Shown here: positions 1-64,000 of the stretch, one piece after another
Layout of the letters: each line of letters starts with the position of its first letter
Numbering within the stretch: position 1 is the first letter of the stretch
Assembly (NCBI GenBank): GCA_965140785.1
Contig: OZ223481.1
Span: 512,001 to 576,000, forward strand
Direction of reading: 5' to 3'
Length of the DNA: 64,000 nt
From: an uncultured Ruficoccus sp.
GTDB lineage: Bacteria; Verrucomicrobiota; Verrucomicrobiia; Opitutales; Cerasicoccaceae
Translations under genes and position numbers: made by a program
The notes under the pieces: generated by a model
The model's database searches: none
What the model saw: the letters and a program-made list of their open reading frames with translations, nothing else
What the model was told of the DNA's origin: nothing

Positions 1-1
1 G

Positions 2-157
2 CAGGCCGAGAACGTGCTTTTTGATAAAACGATGGAGCAGCAGGAGCGCGAGGCGGAGCTGGAAATTCTGGCCGATATGCTGGAAGCCCGCCGGGCGGAT
101 CTCGACGCTCGCGAGGGCATCGAGCGCCCCGAACCGCCCAAAGAAGTCATGGAGTAG
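2..157 (+). CDS. 3' end of a coding sequence entering from the left edge (charged, coiled-coil-like tail)
   Basis: Open frame QAENVLFDKTMEQQEREAELEILADMLEARRADLDAREGIERPEPPKEVME to TAG at 155-157, with host-like codon usage. Confidence 0.6.
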   Translation, partial: QAENVLFDKTMEQQEREAELEILADMLEARRADLDAREGIERPEPPKEVME

Positions 158-232
158 GCATCCGGTTTATCCTATGTCTGGCAGAGGCCTTTCTGGCCCT
201 GTCGGGCGCGTGTCTTTTGTTCAATACTACTC

Positions 233-274
233 CAGCCGGACCATTTGACAGCCGGAGAAAATCGGCTTATTAAT
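233..274 (+). promoter_or_regulatory. sigma70-type promoter and candidate operator of the TA operon
   Basis: TTGACA (245-250), 17 nt, TATTAA (268-273). CAGCCGGA is repeated at 233 and 249, and an AGCCG..CGGCT inverted repeat lies in the spacer. Confidence 0.55.
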
Positions 275-281
275 GAGTTGT

Positions 282-512
282 ATGAACGATGTTAATATAC
301 CCCCGTTGCTCCTGCGTAGCCTCAAGTTCCGTGCCCATCGCCGCCACACCACCCTCGACTCTGAACTGGCCGCGTGTATTCGGGCAGGGATGGACAGCCT
401 GATGCGGCACGAAGAGCGTTTCCGCCAGACCGCCCCTCGTCTGCGCCAGAAATCCACCGGTTTCCTGAGGCGCGGCCAGCTCGCCGCCTTGATCGAGGAG
501 GGTCGGGCTTGA
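282..512 (+). CDS. putative FitA/VapB-like ribbon-helix-helix antitoxin
   Basis: Small basic protein (NIPPLLLRSLKFRAHRRHTTLDSEL; ends IEEGRA) directly upstream of a PIN-domain gene. Confidence 0.65.
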   Translation: MNDVNIPPLLLRSLKFRAHRRHTTLDSELAACIRAGMDSLMRHEERFRQTAPRLRQKSTGFLRRGQLAALIEEGRA

Positions 513-549
513 GTCTGCCCCGCTGTCAGCCACATCTTATCCGTTGCCG

Positions 550-957
550 ATGATCGTTGTCGATACGACCGTAATCGCCCCCCTGCTTCTGCCCGGCGTT
601 AATACCCCCTGGTCACAACAGGCCTACGAGCGCGACAGTGCCTGGGCCTCCAGCCCGCTTTGGCGCTCCGAGCTGCGCAATGTGCTCGCCCACTACCAAC
701 GCGAACATCGGGTGGAGCCTGCCGCCTGCCTGGAGATCATGAACGCGGCGGAGGAGAAAATGCACCCCCGCCAGTACAACATCCTCTCCGAGACGGTCAT
801 CATGCTCGCCGCCCAGAGCGACTGCTCGGCCTACGAGTGCGAATACGCCGCCCTGGCCCAGGAATTGAACGTCTTTCTGGTCACCGCCAACGAGCGTTTG
901 CTGGCGGCTTTTCCTACAGTTACCTGCGCGCTGGAGCGGTTCGCCCGTGGTGAGTAA
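550..957 (+). CDS. vapC: PIN-domain VapC-family toxin
   Basis: MIVVDTTV N-terminus, ELRNVL, SAYECEYAALA, LVTAN: VapC layout of ~135 aa. Confidence 0.85.
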   Translation: MIVVDTTVIAPLLLPGVNTPWSQQAYERDSAWASSPLWRSELRNVLAHYQREHRVEPAACLEIMNAAEEKMHPRQYNILSETVIMLAAQSDCSAYECEYAALAQELNVFLVTANERLLAAFPTVTCALERFARGE

Positions 958-1082
958 TGGCCATTTATACTGTGCCGCTCCCATATCGCGCTTTCGAATA
1001 CTTTGGGTGGAGGTCACGCATGGCGTCTCCCGGCTAAAAAGAAGTTTGCCAAAGGCGCCCTCTCTCTCTTTTAAAATCGAAC

Positions 1083-1454
1083 ATGGAAGCTAATGAACCC
1101 AAGCCCTTTACCGCCGAAGACGAGGCGGAAGTGAGGGAGTCCCTGAAGCGTTGTTCCCCTGAAACGGTGGAGGCGGCTATTGCCTATCGCAAAACCGGCG
1201 ACACCTCGCAGGTGCCCACCATCATCATGGGCATCCTCGAACGCGTGATGGAACCCGAAGCTCGCCCCAAGCTCCAGGAGGGTAACGACGACACCCGCAT
1301 CAACGAAGATCTCGGGATCGACTCCCTGACCATGGTCGAGGTCATCATGATGGTCGAGGAGACCCTCGACATCACCGTGGACAACGAAGAGCTGCGCAAC
1401 CTTTCGACCATCGGCGACGTTAAGACCTTTATCACCAGAAAGCTCGAATCCTGA
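1083..1454 (+). CDS. acyl carrier protein with N-terminal extension
   Basis: DLGIDSLTMVE phosphopantetheine motif and TIGDV C-terminus. Confidence 0.9.
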   Translation: MEANEPKPFTAEDEAEVRESLKRCSPETVEAAIAYRKTGDTSQVPTIIMGILERVMEPEARPKLQEGNDDTRINEDLGIDSLTMVEVIMMVEETLDITVDNEELRNLSTIGDVKTFITRKLES

Positions 1455-1456
1455 GC

Positions 1457-1927
1457 ATGGACGATATCCCGGTCTGTCAGCTCGACGCGGCGGCCATCGC
1501 CGCGGCCATTCCCCACGACGACCCCTTCCTCTTTCTGGACTCGGCCTCGCTCGAGCCGGAAACGGCCACCGGCTCCTACCGTATCCGGGGGGACGAGTTC
1601 TTCCTGCGCGGCCACTTCCGCGACAACCCGACTTTCCCGGCCTCCATCATGCTGGAGGCGCTCGGGCAGCTCGCGGTCCTCTTTCTGGTCGCCGCCCCTT
1701 CGCCCGCCCTGGCGGAGAAGCAGGTCGATCCGGCCAAGATCTTTTTCCACTCCAGCGACGAGGTGCGCTGCTCGCGCTTCTGCCGCCCCGGCGACGTGCT
1801 GGAGATGGCGATCAAGTGCCGCCGCATCCGCCACCCCCGGGCCAGCTTCCAGGGGTCGATCACCGTGGCGGGTGAGCGGGCGGCCTACGCCGAGGGGATC
1901 AACCTCATGTTCGACTGGCGGGCGTAG
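1457..1927 (+). CDS. fabZ: 3-hydroxyacyl-ACP dehydratase, FabZ family
   Basis: IPH.DPFLFLD and GHF..NPTFPASIMLEALGQ hot-dog fold motifs. Confidence 0.85.
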   Translation: MDDIPVCQLDAAAIAAAIPHDDPFLFLDSASLEPETATGSYRIRGDEFFLRGHFRDNPTFPASIMLEALGQLAVLFLVAAPSPALAEKQVDPAKIFFHSSDEVRCSRFCRPGDVLEMAIKCRRIRHPRASFQGSITVAGERAAYAEGINLMFDWRA

Positions 1928-2014
1928 GTGCCGGTGTATCAGTTTACATGATTGCTGATCCGGTCGGACTTTTTCCGTTTGAAGACTGCGTGGGGATCAA
2001 CATAGTCCGTGATC

Positions 2015-3265
2015 ATGAGAAACGTTGTGGTTACCGGCCTTGGATTCATTACCAGCATCGGTAATGATAAGGCGACCGTCTCGCAGAGCCTGAAGGAGCT
2101 CAAGCACGGCATCGCCGTCTATGACCGCTTCGAGGAAGCGGGCGAGCGCATTCACCTGGCCGGAAAGGTTCAGGACTTCGACGTCAGCTCGAACGACCCG
2201 GAGGACTGGGTCTACCCGGAGCGCTACGCGCTCAAGCGCGAGCAGCTCCGCAGCATGGCCCCGCACGTGCTCTACGCGCACTGTGCCCTCGTACAAGCGG
2301 TCGCGGACGCCGGGTTGACCCCGGAGGCCATTTCCGACCCCATGACCGGCCTGTTCACCTCCTCCGCCGGTTCCGTTCGCCTGCTGACCCACCACATGAA
2401 CCGGCTGAAAAAGCACGGCCTGCGCCGCGCCAGCCCCATGGGCGTGGTCTCTTCGGTGGCGGGCACCCTGTCTTTCAACCTCGTGGCCCTGCACAAGATC
2501 CTCGGCTCTTCCGGGGGCTTCGTCTCGGCCTGCGCCTCCTCCGGCCATGGCCTCGGCTATGCCTGGGACGAAATCGCCCTGGGCCGTCAGGACCGCATCA
2601 TCGTCATCGGCGCCGAGGACGGTGACTTGGAGACGATCCTGCCCTTTGGCGCCATGCGCGCGCTCTGCCCCTCAGCCGAGCCGCCCGGCTCGCGCCCCTT
2701 CGACAAGGCCCGCAACGGCTTTGTCGGCACCGGCGGGGCTACCGCGCTCGTCCTCGAGTCCGAAGAATGCGCAGCCGCCCGTGGCGCCCCGGTCTATGCC
2801 CGCTTCAGCGGCTGGGGTCAGGCCTCCGACGGGTACAACGTCGCCATCTCGCACCCCGAGGGCGACGGTCTGGCCCGCGCCATGCAGCTCGCGCTCAAGG
2901 CCACCGGCACCGAGGCCGCCGAGGTGGACTACATCAACGCCCACGCCACCTCGACCCCCATCGGGGACACTTCCGAGATGAAGGCCATTCGAAAGGTCTT
3001 CGGCAGCGGCGGCCCGGCCCTCTCCAGCACGAAAGCCCTCACCGGCCACGGCCTTTCGCTGGCCAGCGCGATGGAGGCGGGCTTCACCATTTTGGGCATG
3101 AAGGAGGGCTTTACGCCCGGCTCGGCCCACATCACCGACCTCGACCCCGAGGGCGAGGATTTAAACATCATCCGCGAAACCCTCGACAAGGCCCCGCAGG
3201 TCGCCCTCTCCAACAGCAGCGGTTTCGGCGGTGCCAACGTCGTCACGGTTTTCAAATCGGCTTAG
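2015..3265 (+). CDS. beta-ketoacyl-ACP synthase (FabB/FabF family)
   Basis: VVVTGLG, SACAS (catalytic Cys), INAHATST, TKALTGH, SNSSGFGGAN. Confidence 0.92.
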   Translation: MRNVVVTGLGFITSIGNDKATVSQSLKELKHGIAVYDRFEEAGERIHLAGKVQDFDVSSNDPEDWVYPERYALKREQLRSMAPHVLYAHCALVQAVADAGLTPEAISDPMTGLFTSSAGSVRLLTHHMNRLKKHGLRRASPMGVVSSVAGTLSFNLVALHKILGSSGGFVSACASSGHGLGYAWDEIALGRQDRIIVIGAEDGDLETILPFGAMRALCPSAEPPGSRPFDKARNGFVGTGGATALVLESEECAAARGAPVYARFSGWGQASDGYNVAISHPEGDGLARAMQLALKATGTEAAEVDYINAHATSTPIGDTSEMKAIRKVFGSGGPALSSTKALTGHGLSLASAMEAGFTILGMKEGFTPGSAHITDLDPEGEDLNIIRETLDKAPQVALSNSSGFGGANVVTVFKSA

Positions 3266-3278
3266 ATGGGACGGGGTA

Positions 3279-3704
3279 ATGCCCGTAACAAAGCCTTCTC
3301 CTCGCATGCGCTCATCTCCAACCGGACACGCGACACACTATACGCTCAGCGCTGGGGCCTTCGCCATGGTGTTGTTGATGGGCTGCGCTGGATGTGTGCG
3401 TGACACCGACGCTCAATACCGGAATCGCATTGAGCGTTTGAACGTAGCCATGCAATCCTACCGCCTCATGTATGGCTATTTCCCCGAGGCTGATGACAAC
3501 CGGACGCTGATGATTAAGCTGATGGGAGAGGCAAACTACATCAAGGACAAGGCTTCTGCGTCGGATGCGAGGAGGCTGGATAAAGTTTTCTTTGAGGCGC
3601 GCGAAGGGGATTTGAATGCCCAGATGGAACTCCTCGGCAAAGATGGCCACCCGTTGGATATTTCTTCACACCCTCAGGATGGGCTTATTCTGAACGAATC
3701 GTGA
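3279..3704 (+). CDS. small exported protein, GspG pseudopilin-like C-terminal region
   Basis: Hydrophobic stretch ending in LMGC, then AMQSYRLMYGYFP..DN..LM..L.G..N; AT-richer than neighbours; start uncertain. Confidence 0.45.
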   Translation: MPVTKPSPRMRSSPTGHATHYTLSAGAFAMVLLMGCAGCVRDTDAQYRNRIERLNVAMQSYRLMYGYFPEADDNRTLMIKLMGEANYIKDKASASDARRLDKVFFEAREGDLNAQMELLGKDGHPLDISSHPQDGLILNES

Positions 3705-3766
3705 CCGGCCCGGTGATTTCGCTGGTTTGTATCGCCTTGGGCTGAGCCAATATCTAATTTCCCCCT

Positions 3767-4342
3767 ATGAGTAAACGCCGCTACGGCCAACATGGCCGCG
3801 ACAATGCCCACGCCAGCAGCCGCATCGCCGTCGACCCGATGGACGAGAAGCAGTTCCTGGCCAAACTGCGCGAAACCGAAGACCCCTTCGTGCTCATCAT
3901 TGACGGCGTGCAGGACCCGCACAACCTCGGGGCCTGCCTGCGCAGTGCCGACGCCGCCGGGGTGGACTTCGTCCTCGCCCCGCAGAAGCACACCGTTGGC
4001 CTGACCGAGACCGTGCGGCGCATCGCCTGCGGCGGGGCCGACCGCGTCCCCTACATCCAGGTGCAGAACCTCAACCGCACCCTGGAAAAGATGAAAGAAA
4101 TCGGTCTGTGGATCGTCGGCACCGGGGACGAGGAATCGCAACTCCTCTACGAAGTGGACATGAAGGGCCCGCTCGCCATCGTCCTCGGTCGCGAGGATTT
4201 AGGCGTGCGCAAAGCCATCGCCGACAAGTGCGACTTCCTCGTGAAAATCCCCATGCTCGGCCACGTCGATTGCCTCAATCTCTCCGTCGCCACCGGCGTC
4301 TGCCTCTTCGAGGCCGTCCGGCAGCGGACCACAAAATCGTGA
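3767..4342 (+). CDS. rlmB: SpoU/TrmH-family RNA 2'-O-methyltransferase (RlmB-like catalytic domain)
   Basis: DGVQDPHNLGACLRSADAAG, VLGRE..G, IPMLG...LNLSVA. Confidence 0.85.
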   Translation: MSKRRYGQHGRDNAHASSRIAVDPMDEKQFLAKLRETEDPFVLIIDGVQDPHNLGACLRSADAAGVDFVLAPQKHTVGLTETVRRIACGGADRVPYIQVQNLNRTLEKMKEIGLWIVGTGDEESQLLYEVDMKGPLAIVLGREDLGVRKAIADKCDFLVKIPMLGHVDCLNLSVATGVCLFEAVRQRTTKS

Positions 4343-4353
4343 CTTGGCTGAGA

Positions 4354-4628
4354 CTGGCCACAGAGCACACAGAGGAGTCACAGAGACCCCAGAGCTTATA
4401 TCCTGAAGCTTCTAATTTGTCTCGGGAATCGCTCGGTGGGATTTAACAGGAAGGTCGGGAAGATCGAAAACGAAGTAGAGATAAATTCTCTCGGCCTTCC
4501 CGCCCTTCCTGTTTAAAAAAGCATCCCTTCAGTGAAGGCCCGGATTTACCACTTCCTGCTTGGAAACGGGATTCGTTTTGGAAAACTCTCTGTAGTCTCC
4601 GTGCCTCCCCGGTGCTCTCTGTGACCAG
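4354..4628. repeat. nested inverted arrays of degenerate 9-mer repeats
   Basis: Outer pair CTGGCCACAGAGCACACAGAG.. / ..CGGTGCTCTCTGTGACCAG; inner pair TTTAACAGGAAGGTCGGGAAG / CTTCCCGCCCTTCCTGTTTAAA. Confidence 0.75.
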
Positions 4629-4633
4629 CTTCT

Positions 4634-5359
4634 TTATCCCCCCACGCCGTAAAAACGTCGGTGTTTGCGGAAGAGATTGTATTTGATGATGGCGTAGATG
4701 GCGCGTACGCCGTCTCTCCAGCCGATCTTTTTGCCTTCGGCGTAGGTGCGCCCGTCGTAGCTGATGCCGACCTCGTAGATGATGCAGCCGGAGTGGGCGA
4801 GCTTGGCGGTGATCTCCGGCTCGAAGCCGAAGCGATCCTCCTCGATCTGAAACTGCTGGATGATGTCGCGGCGGCAGACCTTGTAGCAGGTTTCCATGTC
4901 GGTGAGGTTGATATTGGTGCACATGTTCGAGAGTGTGGTCAGGAAGCGGTTGCCGAGCATGTGCCAGAAATAGACCACGCGGTGCGGCCTCCCGCCCAGA
5001 AAACGTGAGCCGAAGACCACGTCTGCCCCGCGGTGCAGGATGGGGTCGATCAGGGTGGGGTAGTCGCGCGGATCGTACTCCAGGTCGGCGTCCTGAATGA
5101 TGACAATGTCCCCGGTGGCGGCAGCGATGCCGGTGCGCAGGGCCGCGCCCTTGCCCTGGTTGGCCTTGTGGCGCAGGAGCTTGTGGTAGCTGCCGGGGTT
5201 GGCTTCGAGGACGTCGAGTGTGCCGTCCCCGGAGCAGTCATCGACCACGATCAGCTCCAGCTCGTGCTCGGGGAAGACCGGGCTCTCCTGGATGCGGCGA
5301 AGGATTTTCAGGACGGTCTCTTCCTCGTTATAGCAGGGGACAACAACGCTCAAGATCAT
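4634..5359 (-). CDS. glycosyltransferase family 2 (DPM1-like)
   Basis: [42 protein letters not shown]. Confidence 0.92.
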
Positions 5360-5464
5360 GCTTACCCCGCAGTATTGAGGCGTGCCTGGCCCTTGGCAAG
5401 GCGAAGGTGCCCGCTCAGGCTTTCGCGCTTGAAGCCTGAGTATTATACCCGATAATGCGCTCTT

Positions 5465-6211
5465 ATGCACCGTTTCCTGGGACGGCACCTGGAGGCCGCG
5501 GCTCAAGTTCCGATCTACGCGCGGCATCACTGGCGCGTCTTGCTTATCCGGGGAACGATTCTCGCTGTCGCTATGGTGGCGGTCGTGGTGGTAGGCAAGA
5601 TGCTGGAGGACGACCTCCCGGCCATCCTTGGCTGGATCCGCGACCAGGGCGCCTGGATGCCGGCTATCTTCTGCGGGATCTTTCTCATCGCGTGTCTGTT
5701 GTGCGTGCCGGCGGACATCTTCGTTTTCGCGGCGGGGACGCTCTTCGGCCTGGGCTGGGGTTTTTTCTATGCGGTGGTGACGGAATATGTCGCGCTCATG
5801 CTGGCTTTTTATCTGGCCCGCGTGTTTTTCAAGAAACGGATCGAGCGCTTCATGGCGGTCCACCCGCGCTTTCAGGCCATCGACAAGGCGGTCAGCGCCA
5901 AGGGCCTGCGTATTGGGTTTCTGCTACGACTGGGGCCGGTGCCCTTCGGCCCGCTCAACTACATCCTCGGCGTCAGCCGAATGGATTTTCGCACGTATAT
6001 GCTGGCTAGTCCCGGCCTCCTCCCGAGCCTGCTGGCCGTCGTTTACTACGGGGTCGTGGCCCGTCACCTGACGCGGCTGGCCACGGGGATGGAGCACCAC
6101 AGCCCGGTGCACTACATCAGCATGGTGGCCGGGGCGATTGTGGCCCTGTGCGCCTCGGTGTACATCGCCCGCGTGGCGCGTAAGGCCCTCAAGGACGCCC
6201 ACGCGCTCTGA
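5465..6211 (+). CDS. TVP38/TMEM64 (VTT, DedA-superfamily) membrane protein
   Basis: Several TM helices, [22 protein letters not shown]. Confidence 0.85.
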
Positions 6212-6278
6212 TTGCTTGATTCTGCTCTTCTGGGGTTTTCCGTTGTGTAGATCTTTGATTAGTCGTCATAATAGTACG

Positions 6279-6734
6279 ATGAAGTGCCTGGCCGTTTTTG
6301 TATTACTTCTATTTCTGCTACCCCGCGCCTTTGGGGAACAGACTGTGGATTTTTCGTCTTATGAGGTGAGAGAACCTGCCCGTATAGCTGCATTTAAGAA
6401 GATTCTAGCCAAGAAGGCGGAAGATAAGGAGGCGTACTTGGAGGCGATGGACGCATACTGTTCGACTTTGAAGGCGGAGGTGAGCATACAGGCTCAAGCA
6501 GGGCTGGACGGGCAGTTCGAACAGACAGAGGGGGACGTTTGCATGACGGGCAAAGTCTTTCCTTTTCAGACAAACCCCGATGGGTATCCGGTCAAAGTGA
6601 ATGTCACCCAGGGTGAGCGTACGATCCACAACGCGACTCCGTTACTGATGCAGCCAAACGAATTTGTAGTCGTCACCGTTGTTACTGCCGAGAAGTATAT
6701 CTATGTCACTACACTTAAGCTGAGTGTGGATTAG
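6279..6734 (+). CDS. hypothetical secreted protein
   Basis: Signal peptide MKCLAVFVLLLFLLPRAFG; AT-richer ORF. Confidence 0.6.
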   Translation: MKCLAVFVLLLFLLPRAFGEQTVDFSSYEVREPARIAAFKKILAKKAEDKEAYLEAMDAYCSTLKAEVSIQAQAGLDGQFEQTEGDVCMTGKVFPFQTNPDGYPVKVNVTQGERTIHNATPLLMQPNEFVVVTVVTAEKYIYVTTLKLSVD

Positions 6735-6812
6735 AAGAGTCTTTGGTGTGAACACCCGCTTCGGCAGGATGCGGGCTTGCCATGGGTAGGGGGGCGGCGT
6801 TTTCATAAGGGT

Positions 6813-7280
6813 ATGTTGAAATGGGTACGTAGCGCCGCCCGTGCGCTGATCATCCGGAATGGCGAACTGCTGGCCATCCGCATGCAACGGGTGCCCGGAG
6901 AGGTCTTTTACATCCTGCCCGGCGGCGGCCAGAAGCACGGCGAAACGCTCATGGACACGCTCCAGCGCGAGTGCCGGGAGGAGATCGGCACCGAGGTCCA
7001 GCCCGGCGAAATCGCCTACGTGCGCGAATACATCGGCCGCCACCACCACCTGCGCAAGCTGCACAAGGATTTCCACCAGCTCGAAGTGGTCTTCCACTGC
7101 GCACTGCCCGAGGGGGCGGAGCCGCGCCCCGGCCCGGACCACGACAAGCACCAGATCGGGATCGAATGGCTGCCGCTGGAGCGGCTCAAGGACACCGATT
7201 TCTACCCGGAAGTGCTCAAGACCCTGGTCGAGGACGGACGGGTCAGCGCCAGCCGCCTGTACCTGGGCGACATCAATTAG
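6813..7280 (+). CDS. NUDIX hydrolase
   Basis: LPGGGQKHGETLMDTLQRECREEIG Nudix box. Confidence 0.9.
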   Translation: MLKWVRSAARALIIRNGELLAIRMQRVPGEVFYILPGGGQKHGETLMDTLQRECREEIGTEVQPGEIAYVREYIGRHHHLRKLHKDFHQLEVVFHCALPEGAEPRPGPDHDKHQIGIEWLPLERLKDTDFYPEVLKTLVEDGRVSASRLYLGDIN

Positions 7281-8112
7281 TGTCCGCCAGCATGCTGGTG
7301 CCGGTGATGGTTGAGCCGGTGGGCGCAATAGGCGGTCGCTTGTCCGCCTCCGAGGGCGGCTCGTCCAGCCCCTCAATGCCGCCGGGCGGATCGAAGTAGG
7401 GCAGGTAAACCCCGGCGTCGAGCCGAATACTCTCCAGCGTGATAACCGAGACCAACTCTCCGTCCCGGTAGCTTTCCACCCGGAAGGGGAGCTGGAGCCT
7501 GTCCAGGCGGCGAATGTCCTGATAGCGGTACTCCACCTGGTGCTCGCTGCCGTCAACAACCTCGGAGTACTCCAGCCGGTAATCGAGGAAGGTCTCCTGG
7601 TCGATGGTGTAGCGCTCCGTGGAGCCGTTCTCCAGCGTCACGTCGATCAGATACACGGGTCTGCCCTCGAACTCGTCGGACCCGGCATAGGCCCGGACCA
7701 CGTGCGGGTTGTGCGGCTGGTAGAGCTGGTTGAACATGGCGGCGTTGCGGATCAGGTTCTCGCGTGCCGGCCCGGTGAGCTCGACCGCCTGCCGACGCTG
7801 GCGAACGGTTTGCCAGGCGGTTTCGCCATTGTACCCCATGATCAGTTCCATTCCGTTCAGCGTCACGGTCATGCGGATCAGGTCGGGCTGCTTTTTAACC
7901 TGCACGAAGGACAATTGCTGCCCGTCTTGCTCAATGGTTCCCTCCATGCGCAGAGTTTCTATTGAGTCGATGTAGGCGCTCCCGCCCTGGGCCTTGACGT
8001 ACCCGGCCAGGATTTCCGGCAAGCTCAGCTCTCTGGACGAGGCCGTCGGTTCGGCGGTGAGCAGGCGGGCGCAAGCCAGGGAGGACAACAGCAGCAGAGG
8101 GAGGGCTTTCAT
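7273..8112 (-). CDS. exported LolA-like / outer-membrane lipoprotein-sorting fold protein
   Basis: Signal peptide, YVKAQGG, GYNGETAW, YQDIRRLDRLQLPF. Confidence 0.65.
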   Translation of the reverse strand: MKALPLLLLSSLACARLLTAEPTASSRELSLPEILAGYVKAQGGSAYIDSIETLRMEGTIEQDGQQLSFVQVKKQPDLIRMTVTLNGMELIMGYNGETAWQTVRQRRQAVELTGPARENLIRNAAMFNQLYQPHNPHVVRAYAGSDEFEGRPVYLIDVTLENGSTERYTIDQETFLDYRLEYSEVVDGSEHQVEYRYQDIRRLDRLQLPFRVESYRDGELVSVITLESIRLDAGVYLPYFDPPGGIEGLDEPPSEADKRPPIAPTGSTITGTSMLADTN

Positions 8113-8383
8113 GGCGGTGTTGATGGTTCTTCTGCCGCGGGGCGGCAGGAGAGCACTTACCATAAAGCGGCATCACGGCGCCCGCATGGCGGATGGGTGA
8201 CAATGCAGCAACAAACCGCTTCGCCGGAGCATAGGTCAAATGCGGATTAGTATCACTCTAACGTATTTAAGAATTTTATATCTTTAAAAATAGCCGTATA
8301 AGTTCTTTTTGTGTTGATTGTTACTTAATGAAATATATTAAATATCAAAAATGACTCATGGATGATTTTTCATATTCAAAGGA

Positions 8384-9148
8384 GTGTTGATGCACAAGGA
8401 AACCTTACTCTACCCAGTTCATAATAAGTATCGGAAGCTCTCGCGGAGCGTCGGCCCCAGCAGTGAGTGGAAGCTGTTGGCGCTGCTTTTTGTGTGCGCT
8501 TTGTTCGTTGCGCCGTCGGCCCGGGCGCTGCAGACGTTAAGCCTGACCTTTCAGGAAGATACGGGTGCGAACCAAGTGATAATGACTTTCAACGGACAAG
8601 TCATGGCCTTGGGCGGCACCGCCTGGAATGCCGCAGAGAATGACGGGCTGTATCTTTATAATTCGGACGCAACCGCCCGCTATGGCTTTGCCGTCGGTAA
8701 CAGCAACACGCTCTTTGGCGGTGTGCCGGTGGATGAAAACTGGGAGTTTACTCAGGATGTGGGATGGTCTGATCTGCAGGGTCTGGAGGTTCAATCCGCA
8801 GCTCCCGGAGGCGGAGTATTATATGCGCCTGTCGAAGATCCGGAGGTCATTCCCACTCTCTTCTTATTCTATGATACCGCTTGGGAGGCGGGGGACACTC
8901 TCGTGTGGGACAACGTCACCTATACCCTCGATAATACCACACTGGCCGACTTGGGCCTGACTGCCGGGGACACCGGCTCCATGACCTTTACGCGCACGCA
9001 GGGGGAAGCTTATGAACTCGTTTTTACCTATACCGCCCTGGAAAACGTTCCCGAGCCCTCTGCCTGGGCGATGATTGTCGGGATGGGCTGCCTGGGGCTT
9101 ATCGGTATCCGCTATCGCGGGCATCGCCGCGGGGTATTGCAGCGGTAA
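8384..9148 (+). CDS. PEP-CTERM sorting-domain surface protein
   Basis: C-terminal VPEPSAWAMIVGMGCLGLIGIRYR; signal-like hydrophobic segment; very AT-rich upstream region. Confidence 0.85.
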   Translation: MLMHKETLLYPVHNKYRKLSRSVGPSSEWKLLALLFVCALFVAPSARALQTLSLTFQEDTGANQVIMTFNGQVMALGGTAWNAAENDGLYLYNSDATARYGFAVGNSNTLFGGVPVDENWEFTQDVGWSDLQGLEVQSAAPGGGVLYAPVEDPEVIPTLFLFYDTAWEAGDTLVWDNVTYTLDNTTLADLGLTAGDTGSMTFTRTQGEAYELVFTYTALENVPEPSAWAMIVGMGCLGLIGIRYRGHRRGVLQR

Positions 9149-9282
9149 GCCTTTCCTGACGCCTGGGGTGACGACCGGGCCGTGCATGACGGTGCCGTGA
9201 CGCAGGTTCTGCCTTCCGCCTTCCCGGCTCGCCCAGGGCGATCCCCGTCAACGAACCGGCTGCAAGCCTGCCGGGGGCGCAA

Positions 9283-10695
9283 TTACCGGGCGGGCCGGTA
9301 AACGTGCTTGTTGATCCCCTTGGCGATGGCCGCCCGGTACACGTCGAGATTTTCGATCACGCCGAGGCCGAGGAGCTGGTAGCCGATATTGCCGACAGAG
9401 GTGCCCTCCAGATTGTAGCTGGTCACGGGCAGGCCGCAGGCGTCAGCGATGCGCTGGCACAGCAGCTGGTTCTTCGAACCGCCGCCGACGATGGCGATGT
9501 TGTCAAAGGACTCGCCCGTCATCTGGCCGAACTGCTTCACGGTATTGGCGACGGACTGGGCCAGCGAATCGCAGATCAGCCGCATGTACGCTGCCAGCGT
9601 GGTGGGCGGGGTGCCGCCCTGCTGGCGGATGTTGGCCTCGATGGCCTCCCGCATGTCGTCCGGGTTGAAAAGGGTCTGGTCCGTGCAGTCGATGAGGGTG
9701 TCCGGTGTGGGCTCGTCCTCGGCCTGGTCGGCCAGGGCGTCCCAACCGGCTCCGCTGGTGGGGCGGTCGGGGAACTTGAGCGAGAGCTGTTCGAGCAGCC
9801 ACAGGCCCAGGAGAATCTTGTTCGGGCGGTAGCCGCCGAGGCCGTCGCGCTCGTTGCTGACGCCCAGTTTGTACGCCGCTTCGCCCTTGGCGGGTTGGGC
9901 GGTCAGGCCCCCGGTGAGTAGCCACGTTCCCGCCGAGATAAAGATGTCGTTGCCGGTCTTCGGAATGGCTTCGAAGGCGCAGGAGGTGTCGTGGCCGGGC
10001 ACGAGAATCGTCTCCACCCCCTCGAGTCCCTCAATGTCGCGCACCTTGCCCAGCTTGACCCCGGCCCGCGTCGGCCCCTCGAACCACTGCTGCGGGATGC
10101 CGAAGTAATCCAGCGCCCCCTCCGAGAAGCTCATCTCGGTCAGGTCGAGGAGCTGGCCCGTGCTGGCGATGGAGACCTCGTTGCACATTCTGCCCGAGAG
10201 CAGGTAGTTAAAGTAATCCGGCAGCAGCAGCACGCGGCTGGCCATGTCCTTGAGTGCGGGGTAGGCGCTGAGCGTCTCGCCCAGTTGCAGCGCGGTGTTG
10301 TAATTGATCGGGGGCAGGCCGGTCCAGTCGTAGAGGCGGCGGTCATCGCCGGAGTCGATCAGGCGCTGGCGCAGCGGCTCGGTGCGCTGGTCGCGGTAAG
10401 CGTGCATGGGGAAAACCAGGCGCCCGTCCTCGTCCAGCAGGACGTGGTCCACGCCCCAGGTGTCCACCCCGCACGAGACCAGGTCCGGGAAGAGCCGCTT
10501 GGCCTCCTGCAGGCCCTTGCGCACTTGGGTAAAGAGCGCGGCGATATCCCAGTAGTCGTTGTTATTAAGGCGGTGAAATGCGTTGGGAAAGCGGTGGACC
10601 TCGGTCAGCTCCAGGGTGTCATTGGCCCAGGTGCCGACGATGACGCGTCCGCTGGTGGCTCCCAAATCGATGGCGGCGGCATGTACTTTACTCAT
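9283..10695 (-). CDS. rhaB: rhamnulokinase/fuculokinase family (FGGY) kinase
   Basis: AIDLGATSGRV, GVDTWGVD, GHDTSCA, VGGGSKN. Confidence 0.85.
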   Translation of the reverse strand: MSKVHAAAIDLGATSGRVIVGTWANDTLELTEVHRFPNAFHRLNNNDYWDIAALFTQVRKGLQEAKRLFPDLVSCGVDTWGVDHVLLDEDGRLVFPMHAYRDQRTEPLRQRLIDSGDDRRLYDWTGLPPINYNTALQLGETLSAYPALKDMASRVLLLPDYFNYLLSGRMCNEVSIASTGQLLDLTEMSFSEGALDYFGIPQQWFEGPTRAGVKLGKVRDIEGLEGVETILVPGHDTSCAFEAIPKTGNDIFISAGTWLLTGGLTAQPAKGEAAYKLGVSNERDGLGGYRPNKILLGLWLLEQLSLKFPDRPTSGAGWDALADQAEDEPTPDTLIDCTDQTLFNPDDMREAIEANIRQQGGTPPTTLAAYMRLICDSLAQSVANTVKQFGQMTGESFDNIAIVGGGSKNQLLCQRIADACGLPVTSYNLEGTSVGNIGYQLLGLGVIENLDVYRAAIAKGINKHVYRPAR

Positions 10696-10723
10696 GGGGT
10701 CGTAAAAAAAAGAGGGGCGGGGT

Positions 10724-11506
10724 TCAGGGTTCGATCTTGCCGGGAGGGGCTACGAGGATCTTCGTTCCGGCCTCCGCAGCCAGGCTGGCGATGTCGGCGG
10801 GCGGTTCCCGGTCGGTGATGATGGTGAATTTGTCGGAAAGTTCAGTCACCAGGCTCAGGGCGCGCTTGCCGACCTTGGAGCTGTCCATGACGAAGTAGAG
10901 CCGGTCGCAGACATTGACCATGTGCTGCTGGAAGGAGGCGATGAACGAGTTATTGTTCCAGATGCCCTCCGGGGTCAGTCCGGCGCAGCCGCACACGGCG
11001 ATGTCCACATGGACGCGGTTGATGGCCTGCTCGCAGGCCGGGCCGTAAAGGATACCCAGACGCGAGTAAACCGTGCCACCGGTGACAATCGTCTCCGAGG
11101 AGCCCACCTCGCCGAAGAGCGCGGCGATGGGCAGGGAGTTGGTGATCACGACGAGGCGCTTCTCGACCAGGGAGCGGGCCACCGTGTAGGTGGTGGTGCC
11201 GCCGTCGAGCATGACGGTCATGCCCGGCTCGATCAACTCGGCCATTGTGCGGGCGATGGCGTGCTTTTCCTCCGTCTGCCGGTTGTCCTGGGTGATGAAG
11301 TCGTAGCCGGTGCTGCCGTTGTCCTCCTCGACCAGGCTGGCTCCGCCGTGGTGACGGCAGATGATGTTGGCCGCCTCCAGTTCGTTAAGCGCCCGTCGGA
11401 CCGTGGACAGGCTGATATCGAACTTTTCGGCCAGCGTGTGAAGATCCGCGTACTTGTGCTCGCGGATGTACTTCTCGATCAGGTCCAGGCGCTGTTTGTT
11501 CGTCAT
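10724..11506 (-). CDS. DeoR/GlpR family transcriptional regulator
   Basis: ISLSTVRRAL HTH, HGGA, LDGGTTT, VITNSL. Confidence 0.92.
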   Translation of the reverse strand: MTNKQRLDLIEKYIREHKYADLHTLAEKFDISLSTVRRALNELEAANIICRHHGGASLVEEDNGSTGYDFITQDNRQTEEKHAIARTMAELIEPGMTVMLDGGTTTYTVARSLVEKRLVVITNSLPIAALFGEVGSSETIVTGGTVYSRLGILYGPACEQAINRVHVDIAVCGCAGLTPEGIWNNNSFIASFQQHMVNVCDRLYFVMDSSKVGKRALSLVTELSDKFTIITDREPPADIASLAAEAGTKILVAPPGKIEP

Positions 11507-11582
11507 GAAAATCGCTCTTACCCTGAAGGCGCTTCCACAATCTGTCAAAAACAATCAGTTGCTTCCAGTTGATTGGTAGGGC

Positions 11583-11984
11583 TCAGTTCAAGGAACCGTC
11601 CCAGAGCTTCCAGGGCGCGATTTCGAGGCTGTTACCGGCCGGATCGCGGAAGTAGAGCGAGTGGACGCCCTCGCGCCAGACATGCTCCATCTCCAGCGGG
11701 ATGTCCAGCTCGGCCAGGCGCAGTTTCCACGCTGGGATTTCTCCGGCTTCCACCCGGAAGCAAACATGGCTGGCTCCGGTAGCGCCGTGCGGGGGGACCT
11801 CGTCATTGTGGGCCGACTCATGCGGATCGAAAATCAGCAGCATCGCCCCCTCCAGCCGGTAAAAGACAAACCGCCCCGCCTCTTTCGCCAGCGGCTCCTG
11901 CCCGAGCAGGCGCGTATAAAACGCTTCCGCCGTCTCCAGATCGTTGGCGTAGAGGCAGGTTTCGAGTATGCTTCGCAAGTTCAA
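11583..11984 (-). CDS. VOC/glyoxalase family protein
   Basis: LETCLY..DL, FY..LLG, HVCF, SLYFRDPAGNSLE. Confidence 0.88.
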   Translation of the reverse strand: MNLRSILETCLYANDLETAEAFYTRLLGQEPLAKEAGRFVFYRLEGAMLLIFDPHESAHNDEVPPHGATGASHVCFRVEAGEIPAWKLRLAELDIPLEMEHVWREGVHSLYFRDPAGNSLEIAPWKLWDGSLN

Positions 11985-12095
11985 GGTTTGATCGTTTGAG
12001 GGTTTGAAAGTTAGCGGGCTGAGAATCTCTCATCCGGTTTCAGGCAGCCCGGCCCTCCCAACTTTCAAACCCTCAAACCCCAAACGCTCAAACTT
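11985..12095. repeat. inverted arrays of 8-mer repeats
   Basis: GGTTTGATCGTTTGAGGGTTTGAAAGTT opposed by AACTTTCAAACCCTCAAACCCCAAACGCTCAAAC. Confidence 0.75.
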
Positions 12096-12099
12096 ATTT

Positions 12100-13725
12100 C
12101 TACAGTCCGATCCGCCGCAGGGGCTTCCCGGCGTAGATATTCTCCTCGATTTTTTCCAGCGGCACGCCGCGGGTTTCCGGCAGGAAGCGTATGGCCAGCG
12201 CCAGTCCCACAGCGGTAAACCCGGCGTAGATGAGGAAGGTGAACGACATGCCCAGCCCGTCCTTCATGACTGGGAACAACTGGCTGACGAAGTAGTCCAC
12301 CAGCCAGTTGGCCGCCACCGCCACGGACATCCCGATGCCGCGGAAGCGGATGGGGAAGATTTCGCTGATCATGAGCCAGCACAGCGGCCCCGCGCTGATG
12401 GCGAAGCAGATGATGTAGAGCAGGATGCTGGCGAAAATCCAGTACGTGATGGCCGGGGGCTTGCCGGGCTTGAGCGCGGCGCCGGCGTTCGCGGCGTCCC
12501 GCTGGTCGGTGGTCTGTTCGTGGGTCACGACGGCTCCGGCATTGGGCAGGACGGGGCGCTGCCCGGCCTTGTCGGTGGTGGTAATGTCGCGGGCTTCCAG
12601 CGCGGCGGTGGCCTGAAACTGCTCGTACTTGTGGAACAGGTACGCCTGCGCCCCCAGCATGACAATGATGCCGCTCACCCCGATGAACATCAGCTTGCGC
12701 CGCCCCAGCTTGTCCACCAGAAAGATCGAGCCGACCGTGGCCACGAGGTTGACCAGTCCCATCGCCACCTGCGCCCACATCGACGCCGAGGCGCTGAATC
12801 CGCCCTGGCTGAAAATCTGCGGGCCGAAGTACATGTCCGCGTTGATCCCGGTGGACTGCTGGAAGAATTGCAGAAAGAATCCCAGCAGCATGACCGGCAG
12901 GATCAGCTTGCCGAAGCAGGCCTTCATGTTGACGCTCGTCTTGCGGGCGGCGGCTTCATGGATGTCGCAGAAAGTCGAGCGGGCCGCTTCTTTGCCCATC
13001 ATGCGCATGAGCACGTGGTGCGCCTCCTGCAGGAACTTGTTTTCGATCAGCCAGCGGGGGCTGTTGGGCATCTTGAACATGCCGAAGAGGAAGATGAAGG
13101 CCGGCACCAGCCCGATGGCCAGCATGACCCGCCAGTTGATGTCGGTGTCCTTGATCGAGGCATCGACCGCTACGCCGACCAGAAACGAGAACAGAATCCC
13201 CACAACGATCGACAACTGATACATGAACAAAATCCGCCCGCGGGACTCCGGCGGGGCCACCTCGGCCATGTACATCGGCGTGATAACGGCGGAGTTGCCG
13301 ATGGCCAGCCCCATCATCAGGCGCGCCGCCACGAAGACCCACAAGCCCGGAGCGAGCGCTGCCACCGCGATCCCGGCGATGAATAAAAACGCATTGAAAA
13401 TCAGTCCCTTCTTTCGCCCGAACCGGTCCGATATCTTGCCCCCGAACAGCGCGCCGATAAGCGCTCCCAGCGGCACCGCCGCCACCCACAGCCCTTGCAG
13501 CAGGGGCGACTGCTCCAGGTGGAAGAACGTGTTGACCGAGCCGCCCACGGCGGCGGCGATAGAAGCGTCAAATCCGAACAGCACCCCGGACATGGCCGCG
13601 ACCGTGCCCACGAAAAAGCTGCTGAGGGGTTTGATCACGACGTCCTGAAGGGCCGTTTCGACCTCTTCGAGAACGTTGCGCAGGTGTGAGGGGATGGACA
13701 GCTGGGCAAGAGACGTATCACTCAT
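12100..13725 (-). CDS. sugar porter family MFS transporter
   Basis: DRFGRK, YMAEVAPPESRG, QQSTGIN, DKLGRR, PETRG. Confidence 0.93.
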   Translation of the reverse strand: MSDTSLAQLSIPSHLRNVLEEVETALQDVVIKPLSSFFVGTVAAMSGVLFGFDASIAAAVGGSVNTFFHLEQSPLLQGLWVAAVPLGALIGALFGGKISDRFGRKKGLIFNAFLFIAGIAVAALAPGLWVFVAARLMMGLAIGNSAVITPMYMAEVAPPESRGRILFMYQLSIVVGILFSFLVGVAVDASIKDTDINWRVMLAIGLVPAFIFLFGMFKMPNSPRWLIENKFLQEAHHVLMRMMGKEAARSTFCDIHEAAARKTSVNMKACFGKLILPVMLLGFFLQFFQQSTGINADMYFGPQIFSQGGFSASASMWAQVAMGLVNLVATVGSIFLVDKLGRRKLMFIGVSGIIVMLGAQAYLFHKYEQFQATAALEARDITTTDKAGQRPVLPNAGAVVTHEQTTDQRDAANAGAALKPGKPPAITYWIFASILLYIICFAISAGPLCWLMISEIFPIRFRGIGMSVAVAANWLVDYFVSQLFPVMKDGLGMSFTFLIYAGFTAVGLALAIRFLPETRGVPLEKIEENIYAGKPLRRIGL

Positions 13726-13936
13726 GGGCAGATAGGGGGGGGGACCGCAGTTTCCCTTCCGGCCCAGGACGAACCAACCGGCACCGGCCAGCGGGTTCGA
13801 GGAGGGGGAAATGTTGCGGCAGGGGGGTTCAAGATGTGCCGGATGGGGTTAATCACAATTCATCGGATTGACACCCATTTGGCAAGGTAAGAATACCCCT
13901 TTTGCGGAAGCTTTCACCGTCCGCAGCGGCTTCCCT

Positions 13937-14329
13937 TCACGACTTCTGAGCGGGTGAGTGCCGGTCCCGTTCCCAGATCACCGTCTCATCCTCCCCGTAG
14001 GTGATGCGGTTTACATCGGGAGGGATGGCTATGGCCTTCTCAAAGCTGCCGTTGACCCCACTTTGTGTTGCCGGAACCAGATGCACCATGATCTGCAGGC
14101 TGTCAGGATGCCTGATCACGTCCACCCGGTCCACCAGATAGGCGCTGTGTCCGCAGATACCCTCTATGATGAGGACTTTCTTGCCGTTCTCATCGACGAC
14201 TTGCTGGTGATAATCAAACGTGTCCGCGCGCGAAAGGATGAAATCGCCGGGTAGCAGCGACTGGCACGCGCCCAGTGCCAGGGTGAAAAGCACTAGAACG
14301 GGAAAGGAAAAGGCGGGACAGGCTTTCAT
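13937..14329 (-). CDS. hypothetical lipoprotein
   Basis: Lipobox LGAC after a hydrophobic segment. Confidence 0.6.
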   Translation of the reverse strand: MKACPAFSFPVLVLFTLALGACQSLLPGDFILSRADTFDYHQQVVDENGKKVLIIEGICGHSAYLVDRVDVIRHPDSLQIMVHLVPATQSGVNGSFEKAIAIPPDVNRITYGEDETVIWERDRHSPAQKS

Positions 14330-14344
14330 GGGAGCGGTTGAAGG

Positions 14345-15226
14345 CTATCCGCCGAAGTCGTACAAGGCGCGTCCCTGCGCGCCCGGCTCGCAGGCGAACA
14401 AATGACCGGCGGCCTTGGCCTCGGTGGCATTCATTTTGTCGATCCCGGCCTTGGACGTGGTGAAGTAGAGGGTGCCCATGTCGGGGCCGCCGAAGCTCGG
14501 GCAGGTCACGCGCGGGGTGGGGCACAGGACCCGTTCAATCATTTTGCCGGTGCGCGGGTCGTAGCAGGCGACCATGGAGCCGCCGTAAAGGGCGACCCAG
14601 AGATTGTCCTCGGTGTCGATGGTCATGCCGTCGGGCACGCCAAGCTCCTCCGGGACCTCCACCACCGTGCGGCGGTTGGAGAGGCTGCCCGTGACCGCGT
14701 CGTAGTCGAAGGCCTCGATCAGGCGGGTGGGCGAGTCAACGTAGTACATCGTCTGCTCGTCCTTCGTCCAGCACAGGCCGTTGGAGATGGTGACGTTGTC
14801 GAGCAGGTGGCGGTAGTTGAAATCCTTTTCGATCAGCCAGAGGCTGCCCAACGGGCTCTTGCCGTCGTAGGCCATGGAGCCGCCGTAGAGCCGCCCGTCC
14901 GGGCCGGGCTTGCCGTCGTTGAAACGCGTGGTCTCCAGGTCGGCTTCCGGGTCAATCACGAAGGTGATCTCGTTCTCCTTGAGGTCGAGCCGGGCGATTC
15001 CGTCGCGGGTGCCCAGGAGCAGGTCGCCGTTGACGGTCGGGTGCGCAAAGCCCACATGGCAGGGCACTTTCCACATCCGGTCTTCGTCCTTGGCGGGGTC
15101 GTAGAGATGGACCTCGCAGGCGAGAATGTCCACCCAGATAAGCTGCTGGCGGGCTTCCCACCAGTAGGCGCCTTCGCCGTGCTGCTTGGCGCACGGGTGG
15201 AGCTGGATCGCGTGGTGCGTCTTCAT
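14345..15226 (-). CDS. SMP-30/gluconolactonase family (sugar lactonase)
   Basis: GEGAYW, RFNDG, SNGLCW, PDGMTID. Confidence 0.92.
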   Translation of the reverse strand: MKTHHAIQLHPCAKQHGEGAYWWEARQQLIWVDILACEVHLYDPAKDEDRMWKVPCHVGFAHPTVNGDLLLGTRDGIARLDLKENEITFVIDPEADLETTRFNDGKPGPDGRLYGGSMAYDGKSPLGSLWLIEKDFNYRHLLDNVTISNGLCWTKDEQTMYYVDSPTRLIEAFDYDAVTGSLSNRRTVVEVPEELGVPDGMTIDTEDNLWVALYGGSMVACYDPRTGKMIERVLCPTPRVTCPSFGGPDMGTLYFTTSKAGIDKMNATEAKAAGHLFACEPGAQGRALYDFGG

Positions 15227-15245
15227 GGGGGTATCACTGAGTCAC

Positions 15246-15277
15246 AAAAAGACCGGTGCGGCAAGCCCGCACCGGTC
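15246..15277 (-). terminator. Rho-independent terminator-like hairpin
   Basis: GACCGGTGCGG-CAAGC-CCGCACCGGTC stem-loop followed by T5 on the minus strand. Confidence 0.6.
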
Positions 15278-15355
15278 CTGAAAAGCAATCCGGGTTATTT
15301 TCTCAGGGATGAGAAGGGACCGTCTTGGCCCCATCCTCCTCCGAAATGATAAGAT

Positions 15356-15431
15356 TTAAATCCACCGATGACACAGATTTACCCGGATGAAGGCCCTATC
15401 CGGTGAAATATCCGGGCTATCCGTGGTTAAA
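15356..15431. repeat. inverted array of degenerate 9-mer repeats
   Basis: TTTAAATCCACCGATGACACAGATTTACCCGGAT .. ATCCGGTGAAATATCCGGGCTATCCGTGGTTAAA. Confidence 0.65.
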
Positions 15432-15460
15432 CGCTTATCATCAAAACCCGGGCGCGTGCC

Positions 15461-17095
15461 TTAAAGCTTGCCGCCCTTGGCGTCGGTCCCGCAGATGGAC
15501 ACCTCGATGCCGAGCTGGCGTGCCAGTTCCGCCTTGGCGTAGAGGCAGAGGTCGGCCCCCTTGGCGTCCTTGGCGTAGGCCACGTTGAGGTGGTTGGCCT
15601 TGTGGCGGGCCATCATCTGGTCACGGCTGACTCCGTAGGAGACGAAGTGCATGATCGGCCACTGCGGCGTGGTTTCGTTCAGGCGGCGCTGCGTTTCCTC
15701 TTCGGGCAGCTCGATCGCCTTACCGCGGCCCAGGTCCAGCTTGAGTTTGCCGTCCTCGACATAGACGCGGCTCCAGACCAGTTCGCCCGGCTTGGCCACG
15801 CCCATGAGGGTGCTGCCCCCGGCCGGGAAGTACATGGCCGGCTGGCGGTAGCCGTGGCTGCCCTTCCAGCCGCCGACGTGGTGCTCGACCGGAGCGCCGC
15901 CGGAGATGAGGAAGACCCAGACGTACTCGTCGGTCGAGCCGGACTGGTCCCAGTCGCCCCAGCGCAGGTCGTGCAGGGTGGTTTCGGGCGGCTGGTTGAG
16001 AGCGCGGTGCACGCGGTTGGTGAAGATCGCGTCGAGCCCGACGCATTCGTCCACCTCGTTGAAGTGCGGGTAGGGCAAGCCCTTCTTGATGATCTCGCCC
16101 TTGGCGTTCTTGACCGGCGGGCGGTCGGAGCTGTTAAGCATGCCTTCGACCAGGTCGGAGGCGGCGCACAGGTCCTTGAGGCCCTGCTGGTACTGGATAC
16201 CGAGGGCTTCGCACCCGAAGGTGTCCCCGATGCGGCAGGCGGCGATGTACATCTTGCACTGCTCGATCACCTGCTTCTTGGTCAGGTCGGTCTTGCCGTT
16301 TTTACCAAAGTGGAAGTTGAAGCCCTTCTTTTCGATAAACTGGTAAACCTCTTCGGCTTCCTTGTTGGAGACCTGGGTCATCTCGTAGTACAGGGCGCTC
16401 TGGCTCAGGCGCTCCTTGTACACGCCGAGGGGAAAGAGCAACTCGTCCGGGATGGCGGCATTGTACATGCCCATGCAGAACTCGTCGAACACGCCCATGA
16501 TGGCCTTGTTCTGGTCGAGGTCCTTGACGATCTTGGCGGCTACGCTCTTGGCGCGGGCGGGCGCCTTTTTCGGGGCGTACTTGCGCACGTGGGCGGTCGG
16601 GTGCTTGACCTCACCGGTTTCCAGCCAGGTGGAGAGGTTTTTCTGGAAAGCCTTGTCGGTCTGGAAATCCTCGCTCCACAGGGTGGAGTACTTGACGCCG
16701 GCCTTGGTCAGGGAGCCGTTCAGGTTGAGCATGCCGACCAGTCCGGGCCACGTGCCGCTCCAGTTGGCCAGGGTCAGGATCGGGCCCTGGTGGGAGATCA
16801 GTCCGGCCAGAATGTGGTGGGAGTACTGCCAAACGGCTTCGGCCACGATGATGGGGGCCTTGCGGTCGATCTTGGCGAAGATGTCCATCCCCTCGCGCTG
16901 ACTGTCGATGAAGCCATGCCCTTTGTCTTTCTTGACGGAGTGGGCACGCTTGACGGTGTAGCCCAGGAGGGAGACAACCTTCTTCAGTTCGTTTTCCATT
17001 TTCTCCTGTTCGGACCAGCACATCTGGTTGGCCGAGAGGCGTAGGTCGCCATTGGCAACGAGCAGGACGGTTTTTGCGGGGTTTTTTTTAGCCAT
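15461..17095 (-). CDS. L-fucose/L-arabinose isomerase family protein
   Basis: [31 protein letters not shown]. Confidence 0.8.
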
Positions 17096-17338
17096 GGTAG
17101 TTGTTGGATGATTTTGGCGTTTCTTGCGCGTTTATTCAAGGCACCCCGGATACGCCTTGGCAAGTGAAATCACTGGTCGCAAACGGGCGAACGGTGGTCT
17201 ATTTTTGGTAATGGAACTGCGGCGATGGCGGAACCGGCACGGGGTTGAGCCGGGGCTGGCCGGCGAGTGCACCTGCCGGCCAGCCATGCCTTTGTTCCCG
17301 GCAAAGGCATCCCGGCGCACAGCACCGAGGGTGCAGGG

Positions 17339-18310
17339 CTAGGCCCGGCTGGTGAGGGTGTGGACGGTGATCTCCGCCGGGCAGTTGAAGCGCAGGGGGA
17401 CGCAACCGGCGCCCGTGCCCCGGGAAGTATAGCCCTTCAGGCGCCCGTACTGCCAGGCACTCGCCACGAGGCGGCGCGGCACGGGACAGTGGGTAAGAAC
17501 GGCGCGTCCGCCGGGCAGACAGAGCTGACCGCCGTGGGTATGCCCCGAGAGCATCAAGTCCACCCCCAGCCCTTCGGCTTCCAGGTAGGTCTGCGGGCTG
17601 TGCGAAAGGAGGATTTTGCACGCCTCCGGCGGGACCTCGCGCAGGGCGCGCGGCAGATCGTGGGTTTTATAATAGTAAGCATCGTCCACCCCGGCTAGCC
17701 AGAGCGTTTGCTCCCCGCGTTCGAGCGGGATGGCCTCGTTGAGCAGCAGACGCATGCCCATCGCCTCCAGATCGGGGGCTTTTTCGATAAAATCGTGATT
17801 GCCCAGCACCCCGGCCTTGAGGCCGGTCAGGTGACGGTAGATCTGGGCCGTCTGCCGCATGGAAGCGCGGTGGCAATCCCGGGTGCAGTTGCGGTAGTCG
17901 CCGGTGTTGACGCACAGGTCGTACTCAATGCCGGTCAGGGCCTGGATGACCATTTCGGGCAGGATCGGGTCGAGGTCCGTGTGCAGGTCGGCGATATGCA
18001 GGATGCGGTACCCCTCGAAAGCTTCGGGCAGGCGCGGCAGGACGACGCGGTTCTCGACCCGGCGGATTTTCAGGAAATTCCGGTACCCGCGTCCGTACAG
18101 GCCGGTGGCCTTGAAAGCGAGCGTCAGCACCTGTTCCATGTTCAGGTAGCGCTCCAGCCGAAAAATTCCTTCCCCCTGGATGGCCATGTGTGCTTCCAGC
18201 TCCTGCTGGGAGCGCAGCCGCCGCTCGAGGTTGGCCTCGCCCAGTCGCTCGCCGATCCGGGTATAGAAATCGGTTTCGTCCGCAGAGGAGACTTGAGGGA
18301 CGGTATTCAT
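17339..18310 (-). CDS. calcineurin-like metallophosphoesterase (YkuE-like)
   Basis: ADLH, TGDY, LGNHD, LSHSP, GHTHGGQ. Confidence 0.92.
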   Translation of the reverse strand: MNTVPQVSSADETDFYTRIGERLGEANLERRLRSQQELEAHMAIQGEGIFRLERYLNMEQVLTLAFKATGLYGRGYRNFLKIRRVENRVVLPRLPEAFEGYRILHIADLHTDLDPILPEMVIQALTGIEYDLCVNTGDYRNCTRDCHRASMRQTAQIYRHLTGLKAGVLGNHDFIEKAPDLEAMGMRLLLNEAIPLERGEQTLWLAGVDDAYYYKTHDLPRALREVPPEACKILLSHSPQTYLEAEGLGVDLMLSGHTHGGQLCLPGGRAVLTHCPVPRRLVASAWQYGRLKGYTSRGTGAGCVPLRFNCPAEITVHTLTSRA

Positions 18311-18567
18311 GCCAAGGGTAGGGGATGATGCCCGATCTCTTCCCTTGCGGCAACATCGGATCATTTGCGCCGGGGTTAACGGTTACGCCCGCTTCACGCC
18401 TGCCTTTTGCAGAAAATGTCCTCGACTCTCCAGGAGCCGACGGTTCTTGGGAGAGCGGCCATTGGGCCGCGTATAGGCGCAAGCTCCTCATGGACAGTGC
18501 GGACGTGCACCGACGCCAGCCGGGGCTTGCCAGGGGGGCTCGGATGGGTTTGGATAAGTGGTTTCCG

Positions 18568-19671
18568 ATGTCCAAGAAAGCCACCAATCCCTTCGATATG
18601 ATCGAGGACGCCATCGCTGCCATCGCGGCGGGCGAACCCGTGATCGTGACCGATGACGAGTCCCGCGAGAACGAGGGAGACCTCATCATTGCCGCCGAAA
18701 AGGCCACCCCCGAGGTCATCAACATGATGATCCGTGACGCCCGGGGCCTGGTCTGCGTGCCCATGGCCGCCCACCAGCTCCAGCGGCTGGGCATCCAGTC
18801 CATGGTGGCGAATAACCGCGAGTCCCACGGCACCGACTTTACCGTTTCGGTCGATGCGGCCGAGGGCATCACCACCGGCATCAGTGCCTACGACCGCTAC
18901 GCGACCATTAAAATCCTGGCCGACGCGAAGTCCACCCCGGACCAGCTCGTGCAGCCCGGCCACGTCTTTCCGCTCCAGGCCCGCCCCGGCGGCGTCCTCC
19001 AGCGCGCCGGACACACGGAGGCGGCGGTGGACCTCGTCTCGCTCGCCGGGCTCTTTCCGGTCGGTGTCATCTGCGAGATTTTGAAGGAGGACGGCTCGTC
19101 CGCCCGCCTGCCCGATCTGGTCAAGTTCAAGAAAAAGCACGGCCTCAAGCTCGTCTCCATCGCCGACTTGATCCACTACCGCCACAAGCGCGACAAGCTC
19201 GTCCGGCGGGTGGCCACGCTGCCGTTCGACTCGGAGTTCGGCCAGTTCGACCTGCATGTCTTCCAGAGCCAGTCCGACCACCGCAAGCACATCGCTTTCT
19301 CCCGCGGGCAGCTCGACGAGCGTCCCACGCTGGTCCGCGTCCACAGCGAGAACCTCCTCGACGACCTCTTCCGGGGTAAGAAAATGTCCGGCCACTCCGC
19401 CCTGACCAAGGCCCTCAAGCGCGTGGCACAGGAGGGGCACGGCGTCGTCCTCTACATGGAGCAGCCCGACGGCGGCCTCAAGCTCACCCCCGGCGAAAAC
19501 GGCGAGCACCACCTGGCTCCGACCAAGATGGACTTCCGCGACTACGGCATCGGCGCTCAGATCCTCTCCGAGCTGGGCCTGCGCAAGATCCGCCTGCTCT
19601 CGGGCACCCAGCGCCGCGTCGTCGCCCTCGACGGCTACGACCTGGAGATCGTCGAGCAGATCCCGCTCTGA
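18568..19671 (+). CDS. ribB: DHBP synthase fused to a degenerate GTP cyclohydrolase II domain (RibBX-type)
   Basis: DDESRENEGD, TGISAYDR, PGHVFPL, GHTEA; C-terminal RVHSE domain lacks the Zn-binding cysteines. Confidence 0.9.
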   Translation: MSKKATNPFDMIEDAIAAIAAGEPVIVTDDESRENEGDLIIAAEKATPEVINMMIRDARGLVCVPMAAHQLQRLGIQSMVANNRESHGTDFTVSVDAAEGITTGISAYDRYATIKILADAKSTPDQLVQPGHVFPLQARPGGVLQRAGHTEAAVDLVSLAGLFPVGVICEILKEDGSSARLPDLVKFKKKHGLKLVSIADLIHYRHKRDKLVRRVATLPFDSEFGQFDLHVFQSQSDHRKHIAFSRGQLDERPTLVRVHSENLLDDLFRGKKMSGHSALTKALKRVAQEGHGVVLYMEQPDGGLKLTPGENGEHHLAPTKMDFRDYGIGAQILSELGLRKIRLLSGTQRRVVALDGYDLEIVEQIPL

Positions 19672-19870
19672 GCTATTTATCCAGAAACAACCAGCGCGCG
19701 CCCCGTACACAGGACGGCACGGATGCCTTTTCGATTCTCACCCAGCCGCCCTTCAACCATCAGAAGTCAGCCCTTTAACAATCAACCCTTCCTCCCTTCA
19801 ATGGCCGTTGCCATCCGCCGAATATCCTGAATGATCTTTCCTCCGCCCTCTGCTTAATACGAGAAAACAC

Positions 19871-20410
19871 ATGTCTTTCCACGCACCACAACCGCTGAAA
19901 ATCGACGGCTCCGAACTGTACTTCGGGATCGTCGCCGCGCGTTACAACGGCGAACTCGTCGAGGCACTCATCGGGCGCGTCAAGGCCGTCCTCAAGGAGG
20001 CCGGTGTCCCCGCCGCCAACATCCGCCTCGAACGCGTCCCCGGCTCCAATGAGATTCCCTACGTGGCCACCATGATGGCTGCCACTCGCCAGTACGACTG
20101 CATCATCGGCCTCGGCGTGATCATCCGCGGCGGCACCGCGCACGACGAGGTTATCGCCCACAGCACGGCCTCCATCCTGCACCGCGTCGCCATGCAGACC
20201 GAGTGCCCGATCATCAACGGCATTCTCACGGTCAATAATCAGGAGCAGGCCGAGGAGCGCGTCAACGGCCACGCCGACCGCGGGGCCGAGTTCGCCCGCG
20301 CCGCCCTCGAAATGGCCCGCCACAAAGTCAACTACGTGCAGCTCCTCGACGATCTCGATGCCGAGGCTGCCGCTGCCGACGACATCAACGATCTTTTCAA
20401 CAAAAACTGA
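19871..20410 (+). CDS. ribH: 6,7-dimethyl-8-ribityllumazine synthase
   Basis: VPGSNEIP, LGVIIRGGTAH, NGILT. Confidence 0.93.
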   Translation: MSFHAPQPLKIDGSELYFGIVAARYNGELVEALIGRVKAVLKEAGVPAANIRLERVPGSNEIPYVATMMAATRQYDCIIGLGVIIRGGTAHDEVIAHSTASILHRVAMQTECPIINGILTVNNQEQAEERVNGHADRGAEFARAALEMARHKVNYVQLLDDLDAEAAAADDINDLFNKN

Positions 20411-20411
20411 C

Positions 20412-20942
20412 ATGCCCGACCACGAACAAGCCCCCGGTGACGACCCGCAACGGTCGCCCTCCGCCGGGCCGCCCGCTGACAAAAAATCCGGCGAGCCCCG
20501 CGCCAAGGCCCCCTCGCCCCGGCACCTCAACCGCGTCGCGGCCATGCAGTTCCTCTACATGGCCCAGATCAACCCGCCCGACGAGTTGGCCGCCACGCTC
20601 TACGACTTTTTCAATAACCGCGAACAACCGCGCGACTTCTACGCCTTTGCCGAAGACCTCGCCAGCGGCGCCTGGGAACACCGCGAGGCGGTGGACACCA
20701 CCATCCGCGAGCACGCCAAGAACTGGTCCTTCGACCGCATCGCGAAAGTGGACCTCGCCATCCTCCGCCTGGCCATCTACGAACTGCTCTTCCGCCGCGA
20801 CATCCCGCCCATCGTCTCCATCAACGAGGCCATCGACCTGTCCAAGGAATTCTCCACCCCCGACGCCAAACGCTTCATCAACGGCATCCTCGACAAACTC
20901 AAAGGCACCCTCGACCGCCCCCTGCGGACGGCGGATGTGTAG
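20412..20942 (+). CDS. nusB: transcription antitermination factor NusB
   Basis: WSFDRIAKVDLAILRLA, INEAIDLSKEF, FINGILD; follows ribH. Confidence 0.95.
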   Translation: MPDHEQAPGDDPQRSPSAGPPADKKSGEPRAKAPSPRHLNRVAAMQFLYMAQINPPDELAATLYDFFNNREQPRDFYAFAEDLASGAWEHREAVDTTIREHAKNWSFDRIAKVDLAILRLAIYELLFRRDIPPIVSINEAIDLSKEFSTPDAKRFINGILDKLKGTLDRPLRTADV

Positions 20943-20972
20943 GCTTGGCTAAAGGGAAAGATTGAGCTAATT

Positions 20973-21020
20973 CCTCAGCGTTCAGTGAAAAGAGATTTCT
21001 CTTTTCACTGAACGCTGAGG
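20973..21020. repeat. perfect 23-bp inverted repeat with 2-nt spacer
   Basis: CCTCAGCGTTCAGTGAAAAGAGA-TT-TCTCTTTTCACTGAACGCTGAGG. Confidence 0.9.
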
Positions 21021-21139
21021 CGATGCAGGGCATCGAAAGTGCAGGCTTTGCCTGCCGCGGGTCTGGGCTGCGCAAGCCCAGTCTTTACGCAAACCAACCT
21101 TGCCTTTCGCGCGCGGAGCCGGAAAATCCTCCTTTCCCT

Positions 21140-22069
21140 ATGGCCTCATTTTTTTCGCGATTCAAAGACGGTCTGAAACGGACCACGCCGACCTTTTACA
21201 AGATTTTCGGGAAGGTCGGGGGGATTTTCAGCGGCAAGAGCCTCGACGCCTCCAGCCTGGACGAGTTGGAGGAGGCCCTCTACGGGGCGGACTTCGGCGT
21301 GGAGACCACCACTGAGATCGTCGAGGAGATCCAGACCGCCTATAAAAAGGACAAGTCCCTGCGCGGTCAGGACGCCGCCCGCATCGGCGCCACCGTGCTC
21401 AAGCGCGTGCTCGAGGGCGCCGAGTTTGCCACCGATTTTCGCGCCCACAGCCCCGAGGTCATCTGCCTGATCGGCGTCAACGGCTCGGGCAAGACCACCA
21501 CTGCGGCCAAGCTCGCCTGGCGCTTCAAGGAGGACGGACGCGGCGTCGTGCTGGGCGCGTGCGACACCTTCCGCGCCGCCGCCAACGAGCAGATCAAGGC
21601 CTGGGCCGAGCGGCTCGACCTCGAGCTCGTGGCCAGCCAGCACAACGCCGACTCCGCCGCCGTCGCCTACGATGCCTGGCAGGCCGCTGCCGCGCGCCAC
21701 CGCGACATCCTCATCCTCGACACCGCCGGTCGCCTCCACACCAAGAGTAACCTCATGGAGGAGTTGAAAAAGATCCGCCGCGTCCTGCAAAAGCACGACG
21801 AGTCCGCCCCGCACCACGCGTGGCTGGTGGTGGATGGCTCCCTCGGCTCCAACTCCATCGAGCAGGCCCGCGTCTTCCACGAGGCTTTCGGGCTGACCGG
21901 CCTCATTATCACCAAGCTCGACGGCACCAGCCGCGGCGGCGCCCTCGTCGGCATCTACCGCGAGCTCGGCATCCCCATCGCCTACGTCGGCCTGGGCGAA
22001 CAAAAAGAGGACCTCCAGCCCTTCTCTGTCGACAACTACGTCAACGCCATCTTCGGCCTGGAGGAGTAG
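21140..22069 (+). CDS. ftsY: signal recognition particle receptor FtsY
   Basis: GVNGSGKTTT, DTFRAAA, DTAGRL, TKLDG. Confidence 0.96.
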   Translation: MASFFSRFKDGLKRTTPTFYKIFGKVGGIFSGKSLDASSLDELEEALYGADFGVETTTEIVEEIQTAYKKDKSLRGQDAARIGATVLKRVLEGAEFATDFRAHSPEVICLIGVNGSGKTTTAAKLAWRFKEDGRGVVLGACDTFRAAANEQIKAWAERLDLELVASQHNADSAAVAYDAWQAAAARHRDILILDTAGRLHTKSNLMEELKKIRRVLQKHDESAPHHAWLVVDGSLGSNSIEQARVFHEAFGLTGLIITKLDGTSRGGALVGIYRELGIPIAYVGLGEQKEDLQPFSVDNYVNAIFGLEE

Positions 22070-22088
22070 TTTTTACTTTTTTAATCAT

Positions 22089-22217
22089 TAACCACCAAGG
22101 CGCAAAGACCCGAAGGCCCTCAGAGATTTTAACCCCGGATGACACGGATGACGCAGATCAATCTAACGCGCCTCGATTGTCACGACTGGCCTCCGTGCCC
22201 CTGTGCCTCCGTGTGAG
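22089..22217. repeat. degenerate 9-mer repeat arrays
   Basis: TTAACCACCAAGGCGCAAAG, TTAACCCCGGATGACACGGATGACGCAGAT, CTCCGTGCCCCTGTGCCTCCGTG. Confidence 0.6.
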
Positions 22218-22232
22218 CTAAATTAAAAACCT

Positions 22233-23363
22233 ATGAGCGAGCAATTAACCGTCGAACTGGGCGAACGCAGCTACCCGATTATTATCTCCGCCACTGCCGG
22301 GGAGCACGACGAGCACCTTCGCCAGAAGGAAGCCTTCGCCGCCAACACGGCCGTCATCTTCGACGAGAACACCCGCCCCTACGCCCCGGACGATTTGCCC
22401 GAGGGCACCGTCGCGCTCGGCCTTGCTCCCGGCGAGCAGACCAAGTGTTTTTCCGAGCTCCAGCGCATCCTCGACGCCATGGCCGCGGGCCGCATCGATC
22501 GCTCCGGCAAGCTCGTCGCCATCGGCGGCGGCGTTATCGGTGACCTGGCCGGATTCGCCGCCGCGACGTACTTGCGCGGGATCGACTTCTACCAGGTGCC
22601 CACGACCCTGCTCGCCATGGTGGACAGCTCCGTCGGCGGCAAGACCGGCATCAACATCGCCGCCGGTAAAAACCTCGTCGGCGCCTTCTGGCAGCCGCAG
22701 GCCGTCTTCATCTGCACCGAGTTTTTAAAAACCCTGCCCCCGCGTGAATTCGCTGCCGGCATGGCCGAGGTGATTAAGTACGGCATGCTCTACGACCCGG
22801 CGCTCTTCCAAAAACTCGCCGCGCTGGAAACCCCGCTCGTCTGGGACCACCCGGACCTGCCGGGCGTCATCCGCCGCTGCTGCGAGATCAAGGCCGAGAT
22901 CGTCAAGGCCGACGAAAAAGAAACCGCCGCCAGCGGGGGCCGCGCCCTGCTCAACCTCGGGCACACCTTCGCCCACGCCATCGAGAACGTCGCCGGCTAC
23001 GGCACCTACCTGCACGGCGAGGCCGTGGCCATCGGCCTGGTGCTCGCCGCCGAGCTCTCTGCCCGGCTCAGTGACGACGGCGCGATCGGCTTCGCCTTTG
23101 ACCACGACGATGCCGCCGCCGTCCGCGCCCTCGTCGCCGCCAACGGCCTGCCCACCTCCTTAAAAGACCCCGTCGCCGGCCAGCCAGCCCCAGCGCTCGC
23201 CATCGACAAACTCCTCGACGCCATGCGCCGCGACAAAAAAGTCCGCTCCGGCCGCCTGCGCTTCGTCGCCATGGAGGAGCTGGGCCGCGCCGTCACCGTG
23301 GCCGATGTCCCGGAGGCGTGGATACGCGAGCTGTGGGAGGCGTCATTGGCCAATGGTCATTAG
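22233..23363 (+). CDS. aroB: 3-dehydroquinate synthase
   Basis: GGGVIGD, PTTLLAMVDSSVGGKTGIN, LNLGHTFAHAIE, HGEAV. Confidence 0.96.
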   Translation: MSEQLTVELGERSYPIIISATAGEHDEHLRQKEAFAANTAVIFDENTRPYAPDDLPEGTVALGLAPGEQTKCFSELQRILDAMAAGRIDRSGKLVAIGGGVIGDLAGFAAATYLRGIDFYQVPTTLLAMVDSSVGGKTGINIAAGKNLVGAFWQPQAVFICTEFLKTLPPREFAAGMAEVIKYGMLYDPALFQKLAALETPLVWDHPDLPGVIRRCCEIKAEIVKADEKETAASGGRALLNLGHTFAHAIENVAGYGTYLHGEAVAIGLVLAAELSARLSDDGAIGFAFDHDDAAAVRALVAANGLPTSLKDPVAGQPAPALAIDKLLDAMRRDKKVRSGRLRFVAMEELGRAVTVADVPEAWIRELWEASLANGH

Positions 23364-23482
23364 TCGTTGGTTCTTTGTTAATTGCTAATGGTTATATCCT
23401 TTCCTGGGAGACCTGACCAGTTGTACCGTCCGGTGCTGCTAGCCAATGACAAATGACGATTGACCAACGACTAATGACAAAC
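23342..23482. repeat. inverted arrays of 7-mer (STRR-like) repeats
   Basis: GTCATTG/GTCATTA/GTCGTTG units opposed by CAATGAC/AAATGAC/CAACGAC/TAATGAC units. Confidence 0.75.
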
Positions 23483-23494
23483 TAACCCTGTTTC

Positions 23495-24106
23495 ATGGCC
23501 GGTGTCGATGAGACCATTGTGCGCGAGTACTTCGAGATGAACGGGTTCCTCGTTCGTCAGCTGCGCAAGTACGCCGTGCAGTCGCGGGCCAAGCGCAGCG
23601 AGGAGGAGATCGACCTCATGGTGTACAACCCCGGCTGGCGCAAGGGCGCGGGCAAGCCCGGCTTCATGCTCTTCTCCAACGAGCTGGAGCTCGTGCACCG
23701 GGCGGTCGTCATTGTCAAGGGTTGGCACAGCCAGCGCTTCACCCCCGGCACGCTGCGTGGCAGTTCGGACATTTTTAAATTTCTGGAAAAGGATGTTCTC
23801 AAGAAAGCCGAGGATCTTTTTTACGTGGACGAGAAACAGGTCGAGGACATCGGCCCGTTTATGAAGATCCTCGTCATGCCCGGCCTGCCCACCCACGAAC
23901 CGCACAAGTCCCAGAGCATTGAGTTGCTCGAAAAGGCCGGGATCGACGCCATCATTTCCTTCCGCTCCATCCTTCAGGACATCGTCCAGAAGCTCGAAAT
24001 CAACCACAACTACCAGAAGTCCGACCTGCTCCAGATCCTGCGCATCCTGAAAAACTACGACATGATCAAGGCCCCGCAGCTCGAACTCTTCGGCGGCAAG
24101 CGATGA
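23495..24106 (+). CDS. conserved hypothetical protein, possible PD-(D/E)XK fold
   Basis: E.IVREYFE..GFLV, EIDLMV, VIVKGW; host-like codon usage. Confidence 0.6.
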   Translation: MAGVDETIVREYFEMNGFLVRQLRKYAVQSRAKRSEEEIDLMVYNPGWRKGAGKPGFMLFSNELELVHRAVVIVKGWHSQRFTPGTLRGSSDIFKFLEKDVLKKAEDLFYVDEKQVEDIGPFMKILVMPGLPTHEPHKSQSIELLEKAGIDAIISFRSILQDIVQKLEINHNYQKSDLLQILRILKNYDMIKAPQLELFGGKR

Positions 24107-24263
24107 ACGCGGGTGTGGGCAGGTGGCTGGGATTCTCGGGGCTGTTCCACCATTGCAGGCGTTCCGCTCAGGCCACTGTAGTTAAAAACGGATACATGGA
24201 TGCTCCGGGTCATTTGTTATCGTCAACTCTCAAGCTTTCAAACCTTCAAACTCTGAACCTTTC

Positions 24264-24977
24264 ATGAGCGAAGCTCTGATTGAACCCGGCGTCACCCTCG
24301 GCGCTGATTGCACACTGGCCTCTTTCGCCGTCCTCAAGGCCGGGGCTGTCCTCGGCGAGCGCGTTACCGTGGACCACTTCGCCGTTGTCGGCGGCTTGCC
24401 GCAGGACTTGAAATTCGACCCCGCGACAAAGAGCGGCGTGCGCATCGGCTCCGGCTCCGTCCTGCGCGAGGGGGTGACCGTCCACCGCGCCACGACTGCG
24501 GGCGGCTTTACCGAGGTCGGCGCGAACTGCCTGCTCATGGCCAACTCCCATGTCGGCCACGACTGCACACTGGGCGACAACGTCATCATGGCCAACGGTG
24601 CGCTGCTGGGCGGGCACGTCCATGTCGGCAAAAACGCCTTCATCAGCGGCAACGCCGTCATCCACCAGCACGTGCGCGTGGGCGAGGGCTGCATCATTTC
24701 GGGCGGCTCGCGCGTCGGGCTCGACGTGCCGCCCTTCGTCATCGCCGATGGCAAGAACACCGTTGGCGGCCTCAACCTCATCGGCCTGCGCCGCCGCGGC
24801 CACTCCGCCGAGGAAATCACTGACCTCAAAAACTGCTACCGCGCCATCTACATGAGCAATGTGAAAGGCACCGCCGCCGACAAGGCCGCCACCGTCGAGG
24901 CCAAAACCCAAACCGGAAAAACCTTCCTCGACTTTTTCGCCGCCAGCGGGCGCGGTTTTATCCACGCACGCCGGTAG
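24264..24977 (+). CDS. lpxA: UDP-N-acetylglucosamine O-acyltransferase LpxA
   Basis: Hexapeptide repeats, PQDLK, MANSHVGHDC, GHVHVG, HQ, GLNLIGLRR. Confidence 0.88.
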   Translation: MSEALIEPGVTLGADCTLASFAVLKAGAVLGERVTVDHFAVVGGLPQDLKFDPATKSGVRIGSGSVLREGVTVHRATTAGGFTEVGANCLLMANSHVGHDCTLGDNVIMANGALLGGHVHVGKNAFISGNAVIHQHVRVGEGCIISGGSRVGLDVPPFVIADGKNTVGGLNLIGLRRRGHSAEEITDLKNCYRAIYMSNVKGTAADKAATVEAKTQTGKTFLDFFAASGRGFIHARR

Positions 24978-25010
24978 GTGTATTGATAAAATGGATACAG
25001 GGGTGCAGCT

Positions 25011-25460
25011 GTGAAACCGTGGCGGACTCGGATGCGTATCAATAGCGGGGTGTTTCTCGTCGCGTATCTGATGCTCTTTAGCACGCCCTTTTTCTTTTGC
25101 CTCCTGCCATTGTTTGTCCTCATTGTTCCCCTGCGCCAGATGTGGGGCAAGCCTTCCCGACGAAACTTGTGGCGCTGGGGCAGTGTGCTGTGGCTGGTGA
25201 TCGCTCTTGGAGTCGGTAGTTGGTGTGCCTTCGGTGTGCAAATAGAACGGGGTGGTGTATTGCACCAGGGGTATCCACTGGGCCGACCCCTTCCGTCGCC
25301 GGAGTTCTCTTTTTTTAGTGTGGGCGAGCCTTGGACCTTCAACTGGGTTGCCGGGTTGAATCTCTCGATCGTTACAGGTACACTGATGCTTCCACTTACG
25401 GCAATATCCGCCGCCGAGGGGCGACGGCGAAGACGGCTAGCTTCACCGGCTCCGGCGTGA
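25011..25460 (+). CDS. hypothetical membrane protein
   Basis: Three hydrophobic segments; fills the gap between lpxA and pdxA. Confidence 0.45.
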   Translation: MKPWRTRMRINSGVFLVAYLMLFSTPFFFCLLPLFVLIVPLRQMWGKPSRRNLWRWGSVLWLVIALGVGSWCAFGVQIERGGVLHQGYPLGRPLPSPEFSFFSVGEPWTFNWVAGLNLSIVTGTLMLPLTAISAAEGRRRRRLASPAPA

Positions 25461-25518
25461 GGGTACGCGAAGAAGCTTTATTTGTTGTTTTCCGATGCTT
25501 ATTCATCTCTGAAGTTCC

Positions 25519-26424
25519 ATGACTGACACACCTATCGCCATCACCTGCGGGGACCCGGCCGGAGTCGGGCCCGAGATCGTTGCTAAAATTTTAAAAGAGC
25601 GGCCTGAGCTTCGCGAAAAGGTTTGCCCCGTCGGCCCCGCTTCGTGGCTTTCGGAGCTGGACTACACGCAGGCCAGGGAAGTGGGCGAACCCGGCTTTCG
25701 CGCAACCCCGGGCAAGCCGACAGTGGAAGGCGCGGCGGTCGCGCTGGCTGCTCTGGAAGAAGCCGCTTACGGTTGCCGTCAGGGGCGCTACAGCGCGGTG
25801 GTGACCGGCCCGGTCAGCAAGGCCTGGATGGCGAAGGCCGGGTGGACGTGGCCGGGACAGACCGAGTACTTCGCCGAGCGCTGGTACGGGGAGCCGACCA
25901 TGGCCTTCGCCGGGGGAAAGCTCACCGTCGTCCTCGCGACCTGGCACGTGCCCCTGCTGGAGGTGATGAACCACCTTTCCCGCGAGTCCGTCGAGCGCGC
26001 GGTCAAAAACGCCGACCACCTCGCCCGCAAGCTCGGGGCCGCGCAGCCGCGCATCGGCGTCTGTGGGCTCAATCCCCACGCCGGGGAGGGCGGCCTGATC
26101 GGGTACGAGGAGCAGGGCCAGCTCGACCCCATGCTCGACGTGTTGCGCGAGACCTACCCCGGCCTCTCGCGGTGCGAGCCGGGCGACACGCTTTTTCATC
26201 GGCAACTTCAGGGGGAGTTCGATGTGATTATTGCGATGTACCACGATCAGGGCCTGGCCCCGCTCAAGGCGGTGGACTTCGACCGTGCGGTCAATATCAC
26301 GCTCGGCCTGCCCTTCGTGCGTACGAGTCCGGACCACGGGACGGCCTTCGGCATCGCCGGCCAGGGAAAGGCCGACACGGGCAGCTTCGCCCGTGCCATC
26401 GAGCTGGCTGAGGTGTTGATGTAA
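25519..26424 (+). CDS. pdxA: 4-hydroxythreonine-4-phosphate dehydrogenase
   Basis: GDPAGVGPE, LNPHAGE, MYHDQG, RTSPDHGTA. Confidence 0.95.
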   Translation: MTDTPIAITCGDPAGVGPEIVAKILKERPELREKVCPVGPASWLSELDYTQAREVGEPGFRATPGKPTVEGAAVALAALEEAAYGCRQGRYSAVVTGPVSKAWMAKAGWTWPGQTEYFAERWYGEPTMAFAGGKLTVVLATWHVPLLEVMNHLSRESVERAVKNADHLARKLGAAQPRIGVCGLNPHAGEGGLIGYEEQGQLDPMLDVLRETYPGLSRCEPGDTLFHRQLQGEFDVIIAMYHDQGLAPLKAVDFDRAVNITLGLPFVRTSPDHGTAFGIAGQGKADTGSFARAIELAEVLM

Positions 26425-26560
26425 AGGCAGTTGCGGGAGCTGTTTCACGCGGATTCAGCACGTGCCGACAGGGGAATGGTCCGGACGGGTGACCACCTGC
26501 CCCCGCATGTTGTCCTGCCCTTGCATTTTCGGGCGAGATGGTTTTTCTTAAAGGACTCCC

Positions 26561-26938
26561 ATGATTTCCTCTCCGACTACAGAACTGCCCGCGGGCGTAC
26601 GCGTGGGCGACGAACGCCTGATCCGCCTCACCGATCCCGCCGGGGAAAAACTTGCCCGCCTCATCGAACGCGAGCAAAAGGGCGAGTACCTGCGCGTGGC
26701 TATCACCGGCGGCGGCTGTAACGGGCTGTCGTATAAAATGAAGTTCGCCGCGGCCCCGAAAAAGGGCGACATCATCGTTTACACAGGCGGGGCGCAGGTC
26801 GTGGTCGATTCCAAGAGCGCCCTCTACCTCAAGGGCACCACGCTCGACTACTCGGACAAGATGGTTGGCGGCGGTTTCAAGTTTACCAATCCCAACGCCG
26901 CTTCCAGCTGCTCCTGCGGCGAGAGCTTCTCGGTCTGA
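26561..26938 (+). CDS. HesB/IscA/ErpA Fe-S cluster A-type carrier
   Basis: GGCNGLSY, NPNA..SCSCGESF. Confidence 0.95.
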   Translation: MISSPTTELPAGVRVGDERLIRLTDPAGEKLARLIEREQKGEYLRVAITGGGCNGLSYKMKFAAAPKKGDIIVYTGGAQVVVDSKSALYLKGTTLDYSDKMVGGGFKFTNPNAASSCSCGESFSV

Positions 26939-26977
26939 CCCGAGCAAGCGGGCGGCGGATCATTGTTTCGTTCGCAT

Positions 26978-29900
26978 TCATCCGTTTGTTTTTCCGCGCC
27001 GCAGCTTGAGCGAAGCTTCCGCCAGCGCGCAGTACAGTACGGGTACGACAAAGATCGTCAGCAGCGCCAGCAGCATCCCGCCAAAGGTCGGGATCGCCAT
27101 CGGCACCATCACGTCGGCACCGCGTCCGGTGGAGGTGAGCACCGGCAGCAGGGCGAGGATGGTCGTTGCACTGGTCATCATGGCCGGTCGCACGCGACGG
27201 ACACCGGCCTCCACCGTGGCCGCACGGATCGACGCGCGGTTGCCGGGCTTGCGCTCGCCGAAGACCTGCTGCAGGTAGGTGCACACGATGACGCCGTTGT
27301 CCGTGGCGATGCCGAACAGTGCCAGGAAACCGACCCACACCGCCACGCTCAGGTTGATCGTGTCGATCTGGAAAAGCGCGCGCAGGTTGTGCCCGAACAG
27401 GTTCACATTCATAAACCACGGCTGCCCGTAGAGCCAGATCAGGATGAATCCGCCCGTCCAGGCGAACAGGATGCCGGAAAAAACCAGCAGCGTGGCGCTG
27501 ACGCGCTTGAACTGAAAATACAGGATCAGCCAGATGGCGGCGAGGGCGATGGGCAGGATCAGGCGCAGCTTTTGCTGGGCGCGAACCTGGTTCTCATAGC
27601 TGCCGGTGAAGCGGTAGCTGACACCGGCCGGGATAAGCAGTTCGCCCGAGGCCTGCTTGTCCTTTAAAAACTGCCGGGCCTGCTCGACCACCTCGACCTC
27701 GGCGTGGCCGGGTGCCTTGTCGAAGATCACATAGCCGAGCAGAAAGGTGTCCTCGCTCTTGATGACCTGCGGCCCGCGCACATAGTCGAGGGTGGCCAGC
27801 TCCTTGAGCGGGATCTGGGTGCCGTCGGGCGCGGCCACGAGCATGTTTTCAATCGCCTCAATGCTGTCGCGCAGCTCGCGCTGGTAGCGCACGCGCACCG
27901 GGTGGCGCTCGCGGCCCTCTATCGTCTGGGTGACCGGTTTGCCGCCGAGGGCGACCTCGATCACATGCTGTACGGTCTGGATTTTAATCCCGTAGCGGGC
28001 GATAGCTTCGCGGTTGATATCGATTTCCAGGTACGGCTTGCCCACGATGCGATCAGCGAAGACAGCCTCGGACTTGATCGCGGGCACCTGCTTGAGCAGG
28101 CTCTCAATCTCCAGCGCGGTGTGCTCGATGGTCTCCAGGTCGGGGCCGTAAACCTTCAGCCCCATGGGCGCGCGCATCCCGCTCTGGAGCATGACCACGC
28201 GGGCGGCGATGGGCTGGAGCTTCGGTGCCGAGGTCGTGCCGGGGATGCGGGCAGCCCGGACGATTTCCTCCCAGATGTCGTCCGGACTTTTGATCTGGTC
28301 GCGCCATTGGCGGTACGGGCGGCCATCTTTGTCGGGGATAAGCTTGCCCGCGGCGTCACGTTCGAAGTCCCCGGCCTCCTCGTCGTAGGCGAAGGTCAGG
28401 ATGCGCCCGTCTGCGTCGGTCATGTACTCGGTTTTGGTGGTGATGATCGTCTCGATCATGGAGACCGGCGCGGGGTCGAGCGGACTCTCCACGCGTCCGA
28501 GCTTGCCCACCGCGAGTTCGACCTCCGGGATGGCGTTGATCGCTATGTCCTGCTTTTTCAATACATCCATCACCTCGCCGATGGAGGCGTGCGGCATGGT
28601 CGTGGGCATGAGCAGAAACGAGCCCTCGTCCAGGTTCGGCATAAACTCCTTGCCCAGCCCCGGGAACTGCCGTTCCAGGTAGGCAGAGGGGGCCGAGTCC
28701 CGGACAAACCCCGGCAGCCAGCCGAAGAGTTTGCCCCAGCCCAGCCACGCGACGAAGCCGAAGCCGACGATCAACGCGCACGCGGCGAGAAAGGGCAGCT
28801 TCACGCTCAGGATGAAGCCGAGCATCTGCGCATAGCAGTGGATGACCGCATAAAAGAGGCCTAATAGCCCGCCCACGGCGATCAGAACAAAAAGCGCATT
28901 GCCGACGCTGGCCTCGGGCCCGAGCGGTTGCCAGTCCCGCGCTAGCCATAGGGCGACTACCCCCGCGACCAGAAAATTAAACCCACGCAGGATACCCTGC
29001 CTGATGTGCGTGGGCAGATGGGCACCGAGCAGATGGAAGGCCGCGACACCGATCATGAGCAGGCCGAGCCACCAGGGAAACCAGGAGATGAAAAAGGCCC
29101 CGATCAGTCCGGCCAGTGCCAGCATCGTCCAGAGCCAGACGCGTGCAAACCGGCTCTTGATCTCGCCCGCGATAAAGGCATGCGCCAGGGGCGGGATAAT
29201 GGTCAACGCGACAATGATTGAACCGATCAGGGCGAAAGTTTTCGTATAGGCAAGCGGGCGGAAGAGCTTGCCCTCCGCCGCCTCCATCGTGAAGACCGGC
29301 AGGAAGCTGATCACCGTGGTCAGCACCGCGGTGACGACAGCGCCGGAAACTTCCGCGCAGGCCCGATACACGACCTCCAGCCGATTCTCCTCGGGCGGAG
29401 CATTCTCCAGATGGCGCAGGATGTTCTCTATCAGCACCACGCCCATATCCACAATGGTGCCGATGGCGATCGCGATGCCGGAGAGGGCCACGATGTTCGC
29501 ATCCACGTCGAACAAGCGCATGCCGATGAAGGAAAAGAGCACGGCCAGCGGGAGCACACCGGAGATGAGCGTGGCGCTGCGCAGATGCATGACCATGATC
29601 ACCACGACGATGATGGTGACGAGGATCTGCTGGCGAACGGCGCTCTCCAGCGTGCCTAGTGTCTCGTAGATCAGGCCGGTGCGGTCATAGAAGGGGACGA
29701 TCTCGACCTGGCTGACGGTGCCGTCGGCCCAGCGTCTTGCGCGGCAGGCCGGGGGAGATTTCGGCGATCTTCTCCTTAACGCGCTTGATGACAGCGAGCG
29801 GGTTCTCTCCGTATCGAGTCACCACTACACCGCCCACAGCCTCGGCCCCTCCTTTATCCAGAGCGCCGCGCCGAAGTCCGGGTCCGAACTGCACCTGCGC

Positions 29901-30761
29901 GACCTGCTCCAGGGTGACGGGGACATTGTTGCGCTGGGTGATGACCGTCTGGCGCAGGTCGTCGAGGTTTTCGATCAGGCCGAGGCCACGAATGACGTAC
30001 TCGACGCGATTAATCTCGATCGTGCGCGCGCCGACGTCCTGGTTGCTGCCGCGCACCGCGTCGAAAACCTGTTCCAGCGTGATGTCGTACGTGCGCAGGG
30101 CATCCGGGTCGACATCGACTTGGTAGTCCTTGACAAAGCCGCCGATGGAGGCGACCTCCGCCACGCCGTCCACGCCCTGAAGGGCGTAGCGCACATACCA
30201 GTCCTGCACACCGCGCAGCTCCTGCGTGTCCCAGCCGCCGGCGGGCTTGCCCTGCGGCGTGCGGCCCTCCAGCGTGTACCAGAAGACCTGCCCCAGCGCC
30301 GTGGCATCGGGCCCAAGTCGCGGCGTGACTCCGTCGGGTAGTGTGCCGGCGGGCAGGCTGTTGAGCTTTTCCAGGATGCGGCTGCGCGACCAGTAAAAGT
30401 CCACCCCGTCCTTGAACACGATGTAGATCGAGGAGAACCCGAACATCGAGTAGCTGCGGACGGTCTTGACATCGGGTAGGCCGAGCAGGGCGGTCGTCAG
30501 CGGGTAGGAGACCTGGTCTTCAATGTCCTGCGGGGAGCGCCCCGGCCACTCGGTGAAGACGATTTGCTGATTCTCGCCGATGTCCGGGATCGCGTCCACC
30601 GGCACCGGGTGACGGGGGAGCAGATCCAACTCCCAGTCGAACGGAGCCGTGATCAGGCCCCAGGCGATCAGCCCGAAGGTGAAGATTGCGACCACCAGTC
30701 GGTTCTGCAGGCAGAACCAAATCAAGCGATTAATCGGATTTGCCGGGGGCTCAGTGGGCAT
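26978..30761 (-). pseudogene. cusA: CusA-type heavy-metal RND efflux permease, split by a +1 frameshift near 29729
   Basis: DAIPDIGENQQIV N-terminus, GIAIAIG.IVD, Met triad contexts (LLMPT, SMIET, VMLQSG). Removing one C from CCC 29728-29730 restores RKTLADGTVSQVEIVPFYDRTGLI. Confidence 0.85.
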
Positions 30762-32634
30762 GGCTGTCTGTAGTGAGATTTTCACTACTAAGTATTTCCA
30801 GCGTCTCGCCGCACCCGGACATCATGGCTCCGAAGTACGGGTTGCGCAGCGGTTCTTCGGTCTGAATCCAGTCCGCACCGTGGTCTGTGTAAACCATCGG
30901 GCAATGCATGACATAGAGCGTGTGATCCGCGGCGGTTGGGTCGGTTTTAAACGCGGCAATCATGGCCCGGGAGAGCTCGTCAAAGGTCGGACGGCGCAGG
31001 GTGTCGAGTGAGCCGGCAGCCATCATACCATGGATTAAATGCGCGGCGGGGCTGGTATGACCGGTGATGCTCATCATCGGCTTCAGGGCGGCCTTGGCCG
31101 CTGACAAATCGTCGGAGGCGAGGGCGTCCTGAAGTTTGAGGTACGGTTCGAGCAGCTCAACCGCTTGCTCGGTGGAGAGGTGAATCTTTCCGTCATCAGG
31201 TTCCATGGCTTCCCTCTTTATCGCCGATGGCGTGGAAGCTTCGGCAGGCTTGTTCATCTCCATCTTCGCCGGATTCATCATGCTGGGCTTTGCCTGTATC
31301 TGGAGGGCGCTGTCGATTTTAAAGGCCCCGTGGGTGACGACTTGGTCGCCTTCTTCCAGCCCTTGGGCGACGATATATGTATCGCCCGCCCGCGGACCGA
31401 GCACGATCTCCCGCCCCTCGTAGGTCGGGCGGTCAGCTCCCGGGATTGAGATGTAAACAACCGCTCGCTTACCCGTTCGCAGAACGGCGGAGGCAGGAAT
31501 GACGAGTGGCGCAGAGGCGTCCTCAGAGTCGTTGGTGTAGCCGAGCTTTTCGGCCGGGACGAGGTCCATGCCGCAGACATCGCAGGCGCCGGGCCCGTCC
31601 TTGACGATTTCCGGGTGCATGGGGCAGATCCACTTGCCGGAAAGGTCGGGGGCAAAGATACTGCCGTCACCTACCAGACGGGCTTTGACCACGCCCTTGG
31701 CGAACATGCCGGGCTTGAGCTTCTGGCCCGGGTTGGGGACGTTGACCCGGACGGAGACGGTGCGCGTCTTGCGGTTTACCTCCGGCTCGATGAAGGCGAT
31801 GGTGCCGCGAAAAGTTTCACCCGGATAAGCCTGCACGGTGAAGCTTACCGACTGCCCGTAGCGCAGCCACGGCAGGTCGGACTCGTAGGCATCGAGAAAG
31901 AGCCAGACCTCGTCGAGGTTGACGATCTTGAAGAGCGGTTCGCCGGTTTTGACGTACTCGCCTTCCTTGATGTATTTATTTACCACTACACCGCCGATGG
32001 GCGCACGCAGAACGAATCTGCTGTTGGGCTGACCCTCGGTGATGATGGCGTCGATCTGTTCGGGGAGGAGGTCCCACTGCTCGAGCTTGGCACGGGCGGC
32101 TTCGGTGATGCTGCCGTCGGGATCGCGCTCATGGGCGCTGATCAACTCACGCTGCGCGCTGAGCAACTCCGGGCTGTAAATCTCGGCCAAGTGTTCGCCC
32201 GCCTTGACCGGGATGCCGGTGTAGTTAACGAAGAGCCGGTCGATGCGGGCCGGGAAACGCGCGGTTAGGGACTTGATCTGCGTTTCGTCGTATTCGAGTT
32301 TGCCGACGAGCCGTATCTCGGCCTCCGGGAAGGTGCGCTCGACAGCGGTGGTCTGTATCTCAGCCAGGGCGCGTGCGCTCTCGCTCATGGTGAGCGTGCG
32401 CTGGCCGCCATCGTCCTCCTGCACGAGCGGGATCAGGTCCATGCCGCAGATGGGGCACTGGCCCGGCTCGGACTGCTGGATTTGCGGATGCATGGAGCAG
32501 GTCCAACTCGTGGCCTCATCCGCAGCGGGCGTGGCAGTTTTTTCTGCCGCGAGGGCAGGTAGGAGCACTGGACCGCTCAGGAACGTGGCGACCAGGAGGG
32601 TGGCGGCGAGAGTGGGGCGGATTATGAGTTTCAT
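30751..32634 (-). CDS. cusB: CusB-type RND periplasmic adaptor with heavy-metal-binding domains
   Basis: Two W.C.MHP...PG.C..CGMDL motifs, LKPGMF, C-terminal CPM...NPYFG..M..CG domain. Confidence 0.9.
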   Translation of the reverse strand: MKLIIRPTLAATLLVATFLSGPVLLPALAAEKTATPAADEATSWTCSMHPQIQQSEPGQCPICGMDLIPLVQEDDGGQRTLTMSESARALAEIQTTAVERTFPEAEIRLVGKLEYDETQIKSLTARFPARIDRLFVNYTGIPVKAGEHLAEIYSPELLSAQRELISAHERDPDGSITEAARAKLEQWDLLPEQIDAIITEGQPNSRFVLRAPIGGVVVNKYIKEGEYVKTGEPLFKIVNLDEVWLFLDAYESDLPWLRYGQSVSFTVQAYPGETFRGTIAFIEPEVNRKTRTVSVRVNVPNPGQKLKPGMFAKGVVKARLVGDGSIFAPDLSGKWICPMHPEIVKDGPGACDVCGMDLVPAEKLGYTNDSEDASAPLVIPASAVLRTGKRAVVYISIPGADRPTYEGREIVLGPRAGDTYIVAQGLEEGDQVVTHGAFKIDSALQIQAKPSMMNPAKMEMNKPAEASTPSAIKREAMEPDDGKIHLSTEQAVELLEPYLKLQDALASDDLSAAKAALKPMMSITGHTSPAAHLIHGMMAAGSLDTLRRPTFDELSRAMIAAFKTDPTAADHTLYVMHCPMVYTDHGADWIQTEEPLRNPYFGAMMSGCGETLEILSSENLTTDSHAH

Positions 32635-33923
32635 CGTGTTTGAGCGGCTTGGAAGGTTCCGAGGATGGGTTGGTTGACCAGCGTCTGAAGGGTGACGATC
32701 TGTTGCCAGGCGTCGGCGGCGGCTCGCCAGTAAAGGGTTTGGAGTTCGAGTACGTCGCGCTCGGTTTCGATGACATCAGGGATGTCTGAGCGCCCGCTTT
32801 CGTAGCTGGTGCGGGTGTTTTCGGCGGCCTGCTCGGCCAGTCCGAGCAGGTCCTCACCGTAAAGGCGCAGGCGGCGGTCGGCATCATGAAGCAGGGCCAG
32901 ACTGGCGCTCAGGTCAGCCTTGAGCATGTTGCGGCGACTGTCGTACTCGTTCTGCGAGGCGCGCATATTGGCCAGCGCTTCGGCGCGCGCGGCGCTATAT
33001 TTCTCGAACCAGATGGGCAGCGTGACGGCGACGGTAAAGCCCCAGGGGTCCTGTCCGGCATCCGGAGTGTTGGGGTTGATCGGATCGCCCAGTTGGACGT
33101 AGTTCAAACCGAGCGTGATGTCCGGATAGCTTTCCATCCGCGCAATCTCTCGGCGGGCTTCGGCGCTGTTGATTTTGCGCTCAAGCATGGCCAGTTCGGG
33201 ATTGTTTTCCTCCAGGGCCAGCCCCAGTGAGGGGCCGTCGGGCTCGTAAGAGGCAGGCGCCGCCCACTGCGGCCAGGGCAACACGCCGGTGCCCCCAATT
33301 GCCAGTAGCTCCTGTAGGCGTGCGGATTGAGCGATGCGTTTTTGCCGGAGGGTGGAGAGCGCGTCCTCGGCTTTGCCCAGTTCGACTTTGAGCCGCAACA
33401 GATCGTTCAAGTCATTGCCGGCTTTGACCTTTTCCTCGACGATCGGCTCCAGCCGCCCGAGCAGGTCCAGGTTTTTTCGGGTCAGCTCGATCGCCTTGCC
33501 CGTGTAGGCGTACTCGTAGTAGGCGATGGATACAGCCCGTGCGAGTGCGAGCTGCTGGTTCTGGTAGGCGAACCACAATGCCTCGGCTTCGGCCGAGGCT
33601 GCATCCTCGCGACTGCTGAGCTTGCCAAACCACGGGATCGTCTGGCTGAGCATAAAGACATTCTCCTGCGGACCGGTGCGGGTCTGGATCGCTTCGACGA
33701 AGTGGGTGACCTGAAACATGGGGTCGGGGAGGGCCGAGGCCTGCGGGATGCGTTTCATCGCCGCCTCATAGCGCGCTTCGAAGGTCTTGAGCTGCGGGTT
33801 CTCCCTCTGCGCCTGCTGGAGGTAATCCCGCAGGTTGGAGCCGACCCAGGGGGACTCCTGTGCGGATGCGCGACTCAGAAGGACGAGGCTGAAAAGGAGG
33901 ATTGAGTAAATAGGCCGGTGCAT
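32631..33923 (-). CDS. TolC/CusC-family outer membrane efflux protein
   Basis: Signal peptide, NPQL, LPDP, QTIPWFGK, YPDITLG; operon position. Confidence 0.88.
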   Translation of the reverse strand: MHRPIYSILLFSLVLLSRASAQESPWVGSNLRDYLQQAQRENPQLKTFEARYEAAMKRIPQASALPDPMFQVTHFVEAIQTRTGPQENVFMLSQTIPWFGKLSSREDAASAEAEALWFAYQNQQLALARAVSIAYYEYAYTGKAIELTRKNLDLLGRLEPIVEEKVKAGNDLNDLLRLKVELGKAEDALSTLRQKRIAQSARLQELLAIGGTGVLPWPQWAAPASYEPDGPSLGLALEENNPELAMLERKINSAEARREIARMESYPDITLGLNYVQLGDPINPNTPDAGQDPWGFTVAVTLPIWFEKYSAARAEALANMRASQNEYDSRRNMLKADLSASLALLHDADRRLRLYGEDLLGLAEQAAENTRTSYESGRSDIPDVIETERDVLELQTLYWRAAADAWQQIVTLQTLVNQPILGTFQAAQTR

Positions 33924-33984
33924 AATCAGGATCTCCACCGGGGGCGGCGGATATCCCATTTAACGCATCGTCACCGCCAAGCCC

Positions 33985-34554
33985 TTAAACTTTTTCCAGG
34001 CGCTCGCGCAGAAACTTCCGCGCGCGGTAGATGCGGGTTTCGACCGCTTTGACGCTGATCCCGAGGACGGCGGCGCACTCTTCCTGCGAGTTTTCCTCCA
34101 GCACGCAGAACACGAGCGGGAAGCGCAGCTTGTGCGGCAACTCTTCGATGGCGGCCTGCACCGCCTGGACAGACTCGCGGGCGTCCGCCTGGTTGGAGGG
34201 CGAGCGGCCGGAGCTTTCGATCATATCGCCCAGCCGTTGCTCGGAGTCCTCCCGGCGGGGAGAATCGAGCGAGATTTCTCCGCGACGTTTTTTCCGCCGC
34301 CGCAGGAAGTCCCGTCCCAGATTGGCCGCGATGGTGAAAATCCAAGTCCGTACGCGGGCCTTCGGGCGGAATCGGTGCGCGTATTTATACACGCGATAAA
34401 AAGTTTCGCTGGTCAGGTCCGCCGCGTCCGTTTCGTTGCCGCAGTAGCGCAGGGTGAAGTGAAAGACCGCTTCCTGATGGCGCCTCATCAGCGCGCTCAG
34501 GCCACTGTCGTCACCCTGCTGAATGCGCTCCAGAGCTGGCAAATCTTCGTCCAT
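33985..34554 (-). CDS. ECF sigma-70 factor (CnrH-like context)
   Basis: DLTSETF, TWIFTIAAN, LPHKLR, KAVETRIYRAR. Confidence 0.92.
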   Translation of the reverse strand: MDEDLPALERIQQGDDSGLSALMRRHQEAVFHFTLRYCGNETDAADLTSETFYRVYKYAHRFRPKARVRTWIFTIAANLGRDFLRRRKKRRGEISLDSPRREDSEQRLGDMIESSGRSPSNQADARESVQAVQAAIEELPHKLRFPLVFCVLEENSQEECAAVLGISVKAVETRIYRARKFLRERLEKV

Positions 34555-34569
34555 CGTCGTGGGCTGCGA

Positions 34570-35037
34570 TCATTCCGGCTGGCTGAGGGCTTCCACTGCG
34601 ATCTCGCGCAGTTTCGCCTGCTTATCCGGAGGCAGGACACTGAGCATGTCATAGTAATGCTCGATGGACAAGGTCTGCAATTGGCCGTGAACGACGTGAA
34701 GCCGGTGGACCGCGTCGTTGACTTCATCGGAGTAGCGGTCGTGGGTGCGCAGCAGTTCCGAGAGGGCGTCGATCCGCTGCTGAAAAGCCTCCAGTAAGGC
34801 CTCTCGCTGCTGGCGATACTCGAGATCAAAAGCGTCCAGGCGGGCCGATTCTGCGGGCGTGAGGTTCAGCTCGTGCCGCAGCCAGGCGTTTCCGGGAGGC
34901 TGGTCCTGGCTCGCCGTTTCATTGCCGATAACCAGGTGCGTGGTCAGAAACGAGACGCCAACGCAAACGCCGATAAGGATAAGGGTCAGCACCAGCAGCC
35001 GCTTGGCCGGGGCGGGGGAGGGGTCTTGAGTGTTCAT
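34570..35037 (-). CDS. periplasmic heavy-metal sensor (CnrX/NccX-like)
   Basis: N-terminal TM, ELNLTP, helical domain ending EHYYDML..LPP. Confidence 0.75.
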   Translation of the reverse strand: MNTQDPSPAPAKRLLVLTLILIGVCVGVSFLTTHLVIGNETASQDQPPGNAWLRHELNLTPAESARLDAFDLEYRQQREALLEAFQQRIDALSELLRTHDRYSDEVNDAVHRLHVVHGQLQTLSIEHYYDMLSVLPPDKQAKLREIAVEALSQPE

Positions 35038-35048
35038 AGCCGGGACGG

Positions 35049-35372
35049 TCACCGCTCGAACTTAACCAACTCGGTCTGTTTGACAAAGTCGAAATCCAGC
35101 GCCCGGCTGGCCGCAGCCTGTCGCTCGGTCTGATTCGCGTAAGCCGAAGCCGAGAAGGCGGTAATGACCGCGCTTCCCAGCGCGAAAAGGGCCACCCCCG
35201 CCATGATGGCAGCGCCGCTGGGAATGATATTCCAGGAAAACCAGCCGTGCGCTTCATCCCGCGATTCGGCCCGTATGCGCCGCCTCACCCGCGACTCCAT
35301 ATTCGCCGGGCACGGTGGGAGTTTTGCCTCCCGCATGCGCCTCAGCGCAGCCTCTATTTCACGATCGTGCAT
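35049..35372 (-). CDS. putative single-pass anti-sigma factor (CnrY-like)
   Basis: Short cytoplasmic helix (MESRVRRRIR) plus one TM; first gene of the sensor-sigma operon. Confidence 0.6.
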   Translation of the reverse strand: MHDREIEAALRRMREAKLPPCPANMESRVRRRIRAESRDEAHGWFSWNIIPSGAAIMAGVALFALGSAVITAFSASAYANQTERQAAASRALDFDFVKQTELVKFER

Positions 35373-35430
35373 GAATCCTTAAACGCACCCGCTTTCCCCA
35401 CCCCTCAAAAAACGTACAAATTTACATAAC

Positions 35431-35505
35431 TGGTGCCCCCACCGAGACTCGAACTCGGATTAACGGTTTAGGAAACCGCGGTTCTATCCATTGAACTATG
35501 AGGAC
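35431..35505 (-). tRNA. tRNA-Arg (anticodon CCT)
   Basis: Reverse complement GTCCTCA TA GTTC AATGGATA GAAC C GCGGT TTCCTAA ACCGT TAAT CCGAG TTCGAGT CTCGG TGGGGGC ACCA folds as a cloverleaf with encoded CCA. Confidence 0.96.
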
Positions 35506-35506
35506 A
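35468..35506 (+). repeat. left att core (39 bp, overlapping the tRNA 5' half)
   Basis: TTAGGAAACCGCGGTTCTATCCATTGAACTATGAGGACA, identical to 44460-44498. Confidence 0.95.
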
Positions 35507-35595
35507 ACCTGTTTATATAAAACGACTTACGATCCTGATGTCTTTGCCGTAGAATTGACTTGTCACCGAGTTTTGTAACCCCTTAGATTCAAGGT

Positions 35596-36672
35596 ATGCC
35601 AAAGACGAAGCCAGCCGACGCAGGAAGCGGCCAGTTCGTGAAGGTTGCTGAGAATCTATATCGGTATCAGCCATCAGGGGGTTACTATGCTTTGCTGAAA
35701 CGAGGCGGCAAGCAAATCCGCCGTTCGCTCAAGACTCAGGATCGCAAGCTGGCCGAGCGTCGTCTGGCCGATCTGCGCGAAAAGGTGGACCGCATCGACA
35801 CCAGCAAGGGCAAGACCAAGATCGAGTTTATGGAGGCCGCCCAGCTTTGGCTCGACTCGATGCAGCCACATCTCAAGCCCAGTTCGTTTCTTCGGCGGCA
35901 AACGAGTATCAAGCAACTCAAGCGGCATTTTGGCCGCCACTCGGTGCGAGCGATTACCCGCAAGCTTTGTGATGAATGGGCGAAGGCACGCAGTCCGCAG
36001 ATTGCAGCTTCCACGTTCAACAACGAGCGCGAGACTCTGGTCTCGATTTTGGATTACGCTGTGCGCGAAGGCTACCTCCTGGATAACCCCGCTCGCGTGC
36101 TCAAGCGTCGTCGCCAGGGCAAAACGCAACTCTCCATTCCGACCCGTGAGCAATTCCTCACGCTGGTGAAAACCCTCCGCAAGTTGGACCCGCGCTATTG
36201 GGCTGCTGCCGATCTGGTGGAGCTGCTCGCCTACTCGGGCATGCGCAAAGGGGAGGCTAACGCCATGCAGTGGGAGGATGTCGATTTTGACCGGGGGCAA
36301 TTCGTTGTCACCGGTGGCGTGACCGGAACCAAGAATTTAGATGTTCGCCACGTCCCGCTATTTCCTATCCTACGTGAGTTCCTGGCACGCCTGAAAGCCG
36401 ACTATGGCGACATAACTCCAACAGGTGACATTCTCCCGACCAAGAACGCCAAAAAGGCAATGGACGCTGCATGCAAGCAAGCCGAGCTCCCGCACTTCAA
36501 TCACCATAGCCTCCGCCATTACTTCGTGAGCAACGCCATCGAAAAGGGTATCGATTTCAAGGTCATCGCCCAATGGATTGGCCACAAAGACGGCGGCGTA
36601 CTTGTCGCCCAAACCTACGGCCACCTCCGCGATACACATTCGTTTGAGATGGCTAAATTAATGGATTCATGA
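35596..36672 (+). CDS. tyrosine recombinase/integrase
   Basis: N-terminal arm-binding region (IRRSLKT), SGMRKGE (R), HSLRH (HxxR), IGH, TYGH (Y). Confidence 0.95.
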   Translation: MPKTKPADAGSGQFVKVAENLYRYQPSGGYYALLKRGGKQIRRSLKTQDRKLAERRLADLREKVDRIDTSKGKTKIEFMEAAQLWLDSMQPHLKPSSFLRRQTSIKQLKRHFGRHSVRAITRKLCDEWAKARSPQIAASTFNNERETLVSILDYAVREGYLLDNPARVLKRRRQGKTQLSIPTREQFLTLVKTLRKLDPRYWAAADLVELLAYSGMRKGEANAMQWEDVDFDRGQFVVTGGVTGTKNLDVRHVPLFPILREFLARLKADYGDITPTGDILPTKNAKKAMDAACKQAELPHFNHHSLRHYFVSNAIEKGIDFKVIAQWIGHKDGGVLVAQTYGHLRDTHSFEMAKLMDS

Positions 36673-37364
36673 CTCCCGAAGATGAATTAACCGGTGGAAT
36701 TATACGGACGCTTCGTCAAGGTCTAATAAACAATTTAGGTAATAGCTTGCTCAATGACGATGAAAACGGAATGCCTCCCGATTGGGCTATTCACCTTTTC
36801 AGATTATCTGGTGTTGAGAAGGCTATAAGCGTATTACCTCAATTCATTGAGGCAATCGAAGGCTGCGAAGGTAATATTACGGATATACGCGCGAGTGGGC
36901 AACGGGCGGGGACCATCTCTGCCTTGTTTTTAGTGTTGCGTCATTACCTCAAGGAATTCCCACGCTTACAAGAACAGCTCTCAAAAGAAACATCCCGAGG
37001 TGAGGCGGAAATATCTTTTATTACCAATAGTATACTAGCTGAATGCTCAGGGCAATTTACCAATGCCATAGACAATGGGGAAACTCAGTATCTATTGGAA
37101 TTCACGAAAGCGTTCAGTATGCATCTTGACAATTGCATTGGAGAGCTGGAATTCAAAACGACAACAGCAACTCCCATATACATCGCCCTATCCCTACACT
37201 GGCCAACTATTGAGAAGATAAAGAATTTGCCTAGCCTACACTCTTGGCTATGCAAACAAATAGGCTCGCAACTCGTCGGAGATGAAGAGCGAATCAAGAA
37301 ACTTTTACAGCGAGCCGGCGTGAAGTTATTCAAGCCAGGACGCCCCAAAAACAGGGACACATAA
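36669..37364 (+). CDS. hypothetical protein, possible C-terminal DNA-binding region
   Basis: ATGA overlap with the integrase stop; AT-rich ORF; basic tail ending KPGRPK. Confidence 0.7.
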   Translation: MTPEDELTGGIIRTLRQGLINNLGNSLLNDDENGMPPDWAIHLFRLSGVEKAISVLPQFIEAIEGCEGNITDIRASGQRAGTISALFLVLRHYLKEFPRLQEQLSKETSRGEAEISFITNSILAECSGQFTNAIDNGETQYLLEFTKAFSMHLDNCIGELEFKTTTATPIYIALSLHWPTIEKIKNLPSLHSWLCKQIGSQLVGDEERIKKLLQRAGVKLFKPGRPKNRDT

Positions 37365-37415
37365 TTTTTCGGCTGTCCCTGTTTTAGGGAGATAAACTTA
37401 GCTATAGTCTAGCTC

Positions 37416-37610
37416 ATGAAAGCAAGAGCTAGATTACCTAAGCCTCGCCTCGCTTACACGAGAGAAGAGGCAGCCGAAGCACTCGGCCTGTCGGCGGTCA
37501 GTATCGACCGATTAACCAAGCGTGGATTGTTGCGCCCGTCGCGGGCAACGAGGCGTCCGCTATACTCGATCAGCGAAATACAGCGTTTCCTCCAGGAAAC
37601 GCGTGTCTAG
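37416..37610 (+). CDS. excisionase-like HTH protein
   Basis: AYTREEAAEALGLSAVSIDRLTKRGLL, MerR/Xis-type winged HTH of 64 aa. Confidence 0.85.
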   Translation: MKARARLPKPRLAYTREEAAEALGLSAVSIDRLTKRGLLRPSRATRRPLYSISEIQRFLQETRV

Positions 37611-37621
37611 GAGGGTGCGTC

Positions 37622-38641
37622 ATGGAAAACGAACATTGTTTTTCTTTGCCCCGCCCAAGGCCAAACACAGTCTTGCTGCAAGGTGGAGCGCAGCCGAAGG
37701 CGAGCAATACCTTGCGGCAGGACTGTAAAATTGGCCAGGCGGCGGCAAGGGAGATAACGCCAGCGTGTGGAGTAGGCGAGGCAGACGGCGGGACACTATC
37801 TCCATTCTACCCGAAATCGTGGTTTCACCCCATCGGAGTACTCAAGATAAGAAAAGAACTGCTTGAGCGTCTACCAGATGTCTCAGGATGCCTTTTTCTG
37901 ACCTTTACAGTAGACCCTAAGTTGTTTTCAGGGCCAGATTCCGCTTATAGTTATTCGAGGGATAAATTAAGAAAAATATTTTATCGATTACGCAATGGAG
38001 TCAATTGGGAGGGTAAACATTATAAAATTAATTCACCCTATTTCGTTAAAACGGAATTTCATAATAATGGCTTTGCTCATTACCATATAGTATTTCTGAC
38101 AAAGCGCTTTTTACCCGGTAATTTATTAAATCACCTTTGGGGCTTTGGTCGTACCAATGTTAAACGGATTTCCAATAAAGAATTCAATTACCTGCTTAAA
38201 TATGTTTCTAAAGGCAATGATTTACCCAATTGGGTTAAAGCTAAAAACCGCATTAGAATAGTTCAGCCATCTAAAGGCTTTTATTTAAAGCTTAATGAAT
38301 TAGCCAAAGGGCAGGACAATAGTAATCCTGAGCCTAAAAAGCGCAATTGCAGCGCGACTATTGGCGAACGAATTAACCTTTGGCGGCATAAAGCCGTGTT
38401 TCGTAAAGGAAAAAGGGCTTGGACCATTAAATTGGCCAAACCCTTCTTTGAAATCCTTTCGGAATTAATTCTCCCACTCGCCCAGACTGGCAAGTACTTG
38501 GGCGGGTGGACAATGAAAATCCTTAATATAGGAGAAATATCAAAATGGCTGATTCAACCAGCAAAAACAAGAATGAAATCAATATCCCTGAAAGCGGGAT
38601 TTATGTTCGGGGGGTCGTGGTCTCCAAGTCCTGCCGACTGA
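37622..38641 (+). CDS. rolling-circle replication initiator (HUH endonuclease)
   Basis: Motif I FLTFT, motif II EFH..G.AHYHIV, motif III YLLKYVSK (two Tyr); true start uncertain. Confidence 0.88.
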   Translation: MENEHCFSLPRPRPNTVLLQGGAQPKASNTLRQDCKIGQAAAREITPACGVGEADGGTLSPFYPKSWFHPIGVLKIRKELLERLPDVSGCLFLTFTVDPKLFSGPDSAYSYSRDKLRKIFYRLRNGVNWEGKHYKINSPYFVKTEFHNNGFAHYHIVFLTKRFLPGNLLNHLWGFGRTNVKRISNKEFNYLLKYVSKGNDLPNWVKAKNRIRIVQPSKGFYLKLNELAKGQDNSNPEPKKRNCSATIGERINLWRHKAVFRKGKRAWTIKLAKPFFEILSELILPLAQTGKYLGGWTMKILNIGEISKWLIQPAKTRMKSISLKAGFMFGGSWSPSPAD

Positions 38642-38883
38642 TAAACAAAAAAGATGGGTCTGGTCGACTTGTGCTCATTAAGCACGAGCTGGCTACACAG
38701 CCAGGAATGGCGGTTTGGGAAGAGTTCTTCGACCCTGCCCGAAACCCTGGAATCAAAATCGAGGGTGAGCAGGTCTCGACATGGCCACAGTGTGAGGAAT
38801 TCCAGCCTGTGACCCTGCGTGCTGAACGCTTCCGAATCGTTAACGAGACGCTTCACGTCTCAAACGCTGAGGTGATCAGCTAA
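38545..38883 (+). CDS. small beta-rich protein, putative ssDNA-binding (OB-fold)
   Basis: 112 aa, beta-strand pattern (IYVRGVVVSK), purine-rich RBS (AGGAGA), sits right after rep as in ssDNA replicons. Confidence 0.55.
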   Translation: MADSTSKNKNEINIPESGIYVRGVVVSKSCRLINKKDGSGRLVLIKHELATQPGMAVWEEFFDPARNPGIKIEGEQVSTWPQCEEFQPVTLRAERFRIVNETLHVSNAEVIS

Positions 38884-38914
38884 TGAACACCCGGGCGAAG
38901 GTCCAGAAGGACTG

Positions 38915-38949
38915 GCGGGCAGTCGCGCGAGAGCGCGACTCCCGCTTTT
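38915..38949 (+). terminator. GC-rich hairpin with T-tract (terminator and/or part of the replication origin)
   Basis: GCGGG-C-AGTCGCGC-GAGA-GCGCGACT-CCCGC-TTTT. Confidence 0.6.
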
Positions 38950-39039
38950 CCTTGTTTACATGAACAATAACTGTCAACTGGTCAATTGGTCGGGGGATTT
39001 CGGGCTTCACTTAAAGGATGGATGTCGCATTCTTTGTGC

Positions 39040-41052
39040 ATGCCTGAAAGCACTCTAAGCCTTACGAGTTTTTTTACAATTCCGAGTACAGATCACTCTT
39101 CCGAGTTATTTACTGCTGCCGCGCAGACGCACATTGAGGCACTTTTAACCGAAAAGAAGGGAAAGGCATACATAAAATGCCAAGTACGTGGTAAAGAAGT
39201 AGTTGCAAAGCAAGAAGAGATTGTTCGGCAGTTTTGGATTTACCGTCTTGAGCATCATTATGGATACCCTCTCAAGCGCCTTGCTGTAGAGTATCCCGTT
39301 ACCTTTGGCCGAGATACCTCAAAACGAGCGGATATTGTTATATTTGATGCGGATAGGCCTACGGTGCCTTACATTATCGTTGAAGTCAAAAAGACCAAAG
39401 AAAGTGAAGGTAAGGAACAGCTGCGCTCTTATTGCCACGCGACTGGCGCACCATTAGCTATCTGGTCAAACGGGGAACAATTCGTTTCCTGGCACCGCAA
39501 GAATCCAAATTACTTCGTTGAAATCCCCGATGTCCCCGCTTGCAACCAGACGTTGGAGGAAGTTATCAACCAGCCTTGGGATATTACAACCTTGCTGGAA
39601 TTCGAGCAAGAGCGCGAAAAAGAAGGCTTAGCTGCTCGTAGCCTTAAAGACCTTATCAAGGGTATGGAGAATGAAGTTCTGGCCAATGCGGGAGTCGATG
39701 TCTTTGAGGAGGTTTTTAAGCTTATCTTCACTAAGCTTTACGATGAGTTGTCTGTTTATCGAAAGAGCTACAAGCATCTGCGCTTCCGGAATACCGACAC
39801 TGCCGCCAAGGTCAAGGAACGCATTCAGCAGCTATTTGAGGAGGCGAATAAAAAATGGCATGGTGTGTTTCCAGAGGGTGAACGCATCCGGCTAACGCCA
39901 GATCACTTGCAAGTTTGCGTGGGTTCACTGGAGCAATACAAGCTGTTCAATAGCAATTTGGACATTATTGACGATGCGTTTGAATACTTGGTCAGTAAGT
40001 CTTCTAAAGGCGAGAAGGGACAGTACTTTACGCCTCGTTGGGTGATCGACATGTGCGTAAAAATGCTCAATCCAACCAAGGATGAGTATTTGATAGATAC
40101 TGCGTGCGGCTCCGCTGGATTCACCATGCATGCGGCCTTTAAGGTATGGGGCGATATCTGTGATGAAATCGGAGTCGACAGGCACGAGCTTTTTTCTGCC
40201 GCTGATAAACCTCAGCCATGCAAAGACTACATCAAAGACAAGGTTTATGGGATCGATTTTGATGAAAAATCGGTCCGAGTCGCACGCTGCCTGAATATGA
40301 TCGCGGGCGATGGCGAAACAAATGTGCTCCATCTTAATACGCTCGATTATAACCGTTGGGACGAAACCGTCAAAGATGAGGACTGGACTGATACCTATAG
40401 CACAGGCTGGCGTGGTTTGAAAAATCTGCTTGCCCGTAAAAAGGACTACCGTGACCTGCGCTTTGATGTGCTGATGGCTAACCCACCTTTTGCGGGAGAT
40501 ATTAAACAGCCTGACATGCTCAGCCCGTACGAGCTCGCTCACAAGGCAAATGGCAAAGCTGAAAGTAAGGTTGGGCGTGACCTGCTCTTTATTGAGCGCA
40601 ATCTAGATTTCCTCAAGCCTGGCGGTCGTATGGCCGTGGTTCTTCCTCAAGGCCGCTTTAACAACGCCAGCGACAAGCGGGTCCGTGAGTATATTGCCGA
40701 ACATTGCCGCATTCTGGCTGTGGTTGGATTGGAGGGTAATACCTTTAAGCCTCATACGGGAACCAAAACGAGCGTTCTCTTTGTCCAAAAGTGGAACGAT
40801 GACTCAGAGGTTGGGCCGCTCTGTCCACACGTCGATGATTACAATATCTTCTTTGCCACTCAGCAGCTTCCCGCCAAAGATACCCGAGGAGAACGCATTA
40901 TCGCCCGCGATACCGACGGCAAACTTTTACGCGATAAGCACGGCCACTGGATTGTCCAGCATGACCTTTACAATCATGATGGACTCACACAAGATGGCAT
41001 CGCTGAGGCTTTTCAGGAATTTGCCGCTAAGGAGCGATTGTCTTTTTTTTGA
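39040..41052 (+). CDS. fused restriction endonuclease (HsdR-N-like) / N6-adenine methyltransferase, Type IIG/IIB-like
   Basis: EEIVRQ, RADIV..IVEVKK nuclease motif; GQYFTPR, DTACGSAGF, NPPF. Confidence 0.9.
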   Translation: MPESTLSLTSFFTIPSTDHSSELFTAAAQTHIEALLTEKKGKAYIKCQVRGKEVVAKQEEIVRQFWIYRLEHHYGYPLKRLAVEYPVTFGRDTSKRADIVIFDADRPTVPYIIVEVKKTKESEGKEQLRSYCHATGAPLAIWSNGEQFVSWHRKNPNYFVEIPDVPACNQTLEEVINQPWDITTLLEFEQEREKEGLAARSLKDLIKGMENEVLANAGVDVFEEVFKLIFTKLYDELSVYRKSYKHLRFRNTDTAAKVKERIQQLFEEANKKWHGVFPEGERIRLTPDHLQVCVGSLEQYKLFNSNLDIIDDAFEYLVSKSSKGEKGQYFTPRWVIDMCVKMLNPTKDEYLIDTACGSAGFTMHAAFKVWGDICDEIGVDRHELFSAADKPQPCKDYIKDKVYGIDFDEKSVRVARCLNMIAGDGETNVLHLNTLDYNRWDETVKDEDWTDTYSTGWRGLKNLLARKKDYRDLRFDVLMANPPFAGDIKQPDMLSPYELAHKANGKAESKVGRDLLFIERNLDFLKPGGRMAVVLPQGRFNNASDKRVREYIAEHCRILAVVGLEGNTFKPHTGTKTSVLFVQKWNDDSEVGPLCPHVDDYNIFFATQQLPAKDTRGERIIARDTDGKLLRDKHGHWIVQHDLYNHDGLTQDGIAEAFQEFAAKERLSFF

Positions 41053-42499
41053 CTAGCCCTTTCAACCAAGCTCGTTACGAGCAATTGTTGGAAGGGCTAG
41101 AGGCAATTGAAATTTCGCGAGAACATTTGATGGATGATAATGGCTATTTTCGTCTAGATGCTGAATTTTATAAAAAAGCTTATGAAAAAGTCATAATGCT
41201 AGTTAAGTCATTTGGAGCAAAGCAATTAAAGGAAATATCTCCTACAATCATTCACCCTACAGAAATCAAGCGTGAGTATGAAGAAGAGGGCGGAACATGG
41301 TTTTTCCGGACACAGAATCTAAGACCTTTATCAATCGAAAAGAACAATGATGTTTTTGTTTCTACGAGTGATGCGGAAAAGCTAAATAAAAATATAATTA
41401 GAAATGGAGATGTTCTTGTGACGCGTACAGGAGCTAATTTTGGTGATTGCGCATATTTTAATTTGGACGAATCCCCAATCGCAAGCTCTCATGTATTAAT
41501 TATACGAAACAGGTCTCTTTCTCAGCCTTTTCTATCTGTTTTCTTAAATTCAAGATATGGTCGTCTCCAAATTAATAAAGGCGCCTATGGGGGGGTCCAA
41601 CCCGAGGTGTCTCCATACTACTTGAGAAACATATGGATACCTGAATTTACTAGGGAGCTCATCCATGAAATTGACGGTAATATTTCGAAAGCACGTGTTA
41701 AAAAGGAGCAAAGTCAAGAGTTGGCTGCTCAGGCGGAGGCAACGCTTTTAGATGAATTAGGCTTGGCTAACTGGACACCGCCCGAGCCATTGTCATACAC
41801 CCGCTCCGCCAAAGAAGTTTTCACCGCAGAGCGACTGGATGCAGAGCATTTCAAGCCTAAATACGATGACCTTATTTCTAGGCTTGCTTCAAATAGTCAA
41901 GAGGTTGTGTCTTTGGGAAGCATAGTCCAACCCATACGAAATGGTTTTGACTTTCGGGAATATGAAGAGTCTGGAACTCCCTATATTCGAGTGGGCGATA
42001 TACATCATGGGCGAATAGATATAGTAGAGGCCAAGAGAATCAGGTTGAACTTTAGTTCTATTAAGAAAAATATAAAACTAATGCATGGCGATGTTCTTTT
42101 TACCCGCAAGGGTAGCTATGGAAATGCCGCAGCGGTTCGTGGAGATGAAGATGGGGCAGTTATTAGTAGCGAAATTATGCTACTAGACTTAATGGAAAGG
42201 GAAGAAAGGTTATGCCTCAATTTTTGGCTACATATTTAAATAGTGTAGCTGGTGCACTTCAATCAGAAAAATGGGCACATGGGGTCGCCTTTTACAGCAT
42301 ATCTCAAGCAGACCTTTCACGTTTTATAATTCCAATACCAGAATGGACCGTACAACAAGAAGTTGCTAAAAGGCTTGAATTGTCAGAAACGGTACGTCGA
42401 GATGCCATTGTGCTATTAGACAAAGCAAAAAGCGCAGTGGAAATCGCCATTGAAGATGGTGAAGTTGCGGCAATTGAATACTTGAAAGGAGATCGGTAA
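41049..42499 (+). pseudogene. restriction-modification specificity subunit (HsdS-like), frameshifted near 42185
   Basis: Two TRD-like repeats (RLDAEF/RLDAEH, GDVL.TR.G..G). One extra A near 42185 would join it to ORF 42212-42499. Confidence 0.8.
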
Positions 42500-43302
42500 T
42501 GCCTGCCGGTAATCAAGAAAATCTCATGCAATGGCTCGACCAATCAACTGTCGATTATTTTACCTGTTTTGTAAAAGCATGGATTCCTTTTAATGCCTGG
42601 TATCGCTATAACTACCCTAGCATCCAGCAAGAGAGGCAGATTCTTGATGCGATAAAAAGTGATGGTAACCGAATGCGCTCAAGGTTTATCGCTCGGATTG
42701 ATCAAGATGGCACTGAGGGTGAAGAGTTACGTCATTGGATAGCCATACTGCATAAGCGCTTGGCAAATGACCCATTAAATTCACCGAAAATGGGATTGGT
42801 GTCCTTCGAGAATGTATTTACCGGTTATAATACTAAAAATAGTTCCGTGATTAAAATAAAACACTGGTTCTACAAAGTTGAAAAAATCACTTCCCCTCAA
42901 AAAAAATACGTGGCCACAGTTACAAGTAATAGAGGCCGTGAAGACTTTAGGTTGGAACAGGAAGGAGACTGGGATTTGGAGAGATTTTCAAATGATGCTC
43001 GTTTAGTGGCATATAACAAAAACGATCAAGCATACTTGATTGATAGATATAAGGAAATAAACCCCAAGGTATATGTTAGTCTCCTGTGTGATAATGAAGA
43101 ATGCTGTGTGATTCTAGGAGAGTATAAATTTACCAGCGACAAGGAAGCGCTCTTTGCAGGGTTAATAGAAATTCTCTATTGCCTGCGGAATATGCTTTTT
43201 CACGGAGAACTGGTGCCCGATAAAACAACAAACTCAACTTATGAGCCAGCATACCATATTTTACGTAGGCTCATGCGCTACATTGTAGGCCATCAAGACT
43301 AA
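42499..43302 (+). CDS. HEPN-superfamily protein (putative RNase effector)
   Basis: N-terminal FVKAWIPFNAWY and C-terminal LYCLRNMLFHG (Rx4H); TAATG coupling to the S subunit. Confidence 0.7.
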   Translation: MPAGNQENLMQWLDQSTVDYFTCFVKAWIPFNAWYRYNYPSIQQERQILDAIKSDGNRMRSRFIARIDQDGTEGEELRHWIAILHKRLANDPLNSPKMGLVSFENVFTGYNTKNSSVIKIKHWFYKVEKITSPQKKYVATVTSNRGREDFRLEQEGDWDLERFSNDARLVAYNKNDQAYLIDRYKEINPKVYVSLLCDNEECCVILGEYKFTSDKEALFAGLIEILYCLRNMLFHGELVPDKTTNSTYEPAYHILRRLMRYIVGHQD

Positions 43303-43321
43303 CCCCAGCGTCAATACGACA

Positions 43322-44230
43322 ATGCCAGTACCTACTTACCAAGAAATGCTTCACCCCATTCTGACTTTAGCTGCTCAGGAACCTATCAAACGCAGCACGG
43401 CATCTGAGGCTATGGTGGAGCATTTTAATCTCAGCGATGCAGAAGCCCAGGAAGTACTTCCTAGCGGGAGTGCAACCTATGTTCAAAACCGCACGGGTTG
43501 GGCGATGACATTTCTCACTAAAGCGTCACTCATTGAAAAAGTCGCCAAGGCGACCTATGCCGCTACTGACTTAGGCCATGAATTCCTGAGAAGGTATCCC
43601 AATGGCTTTACTGAAAAAGACCTGCACCAAATCGACGGGTATCAAGAAGCTTGGCAATCCAGTAGAAAAGCAAAAAGAAAAACTTACACTCAGGAAAGCG
43701 AAGAGGAAACACCCGATGAGATTGTCGACAACGCGATGACGACGTTGTTTGCCAAGTTGAAGTCAGAAGTTCTGGCGCAGACTAAGACAATGGAGCCATT
43801 GCGATTTGAAAAACTCGTTTTGGATTTGATGCTGAAAATGGGCTATGGCGGTTCACGCGAGAATGCAGGCCGTTTGACTCAAGCTACGGGTGATGGTGGT
43901 GTCGATGGGCTCATCAATGAGGATAAGCTTGGCCTTGATGTCATATACCTCCAAGCAAAGCGGTATACCGAAACTGTTGTTGGCCGACCTAAGATTCAAG
44001 AGTTTGTAGGTGCTCTAGCTGGAAAGCAGGCAAATAAGGGCGTCTTTATTACAACGAGCACCTTCACTCAGGGAGCGATAGATTTTGCGAATGCCGTGCA
44101 GCAAAAAATCATACTTATCGATGGTGAAAAATTGGCAGCGCTAATGATCGAACATAACCTAGGCGTGTCTACAGAGCGAACTTACTCTATCAAGCGCATA
44201 GACTCAGATTATTTTGAGGTAGATGTGTAG
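43322..44230 (+). CDS. mrr: Mrr-family type IV restriction endonuclease
   Basis: Mrr_N (PTYQEML, NRTGWA..FL.KA) and Mrr_cat (GDGGVDG, YLQAKRY, GVFITTS.F, IDG..LA). Confidence 0.93.
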   Translation: MPVPTYQEMLHPILTLAAQEPIKRSTASEAMVEHFNLSDAEAQEVLPSGSATYVQNRTGWAMTFLTKASLIEKVAKATYAATDLGHEFLRRYPNGFTEKDLHQIDGYQEAWQSSRKAKRKTYTQESEEETPDEIVDNAMTTLFAKLKSEVLAQTKTMEPLRFEKLVLDLMLKMGYGGSRENAGRLTQATGDGGVDGLINEDKLGLDVIYLQAKRYTETVVGRPKIQEFVGALAGKQANKGVFITTSTFTQGAIDFANAVQQKIILIDGEKLAALMIEHNLGVSTERTYSIKRIDSDYFEVDV

Positions 44231-44240
44231 GCCGCTGTAA

Positions 44241-44332
44241 GTTTTGTAACCCTGACGGGTTACAAAACTGCTGATTCTGCGAACCGTTTACCTTTTACTC
44301 GTGGTTCTTTTTGCACCCTGATTTTGTAACCC
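44241..44332. promoter_or_regulatory. putative integrase arm-type sites
   Basis: GTTTTGTAACCC-TGAC-GGGTTACAAAAC (44241-44268) and TTTTGTAACCC (44322-44332); the same 12-mer occurs at 35570-35581. Confidence 0.7.
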
Positions 44333-44459
44333 GAGGTGAAAATTTGGGCGTTTTCGGGATAATCCGAGATTATCAGCGAATTCCAGAAGTCACTTTTTTT
44401 GAGCGACTTGATGACTCGGGATTATTTGTGCAAATTGCTGAATATCAGTGCTTTTTGCG

Positions 44460-44498
44460 TTAGGAAACCGCGGTTCTATCCATTGAACTATGAGGACA
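44460..44498 (+). repeat. right att core: duplicated 5' half of tRNA-Arg
   Basis: Identical to 35468-35506; covers tRNA nt 1 to the end of the anticodon loop. Confidence 0.95.
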
Positions 44499-44533
44499 GT
44501 TGAAAATCAGTGTTTTACGTAATTTTGACCTGC

Positions 44534-45514
44534 CTACGCAAACTGTACCGCATTGAGAGTTAGTCTGAGCGGGTTAATGATGTGATTTAGGGTTAGGTTG
44601 TAGAGGGTGTCAAGGCTTGGGCGCAAGGAGGGCGTAGCCCGAGTGTAGCCCATGCCTTGGAAGTTGATGTCGAAGGGGGTTGGTGCGGTTTCTTTGGCTG
44701 CAAACTCGAGCGGCGTGAGCAGTCCGAGTGAACGGTGCGGGCGGATGTTGTTGTATTTCCACCTCCAGTCCTCAATGACCACGCGTGCCTCGGTGAGCGT
44801 ATAAAACCACTCGCGGTTGAGGCACTCATCGCGGAGTCTGCCGTTGAAGGATTCTATGTAGCCGTTCTGCCAGGGACTGCCCGGCTCAATGTAGAGCGTC
44901 TTGATCTCCTCGTCCGCGTACCATTTACGCAGGCTCTTCTCGATAAACTCGCTGCCGTTGTCGCTACGGATGTGCTCGGGGCTGCCGTAGGCACTGATCA
45001 ACTCGCTCATGACGGCTCGCACCTTGGCGGCGTTGAGGTGGCGATCGACGTGGATGCACAGGCACTCACGGGTGTACTCATCGAGTACCGTGAGCATGCG
45101 GATTGATCCGCCCTTAGCCGTACGGTCGGCCACGAAGTCGCAGGTCCACACGTGGTTGCGATGAGTAGCCTTTGTCGGTAAGCCCGTCGAGGGGCCGCGC
45201 CGACGCTGACGAGGCTTCTTAGTCGGACACTTCAGCCCCATCTCCTGGCGCAGGCGCTGCACCAGCCGCTTACCTACGTCCCAACCATCGCGCTTGAGTA
45301 GATGAGTGATTTTCGGGTAACCCAGCTCGGGATGCGCTTCGCTCTTGCGACGCAAAGCCCCACGTAACTTTGCCAACCAGGGCGTAGTCTCCTTCGCCTG
45401 ATAGCCGAAGGTACTGCGATGCAACCCAAAGTGACGGCAGGCCGCCCGCGCTGAACATCTGCCCTGCGACACCAGAGTTTGCGCCATCTCGCGCTTGTGT
45501 GCAGGGCTTACCAT
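44534..45514 (-). CDS. IS3 transposase OrfB (DDE)
   Basis: WTCDF, DEYTRE, RSDNGSEF, PWQNGYIESFNGRLRDE, YNNIRPH. Confidence 0.95.
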   Translation of the reverse strand: MVSPAHKREMAQTLVSQGRCSARAACRHFGLHRSTFGYQAKETTPWLAKLRGALRRKSEAHPELGYPKITHLLKRDGWDVGKRLVQRLRQEMGLKCPTKKPRQRRRGPSTGLPTKATHRNHVWTCDFVADRTAKGGSIRMLTVLDEYTRECLCIHVDRHLNAAKVRAVMSELISAYGSPEHIRSDNGSEFIEKSLRKWYADEEIKTLYIEPGSPWQNGYIESFNGRLRDECLNREWFYTLTEARVVIEDWRWKYNNIRPHRSLGLLTPLEFAAKETAPTPFDINFQGMGYTRATPSLRPSLDTLYNLTLNHIINPLRLTLNAVQFA

Positions 45515-45774
45515 TTTTTTTCGAGCGCCTCCTTCAGCAGCTCCTTACCAAGTATCTCGTCCGCCAGCATACGCTTCAGCCGAGCGTTCTCCTTTTGCAG
45601 TTCCTTCAGTTGCTTGGCCTGATCGACTTCCAGCATCCCAAGCTCCCGCTTCCAGCGGTGGAACGTCTGCTCGCTGATCCCTGCCTCGCGGCAGACATCC
45701 ACGATCGCTCTGCCAGCATCAGCGGCGCGTAAAATGCGGATTTTTTGCTCTGTACTGTATCGCTTGCCTTTCAT
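45508..45774 (-). CDS. IS3 transposase OrfA (HTH + leucine zipper)
   Basis: VCREAGISEQTFHRWK, LKELQKENARLKR. Confidence 0.95.
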   Translation of the reverse strand: MKGKRYSTEQKIRILRAADAGRAIVDVCREAGISEQTFHRWKRELGMLEVDQAKQLKELQKENARLKRMLADEILGKELLKEALEKKW

Positions 45775-45837
45775 CGTCTGAGTCCTTTCTAAGCACTCAG
45801 ACTAACTTTGCAAGTGGCACAGTTTAAGTGGACACGG

Positions 45838-46320
45838 TCACTTGCTCTTGCCCCGTTTGAAAAGCCAATTACAAAAAAAGCCAAACGCAACACACGCCCC
45901 AAGGATCATTCGTCCCGACCTGAAATCGGTATTTGTCACGCCCGAGACGAAGGCAACAACAAGCCCGAAAACAATCAGGCCGATTGGAGCCGCGATGATC
46001 GCGACCCCCGATTTCTTAGTCCAGTGCCAATCCTCGGGAGTCGAGCTATCAGTACCGACCTTCGCATTCTTACCCGGTTTTACCTGCCGGTTCGAGATCT
46101 GTTTGGGGGCAGGGGGGGGGGTGAGGCTTGCGGAGGTTTCGGGGGCATTTTCATGTCGCCGAGATCCACGACATCACGGATAGCTCGCCAATCCGTCATC
46201 CCTTCCTTCCAGCACAGGTCGTAGAATCCCAACGTGCCCTCGGAAAGCCGTTGACGAATGTTCTTCTCGTCAATGGGGCCACTCTGCTCACCGCCTCTGA
46301 TGATGTAGTAACTAGCCATC
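45838..46320 (-). pseudogene. GYF-domain (DUF4339-like) membrane protein, frameshifted in a G10 tract and abutting the IS
   Basis: YYI..G.QSGP...LCWKEGMTDW GYF_2 pattern, Pro-rich linker; the shifted frame continues into two TM helices and stops at the IS terminal TGA. Confidence 0.7.
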
Positions 46321-46593
46321 GGACAACCAACCTCCAGCGAAGGCATTCAACATATAAATCAGCCAGACGACCAATAAGACGATTGCGGCCACCTTGTTGG
46401 ATACTCCCCAACGCTTTAGTTGCCCGCTTTCATCGGTCTTGTTGAAATAGACCGGCCCCGTCAGTACAATAATGCACACAATCAGGACCCCCGGGAATAG
46501 TCCCGCAGTAAGCAGATTTACCAAAAAGAGTATGTTGCATGAGTTGGAGCGCCGAAGCCTTTCATCGAAAACGTGCGAAGCTACTGCTTTCAA
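46312..46593 (-). pseudogene. C-terminal fragment of a membrane protein
   Basis: Hydrophobic helices (VLTGPVYF...NKVAAIVLL); no convincing start; stop overlaps the GYF gene start. Confidence 0.45.
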
Positions 46594-47226
46594 CTGCTGA
46601 GATTGCGAGTGTTGGGGATATTATCACGGCAATCTGGCGATCGACCAACCAAAGGAAACCCGGTAGTCAAGAGGTACGCGAACTGAGCCGAGTAGCCCGT
46701 TAGTCTGGTGTGTCGTTTGGCACGATCAGCCCAACTGACTGGTTCTATTTTTAAACCAGACAAAAGGACTCGTATGAAGGTGAATCTAGGTGTTCTTATT
46801 ACATGGATGAGTTGGTTCGCAGTATGGCAAAAAATATTTAGCAATTGGCGATTTGATCCTCGCGCCCGACCGCAAGCTTTACGATCCCGCTTTGCGACCG
46901 TGGAGCTCCACGGGAGAGCCCGCTTCTGGAGGGGAGGGGGGCGTCGTGCATACTGCGACTCAATCCCGTTGAAGTGCAAGCTACCGAAGGTATTCACTTC
47001 TGCTGGGCTAAACTACAGGACCGTCCAGGAACAGCGCGGACTTTGGGAGGCGTGCTTGCTCTCCAAGGCAAAGAAATCTCTTTTACAGATGAGGCCGGCC
47101 GTGGAAGAGGCGCTGTTGCGTTACGATTTGCGTGGAGCCCCGCTTGTTGTGTAATTTTGATACACAACTCGAAGGTGACCGGGTTTGTCTGGGGTAACTC
47201 AAATAATAAGAACAAAGACTGGCGAT

Positions 47227-48549
47227 ATGAGAAGCACATCAAGTTGGTTTCATGAAGCCACTTATGGTCTCTTTATTCATTGGGGGCCTTACGCCGTTTA
47301 CGGACGCGGAGAGCAGGTGCTCATGCGCGAGCTCCTAGATCAGCATTCGTACGCGCGTGACGCCTGCCAGTGGCGGCCATTGGCTTTCAATGCCGACGAC
47401 TGGGCTCGCATCGCGGTACAGGGCGGGTTTCGCTACGCGGTCCTGACGGCGCGCCATCACGACGGATTTTGCCTCTGGGACACGGCCACAACGGATTATT
47501 CGAGCGCGCGCCAGAGCGCTAGTCGTGATTTCGTGGCCGAGTATGTCGATGCGTTCCGTCATGCCGGACTGCGAGTCGGGCTCTATTATTCCTGGTGCGA
47601 CTTCCGCATCCCCGCCTTGTTCGACGGTCCAGATCAGAATCCGTCGGGCTGGGAACGGTTACGCGCCTATGTTCACGCGCAAGTACGGGAACTGATGAGC
47701 GCTTACGGAAAGATCGATATCCTGTGGTTCGATGGCGCTTGGCCCGGTTCGAGAGAGGACTGGAAGAGCCGTGAATTGGTCAAGGAGGTTCGGAGACTGC
47801 AGCCTGGAATATTGATTAACAATCGGCTCGGATTCCAGAATTCGGCCAGCGTCCTGCTCGATGAGCATACTGTCAATCAGAGCAACGATGGGGACTTTGG
47901 TACCCCCGAACGGGAAATCGTGGCTGTACCGGGAAGGCTTTGGGAGTCCTGTCAGGTGAGCACTTGGCGATTGTGGGGCTACTCGCCAGGCGAACGATGG
48001 TGGTCGGCGGATGTGCTCCTGGACCGACTGTTGGAGGCATCAAGCCAAGGCGGCAATCTCTTGCTCAATGTCGGCCCAGATGCCGACGGAAACATTCCGG
48101 AAGCCTTTTGCGAACGCAGCCAAGCCATCGGAGAATGGCTTGCGGTTCATGGGGAGGCCGTTTACGGTGTCGAAGCGGTGGACGCTGGGGAAGCAGTTCT
48201 GTTTGGCTGGCAAACACGGCGGGGCCGCATGCTCTATCTGATTATTCGGTTCTGGCCTGGCCCGACACTGCGTTTCCACGGTTTGATGACACCAGTCCGG
48301 GATGTGGTTTTCCTGACCACAGGCCAGCCGTTGTCGTGGCGGCAGGACAAAGATGATTGCGGCCTGCGTATTGACGGACTACCGGAATGCCAACCGAACA
48401 CATTTTTCCCCGTTATTCGGGTTGAGTTGGACGGCGATCCTAGCACTTGGCCTACTTATCAACCCGGGCTCTGGACCGGCGACCCGGGCCGCCTGAAAGC
48501 CTGGGCGGCCAAGCGGGGGCCTGGAGGTATGGCCGACGGCTCTTGGTGA
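47227..48549 (+). CDS. alpha-L-fucosidase family (GH29)
   Basis: GLFIHWG, TARHHDGF.LW, GLYYS, WFDG nucleophile, LLLNVGP. Confidence 0.92.
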   Translation: MRSTSSWFHEATYGLFIHWGPYAVYGRGEQVLMRELLDQHSYARDACQWRPLAFNADDWARIAVQGGFRYAVLTARHHDGFCLWDTATTDYSSARQSASRDFVAEYVDAFRHAGLRVGLYYSWCDFRIPALFDGPDQNPSGWERLRAYVHAQVRELMSAYGKIDILWFDGAWPGSREDWKSRELVKEVRRLQPGILINNRLGFQNSASVLLDEHTVNQSNDGDFGTPEREIVAVPGRLWESCQVSTWRLWGYSPGERWWSADVLLDRLLEASSQGGNLLLNVGPDADGNIPEAFCERSQAIGEWLAVHGEAVYGVEAVDAGEAVLFGWQTRRGRMLYLIIRFWPGPTLRFHGLMTPVRDVVFLTTGQPLSWRQDKDDCGLRIDGLPECQPNTFFPVIRVELDGDPSTWPTYQPGLWTGDPGRLKAWAAKRGPGGMADGSW

Positions 48550-48571
48550 TAGGGCCTGGGGGCTCCTTCCC

Positions 48572-50356
48572 TCAAGTCTGCGTACGGCGATAGGCAAGAG
48601 GGGAGATCTTGAACACGCGCTTGAAAGCCGGGATGAACGATCCGGCGGATGCGTATTGGGCCTTGCGAGCTATTTCGGATACCGGTAGCCGGGTGTGGCG
48701 CAGCTCTAATGCGGCCTGCGCCAGACGTTGGTTACGAACGACCTGGGCGGGCGTTCCGCTATCCCATTGCATATTTAATTTGCGCGTCGTATGTCTGCGT
48801 GAGTAACCTAACTGTTCAGAGAATTTGGTAATGGTTTTTATCTGACGGTAAAAGGATTTCGACATATATTGACATAAGTCGGGCATTGCGGTGCCTTGGT
48901 CGGAATTGAGGGCTTTGACTTGGCCTGACCGGAGAAGCTGCCACCAGCTTTGCAGCCATTCGAAGGCGGCACGGGAAGAAATCACGGATGGGAAATGACG
49001 ATTGGCATGCCAATGCTCGACCCACTTCTGGGCGAAAAGTACGGGTTTGCTTTCCAGGGGCACAGTTGCCGCCCAGTCATGTGCCGCTCCCAGTGCCATT
49101 AAGGCATTATTCCCCCAATTGCATCGACAGTTGAGCCACAGTCGCCGCCAATGGCGTTGTCCATTGAGTTTGGGGGTTGCCCAGCGTCCATTCATAGGCT
49201 GGGGATAAACCACTACCGTGCCGGGGCGGACTTGAAGGGTGGTGTTGCCGGTTTCAAATAAGGCTTCGCCTTCCAAAGTGACCACCCAGAACATTGCGCT
49301 TGTCACTGTGTTGAATGAAAGCTCGAAAGGACTTTCGTATAGCACTTCAGATATGCCTCCATCAAATTGGAAATACGCATCTCCCCAAACGGCAACCGGA
49401 GCGTGCTTGCCTTGAAGTAGGTGCTCATGATCGACGGAAGAGAGAGTTGCCATTTTCACCTTTTTGTGTGGGGCTGGCGACGCTAGCGTTTTCTTGTACC
49501 CGATAGCCCTCGCCTGCGAGGGACGGTAGCCTGTCTCTTTCTTAAAGGTTGTTGCGAAGGAGGACGAGTTGGCAAAGCCGCAACGCTTGGCAATTTCGTC
49601 TATTGTCAGCGTTTCTTCCATGAGCAGTTTCCATGCGTACTGCTGCCGAATGTATTTGAGGACACGGGTTGTGGGCTTATTCCACATTTTTCTTAGCTGT
49701 TGGCTCAACCACACCGAAGAACATCCAAAATACTCTGACAGGCTTTTAATACTGTGGCCGTGATTCTCGAAGATGTCCGTCAGACAGCTGGTGTCGCCGG
49801 AAAGCAACGCGTGCAAATGCAACTGATTCCTTTCTGAGTTCAGGTGAAGACGTGATAACCAATCAAAGATGTATTTGGACAATTCCTCAGGGGAGCCTTG
49901 GGCACTTGCGGCTTTAGCCAGTTTAATGGCGCTTTGAATGACTACCGATCGTGTTGGAAAATACAGATTCGAGCCAAAACGTTGCACCAAATAACGGATG
50001 TAATCGGTGGAAAGTGAGCCAGAGAATTCAAGCAGCAGCCCAATTGGAGACTTGCTATGATTACGCTTGGGAAGCTCAAGATGGAGCTGCATCCGATTCG
50101 CCGGCATATCTGTATTCCAGATACTTCCCGGTTTGAGTATGTCCACTTTTCCACTGATCGGGTCAGCCAATTTCCCCCGGCCTCGCAGCCAGATGAGTTG
50201 GCATGGACCATACAGGTTATTTAAGGGTATTTTTGTGGGCGTTATCGGTAGTATCCATTGATGGCTTTTCAGTGCAAACAGGACGTGGCAGCCTAAAAAG
50301 TCAAACGGTGACATGAGAGGCTTCAAGAGAGGTTTTTCTCGTGGGGTCGAAACCAT
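48572..50356 (-). CDS. tandem (double) AraC-family regulator
   Basis: Two AraC HTH ends: IAKRCGFANSSSFATTFKKETG and IARKAQYASAGSFIPAFKRVF. Confidence 0.85.
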   Translation of the reverse strand: MVSTPREKPLLKPLMSPFDFLGCHVLFALKSHQWILPITPTKIPLNNLYGPCQLIWLRGRGKLADPISGKVDILKPGSIWNTDMPANRMQLHLELPKRNHSKSPIGLLLEFSGSLSTDYIRYLVQRFGSNLYFPTRSVVIQSAIKLAKAASAQGSPEELSKYIFDWLSRLHLNSERNQLHLHALLSGDTSCLTDIFENHGHSIKSLSEYFGCSSVWLSQQLRKMWNKPTTRVLKYIRQQYAWKLLMEETLTIDEIAKRCGFANSSSFATTFKKETGYRPSQARAIGYKKTLASPAPHKKVKMATLSSVDHEHLLQGKHAPVAVWGDAYFQFDGGISEVLYESPFELSFNTVTSAMFWVVTLEGEALFETGNTTLQVRPGTVVVYPQPMNGRWATPKLNGQRHWRRLWLNCRCNWGNNALMALGAAHDWAATVPLESKPVLFAQKWVEHWHANRHFPSVISSRAAFEWLQSWWQLLRSGQVKALNSDQGTAMPDLCQYMSKSFYRQIKTITKFSEQLGYSRRHTTRKLNMQWDSGTPAQVVRNQRLAQAALELRHTRLPVSEIARKAQYASAGSFIPAFKRVFKISPLAYRRTQT

Positions 50357-50434
50357 GGCATGTATGTCTCAAATATTGAATTAATATTCAAATAAAAAGT
50401 AGTAGAACATTCTAGAAACTGTTAATATGCAACC

Positions 50435-50452
50435 TTGTTAATGCATTAACAA
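50435..50452. promoter_or_regulatory. perfect 18-bp palindrome in the divergent promoter region
   Basis: TTGTTAATGCATTAACAA, 8 nt before the ATG at 50461. Confidence 0.55.
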
Positions 50453-50460
50453 ATATCACC

Positions 50461-52164
50461 ATGAATACCCTATATAGTCAAAAAAAACAAGTTTACATAA
50501 ATAATAGTAAAACATGGCACACTGTTCGTGTTGCTTTTGCATATGTCGTGCTCTGTATTGCCCTCAAAGGGGCAAACGCTTCTGAATTAGTATGGACCGG
50601 AGGAGGTGATGATGACCTCTGGAATAATACAGAGAATTGGGACCCGATGTCCGTTTCGACAAGTTCTGACACTGCGATCTTTAACACTAGTGGCGACTAC
50701 GATGTTTCCATCCCCTCCGACGCCGCACAGTACGTCGGGAACATCACCTTCGGATCATCCGCCACTGGCACGGTTACTGTCAACCTTCAGAAACGTCTAA
50801 ATGTCGGTATTGTCGGCACGGGAGGAACGATTAGCGTGCTGTCTGGCAATCATGAGTTCGTGGGCAAGAACAGCGATGCCGGCGACATTTGGTTCAACGG
50901 GTCGATTTATGACAGTGTCGGCCCGTTGATTATATGGAATACGGACTCGGGGACTTCGTTGACCTTCACGGATACCCATATGCGGGTCAACCACAACAAC
51001 ACCAAAATAGCCAAGACCGGAGCCGGGCTTGTGGTTTTGGCTGGCAATAACGTCGGGACGACGAACGCATGGCGCTTCGCTCGTTTTGATGTCGAGGAGG
51101 GCACGCTAAAAATCGCCCATGACATGGCGACCGGATACATTGGCAATAATTATCGTGTGTTTGATGGTGCCACCATGGAACTGGCCGCTGATTATAATTC
51201 AATTGGCGGCAGTTTGTCTCTGTACGGCGCCGGCGTCGATGGTTCCGGAGCCATTTATAATTCCAGTGGTGACAATTCTATCAACGAAGGGAGCGGTACC
51301 ATCCTGTTGGTTACTGATTCCACCATTAGTGTTAACGATGGCTCGACACTGACTATACAGCAGGATATCTCCGGGAATGGAAGGCTAGTGAAGGACGGGG
51401 CGGGCCTGTTGCGTTTGTCTCAAAGCACGACTGCGAGCACATATAGTGGCGGTACAACGGTGAACGCTGGTATCCTTCAAGTCTCGCATAACAACGCGCT
51501 CGGTGTGGGCTCGGTTCAGGTTAACTCCAGTGCCGAACTGAAAATCGATTCAAGTGTGACCGTCGATAACGATATTGCCCTTGACGATGGTAGCGTGACC
51601 CGGTCGGTGCTCTTGGGCCAGGCTTGGGATCTGGGAACCAGTGGTAGTATTTACAGCGATATGGAAAGTGGCGTGGCTACCTCAGCCCAAATACTTTCCT
51701 CGCAGAACGCATCTGCCGCTGGAAACCTTTCCTATGCCTTTTCCACCTCCTCCATCGCCACTAACGATGAACTGCGCGTCTCTGATGTTTTCAGTGCAAG
51801 CGGAACCGGTTCTGACATCTACGTTCTCCAACTAAAGGTTGCCAATATAGAAGGGCTCTATGAGCTGGGCTGGCTAAACGGAGAGGATTTATGGGTCAAT
51901 GCAATCGATGGGAATTCCCAGTTGGGTGGCTCCGCCATCAGCAATATCGCGGGAAATTTTGAATCCTCCGGCGCCTCCGCGACTTCAGATTATCTCGGCA
52001 CATGGGGATACGACAGTTCCTCGGGGACGGTTTGGGCTATTTTGGATCATGACGGACAATTTTCCGTGATCACTTCAGTGCCCGAGCCCGCCGAATACGC
52101 AGCTATGTTCAGTATGGCTCTGTTCGCCCTCATCCTGTTCCATCGCAGAGGGGCGTTTATTTAA
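50461..52164 (+). CDS. PEP-CTERM surface protein with autotransporter-associated beta-strand repeats
   Basis: WTGGG...W....NW, LVKDGAG.L.L..TYSGGTTVNAG.L, C-terminal VPEPAEY..FHRR. Confidence 0.9.
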   Translation: MNTLYSQKKQVYINNSKTWHTVRVAFAYVVLCIALKGANASELVWTGGGDDDLWNNTENWDPMSVSTSSDTAIFNTSGDYDVSIPSDAAQYVGNITFGSSATGTVTVNLQKRLNVGIVGTGGTISVLSGNHEFVGKNSDAGDIWFNGSIYDSVGPLIIWNTDSGTSLTFTDTHMRVNHNNTKIAKTGAGLVVLAGNNVGTTNAWRFARFDVEEGTLKIAHDMATGYIGNNYRVFDGATMELAADYNSIGGSLSLYGAGVDGSGAIYNSSGDNSINEGSGTILLVTDSTISVNDGSTLTIQQDISGNGRLVKDGAGLLRLSQSTTASTYSGGTTVNAGILQVSHNNALGVGSVQVNSSAELKIDSSVTVDNDIALDDGSVTRSVLLGQAWDLGTSGSIYSDMESGVATSAQILSSQNASAAGNLSYAFSTSSIATNDELRVSDVFSASGTGSDIYVLQLKVANIEGLYELGWLNGEDLWVNAIDGNSQLGGSAISNIAGNFESSGASATSDYLGTWGYDSSSGTVWAILDHDGQFSVITSVPEPAEYAAMFSMALFALILFHRRGAFI

Positions 52165-52207
52165 GCAGTGCCCAATCTGCTCTTTGTATCCCTAATCGAT
52201 TCTCCCA

Positions 52208-52921
52208 ATGCCCCTACAAATTACCCTATCTGCGGTCAGTCGTTTTCGGTCACACCGAGTCCGCCATCTAGGATTCTCGTTAATAGAATTATTGGCGGTG
52301 ATGGTGATCATAGCATTGCTCTGCCCGCTTATATTCTCGGTAATTGGCAAAGTCCGTCAGCTGTCGCAGGCAACTTCCTGCGCCAGCAATTTGCGGCAGT
52401 GTGGAGTGGCCCTCAATTTGTACGCGACAAATAATGGGGGCTACTTCCCCGCTGCATTGGAGGCTGATTTGCGTTCCTGGGCCGTGGAGCTGAGCCGAGG
52501 TGGCTATCTGCCCCGGTTGGAAGAGGATATGCCATCTGTTGCGGTCTGCCCCAGTGGAGCTTCACAAGGGGATTACAAGGATTTTCGCCGGGTTTATGGG
52601 ATGTGGTGTGGCAATGCGGATACAGGAATGTATCAGTTCAATCGAGATGTTCCCTGTTATCGCCTATCCCTGGAGAAGCTGGAGGCCAACCGTATCATCT
52701 TGGCGGACTCGGGACGATGTGAGTATGCGGAAGCTTGGGACCAGTCCTATTTCATTCAAGGCGGCAAGGGAAAGCGTGAGAGTAATTCCTCCAACAAAGT
52801 CATCAAGCTGGCCCATAATGGCAAAGCAAATGTTGTTTTTGCCGATGGACACCTTGAGGCGGTCGATGCGGAGTATCTAGTGCGGGATGGCCGCTACAAC
52901 TGGACCGAGCACGACGAGTAA
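52208..52921 (+). CDS. prepilin-type N-terminal cleavage protein with H-X9-DG motif
   Basis: GFSLIELLAVMVII, CASNLRQ, HNGKANVVFADGH. Confidence 0.92.
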   Translation: MPLQITLSAVSRFRSHRVRHLGFSLIELLAVMVIIALLCPLIFSVIGKVRQLSQATSCASNLRQCGVALNLYATNNGGYFPAALEADLRSWAVELSRGGYLPRLEEDMPSVAVCPSGASQGDYKDFRRVYGMWCGNADTGMYQFNRDVPCYRLSLEKLEANRIILADSGRCEYAEAWDQSYFIQGGKGKRESNSSNKVIKLAHNGKANVVFADGHLEAVDAEYLVRDGRYNWTEHDE

Positions 52922-52972
52922 TCATTCAGATCGCTTTCAGTGCGGTCGTAACCGAGCACAAAACACACGATT

Positions 52973-55792
52973 ATGTTTATCTATTCGAAACCGAGCCCGC
53001 TCATTTATTGTTTGATAGGATTTTTGGCAGCGACACCGATCATTAACCGGTGTGAGGCGGCTTCTCCGGAGCCGGGAATTGAGGCCTTGGCTCTGGAATC
53101 CGGAGGCTCGTTTTGCTTTGATGATCTGACCTTCGCTCTCTTGCACTTTGCTCCCAAGTGGGAACGCACATTGCAGTCGGTTAAAACCTCGGCCGGCAAC
53201 TATGATGCGCCCAAGAATGGCTTCTGGGATTGGACTGGGCATATGAACGTCCAGGGTAAGCAATCTAGCCAGATCAGCATCCGGGAGGAGTTTTCCATAC
53301 TGAATCCGCAGTCCTTCTCCTTGGATTACTCGGTTTCGTCCGCAACCCCGGACGGACTGCCAACCCGAGAGTTCTCCCTGGAGATTAGCCTGCCCGCCAT
53401 GATATCCGTCGGGCGTACAATTTGGATGGATCGCGCCCCCCTGAGGGTCCCGATTATTGCCAGTGACTTTGTCCTGGCATCGCCAACGCAAGTGAACTGT
53501 ATGCGTCTGCCATCAGCTACGGGAGAAATCCAAATCAGCTCGGACAAGCCCTTTACCGTTCGAGTTGAAGACATGCGAGCCTGGAAGTACCCGAGCTTTG
53601 ATATCCGTGTGAGGATCCAGTTCCCTATGTCCGGTGAAAGCATGCCAAATTCATCGCTCAGCCTTTATCTGGAGTACGTGCCTGGGGCGGTTGAGAATTT
53701 GGATGCGCCGCTTGTGATGAAGCCTGGTCCCGAGTGGGCTCCTTACCGACACTTGGTTGGTATCGAGCCGGGTGGGGTGTTTGATTTTTCCTTTATGTCT
53801 GATGCCCCGGCCGGCAAACATGGAGCTGTGGTCGCCACTTCCGACGGGCATCTTGAGTTTGCGAATCGTCCGAGTGAGACGGTTCGTTTCTGGGGAGTGA
53901 ATCTGTGTTTCACCGCCCTCTATCTGGATAAGCAGGAAGCGGACAAGCTGGCATCACGGCTTGCAGCCTCCGGGTATAATACCGTACGCTTTCATCACTA
54001 TGATGCCGGCCTCGCTCAAAAGGGCGAGCGCACCGACAGCGTATTTAATCCCGAGAAGCTGGACCAGCTTGATTATCTATTTTACGCTATGAAGCGTGCG
54101 GGTCTCTACATCAATATTGATCTTTTTACCGTGCGCTCTTGGAATTTTACGGCGGAGGAAAAAGCCGAAATGGGCATGGAGTTCGACGGCAGCGAAATTT
54201 ACGCCTTTAAGGCCTTGATACCGATTTCGGAAGCCGCGATGTCCAATTGGGAGAGGTTTGCGAGTTCCCTGTTAACCCATAAAAATCCTTACACCGGGCT
54301 GACTTGGGCTCAAGATCCTGCCTTAATGGGCATTTGTCCTGTCAACGAGGATGTCCTCTCTTGGGAAAAGATCGGCAAATATCCGGCCATTCTGGACCGC
54401 TATGAAAAAGCCTTTGAGCGCTGGTGGAAGCAGCCCGCTAACCGCGCCAAGGTGAGCAACAACGAGTCGTATGGGCGCAATCGCTTCCTTTTCGAAATTC
54501 ATATCCAGGCAGACCACCGGATGCATGACTATCTGCGCTCTCTGGGGGTGGACGCTCTTCTGACGGGGGTGAATTTTCTCAACATGCAAGGCCTGGCTTA
54601 TGTGCGAGAGCAGTATGATCTCGTGGACAATCACCAGTATTGGGCGCATCCGCAAAGAGTGCCCGGGGATAAAGAGCGTCTGTATACGGGCTTCTCACAG
54701 AAGAGTTCCGTGGCTTGTCTGGCGGAAAGTCCGCGCGGGATCATGCAATCTCGACTATGGGGAAAGCCTTATACCGTTACTGAGTTTAATTTCCTCTCGC
54801 CGAATCAGTTCCGGGCTGAGGGGGGGATCCTGATTCCAGCCTATGCCAGTCTTCAGGATTGGGACGCGCTGTATAATTTTGAATATGCATCCCGCCAGTC
54901 CTATGCGATGGAAGGTGGAACCGCTCGGACGTTTTCCTTGACGGCTGATCCGATTGGTTTGCTAGCTGACAGGGTCTCCGCACTGCTTTTTCGACGGGGC
55001 GATATCGAAACTTCCAGCCACGCTGTCGGCTTTGCGATCAATGAAAACAGTGCCTTTGTCGAGGAGGATGCACAGGTCCCGGTTGAATTTACTAAAATAG
55101 GCCTGGTCTGCCGCATTGGCTCGGGTACGAAGCCCCCTCAGGAGCAACTTATCGACTATGGTCTGGATTCCGTCGTGGTCGAGGATAGCACGCCCATCGC
55201 TCCGGGTTCATCTGATGTTTATCACGCCAACAAGGCTCTCTTGAGCCATCTGTTGAGCGACGGCATTTTGCCCGCTGGGTCCATCGACCAGCGAGAAAAT
55301 TACTTTCGCAGCGATACGGGTGAGATCGAGTTGTGGGCCGACAAAGGGAGCGCGCAGGTCATCGCTAAACGCTGTGAATTGTTTGTCCTGCCCGCGCAGG
55401 TGGCTCTCGATGGAGATGTAGTTTCTGTGCAAAACGGCGCAAGTTTCGCGACGGTATCTGTGGTCGCTGTTGATGGGGCACCGCTGGTGGACAGTTCGCG
55501 AATATTGGTGCTTCATTTGACGGATGCATTGCCCAGCGAAACCCGCTTTGCGATGTCAGACAGAACCGTCCTAGACAAATGGGGAACAGCACCTCATCTC
55601 GTCCGAAAGGGGGGAACTGACATTGTCTTACATTTGGATGAGCATGCAAACTATCAAGCCTGGGTGGTTGATGCAACTGGAAGGCGTGTGCGTGAAGCGC
55701 CATTTCAACGGAGCGGGCAAGCTTGGGTTCTGTCTGCGGAGACGATTTCTCCCGAAGGGACCCAGTTGGCCTATGAAATCGTCCGCTTATAA
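52973..55792 (+). CDS. secreted clan GH-A-like glycoside hydrolase
   Basis: Signal-like N-terminus, RFWGVN, GYNTVRFHH, NPYTG, VNE and TEFN glutamates. Confidence 0.75.
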   Translation: MFIYSKPSPLIYCLIGFLAATPIINRCEAASPEPGIEALALESGGSFCFDDLTFALLHFAPKWERTLQSVKTSAGNYDAPKNGFWDWTGHMNVQGKQSSQISIREEFSILNPQSFSLDYSVSSATPDGLPTREFSLEISLPAMISVGRTIWMDRAPLRVPIIASDFVLASPTQVNCMRLPSATGEIQISSDKPFTVRVEDMRAWKYPSFDIRVRIQFPMSGESMPNSSLSLYLEYVPGAVENLDAPLVMKPGPEWAPYRHLVGIEPGGVFDFSFMSDAPAGKHGAVVATSDGHLEFANRPSETVRFWGVNLCFTALYLDKQEADKLASRLAASGYNTVRFHHYDAGLAQKGERTDSVFNPEKLDQLDYLFYAMKRAGLYINIDLFTVRSWNFTAEEKAEMGMEFDGSEIYAFKALIPISEAAMSNWERFASSLLTHKNPYTGLTWAQDPALMGICPVNEDVLSWEKIGKYPAILDRYEKAFERWWKQPANRAKVSNNESYGRNRFLFEIHIQADHRMHDYLRSLGVDALLTGVNFLNMQGLAYVREQYDLVDNHQYWAHPQRVPGDKERLYTGFSQKSSVACLAESPRGIMQSRLWGKPYTVTEFNFLSPNQFRAEGGILIPAYASLQDWDALYNFEYASRQSYAMEGGTARTFSLTADPIGLLADRVSALLFRRGDIETSSHAVGFAINENSAFVEEDAQVPVEFTKIGLVCRIGSGTKPPQEQLIDYGLDSVVVEDSTPIAPGSSDVYHANKALLSHLLSDGILPAGSIDQRENYFRSDTGEIELWADKGSAQVIAKRCELFVLPAQVALDGDVVSVQNGASFATVSVVAVDGAPLVDSSRILVLHLTDALPSETRFAMSDRTVLDKWGTAPHLVRKGGTDIVLHLDEHANYQAWVVDATGRRVREAPFQRSGQAWVLSAETISPEGTQLAYEIVRL

Positions 55793-55864
55793 CAATGATG
55801 GTTCAAACAGACCAATGACGGCTCGTGTATGGTCATCGTCTGCTTGCCTTGGCGGAATATAAAG

Positions 55865-56950
55865 ATGAGGATGGGCGAGATGTCACATCAGACTTTTCCC
55901 GTCGCGGACGGGTTTCAGCGCCAGTCGCTCGTAAACCAATTAGCGAATCGTATTCGCCTGGAAATTGAAAGGCAAACGTGGGGAAGCTGGTTGCCGAGTG
56001 AGCGAGAACTGGTGGCGATTTATCTGGTCGCACGTAACACACTGCGGGCGGCTTTGTGTAGTTTGACGAAGGCAGGCTTGATCGAACCGAAACATGGTGT
56101 CGGTTATCGTATTGTTCGAGGGAAGTCGCTGGTGATAAACACCGCCAAGCTAAGCGTTGGTTTGCTTTTGTCGGGACAACCGGATTGTTTGGAGCCAAAT
56201 CAGTTATCCTTGATCAGTGAACTGCGGGCCTGCTTAATGAAGCAGAAACTGGATTTGCATATCCATTCACGAAGAACTTATGTCCGGGCATTAGGCGATT
56301 ACAGTTGCTGGGTTTTGCTGATGTCGGAGCATGTCCTGCAAAAGCGCTTTTTCGATAACGATATCCCATGTGTTGTGGCTGGGACGACCTATTCCGACAT
56401 TGACTTGCCCTCGGTTGATATTGATCACCGCTGCGTTTGCCGACATGCGGTTGGAATGCTGATTGCACGCGGTCACCGTCGGCTTGCCTACATATCCCTA
56501 AAGCCTGTTTGTGCGGGAGATATCCAGAGTGAGTTTGGTTTTTCGGAGGGGGTACGTTTGAGCAACGAAAAGGGCCTTTCTATCCGCATCGTTCATCATG
56601 ACGGCACTCGCGTTGGACTGGCTCGAATGATGAAGCAGTTAATGTCCCAGGCGAATCCACCGACAGGGATACTGGTAAGAAATTCTTACCATTACCTGAC
56701 GCTGAGGGAGCTATTCTTGCATGGGGGTGGGCTTAATAAACGGAGCCTGGATTTAATAAGCCGCGATGACGCTCCGTTTCTCAGTCACTTGATCCCCGCA
56801 CCCATGAGATACGTCCTGGCTCCGGCGAAAATTGCTCAGGCGATCTCCCAAGAGATACAAAATATGAATATAAAACGGAAATGCCAGGTCCGGCTTGTCC
56901 CAGAGTTCATACCAGGGGATGATATGGCCTTCGGGTTGTCCTTAAATTGA
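55865..56950 (+). CDS. GntR-HTH / LacI-type sugar-binding transcriptional regulator
   Basis: LPSERELV...VARNTLRAAL; GHRRLAYI periplasmic-binding-fold sensor. Confidence 0.88.
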   Translation: MRMGEMSHQTFPVADGFQRQSLVNQLANRIRLEIERQTWGSWLPSERELVAIYLVARNTLRAALCSLTKAGLIEPKHGVGYRIVRGKSLVINTAKLSVGLLLSGQPDCLEPNQLSLISELRACLMKQKLDLHIHSRRTYVRALGDYSCWVLLMSEHVLQKRFFDNDIPCVVAGTTYSDIDLPSVDIDHRCVCRHAVGMLIARGHRRLAYISLKPVCAGDIQSEFGFSEGVRLSNEKGLSIRIVHHDGTRVGLARMMKQLMSQANPPTGILVRNSYHYLTLRELFLHGGGLNKRSLDLISRDDAPFLSHLIPAPMRYVLAPAKIAQAISQEIQNMNIKRKCQVRLVPEFIPGDDMAFGLSLN

Positions 56951-57001
56951 ACCAGTTGATTTCGATTGTTCCCCAACTGGAATATGCCACTCATCGAGAT
57001 C

Positions 57002-57943
57002 ATGCAAACTTCTCATCATTTTCGTTTACAAGGCCTTATCGCTGCGTCGTTCACGCCTTTTCAGAAAGACGGCTCGGTCAATACGAGCGTGATTCCTGAC
57101 TATGCCGCTTTTCTTAAGGAACGGGGCGTTCAGGCCGTCTTTATCGCTGGTACTACCGGCGAGGGGGCCTCGCTCAGCCAGGAAGAGCGGGAATGCATGG
57201 CTGGGGCTTGGCTGCGCTGCAGGACACTTCCTGTTGTCGTACATGTTGGCCATACCTCCTTGACTGATGCGTGTCGTCTTGCCCGCCATGCCGCGGATAA
57301 CGGGGCTGCGGCTATTGCCGCGATAGCCCCCTATTTCTATAGGCCCGGATCGTGTGGTGAACTGGTCAACTGGTGCGAGGCAGTTGCTTCGACAGTGCCA
57401 GAACTACCATTTTACTATTACCATATGCCTTCGACAACCGGAGTAGATCTGCCCATGTCTTCATTTCTTCCACTGGCGGTTCAGCGTATCGAAAACTTTA
57501 GGGGACTTAAGTTTTCACATGATAATATATCCGACTATGGGTCATGCGTTCAATGCTACCATGGGGATATTGATCTGGTATGGGGAAAGGATGAAAAACT
57601 ATTTGAGGCTTTGAGCGTTGGAGCGCAGGCGGCCATCGGAACTACATACAATTACGCATCAGCGCTGTATTTTAGACTGATTGACGCTTACCGGAAAGGA
57701 GAGACTGCCATTGCGCGCAGCTTGCAGGATCAGTCCATTGCAATGATTGATGCTTGCTGTTCATTGGGCGTGTCTCATTTGGCGGCGGCAAAGACACTCA
57801 TGTCCGATTTTGATTTGGATTGTGGCCCGGTCCGCTTGCCACTGGTCAATCCGACCGCTCATCAATTGGTTGCGCTCCGAGTACGTCTGAATCAAATCGG
57901 CTATTTCGACGACAACTTTTCCAACCCGATGCTCTCGGTGTGA
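57002..57943 (+). CDS. DapA/NanA-family class I aldolase (N-acetylneuraminate lyase-like)
   Basis: TPF, GTTGEG, YYYHMP, GLKFS Schiff-base Lys, GTTYNY. Confidence 0.88.
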   Translation: MQTSHHFRLQGLIAASFTPFQKDGSVNTSVIPDYAAFLKERGVQAVFIAGTTGEGASLSQEERECMAGAWLRCRTLPVVVHVGHTSLTDACRLARHAADNGAAAIAAIAPYFYRPGSCGELVNWCEAVASTVPELPFYYYHMPSTTGVDLPMSSFLPLAVQRIENFRGLKFSHDNISDYGSCVQCYHGDIDLVWGKDEKLFEALSVGAQAAIGTTYNYASALYFRLIDAYRKGETAIARSLQDQSIAMIDACCSLGVSHLAAAKTLMSDFDLDCGPVRLPLVNPTAHQLVALRVRLNQIGYFDDNFSNPMLSV

Positions 57944-58085
57944 CTTCCCAAATAAACAGTGCGGACGCAAATAAGTCGTCGCCTCATTCCGTTCGCTGAA
58001 GAGCAAAGCGAGATCATTAGCCATGATTTTCCTTATCCGTCATGAATGACAACTGTACCCGCGTTCTGGCAGAAATCATCCGATC

Positions 58086-59351
58086 ATGAAGATAAACATC
58101 ATAAAAGAACCTCATCCCGAACCGCAGCGCCCGGAAGATCAAAAAATGAAATGTGCCTTCTGCGCTTACCCGATTTACGCGACAAGCCACGGAGCGACAA
58201 TGCTTGAACTGAGAAACAGCTGCGAGATGTGGCAAAGCAAAGATAATGGAACAACCTGGCATCTACTTCGATGCATTCCCGTGGAGGAGAAGATATCGAA
58301 CTCACGGTATCTTAAATGGAGTTTGGGGCCGTTGGTACATGACCGGAGCAACGATATTTTGATCTGTTTTGAGTATTGCATCGCATATGGCTGTCCGGTC
58401 TCCGAGATTGTCAACTATGCCAAACATTGCGATTTCTTGATCCCCGAGAGCATACTGAATTTTTACCGGTCTTCACGCGATGGTGGCACAACTTGGAGTA
58501 AACGACGACAGTTGCGTCAGGCTGGCCTAGAATTTGATGACGATAACTATTCAGAACGCCACAGCCTAAGTGGCGGTGGCTTTATCCAACTGGGGGAGGC
58601 TCCGCCATACCTGAACGCTAGTGATGGCGCACTGATATTGCCATTCCAGGGCCGTAGCCGGGTAAACCATGAAATTGACGGTTCCATTCAGGCTGGACGT
58701 TTCTATGGGGTCTGGGATGAAGAAATGGGAGATTACGAATGGCATGTCCGAAGCGGCTATGTGCCGGGCGGTGGCTGTGAACAAACGATTGAACGTCTAA
58801 AAGATGGACGGTTGCTCAACATCATCCGAGTTCAGGGCGTGATAGAGCCATACTATTGTGACCTGAGATATCGCCCTTACTCAATTTCCGAGGACGACGG
58901 AGTCACTTGGAGCAAGCCGGCACCATTAAGGTGGGACGACGGAGCGCATGTGGTAAGCCCTCGTTCATGGTCACAGCTGATCCGTGCCAACCATGGCACG
59001 CTTTACTGGATCGCCAATATATTGCCGGACCTTGATCGGCTGGGCGAAGAGACTCTGTCCCGCTTGGAGAAAACCGACCGTGCGGACCCACGTTTTCCTC
59101 TGGTCATCGCCGAGGTAGATGAAAGTAGTCTAACTCTGAAACGGAAGAGCGAAGCCGTCATCATCGACCGTCAGCCTTACGATGGTGAGTTTGTTCGGTA
59201 TAGTAACTTCTTCTGTTACAATAATAGGGAATCTGGAGATATTAATATGCTCATGATGAAATCTTATCATGAGAATCAGCATGACATCGAAGAGATGCCC
59301 CACCCCGCGTGGCGATTTCGTATTTCGTTTGCACGCAACGAGGAAGTATAA
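58086..59351 (+). CDS. BNR/Asp-box beta-propeller (sialidase-like) protein
   Basis: Asp boxes SKDNGTTW, SRDGGTTW, SEDDGVTW; DPRFPL; no signal peptide seen. Confidence 0.75.
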   Translation: MKINIIKEPHPEPQRPEDQKMKCAFCAYPIYATSHGATMLELRNSCEMWQSKDNGTTWHLLRCIPVEEKISNSRYLKWSLGPLVHDRSNDILICFEYCIAYGCPVSEIVNYAKHCDFLIPESILNFYRSSRDGGTTWSKRRQLRQAGLEFDDDNYSERHSLSGGGFIQLGEAPPYLNASDGALILPFQGRSRVNHEIDGSIQAGRFYGVWDEEMGDYEWHVRSGYVPGGGCEQTIERLKDGRLLNIIRVQGVIEPYYCDLRYRPYSISEDDGVTWSKPAPLRWDDGAHVVSPRSWSQLIRANHGTLYWIANILPDLDRLGEETLSRLEKTDRADPRFPLVIAEVDESSLTLKRKSEAVIIDRQPYDGEFVRYSNFFCYNNRESGDINMLMMKSYHENQHDIEEMPHPAWRFRISFARNEEV

Positions 59352-59778
59352 GGTGACATCGGGGCACTTCGGTTAAAGCTGGAGGCTGATTTCGTCCGTG
59401 AGTGCCGGGAATCCAAGCCATTGTCCCAGGTGATGGAGTGGACTCGGTAGTCCGCCAGGGCCACGATGGCGGCCCTTGGCACTCACGGTGGTGTCCCTGC
59501 TGGGCCACGGAACCTCTCGCCCGTAGCGGCTCTTGTGTCAAAATGGACCAGTTGTCTCGATTGACCTGGTAATCAGGCTTTGATGGTGGCGCTTACAAGC
59601 TTTCCTAACGTCGCATTGGCTGCATCAATTTCTAGTTCGTCGGGTCGCTATGAGAGAGTAAAATATCTGCGGGGTTGGCTGGGGATTTGAGGCCAAGGCA
59701 TCAGAAAGATAATTTATGCCCAACATTGATAACTCCATCTAAAGACTCAGCCCATGGTTTTCTGGTATTATCTAGGTC

Positions 59779-60795
59779 ATGATTGGTGATACTTTTCAAC
59801 AGATACTTTTTACTAAGCCAGGCACTGCTGTCCATGACACTTGTGTGACCTCTACACTTCCCGAGGGGCTGGGCGACGTTCTGATCGAAACAGAATACAG
59901 TGTAGTCAGCGCAGGCACCGAGCTTGCTATTCTCGCGGGTAAGGAAGGCTGGGCGCCTCTGCCATTTACGCCGGGCTATGGATCCGTGGGGCGGGTGGTG
60001 CGGATTGGTTCTGGCGTGACCGATGTGCAGGTTGGCGAGAGGATATTTACCTACGGCAAGCACGCTCGCTACGGCATGGCGGATGTCCTGCGCCTTCCAG
60101 TCAATGAAGATGCCGATGCGATCAAGGCTACATTTGCCCGTATCGCCGCGGTATCCATCACAGCGTTGCGCACGGCAGATATTGCACTGGGGGATACCGT
60201 CGCTGTGATTGGCCTGGGATTGGTTGGCAATTTTTCGGCTCAGCTTTTCGCACTCAGTGGGTGTGAGGTAATCGGGATCGATCTTTCGGAAAAGCGCCGT
60301 GAGCAGGCCCGCCTATGTGGTATCGCGCATACACTGACCCCAGGCGCGGATCTCGTTGCCGAAATCGAAGAACTTACAGATGGACGAAAATGCCGAACCG
60401 TCGTCGAGGCTACCGGGTTGCCAGAAGTGGCGGTTAGTGCTGCTGAGCTTGCGGGTAAGCAGGGAGAAGTTATCCTGCTTGGAAGCCCGCGTAAGGAATG
60501 TGTGCGTGACTTGACCCCGGTGCTTAACCGCATCCATATCTGGGACAACGGCTGCGTGACCTTCAAGGGGGCGCACGAGTGGCGTTACCCTGTCAAAGAG
60601 GATTCCGCAGGCTATGGCCGCTTTTCCATGGAGGGCAACGTGCGCAGTTTACTGGGCTTGATTGCCCAGGATAAGTTGAAGATCGAACCGCTCCTGACGC
60701 ATGTGGTTTCGCCGGCAGATTGCCAGAGCGTTTATGACGGCCTTCGAGATCAGAAGGATGTCTACACCGGAGTTGTCTTCGATTGGTCCAGGTAG
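59779..60795 (+). CDS. MDR-family (zinc-binding ADH-like) dehydrogenase
   Basis: SAGTE, PGY..VG.V, GLGLVG, VEATG. Confidence 0.88.
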   Translation: MIGDTFQQILFTKPGTAVHDTCVTSTLPEGLGDVLIETEYSVVSAGTELAILAGKEGWAPLPFTPGYGSVGRVVRIGSGVTDVQVGERIFTYGKHARYGMADVLRLPVNEDADAIKATFARIAAVSITALRTADIALGDTVAVIGLGLVGNFSAQLFALSGCEVIGIDLSEKRREQARLCGIAHTLTPGADLVAEIEELTDGRKCRTVVEATGLPEVAVSAAELAGKQGEVILLGSPRKECVRDLTPVLNRIHIWDNGCVTFKGAHEWRYPVKEDSAGYGRFSMEGNVRSLLGLIAQDKLKIEPLLTHVVSPADCQSVYDGLRDQKDVYTGVVFDWSR

Positions 60796-60835
60796 GTGTA
60801 CCTGCAGTATGAACTCAATCCTTACTTAGTGAAAG

Positions 60836-61861
60836 ATGGACAAGATGAAGATCGGTTTTGTAGGTAGCGGCTTTATTGCAGACTGGCACTATCGTGCTTT
60901 TTCCACGCAGGCGGGTGTGGAGGTCTGTGGGATTTGTCAGGATTTGTCAGGTGATTCCGAGCGCATCGCTTCGCAGAAGAAAAGGCTGCATGAAAAAGCC
61001 AGGGAATTATCGATCCCGGCCTACGAGAGTTTTGCCGACATGATCGCGGATAGGGAAATAGATGCGCTGATGATCGGTAGCATTAATCCGTTACACAACG
61101 CGCAAATTATCGCCGCACTTGAAGCTGGTAAGCATGTCCTGGTAGAGAAGCCGGTCGTCACGGATATTGCGCAGCTTGATGCCATTGTCGAGCTTAGCCG
61201 CAAGACAGGGAAAGTCGTTTTCCCCGCACACAATTTTGTCTACCGCGAAGCTGTACAGCGGGCCAAGGCGGTACTGGATAGCGGGCAACTTGGCCGGATC
61301 ATCTTCTCCTCATTTGTGGTGACGCACACGATCAGCGACACACACGCCAATGGCTGGCGTGCCAAGCGCGAATTGGGGACGGGGGGCACGCTCATGGACA
61401 GTGGCCACCACCTGGTTTACCAGATGCGCTACCTACTCGGACGTCCACAGTGTGTCTCGGCATACACGGCAAAGATGGTGCGCACGCAGATGGACTGCGA
61501 GGATCTCGCCCAAGTCGGCGTGCAGTATGCGGACGGCTCGGTTTGCACCGTACTGCAATCGATCGCCAGTGCCCATGGCGAAGGCGTCGATGGTATCCGT
61601 ATCGTGGGCGAAAAAGGCAATTTGCTCATCACCGACACGCTCTATGTCAACGGTGAGCGCATAGAGGCAGCCGTCGATTATCAAGCTACCTTTGATGGCC
61701 TCGCGGTGGCTTTTCTCGACGCTGTGCGGGAGGGCAAGGCTCCGGCCTCCTCCCTCGAAGATGTGCGAGATACGCTGGAGATTATTTACGCCTCCTACCG
61801 TAGCGCCGAGGAAGGGAAAACCGTCAGGCTGAATACAATCAATGTATCATCTGCCGTCTGA
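60836..61861 (+). CDS. Gfo/Idh/MocA family oxidoreductase
   Basis: GFVGSGFIA, GKHVLVEKP, GGTLMDSGHH. Confidence 0.92.
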   Translation: MDKMKIGFVGSGFIADWHYRAFSTQAGVEVCGICQDLSGDSERIASQKKRLHEKARELSIPAYESFADMIADREIDALMIGSINPLHNAQIIAALEAGKHVLVEKPVVTDIAQLDAIVELSRKTGKVVFPAHNFVYREAVQRAKAVLDSGQLGRIIFSSFVVTHTISDTHANGWRAKRELGTGGTLMDSGHHLVYQMRYLLGRPQCVSAYTAKMVRTQMDCEDLAQVGVQYADGSVCTVLQSIASAHGEGVDGIRIVGEKGNLLITDTLYVNGERIEAAVDYQATFDGLAVAFLDAVREGKAPASSLEDVRDTLEIIYASYRSAEEGKTVRLNTINVSSAV

Positions 61862-62642
61862 ACTCCGACGGGGAAATCCCGCGTGAGCGCCGGTAGGCGC
61901 GGCTAAATGAGTGCAGATCATCGTACCCGACAGCTTTCGCAATCTCCGTACAATTATGAACCGTGTGCAGCAACAACTCTTCGGCCTTATCCAGTCGCAG
62001 GAGGGTGAAATACTCCATCGGTGAGTAGCCGGTCGTCTGTCTGAAAAGCCGACAGAGATAGTTGGGCGAAAGGTGAGCCGCGCGGCTGACGTCGCGCAGC
62101 GTGACGGCGGGCCGTGCGAGGTTGTCCTGAAAATACGCCAAAGTATCCTCGATGTTTTTCCAAGCCAGGATCGGTGCATGGGTGGGGGCCGGATTCAACT
62201 CACCCCAGCGCAGGTAAGCGCCCAGTAGCTGGGCCAACAGCCCGCCCGCGACCATATTAGCGTAAGGCGGGTTACTTTGCCACTCCTGGTGAATGCGTTT
62301 GAAGCTGCGGAGGTTTTCAGCCTGCCGGGAAGCCGGAGGCGTGACGACAAGGGGGAGAACTCTCGGTAAGGCATCCCTGTGAAGCTGAAAATGAATGACA
62401 TATTGGGCGCGACGATCTCCCCCGAGCTGACGGACAACATGAAGTAGGCGCGGCGGAAGCAGCACCATATCCCCGGAGTTGACTTGATAGTCGCGGCCCT
62501 CCATCTGGAACGACCAGATCCCGTCGAGAATCAAGTGCACTACCCATGTCTCGTCTTTGAAGGAACCCAAAACGGTCGGACCTTCATTGATTCTGACAAA
62601 GGTCGTGGTTGGCAGTCGACTGGTCACGGGAAGCAAGGTCAA
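61839..62642 (-). CDS. AraC-family regulator with cupin sensor
   Basis: LSPNYLCRLFRQTTG.SP, IAKAVGYDDLHSFSRAYRR; start uncertain. Confidence 0.9.
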   Translation of the reverse strand: MTLLPVTSRLPTTTFVRINEGPTVLGSFKDETWVVHLILDGIWSFQMEGRDYQVNSGDMVLLPPRLLHVVRQLGGDRRAQYVIHFQLHRDALPRVLPLVVTPPASRQAENLRSFKRIHQEWQSNPPYANMVAGGLLAQLLGAYLRWGELNPAPTHAPILAWKNIEDTLAYFQDNLARPAVTLRDVSRAAHLSPNYLCRLFRQTTGYSPMEYFTLLRLDKAEELLLHTVHNCTEIAKAVGYDDLHSFSRAYRRSRGISPSEFRRQMIH

Positions 62643-62921
62643 TGTTTGTTTTATGTGTTGATTGACTGCAACTTACAGTTATATTATAATGATGTGTTGA
62701 GCACGCAAGTCCAGCTGCTTTTGGCCATAATTTACGATTGATGAACCGGAAAAAAGCAGACTGTCATCAAGTATTTCTTGGATGTAAACCACACATTGAA
62801 ACAGCAGTCTGAATCGACAGGTAAAAGCTCCGTTTGTACAATCAGCAACGGCGCGTGTTGGCCACCGAACTCAAGACAGCTATGAGTGACATGCAGCCAA
62901 AAAATCTACCAAGGAGGCCGC

Positions 62922-64000
62922 ATGAAGCTGAAATTCAAGATACAGCCGTACCAGACAAATGCCGTCGAGGCGGTCGCTGATTGCTTTCTGGGGCAGCCAA
63001 AGAGCGAGGGTATTTCCTATCGCATCGACCCGCGCCGGGGCGATCAGAGCGCACAGGGTACGCTGGATTACGCGGAGGCTGGCTTCCGTACGGTTTATCT
63101 TCTCCCACTCCGCATTGTGCGAGGGATGGGATAATCCAAATGTCTTCGTTATTTGTACGCTCAAGCACAGTGATAACACGATATCACGACGGCAGGAGGT
63201 TGGACGGGGGCTGCGGCTATGCGTGAACCAGCAAGGGGACCGCATCGACAACCCGGCCATTGTGCATGATATCAACGTGCTGACAGTCGTTGCGAACGAA
63301 AGCTACAAAGACTTCGTCACCGGATTACAGAAGGATATCAGCGCAACACTGACCGCACGGCCCCGGGTGGCCGACGAGAAATTCTTCACCGGGAAGGTGT
63401 TGAAGACCGCCGATGGAATTGAGCATGAGGTAACTCCTCAGATGGCGAAGTCCCTGTACCGCTACCTGCTGAAAAATGACTTCACCGACGATGAGGACCA
63501 CATCACGCCTGCCTACCATGAGGCCAAGCGCAGCGAGACGCTCCCGGAACTTCCTGAGGACTTAAAGCCATTTACTGATCAGGTCTTCCAACTCGTTGAC
63601 AGCGTTTACAGTGATGCGCAGCTTCCCGAAATCGGCGATAGCCGCAAGAAGCAGCCATTGGCCCCGAATGCGAACTTTGAGAAGAGGGAGTTCAAGGAGC
63701 TCTGGAGCCGAATCAACCGGCAAGCCGCCTACAGTGTTCATTTTGAAAGCGAGGAGCTGGTGACAAAGTGTGTGGATTGTCTCAACGATAAGCTCCGGGT
63801 GACGCCGCTACAGTATTATATCCAGCGTGGTGAACAGCGCGTCGAAGCGACCTATGATGACATCCAATCGGGCGAGGCCTTTGAGGTCCGTGAGACGACA
63901 ACCGGGGAGATTATCGCAACCGCCAGTTCGGCGGTGAAATACGATTTGGGTGGTAACCTGGCCGAATCGACTCAGTTGCGCCGAATTACCGTCGTTGAGA
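62922..64000 (+). pseudogene. res: Type III restriction enzyme Res subunit remnant (internal deletion plus frameshift), runs off the window
   Basis: [16 protein letters not shown]-terminus joined out of frame at ~63091 to [25 protein letters not shown]...[10 protein letters not shown]. Confidence 0.85.

Follow-up and report, generated by a model that had tools for sequence, protein, structure and literature searches.

A tRNA-associated integrative island of Verrucomicrobiota that combines an inovirus-like replication module with a variable defense cargo

We asked what kind of element is located at the tRNA-Arg(CCT) gene in the window, by which we mean the entire 64-kb stretch of DNA analyzed, and by which means such an element could replicate and move. 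The tRNA adjoins a nine-gene unit of about 9 kb that is enclosed by 39-bp repeats and is low in GC content (0.41 to 0.52, versus about 0.60 to 0.63 in the left flank); its intergenic gaps measure 50 to 230 nt, and all nine genes are on the + strand, as stated in the original prediction. Judged from its sequence, and with a probability of about 0.6, we read the unit as an excisable island that would replicate as a rolling circle by means of an inovirus-derived module and that probably travels as a hitcher of inoviruses. The 39-bp terminal direct repeats from which the unit had been delimited were recovered as exact copies, namely, attL (35468 to 35506) and attR (44460 to 44498), with a spacing of 8992 nt, and this pair is the longest repeat family within positions 33000 to 47000. 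Analysis with ARAGORN placed tRNA-Arg(CCT) on the - strand at 35431 to 35505. Its first 38 nt (5') lie inside attL, and the 39-nt repeat corresponds to the 5' half of the tRNA (base 1 up to the anticodon loop), a displaced copy of which is attR. The repeats of genomic islands usually correspond to the tRNA 3' half. Since the repeat is here the 5' half, the tRNA has the island on its upstream side and receives from it both this half and the upstream region. The integrase gene starts 90 nt from the tRNA 5' end, and the two are divergently transcribed. A search of the genome for a second full-length copy of tRNA-Arg(CCT), at an identity of at least 80%, found none. According to the corresponding report (10.1101/2020.11.02.365908), Klebsiella islands of integrase clade I.d are located upstream of tRNA-Arg and share this rare use of the 5' side; their host and backbone are unrelated to those of the island, and the likeness concerns the target side only. 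An IS3 copy directly adjoins attR.

The gene int (35596 to 36672, +) encodes a tyrosine integrase (PF00589 Phage_integrase, 67.7 bits; phrog_1, 203 bits), and xis (37416 to 37610, +) encodes a Xis/AlpA-like HTH_17 excisionase-regulator (PF12728, 31.1 bits; phrog_66). These family matches agree with the integrase and Xis-like HTH protein anticipated earlier and point to a discrete integrative element. The sequence TTTTGTAACCC, a candidate arm-type binding site for Int/Xis, occurs in four exact copies in the 64-kb window, every one at the island ends. One copy is found at 35571 to 35581 (+), and three are found at the right end within 44240 to 44332 (44242+, 44257-, and 44322+), the first two of which constitute an inverted repeat of 13 nt. 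None of 100 shuffles contained at least four copies, and the motif is also present at the end of a sibling element (L097). Int and Xis probably bind these sites on both arms, and Int with its Xis/AlpA-like partner would recombine a core of about 39 bp; since this core is the tRNA 5' half, integration would replace this half together with the sequence upstream of the gene. Between int and xis lies orfX (orf231; 231 aa; 36669 to 37364, +), which was assigned by its position in the backbone and has no family match. Its product is all-alpha with a basic GRPK tail and is hypervariable (mean column identity, 16 to 18%), yet its position is kept: in 75 of 89 loci, xis is directly preceded by an ORF of at least 150 aa. 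No fold match was found for its AF2 model (pLDDT, 76.6).

The island is very likely competent for excision. In two congeners, tRNA-Arg(CCT) is present without int or rep beside it, which represents an unoccupied site. Neither an attP circle junction nor an empty attB was detected in the contigs of two sequencing runs, a type of assembly from which rare variants are dropped. The contig depth of the island (8.7) is in effect not above that of the right flank (8.3). The single long "skip" joint, from 35933 to 44528, is accounted for by another int copy at a different place on the contig, which is truncated by IS3. Terminal overlaps that would indicate circularity were found in 0 of 80 metagenome contigs. 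Every metagenome contig with enough flank beside int carried a full tRNA there, and these contigs are therefore integrated copies; in contig L124, no full tRNA was found beside int.

Downstream of xis, a gene at 37622 to 38641 (+), the true start of which may be farther downstream than 37622, encodes an HUH rolling-circle Rep with the motifs FLTFTV, H-Y-H, and YLLKYVSK. Residues H153, H155, Y190, K193, and Y194 (HUH and Y-x3-Y) are invariant across 18 homologs. The only family matched was PF23343 (REP_ORF2-G2P, 49.2 bits), which sustains the assignment to the filamentous-phage type rather than to the IS91 or relaxase families; a sibling Rep gave a weak match to RepSA (22.3 bits, under the cut-off). 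The following gene (38545 to 38883, +), described previously as encoding a small beta-rich protein, was correctly characterized: its 112-aa product has no family match, and its AF2 model (pLDDT, 86.2) is an OB fold. The model reached Z scores of 6.2 to 7.9 against OB domains of SSB, RPA, and PriB, although the tool warns that values below 8 can be common, and according to this model the protein is probably an ssDNA-binding protein. Folding of the downstream region revealed a GC-rich hairpin (38915 to 38945, +), the structure of which is kept while its sequence is not. Hairpins of at least 10 bp were present in 53/53 sequences folded (median dG, -23.3; median z, -5.3), and we consider this element a candidate minus-strand origin, packaging signal, or terminator. 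It is followed by a T-run and could simply be an intrinsic terminator. The conserved motif CCTTGTT-N10-AATAACTGTC (38950 to 38975, +) is a candidate plus-strand origin (nick region). In 53 of 74 sources, its general form, CCTTGTT-N10-12-AATAACTGTCC, was found together with the hairpin 3' of the OB gene, and the CCTTGTT motif is present in 37 of 47 metagenome loci; the whole genome contains one copy only of this origin motif.

The same arrangement was found in an inovirus (L079/L066; Zot, 55.3 bits) from another genome of the same bacterial lineage. The Rep of this inovirus matches the island Rep in tblastn searches (E, 3e-45), and the protein that follows it, in the gV position, is a homolog of the island OB protein (hhalign, 94.5%; E, 7.7e-8). 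After the OB gene there is a hairpin with AGCTTGTCC-N9-AATAACTGTCC, which is related to the island motif. Since Rep, OB protein, and hairpin-motif are common to the island and a Zot-encoding inovirus, this comparison identifies the three-part replication module as inovirus derived. The hairpin with CCTTGTT-N10-12-AATAACTGTCC after the OB gene and the occurrence of the same arrangement in a Zot-encoding inovirus are new in this analysis. In the mechanism that we propose, the excised circle is probably nicked by the HUH Rep at CCTTGTT...AATAACTGTCC and then copied by rolling circle, the displaced single strand is probably coated by the OB-fold protein, and the GC hairpin beside the motif probably acts as the complementary-strand origin, a packaging signal, or both. 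Rolling-circle replication of the island is likely in our view.

We recovered the backbone, composed of Int, the hypervariable orfX, Xis, the HUH Rep (PF23343), and the OB-fold protein, from 73 loci in genomes and from 205 metagenome stretches. The sampled genome matches all belong to one order of Verrucomicrobiota, within which they cover four families. Among 74 genome loci, rep is present in 73, the OB protein gene (sm112) in 62, int in 50, and xis in 42. In 39 of the 44 loci that contain both int and rep, a tRNA adjoins int, and in 24 of these 44 we found repeats of 22 to 45 nt that equal the 5' half of the adjoining tRNA. These 24 repeat-delimited elements have sizes of 3.8 to 12.3 kb, and their repeat is the tRNA 5' half in every case (24/24); many different tRNAs serve as targets across the family. 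An 8.6-kb island with SIR2-based cargo (G007) occupies the same tRNA (Arg CCT), and its identity to the window is 78% for int, 81% for xis, 66% for rep, and 57% for the OB protein. The cargo of the window was found in 0 of 74 genome loci; with the 24 delimited elements, this bears out the expectation that the backbone is found repeatedly at tRNA genes and that its cargo varies. The island shares its anatomy and homologous genes with the members of this family, within which the cargo is turned over. Sequence comparison places it in a widespread and conserved family, apparently so far undescribed, whose members are small site-specific integrative elements of a single order of Verrucomicrobiota.

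The lack of morphogenesis genes and of junctions in the contigs would also be expected from a decayed inovirus prophage, i.e., an immobile relic with leftover rep genes that persists as a fixed defense locus. IS3 at attR and a truncated sibling int 21 kb away are likewise signs of decay at this hotspot. We nevertheless regard a relic as very unlikely. The repeats are exact, the backbone ORFs are all intact, and the catalytic residues are invariant; a compact backbone without morphogenesis genes is found in at least 70 loci, 24 of which have intact repeats and differing cargo; and the sites in congeners are unoccupied. Exact repeats, intact ORFs, recurrence, and empty sites thus indicate a maintained lineage and not independent decay.

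How an excised island would move is the next question. Among the ten island ORFs, no match was obtained to the Zot (PF05707), coat, capsid, relaxase, T4SS, and FtsK/TraB families, so the reported absence of Zot/pI, coat, capsid, and T4SS genes holds. Zot, coat, T4SS, and conjugation genes were likewise not found in the 173 ORFs of relatives scanned (150 + 23). Without morphogenesis or transfer genes, the element must depend on something else to move, and among the candidates for transfer we tentatively place packaging by a helper inovirus first. A search for a coresident inovirus, as originally suggested, revealed a prophage with Coat_B, Zot, and Rep on contig C39 of the same genome. The earlier reading of the locus as a helper-dependent integrative rolling-circle element is thus supported in part: three of the checks put forward with it had the expected outcome, and two findings named as contrary to it, a Rep of the IS91 or relaxase type and relatives that always carry morphogenesis genes, were not made. 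The relationship between the coresident Rep and the island Rep is at the motif level only (BLASTP E, 0.054; hhalign, 0.4%), and neither an OB homolog nor a shared origin motif was found in this prophage. In the viral collection, only one contig matched, a true inovirus with no island character.

The unrelated origin of the coresident inovirus, as well as the lack of virion-associated copies in the viral collection and of circular contigs among the 80 metagenome contigs, would fit rolling-circle replication without a phage helper. The module would then only retain the excised circle, and the island would spread by vesicles, transformation, or vertical descent. AICEs and ICEs likewise keep the excised circle from loss, and an int-xis-rep logic of the pSAM2 type is described in PMC2440964; the RepSA match of the sibling Rep points in the same direction. 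However, conservation of the rep-OB-hairpin-motif block with an inovirus suggests that cis elements for ssDNA handling were retained, and the distribution over four families and many tRNA targets implies effective horizontal spread; a helper-free island is therefore unlikely. Alternatively, the HUH Rep could in principle be a relaxase and the conserved site an oriT, in which case the island would be an integrative mobilizable element that uses a conjugative helper. The presence of Int and Xis and of a conserved cis site, as well as the lack of transfer genes, is consistent with this possibility, and there is a precedent in streptococcal IMEs, in which proteins related to rolling-circle Reps reportedly work as relaxases (PMC5357655 and PMC5704250). 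It is highly improbable given that VirB4 (PF03135) and T4CP (PF02534) were not found in the genome (completeness, 90.85%), that Rep matches the filamentous-phage Rep family only and no relaxase Pfam family, that the OB protein and the hairpin-motif are common to a Zot-encoding inovirus, and that conjugation genes are absent from the 173 ORFs of relatives.

A stronger form of the inovirus hitcher reading is that the elements are true integrative inovirus satellites that act as order-wide defense shuttles; as a family, they would be the first to encode a tRNA-targeting integrase themselves and the first to occur outside Proteobacteria. We hold this reading to be doubtful. If so, only the inovirus rep-ssb-origin/packaging block would have been kept, and ssDNA would be shipped in the filament of the helper. 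The target tRNA would have its 5' half and its promoter region replaced, so that its expression would be tied to the element, and orfX might be a helper-sensing or immunity switch, by analogy to the divergent SaPI Stl repressors.

To our knowledge, filamentous-phage satellites are few, namely, RS1, TLC, and pDolos, and all known defense-carrying satellites ride tailed phages. RS1 and TLC of Vibrio cholerae (CTXphi) are integrated, have kept the replication module, and lack morphogenesis genes, and the island resembles them in all three aspects. They integrate via the host XerCD at dif and have no tRNA-targeting tyrosine integrase, the Rep of RS1 is the same as that of its helper, and we know of no defense cargo slot in either. 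PICI and P4-like satellites have the order int, AlpA-Xis, and replication, followed by variable defense cargo, and they employ primase-helicase replication, tailed-phage helpers, and capsid-redirecting genes; the island is similar in gene order but has neither primase-helicase nor capsid-redirecting genes. AICEs are elements of Actinobacteria that integrate at the tRNA 3' end and have a transfer gene of the FtsK/TraB type, whereas the island has no FtsK/TraB translocase, uses the tRNA 5' half, and has a Verrucomicrobiota host. It shares with AICEs such as pSAM2 the int-xis-rep (HUH) arrangement at a tRNA gene, and AICEs are copied by rolling circle after excision, as stated in PMC2440964. The report on pDolos (10.1101/2023.11.28.569023) describes a rolling-circle plasmid with Rep and a 109-aa putative SSB that is packaged by the Shewanella inovirus Dolos. 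Like this satellite, the island is small, encodes Rep and a putative SSB of about 110 aa, and has extra genes and no morphogenesis genes. In contrast, pDolos is a free 2.9-kb plasmid of a proteobacterial host, has no integrase, Xis, or att, and is packaged by its helper, whereas for the island such packaging is a proposal and the likeness is drawn by description. Tycheposons, as portrayed in 10.1101/2020.12.28.424599, also combine a tRNA-targeting tyrosine recombinase and xis with a replication module and with a cargo module that varies, and they build tandem arrays at tRNA hotspots. Their replication involves primases, helicases, and polymerases instead of an HUH Rep and an OB protein, and their hosts are marine cyanobacteria and others; this comparison is again by description. 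RS1 is mentioned in PMC11389934.

In this family, which is common in an order that has been little studied, an inovirus replication block is joined with an integrase and with a defense slot of variable content. Such a combination would extend the idea of defense islands on hitchers to filamentous phages and Verrucomicrobiota. The family also offers a candidate Rep nick site, a structured hairpin, and candidate arm-type sites, and its integrase clade, which is unusual in being consistently on tRNA 5' halves, could serve as a recombination tool.

The cargo occupies a slot 3' of the candidate origin and consists, in the window, of a fusion protein with an S subunit, an R-x4-H protein, and Mrr and, in relatives, of other defense or toxin-antitoxin genes. 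PADLOC matches were obtained in 9 of the 24 delimited elements (retron II-A, Gabija, type II and type III RM, SIR2, and others), and three further elements contain toxin-antitoxin genes; the unannotated cargo genes of sibling elements are candidates for new defense systems. In the window, the first cargo gene (38986 to 41052, +) fuses a PD-(D/E)xK nuclease-like domain and an N6-adenine methyltransferase in one ORF (HSDR_N_2, PF13588, 96.8 bits; N6_Mtase, PF02384, 114.5 bits; PADLOC PDLC03034, 1117.8 bits). BcgI-like (type IIB) RM systems consist of a nuclease-methyltransferase fusion and a separate S subunit, and the single ORF for HSDR_N_2 and N6_Mtase, followed by an S subunit gene, matches this layout at the level of gene arrangement only. 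The MADS defense system was considered and rejected, as the scores for MAD2 (314 bits; NCBIfam cut-off, 720) and MAD5 (143 bits; NCBIfam cut-off, 400) are too low and other mad genes are absent. The orf267 protein (42499 to 43302, +) was delineated by homolog alignment; it has 181 homologs, in 26 of which R230 and H235 are invariant. Its earlier designation as HEPN is upheld at the motif level, by the R-x4-6-H motif characteristic of the HEPN superfamily (here R-x4-H) and by the UniRef name of one homolog ("Apea-like HEPN"), but not by a Pfam family, for which no match was found. The last gene (43322 to 44230, +) encodes a type IV restriction endonuclease of the Mrr type (Mrr_cat, 125.8 bits; Mrr_N, 65.7 bits; PADLOC mREase_IV, 285.8 bits). 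The specificity (S) subunit gene (41049 to 42499, +), identified by family and PADLOC matches, is frameshifted in the window near 42184 and appears as two ORFs (41049 to 42239 and 42212 to 42499). In the Logan contigs of both runs (2/2), one additional A after 42184 joins the S frames into about 483 aa, and the split in the window is thus probably an assembly error.

The island is bounded by exact 39-nt direct repeats (35468-35506 and 44460-44498), the end repeats of the original prediction, which form the longest repeat pair within the 33- to 47-kb segment. The only tRNA gene of the window, tRNA-Arg(CCT), is located at 35431-35505 on the minus strand, and on this strand the repeat extends from base 1 of the tRNA through the anticodon loop, i.e., over its 5' half. 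The island is therefore placed upstream of the tRNA gene and provides its 5' half and upstream region. Integration into tRNA genes usually duplicates their 3' part. The upstream side is rarely used, although an integrase clade of Klebsiella is reported to do so (10.1101/2020.11.02.365908). The GC content is about 0.60 to 0.63 in the left flank as opposed to 0.41 to 0.52 in the island interior, and in two genomes of the same genus tRNA-Arg(CCT) is present with neither int nor rep adjoining it. A promoter scan of the minus strand revealed no sigma-70-like site for the tRNA, and the single site before int on the plus strand was not above chance.

All genes are co-oriented, as had been predicted, and lie on the plus strand. 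They encode (i) an integrase (PF00589), (ii) Orf231, here termed OrfX, which matched no family, (iii) an HTH_17 protein (Xis), (iv) a Rep protein (PF23343 REP_ORF2-G2P, 49.2 bits), (v) a 112-aa protein that matched no family, (vi) a fusion of HSDR_N_2 and N6_Mtase (PADLOC PDLC03034, 1117.8 bits), (vii) an S subunit that is split in the window, (viii) Orf267, with an invariant R-x4-H motif and matches in the atlas to unnamed clusters only, and (ix) a type IV Mrr protein (Mrr_N and Mrr_cat). The nuclease-methyltransferase fusion with an S subunit is an architecture that we take to be BcgI-like type IIB. The contigs of both sequencing runs contain one extra A after 42184, which returns the S gene to a single frame, so that the frameshift is probably an assembly error. 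Membership of the cargo in MADS was rejected, since the NCBIfam MADS models scored below cut-off. Zot, coat, capsid, relaxase, and T4SS families had no match among the island genes, in agreement with the predicted absence of Zot, coat, capsid, and T4SS genes; the island lacks defining features of an inovirus (Zot and coat) and of an AICE (a translocase).

The replication module consists of Rep, the 112-aa protein, and a noncoding block. The HUH residues H153 and H155 of Rep, as well as Y190, K193, Y194, and K197, are invariant in 18 aligned homologs, and a sequence search against solved structures gave no credible match (best E value, 0.069). Rep has an N-terminal extension (37622-37790) that is not conserved apart from QGGAQPKASNTL, which is kept in 4 of the 18 homologs, including P0002, P0004, and P0036; since most homologs start near residue 60, this stretch may be a conserved DNA/RNA element or a subclade-specific extension. 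The 112-aa protein, predicted from the sequence to be small and beta-rich, was modeled confidently as a beta barrel (pLDDT 86.2), and its best structural matches were almost all nucleic-acid-binding OB domains (RPA, SSB, PriB, and the PolC OB domain), with Foldseek E values of 6e-3 to 0.1 and VIA Z scores of 7.9 to 6.2, values below 8 being only moderate by VIA's own note. The noncoding block is located 3' of the OB gene and was present in 53 sources; of the total of 74, only 62 extend at least 700 nt after rep. It comprises, in this order, a GC-rich hairpin (38915-38945 in the window), a short T-rich or TTAA linker, and the motif CCTTGTT-N10-12-AATAACTGTCC (38950-38975; a single occurrence in the genome), the letters of which are invariant or nearly so; among metagenome loci, 47 were long enough to contain the strict motif, and 37 of these have it. 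The hairpins have at least 10 pairs in 53/53 cases (median DNA dG, -23.3 kcal/mol; median z, -5.3), and their stem sequences differ widely, indicating that the structure is what is conserved. The motif, a candidate nick site, resembles the T-rich/AATA contexts in which phiX174 gpA and f1 gpII nick. Furthermore, the 64-kb window contains four copies of TTTTGTAACCC, all of them at the island ends (35571+, 44242+, 44257-, and 44322+), and at least four copies were obtained in none of 100 shuffles; together with their recurrence in a second element of the host genome (see below), the copies fit candidate Int/Xis arm-type sites of an attP.

A large protein collection contained 357 relatives of Rep, of which the named ones belong to Opitutales and Puniceicoccales genera and carry the NCBI name "rolling circle replication-associated protein"; a metagenome collection added 205 further relatives. 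Even sampling of the phylum (401 genomes) yielded 14 genomes with Rep, all of the window's own order, with family-level carriage of 3/3 (f1), 3/26 (f17), 6/35 (f18), and 1/5 (f13). We gathered 74 genome loci with a Rep profile and compared them with the island genes by BLAST. Matches were obtained for rep in 73 loci, the OB protein in 62, int in 50, xis in 42, and orf231 in 5, and for the RM fusion, S, orf267, and Mrr genes in none. The loci follow two layouts, int>..xis>rep>OB> and xis>rep>OB>..<int, in both of which int is divergent from an intact tRNA gene. Among the 44 loci with int and rep, a tRNA gene lies beside int in 39, and a repeat of 22 to 45 nt bounds an element of 3.8 to 12.3 kb in 24; in each of these 24, the repeat is the tRNA 5' half. 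The tRNA genes used as targets include Arg-CCT, Arg-TCT, Thr-CGT, Met-CAT, and Leu-TAA. The proposed search for the backbone in other genomes thus showed that it recurs at tRNA genes with changing cargo. For example, a family-level relative (G007) has an 8.6-kb island at tRNA-Arg(CCT) with 38 of 39 core nucleotides identical and with 78% (int), 81% (xis), 66% (rep), and 57% (OB protein) identity; its SIR2-based cargo is unlike that of the window. OrfX appears to be a fifth backbone component by position, since 75 of the 89 loci have its gene directly 5' of xis. Its mean column identity is 16 to 18%, and the window and G007 proteins are 15% identical, against 78% for the integrases; the C terminus retains a basic ...IGL...GRPK tail. 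The OrfX model is all-alpha (pLDDT 76.6); no match was found in Pfam, NCBIfam, PHROG, or PADLOC, nor by Foldseek below an E value of 1, the atlas gave no usable result, and a profile search retrieved two proteins only.

We scanned 100 cargo ORFs from the 24 delimited relatives with PADLOC and obtained matches in 9 elements, namely, retron II-A, Gabija with SIR2, a type III RM with a DpdB-like protein, a type II RM with a PDC-M71 kinase pair, NsnA, an NsnB-like ATPase, PDC-S15, PDC-S57, and a capP-like protein. Another three of the 24 contain MazF, PIN, or MazE-PIN modules, and the rest of the cargo matched no family. Morphogenesis and conjugation families were absent from the 150 + 23 ORFs scanned in relatives.

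The sole match in a viral collection, in which no islands were found, was L079, a 6.65-kb inovirus sequence from another genome that is identical to part of a prophage locus (L066). It encodes a Zot protein (55.3 bits), a PF23343 Rep (tblastn E value, 3e-45) that is 28 to 44% identical to island Reps and, directly after Rep, a 139-aa homolog of the OB family (hhalign, 94.5%; E value, 7.7e-8), followed 3' by a GC hairpin and ATTTTAGCTTGTCC-N9-AATAACTGTCC. A three-part block is therefore common to the islands and a bona fide filamentous phage. Taken together, these data agree with an island that carries its own rolling-circle module, derived from an inovirus, and has its cargo slot 3' of the origin; the island would excise, produce ssDNA, and be transferred. 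A proven satellite of an inovirus is the RCR plasmid pDolos, which encodes Rep and a small SSB (10.1101/2023.11.28.569023). The island resembles pDolos, RS1, and TLC in having a replication block and no morphogenesis genes, AICEs in its int-xis-rep logic, and tycheposons, PICIs, and P4-like satellites in combining an integrase that targets tRNA genes with a replication module and a variable defence/cargo slot. Full-text searches of main articles retrieved no description of such elements in Verrucomicrobiota, for which the family, combining features of known satellite and island kinds, is apparently new. Because the island has no transfer genes, keeps a phage-type hairpin-origin block, and has a precedent in pDolos, we rank hitch-hiking on an inovirus first among the transfer routes, with a probability of roughly one in three. 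Mobilization by a conjugative element appears very improbable; neither VirB4 nor T4CP was found in the host genome, which is 90.85% complete.

The search for a coresident inovirus was successful: contig C39 of the host genome (265200-272150; L077:5700-12650) harbors an inovirus-like prophage with a GC content of about 0.51 to 0.58, versus 0.62 for the host, encoding Coat_B (25.9 bits), a 404-aa protein in the pIII position, Zot (46.3 bits), and a 314-aa HUH Rep whose PF23343 score of 22.8 bits is below cut-off. A close relationship of this prophage to the island module was rejected, since the Reps are alike at the motif level only and the prophage has no OB homolog and no origin motif in common with the island. 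A second element of the island architecture is present on C22 (L097:7098-13311) at tRNA-Met(CAT), where a 40-bp repeat coincides with the tRNA 5' half. It contains int (55% identical), a PIN gene, a 252-aa ORF in the orfX position, xis, a divergent Rep (PF23343, 37.1 bits) that is 30% identical to that of the C39 inovirus (E value, 1.6e-31), and TTTTGTAACCC in the same arrangement; no OB homolog was found in it. Beside the C39 prophage (L077:12750-19500), the GC content is 0.34 to 0.46 and a 331-aa RVT_1 reverse transcriptase is encoded, followed by about 3 kb at 0.19 to 0.30 GC. At another locus (L007:12484-12762), a weak Zot-like tblastn match (29% over 93 aa; E value, 1.3e-9) lies just past the tRNA gene bounding a 3.8-kb element.

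Logan contigs of two sequencing runs contained neither an attP (go-back) joint nor an 8,992-nt attB (skip) joint, and their depth gave no sign of island amplification. A joint from 35933 to 44528 was rejected as evidence of excision, as it is explained by a second int fragment truncated by IS3. Terminal overlaps indicative of circular forms were found in 0 of 80 metagenome contigs; one of the metagenome contigs, L124, has int downstream of rep and no tRNA-like sequence. The missing junctions and circles, the lack of island matches in the viral collection, and the mismatched resident inovirus count against inovirus hitch-hiking. However, ssDNA circles are poorly represented in standard dsDNA libraries and contig-level data, so that the junction, circle, and viral-collection negatives weigh little. 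Of the readings that dispense with a helper, replication serving maintenance only is unlikely, and an element that is now a relic is less probable still; inovirus hitch-hiking is retained as the leading candidate among the transfer routes.

An IS3-family element (~44525-45840; orfA, HTH_Tnp_1; orfB, rve) abuts attR, and its depth of ~100, against ~8.7 for the island and its neighbors, suggests many copies in the host genome or in cosampled DNA. About 1.6 kb past the window end (C10:577607-578072; L094:2607-3073), the tRNA-Arg 5' half recurs as a third, partial copy, which is followed by an int fragment (aa 1 to 113; 97% identical) cut by another IS3 copy; this arrangement indicates that tRNA-Arg(CCT) is a repeatedly used hotspot. 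The second and third att copies are 21 kb apart; the intervening DNA (45800-64000 in the window) has a GC content of 0.46 to 0.57 and encodes an alpha-L-fucosidase, AraC and GntR regulators, a DHDPS-family enzyme, a BNR-repeat protein, and dehydrogenases; this segment may be an older cargo island or result from IS-mediated rearrangement. On C25 (L096:11785-13021), an integrase of the same clade (51% identical) is divergent from tRNA-Leu(CAA), with an adjoining tblastn xis match (75% identity) and IS (rve) fragments nearby; no Rep was found there. Finally, a PF23343 match (34.1 bits) in a 161-aa open frame at C10:72935-73246 (L180) is possibly a Rep remnant.

What the first reader, a model, noticed from the sequence alone, without database searches (positions are those of the whole stretch)
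35431..44498. Integration replaces the 5' half of the tRNA rather than the 3' end
Seen: the tRNA is on the minus strand, and the duplicated 39 bp run from tRNA nt 1 to the end of the anticodon loop (..TTCCTAA). The element lies upstream of the intact copy. Known: tRNA-targeting tyrosine integrases usually restore the 3' portion and sit downstream. Inference: crossover is in the 7-nt anticodon loop, and the intact tRNA is cut off from its native promoter. Expression of the AGG-decoding tRNA then depends on element sequence (AT-rich TTATATAAAC on the minus strand at ~35511-35520), which could give the element control over a rare-codon tRNA.
Basis: partly seen in the sequence, partly recalled or inferred. 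Interest (0 to 1): 0.8.

Follow-up and report, generated by a model that had tools for sequence, protein, structure and literature searches.

The report
Island replacing a tRNA's front half
A 9-kb mobile island sits upstream of the cell's only AGG-reading arginine tRNA gene and supplies that gene's first half and probably its promoter; this reversed way of inserting is rare but already known, and here it proves to be the rule for a whole group of integrases in Verrucomicrobiota.

Summary
tRNA-Arg(CCT) lies at 35431-35505 (-). An exact 39-nt repeat (35468-35506 and 44460-44498) covers tRNA nt -1 to 38, ending at the last base of the anticodon loop. The genome holds no 3' fragment of this tRNA.

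Between the repeats is a low-GC 9-kb integrative element: an intact tyrosine integrase, a rolling-circle Rep module and restriction-modification/Mrr cargo. Exact GGGTTACAAAA arm sites lie at both ends.

The reversed polarity is a family trait. Two paralogous integrases in the same genome sit the same way at tRNA-Met and tRNA-Leu. In 64 of 72 assessable loci of relatives, a divergent tRNA lies within 250 bp of the integrase start. Twenty-five of those 64 show a 5' repeat, and 16 of the 25 end exactly at the anticodon-loop end.

The partial copy does not keep the native promoter. An IS3-family copy lies 27 bp upstream of it, followed by a second 21-kb island with its own integrase, a third 5' fragment and a remnant of a second element.

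The conserved upstream motif is TAAGTC at -24..-19, not TTATATAAAC. Control of the tRNA by the element is untested.

Reversed tRNA islands are in print (Zhao & Williams 2002), and this scan noted them in other genomes. Verdict: a new member of a known kind, of moderate interest.

The parts
35431..35505 (-). Intact tRNA-Arg(CCT), the only CCT copy found in the assembly. It has T5 (a T5.G68 wobble) where all 22 relatives' tRNA genes listed have C5.
35468..35506 (-). Left copy of the 39-nt direct repeat (tRNA nt -1..38), the integrase-proximal attachment junction. By inference its 5' half is element-derived.
35506..35595 (.). 90-bp spacer between the tRNA start and the integrase start. It holds TAAGTC at 35524-35529 (-24..-19 from the tRNA), AT-rich TTATATAAAC at 35511-35520, an exact GGGTTACAAAA arm-type site at 35571-35581 (-), a degenerate second site (GGTGACAAG, about 35558-35567) and a plus-strand TTGTCA-18-TAGATT promoter-like site (35560-35589) facing the integrase gene.
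35596..36672 (+). Tyrosine integrase (358 aa), full length, with the catalytic R217, K246, H304, R307, H330 and Y341 conserved. It is transcribed away from the tRNA.
36669..37364 (+). ORF of 231 aa with no family match. Weak relatives in 2 related loci.
37622..38641 (+). Rolling-circle-type replication initiator (PF23343 REP_ORF2-G2P). It co-occurs with this integrase type in 17 related loci.
38545..38883 (+). Small ORF (112 aa) overlapping the end of Rep. Conserved next to Rep in 15 related loci. Function unknown.
38986..41052 (+). Cargo: Type I-like DNA methyltransferase with an HsdR_N-like N-terminal domain.
41049..42499 (+). Cargo: Type I specificity subunit. The window reads it as two ORFs (41049-42239 and 42212-42499). 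Contigs of two sequencing runs carry an extra A after 42184 that would join them.
42499..43302 (+). Cargo: ORF of 267 aa with no family match.
43322..44230 (+). Cargo: Mrr-type (Type IV, methyl-directed) restriction endonuclease.
44242..44332 (.). Integrase-distal arm with three exact GGGTTACAAAA sites (44242-44252 -, 44257-44267 +, 44322-44332 -). This block is conserved in the homologous element of another genus (G007).
44460..44498 (-). Right copy of the 39-nt repeat, the displaced 5' tRNA fragment. It is followed by the element's CGCAAAAA arm, the same as in G007.
44526..45840 (-). IS3-family insertion sequence (transposase 44534-45514). There are 10 other copies of at least 1175 nt at 98.3% identity or more in the genome. 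It lies 27 bp upstream of the displaced fragment.
45841..64000 (.). Second island ('Ex', GC 0.50-0.57) carrying fucosidase, AraC, BNR, DHDPS and GFO genes. It runs on past the window to its own integrase (G000:C10:576328-577485, -) and the third 5' tRNA fragment (577610-577643).

Best explanation
Window 35507-44459, plus one repeat copy, is an integrated 9-kb element of a Verrucomicrobiota-wide group of small integrative elements. The core is a tyrosine integrase, a rolling-circle Rep and a small partner ORF. The cargo here is a Type I-like methyltransferase, a specificity subunit and Mrr.

The element's attachment site carries the FIRST 38 nt of tRNA-Arg(CCT) next to the integrase gene, preceded by about 90 bp that hold arm-type integrase sites and a promoter-like motif. 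Recombination with the chromosomal tRNA gene in the 7-nt anticodon loop has two results. The gene's original 5' half is left at the far end of the element (44460-44498). A working gene is rebuilt from the element's 5' half and the host's 3' half (35431-35505). The rebuilt gene must then be transcribed from element DNA.

Shown: the repeat and its register, the intact tRNA, the intact integrase, arm sites at both ends, foreign composition, and the same architecture in paralogues and relatives.

Inferred: the exact cleavage positions, which copy is element-derived, that the spacer holds the tRNA promoter, and that the element is still mobile.

The locus is a stack. The order of events is inferred as an older element of the same type (now a remnant beyond the window), then a 21-kb island with an unrelated integrase, then this element. 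All three entered on the 5' side.
For: Anatomy of the element:
- The repeat, tRNA and register are shown.
- GC is 0.38-0.51 inside the element (0.54-0.57 over the integrase gene at its left end), against about 0.60-0.65 in the flanks.
- The integrase matches PF00589 at E=1.4e-18, and its catalytic residues are invariant in an alignment of 5 relatives.
- The window holds 4 exact GGGTTACAAAA sites, all within about 260 bp of the two repeats. About 0.03 would be expected for an 11-mer (my arithmetic).
- The distal arm is homologous to that of the G007 element.
- Homology to same-genus genome G002 runs through the downstream flank and the tRNA and stops 6 nt upstream of the tRNA.

Same architecture elsewhere in this genome:
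- A 55%-identical integrase lies 106 bp upstream of, and divergent from, tRNA-Met(CAT). tRNA nt 1-40 are repeated 6.1 kb away.
- A 51%-identical integrase lies 90 bp upstream of tRNA-Leu(CAA). tRNA nt 1-42 are repeated 30 kb away.

Relatives:
- At least 7 of 41 genomes of the order, counting this one, carry extra 5'-half copies of tRNA-Arg(CCT).
- G007 has a 78%-identical integrase and an 8.6-kb element built the same way.
- Of 80 loci fetched with the integrase alignment (the best 80 of 188 confirmed), 72 were assessable. Of these, 64 have a divergent tRNA within 250 bp of the integrase start, 2 have a co-directional tRNA and 6 have none.
- 25 of the 64 show a 5' repeat beyond the integrase within the DNA held, and 22 of the 25 are 100% identical. 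The repeat ends exactly at the anticodon-loop end in 16, at +1 to +3 in 7 and at -4 or -5 in 2.

Promoter:
- TAA[GC]T lies in -34..-14 in 31 of 64 spacers (shuffles: mean 4.0, maximum 9).
- GG[GT]T[GT]AC lies in -75..-40 in 45 of 64 (shuffle mean 0.3).
Against: - No empty site could be found. Synteny upstream of this tRNA differs in all four same-genus genomes.
- No excised or circular form was seen. The public runs are kept as k=31 contigs that break at the repeats.
- No sigma-70 consensus promoter was found on the tRNA strand in the spacer. The conserved motifs could be recombination sites rather than a promoter.
- The related loci are kin, so the 64/72 and motif counts overstate independence.
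- Both copies of the repeat carry T5, while all 22 relatives' tRNA genes listed and the older remnant carry C5. A simple 'element half versus host half' model does not predict that identity. It needs gene conversion or circulation within one T5 population.
- 39 of the 64 loci showed no 5' repeat in the DNA held. In 19 of them fewer than 3 kb were available beyond the integrase; in 11 a full 10 kb was searched.
Confidence: 0.82

Rival explanations
1. The element is as described, but strand exchange happens at the 5' edge of the tRNA (about nt 1), not in the anticodon loop. The intact gene would then keep its own body and only the upstream region would be swapped. The 38-nt tRNA piece at the far end would be the element's own spare copy.
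For: The repeat also has a sharp boundary at the tRNA's first base (-1 here; nt 1 to -3 in relatives). Both copies are identical (T5) in this genome, and 22 of 25 related pairs are 100% identical. So the repeats themselves do not say which side was exchanged.
Against: An element that exchanges at nt 1 has no need to carry 38 nt of tRNA. The repeat's inner end tracks the anticodon loop in tRNAs of different length and identity: exactly in 16 of 25 and within 3 nt in 23 of 25. A conventional island in sister genome G001 duplicates nt 32-75 of the same tRNA, so it also starts at the loop.
Confidence: 0.07
2. The tRNA is not transcribed from the 90-bp spacer. It is transcribed from a promoter further inside the element (antisense to the integrase gene) or by read-through. 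The conserved spacer motifs would then serve recombination only.
For: No sigma-70-type site was found on the tRNA strand. Reading the listing by eye, native tRNA genes of this genome mostly have a TTGAC-like hexamer 45-55 nt upstream, which the three element-borne spacers lack.
Against: TAA[GC]T keeps a fixed distance from the tRNA's first base across tRNAs of 11 anticodon types. By my reading it resembles the TAACTT-like -10 elements of native tRNA genes. The spacer length is constrained: 53-128 bp in the 64 divergent loci.
Confidence: 0.15
3. The arrangement is an assembly artefact caused by the 39-nt repeat and the 92%-identical second copy of the integrase 5' end.
For: Contigs of the public runs stop at both repeats and at the edge of the 462-nt duplicated stretch. 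They therefore cannot confirm the joins.
Against: The same layout recurs at two other tRNAs in this genome and in 64 of 72 assessable assemblies. These include a single-contig genome (G007) and an isolate genome, Pelagicoccus mobilis (L085). 39 nt is shorter than ordinary reads, so assemblers can span it.
Confidence: 0.02

Closest known systems
[quoted passage not shown]
   Same: The element lies on the 5' side of the tRNA gene and carries the gene's 5' portion, so it must also provide for transcription. I saw the title only, in the reference lists of PMC6563490 and PMC1635311. The content is recalled; the paper itself is not held.
   Different: Here the trait is shared by a large group of integrases in one phylum and by 11 anticodon types of tRNA target. 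The integrase sits at a fixed distance, divergent from the rebuilt tRNA. Whether the 2002 element belongs to this group could not be checked.
Conventional anticodon-loop tRNA islands (class I sublocation of Williams 2002, NAR 30:866; recalled, text not held)
   Same: Tyrosine integrase, a crossover region at the anticodon loop and a repeat made of half a tRNA. Sister genome G001 has such an island in the same tRNA, with nt 32-75 repeated 15 kb downstream.
   Different: Opposite polarity: the 5' half is repeated, the element is upstream, and the promoter is replaced along with the half-gene.
[quoted passage not shown]
   Same: 5'-side integration, described there as 'considerably less frequent' than 3'-side (passage read).
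   Different: Those are archaeal viruses and plasmids with other integrase types. This is a bacterial element with a rolling-circle Rep core.
Integrase-less cassettes stacked upstream of tRNA-Arg, noted earlier in this scan (e1-2329977, e1-3981649)
   Same: The first 39 nt of a tRNA-Arg are repeated, units stack on the 5' side, and a matching integrase lies directly upstream of the tRNA in relatives.
   Different: This copy carries its own intact integrase and a replication module. The stack here mixes two unrelated integrase types and an IS.

Membership tests
tRNA-gene-targeting integrative element with tyrosine integrase | Tyrosine recombinase with the catalytic R..K..HxxR..H..Y residues | tested here: met
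   PF00589 at E=1.4e-18. R217, K246, H304, R307, H330 and Y341 are invariant in the 5-sequence alignment A1.
tRNA-gene-targeting integrative element with tyrosine integrase | Bounded by direct repeats made of tRNA sequence, one of them inside an intact tRNA gene | tested here: met
   39-nt exact repeat. The tRNA is called by ARAGORN and by Rfam at 58.8 bits.
tRNA-gene-targeting integrative element with tyrosine integrase | Foreign DNA: deviant composition and absence from the site in relatives | tested here: inconclusive
   GC 0.38-0.51 (0.54-0.57 over the integrase gene) against about 0.60-0.65 in the flanks. Homology to G002 stops 6 nt upstream of the tRNA. No clean empty site exists, because the upstream content differs in all four same-genus genomes.
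tRNA-gene-targeting integrative element with tyrosine integrase | Arm-type integrase binding sites on both arms | tested here: met
   4 exact GGGTTACAAAA sites, all at the element's two ends. The motif recurs in 45 of 64 relatives' spacers. The distal arm block is conserved with G007. Binding itself was not tested.
tRNA-gene-targeting integrative element with tyrosine integrase | Excision and integration observed | not testable with these tools
   The runs are kept only as k=31 contigs that end at the repeats.
Reverse-orientation (5'-side) tRNA island | The displaced fragment is the 5' part, lies upstream of the intact gene in the same orientation, and there is no 3' fragment | tested here: met
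   No match to nt 39-75 elsewhere in the genome at up to 5 mismatches.
Reverse-orientation (5'-side) tRNA island | The element supplies the tRNA's promoter | tested here: inconclusive
   All DNA upstream of the tRNA is element DNA. TAA[GC]T is conserved at a fixed distance in 31 of 64 spacers, against a shuffle mean of 4.0. No sigma-70 consensus was found and no RNA run was available.
Anticodon-loop sublocation of tRNA integration | The identity block ends at the anticodon loop, with the anticodon stem arms flanking the overlap | tested here: met
   The repeat ends at nt 38, the last loop base. Among relatives it ends exactly at the loop end in 16 of 25 and within 3 nt in 23 of 25. The cleavage positions themselves were not tested.
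Integron (IntI plus attC cassettes) | An integron-type integrase | tested here: not met
   TIGR02249 integron integrase scores 44 bits against a cut-off of 265. The repeats are tRNA halves. The stacking resembles integron behaviour only by analogy.
Filamentous-phage-like or rolling-circle replicon | HUH-type Rep plus virion or morphogenesis genes | tested here: inconclusive
   Rep matches PF23343 at E=6.8e-13. No structural or assembly gene family was found among the element's ORFs.

The most novel reading that the evidence does not exclude
The element has made itself hard to lose by holding the only working promoter and 5' half of the cell's single AGG-decoding tRNA. Precise excision would rejoin the tRNA body to the displaced 5' half, whose upstream region is cut by an IS3 copy 27 bp away. 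Loss of the island would then silence or weaken tRNA-Arg(CCT). In addition, the integrase's arm sites lie inside the 90-bp divergent promoter region, so integrase occupancy could tune both its own gene and the tRNA. More broadly, this integrase group would be a promoter-swapping system that stacks units on the 5' side of rare-codon tRNA-Arg genes. 38 of 64 related loci target Arg tRNAs.
Probability: 0.15. Interest if true: 0.65.

Novelty: new member of a known kind. Interest (0 to 1): 0.4.

Why it matters
Island finders and textbook accounts assume that tRNA-targeting elements restore the 3' end of the gene. A whole integrase group that does the reverse has three consequences.
- Islands upstream of tRNA genes will be missed or given wrong boundaries unless 5' fragments are searched for.
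- In these bacteria several tRNA genes, here Arg-CCT, Met-CAT and Leu-CAA in one genome, are probably transcribed from mobile-element promoters.
- Small defence and metabolic cassettes can pile up at such sites.

The group also offers integrases with predictable, tRNA-defined target sites of the opposite polarity, which may be useful for genome engineering in Verrucomicrobiota. The single case in this window adds little on its own. The family-wide regularity is the useful part.

Tried and rejected
- Empty site. The tRNA and its flank were searched in 41 genomes of the order, and upstream regions of all four same-genus genomes were fetched. No genome shares the upstream flank, so no clean empty site was found.
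- Expression. No RNA holder was listed for the stretch.
- Excision and assembly. Contigs of three runs were laid on 32000-48000. They end at the repeats and bridge neither form. The one long joint (35933 to 44528) fits the remnant copy beside an IS beyond the window, not an excision product. Run X3 laid nothing.
- Sigma-70 consensus scan of 35380-35750. Nothing was found on the tRNA strand; there was one site on the integrase strand.
- Idea that the integrase avoids the codon read by its target tRNA. The integrase here has 0 AGG and 0 AGA among 32 Arg codons. Across relatives, however, Arg(CCT)-targeting integrases use AGG at 39 of 586 Arg codons, no less than the others. Rejected.
- GGGTTACAAAA with 2 mismatches is not enriched in the window: 11 matches against 11.2 expected. 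Only the 4 exact sites are informative.
- Literature. Zhao & Williams 2002 and Williams 2002 are not held. Searches listed no paper describing an integrase group with systematic 5' polarity or one in Verrucomicrobiota. This holds only for the open-access library searched.
- The shared T5 in both repeat copies, against C5 in the relatives and in the remnant, could not be explained.
- Similarity between the upstream region of the displaced fragment and the G013 island's promoter-side end: none seen by eye.


Full report
**1.

ARAGORN finds one tRNA in the window, tRNA-Arg(CCT) at 35431-35505 on the minus strand. Rfam's tRNA model scores it 58.8 bits and does not score the partial copy.

The repeat finder gives an exact 39-nt direct repeat at 35468-35506 and 44460-44498. 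Read on the tRNA strand, the repeat is one base upstream plus tRNA nt 1-38. It ends with TTCCTAA, the seven bases of the anticodon loop. The intact gene then continues ACCGTTAATCC, and the partial copy continues CGCAAAAAGCA.

The whole assembly (4.36 Mb, 50 contigs, 90.85% complete) has no other match to nt 39-75 at up to five mismatches. It has no second tRNA-Arg(CCT).

**2. What lies between the repeats**

GC falls to 0.38-0.51 over most of the element (0.54-0.57 over the integrase gene), against about 0.60-0.65 in the flanks. All genes are on the plus strand:

| Coordinates | Gene |
|---|---|
| 35596-36672 | Tyrosine integrase, PF00589 at E=1.4e-18 |
| 36669-37364 | ORF of 231 aa, no family |
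| 37622-38641 | Rolling-circle-type Rep, PF23343 |
| 38545-38883 | Small overlapping ORF of 112 aa |
| 38986-41052 | Type I-like methyltransferase with an HsdR_N-like domain |
| 41049-42499 | Specificity subunit |
| 42499-43302 | ORF of 267 aa, no family |
| 43322-44230 | Mrr-type restriction enzyme |

The integrase is full length and its catalytic residues are invariant in an alignment with four relatives.

The 11-mer GGGTTACAAAA occurs exactly four times in the 64-kb window. One site is in the 90-bp spacer between the integrase and the tRNA. Three are 130-260 bp inside the far end. These are the expected positions of arm-type integrase sites. The far-end block is conserved in the homologous element of another genus.

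Rep and the 112-aa ORF recur beside this integrase type in 17 and 15 related loci. The core is therefore integrase plus a replication module, and the restriction-modification genes and Mrr are cargo.

**3. The locus is a stack, not a single insertion**

The partial tRNA copy is not next to native DNA. An IS3-family element (44526-45840) begins 27 bp upstream of it. There are ten other copies of at least 1175 nt in the genome.

Beyond the IS lies about 20 kb of intermediate GC (0.50-0.57) with fucosidase, AraC, BNR, DHDPS and GFO genes. This ends outside the window in a second tyrosine integrase (G000:C10:576328-577485), only 25% identical to the first.

About 125 bp upstream of that integrase is a third copy of the tRNA's first 31 nt (577610-577643). 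It is joined to a 462-nt stretch that is 92% identical to the first element's spacer and integrase 5' end, then cut off by IS sequence.

The simplest order of events is this. An element of the first type entered. The 21-kb island then entered the rebuilt tRNA. The present 9-kb element came last. Each time the entry was on the 5' side.

The second integrase is 63% identical to one in G013. That one also sits about 130 bp downstream of a displaced 5' fragment (nt 1-34) of tRNA-Arg(CCT), 37.7 kb from the intact gene.

More distant relatives of that integrase (29-39% identity) behave conventionally. In 21 of 24 loci, a tRNA-like match to the 3' part lies in the opposite orientation, mostly about 100-135 bp upstream of the integrase start. 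The remaining 3 loci have none.

**4. The reversed polarity is a family trait**

In the same genome two paralogous integrases show the same layout:
- A 55%-identical integrase lies 106 bp upstream of, and divergent from, tRNA-Met(CAT). tRNA nt 1-40 are repeated 6.1 kb away.
- A 51%-identical integrase lies 90 bp upstream of tRNA-Leu(CAA). tRNA nt 1-42 are repeated 30 kb away.

In 41 genomes of the order, at least seven (G000, G007, G013, G016, G032, G036, G039) carry extra copies of the 5' half of tRNA-Arg(CCT). G001, G020 and G030 carry 3'-type fragments.

Integrase homologues or their remnants sit directly upstream of that tRNA in G007 (78%, full length), G016 (62%, full length), G003, G036, G012 and G014.

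A scan of one genome per species with the integrase alignment confirmed 188 relatives, and the best 80 were kept. By record title, all but four are Verrucomicrobiota; two more carry uninformative titles. The counts are:
- 72 of the 80 loci were assessable. The other 8 lacked the integrase N-terminus or upstream DNA.
- 64 of the 72 have a divergent tRNA within 250 bp of the integrase start. Two have a co-directional tRNA and six have none.
- The targets are Arg-TCT (20), Arg-CCT (17), Met (11), Thr (7), Ser (3), Lys (3), and Arg-CCG, Asn and Pro (1 each).
- 25 of the 64 have a 5' repeat beyond the integrase within the DNA held, giving elements of 1.7-11 kb. 22 of the 25 repeats are 100% identical.
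- The repeat ends exactly at the last base of the anticodon loop in 16, one to three bases later in 7, and four or five bases earlier in 2.
- The other 39 showed no repeat. In 19 of them fewer than 3 kb were available beyond the integrase.

These loci are relatives of one another, so the counts are not independent trials. They do rule out an assembly artefact, and they show that the window's case is typical of its group.

**5. Where the exchange happens**

Nothing here maps cleavage. The inference rests on the inner end of the repeat, which tracks the anticodon loop whatever the tRNA.

A conventional island in sister genome G001 repeats nt 32-75 of the same tRNA. It begins where these repeats end.

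An exchange at the tRNA's first base cannot be excluded, but it would leave the carried 38 nt without a purpose.

One observation fits neither model neatly. Both copies in this genome have T at position 5 (a T.G wobble with G68). All 22 relatives' tRNA genes listed, and the older remnant, have C. Gene conversion between the copies, or circulation of both islands within a T5 population, would explain it. I could not test either.

**6. The promoter question**

All DNA upstream of the intact tRNA is element DNA, and the integrase gene starts 90 bp away on the other strand.

Across the 64 spacers, aligned at the tRNA's first base, two features recur:
- Two tandem GGGTTACAA-like sites lie at about -75 to -50. 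The motif GG[GT]T[GT]AC is present in 45 of 64 spacers, against a shuffle mean of 0.3.
- TAA[GC]T lies near -24 in 31 of 64 spacers, against a shuffle mean of 4.0 and a maximum of 9.

In the window the second motif is TAAGTC at 35524-35529.

By my reading, native tRNA genes of this genome have TTGAC-like and TAACTT-like elements, and TAAGTC resembles the latter. This is a reading by eye, not a test.

The consensus scan found no sigma-70 site on the tRNA strand. It found one on the integrase strand that overlaps an arm-type site.

A spacer promoter is therefore likely but unproven.

**7. Rare codon and control**

AGG makes up 3.5% of Arg codons in 1,167 long ORFs of the genome, and 11% in the element's genes. 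The tRNA is single-copy in the assembly. The premise of a rare-codon tRNA is therefore sound.

Nothing shows that the element regulates the tRNA. The integrase here has no AGG or AGA, but its relatives do.

One consequence is worth testing. Precise excision would rejoin the tRNA body to a 5' half whose upstream region is cut by an IS 27 bp away. Loss of the element might then impair the tRNA.

**8. What is known**

[quoted passage not shown] It cites Zhao & Williams 2002 and several archaeal cases.

The Islander method text accepts a 5' fragment upstream as a legitimate configuration (passages read).

The 2002 paper and Williams 2002 are not held. What I say of their content is recalled.

This scan had already noted the same polarity in two other genomes, as integrase-less cassettes upstream of tRNA-Arg. 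G039 here, with a 1.8-kb unit and no integrase hit, looks like those.

My six paper searches listed nothing on a Verrucomicrobiota integrase group with systematic 5' polarity. That is a statement about an open-access library only.

**9. Verdict**

The details about the native promoter and the AT-rich box are corrected, and the control hypothesis is untested.

This is a new member of a known, rare kind. The added value is the family-wide regularity and the three-layer stack at this tRNA.

Noticed in passing
window 42184 (specificity subunit, 41049-42499): The specificity gene reads as two ORFs in the window. Contigs of two sequencing runs carry an extra A after 42184. The downstream frame is open from 42170, so the frameshift is probably an assembly error or a strain variant rather than a broken gene.
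   Followed up: partly
window 35501 and 44493 (tRNA position 5): Both copies of the tRNA's 5' half have T5. All 22 relatives' tRNA genes listed, and the older remnant at G000:C10:577610-577643, have C5. The identity of the two copies is not predicted by a simple element-half versus host-half model.
   Followed up: partly
window 44526-45840: IS3-family insertion sequence with 10 other copies of at least 1175 nt at 98.3% identity or more, plus several partial copies, across the assembly. One partial copy also truncates the remnant integrase beyond the window.
   Followed up: partly
window 45841-64000 and on to G000:C10:577485: A 21-kb island with carbohydrate-use genes and its own tyrosine integrase. 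That integrase and its 63%-identical G013 relative sit next to a displaced 5' tRNA fragment. More distant relatives (29-39% identity) have a 3'-part tRNA match in the opposite orientation upstream in 21 of 24 loci. Polarity may therefore have switched within this second family too.
   Followed up: partly
G000:C22:12097-18347 and G000:C25:46941-77020: Two further elements of the same integrase type in this genome rebuild tRNA-Met(CAT) and tRNA-Leu(CAA) from the 5' side. They are 6.1 kb and 30 kb long. Their cargo was not examined.
   Followed up: partly
L025 (G001:C1:1159500-1178500): A sister species has a conventional island in the same tRNA, with nt 32-75 repeated 15 kb downstream. That island carries an Mrr homologue 49% identical to the one in this element.
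   Followed up: no
G000:C10:576891-576966: ARAGORN calls a tRNA-Arg(TCG), with the anticodon at an odd position 36, inside the second island's integrase ORF. This is probably a false call.
   Followed up: no
L018 (G039:C2:1219000-1224000): Two copies of the tRNA-Arg(CCT) 5' half lie 1.8 kb apart with no integrase hit between them. This resembles the integrase-less cassettes noted earlier in the scan.
   Followed up: no
L007 (G002:C124), about 90 nt upstream of its tRNA-Arg(CCT): A stretch identical to the last 24 nt of this genome's tRNA-Leu(CAA), with no full tRNA called there. It is possibly a 3'-type attachment scar of another island.
   Followed up: no
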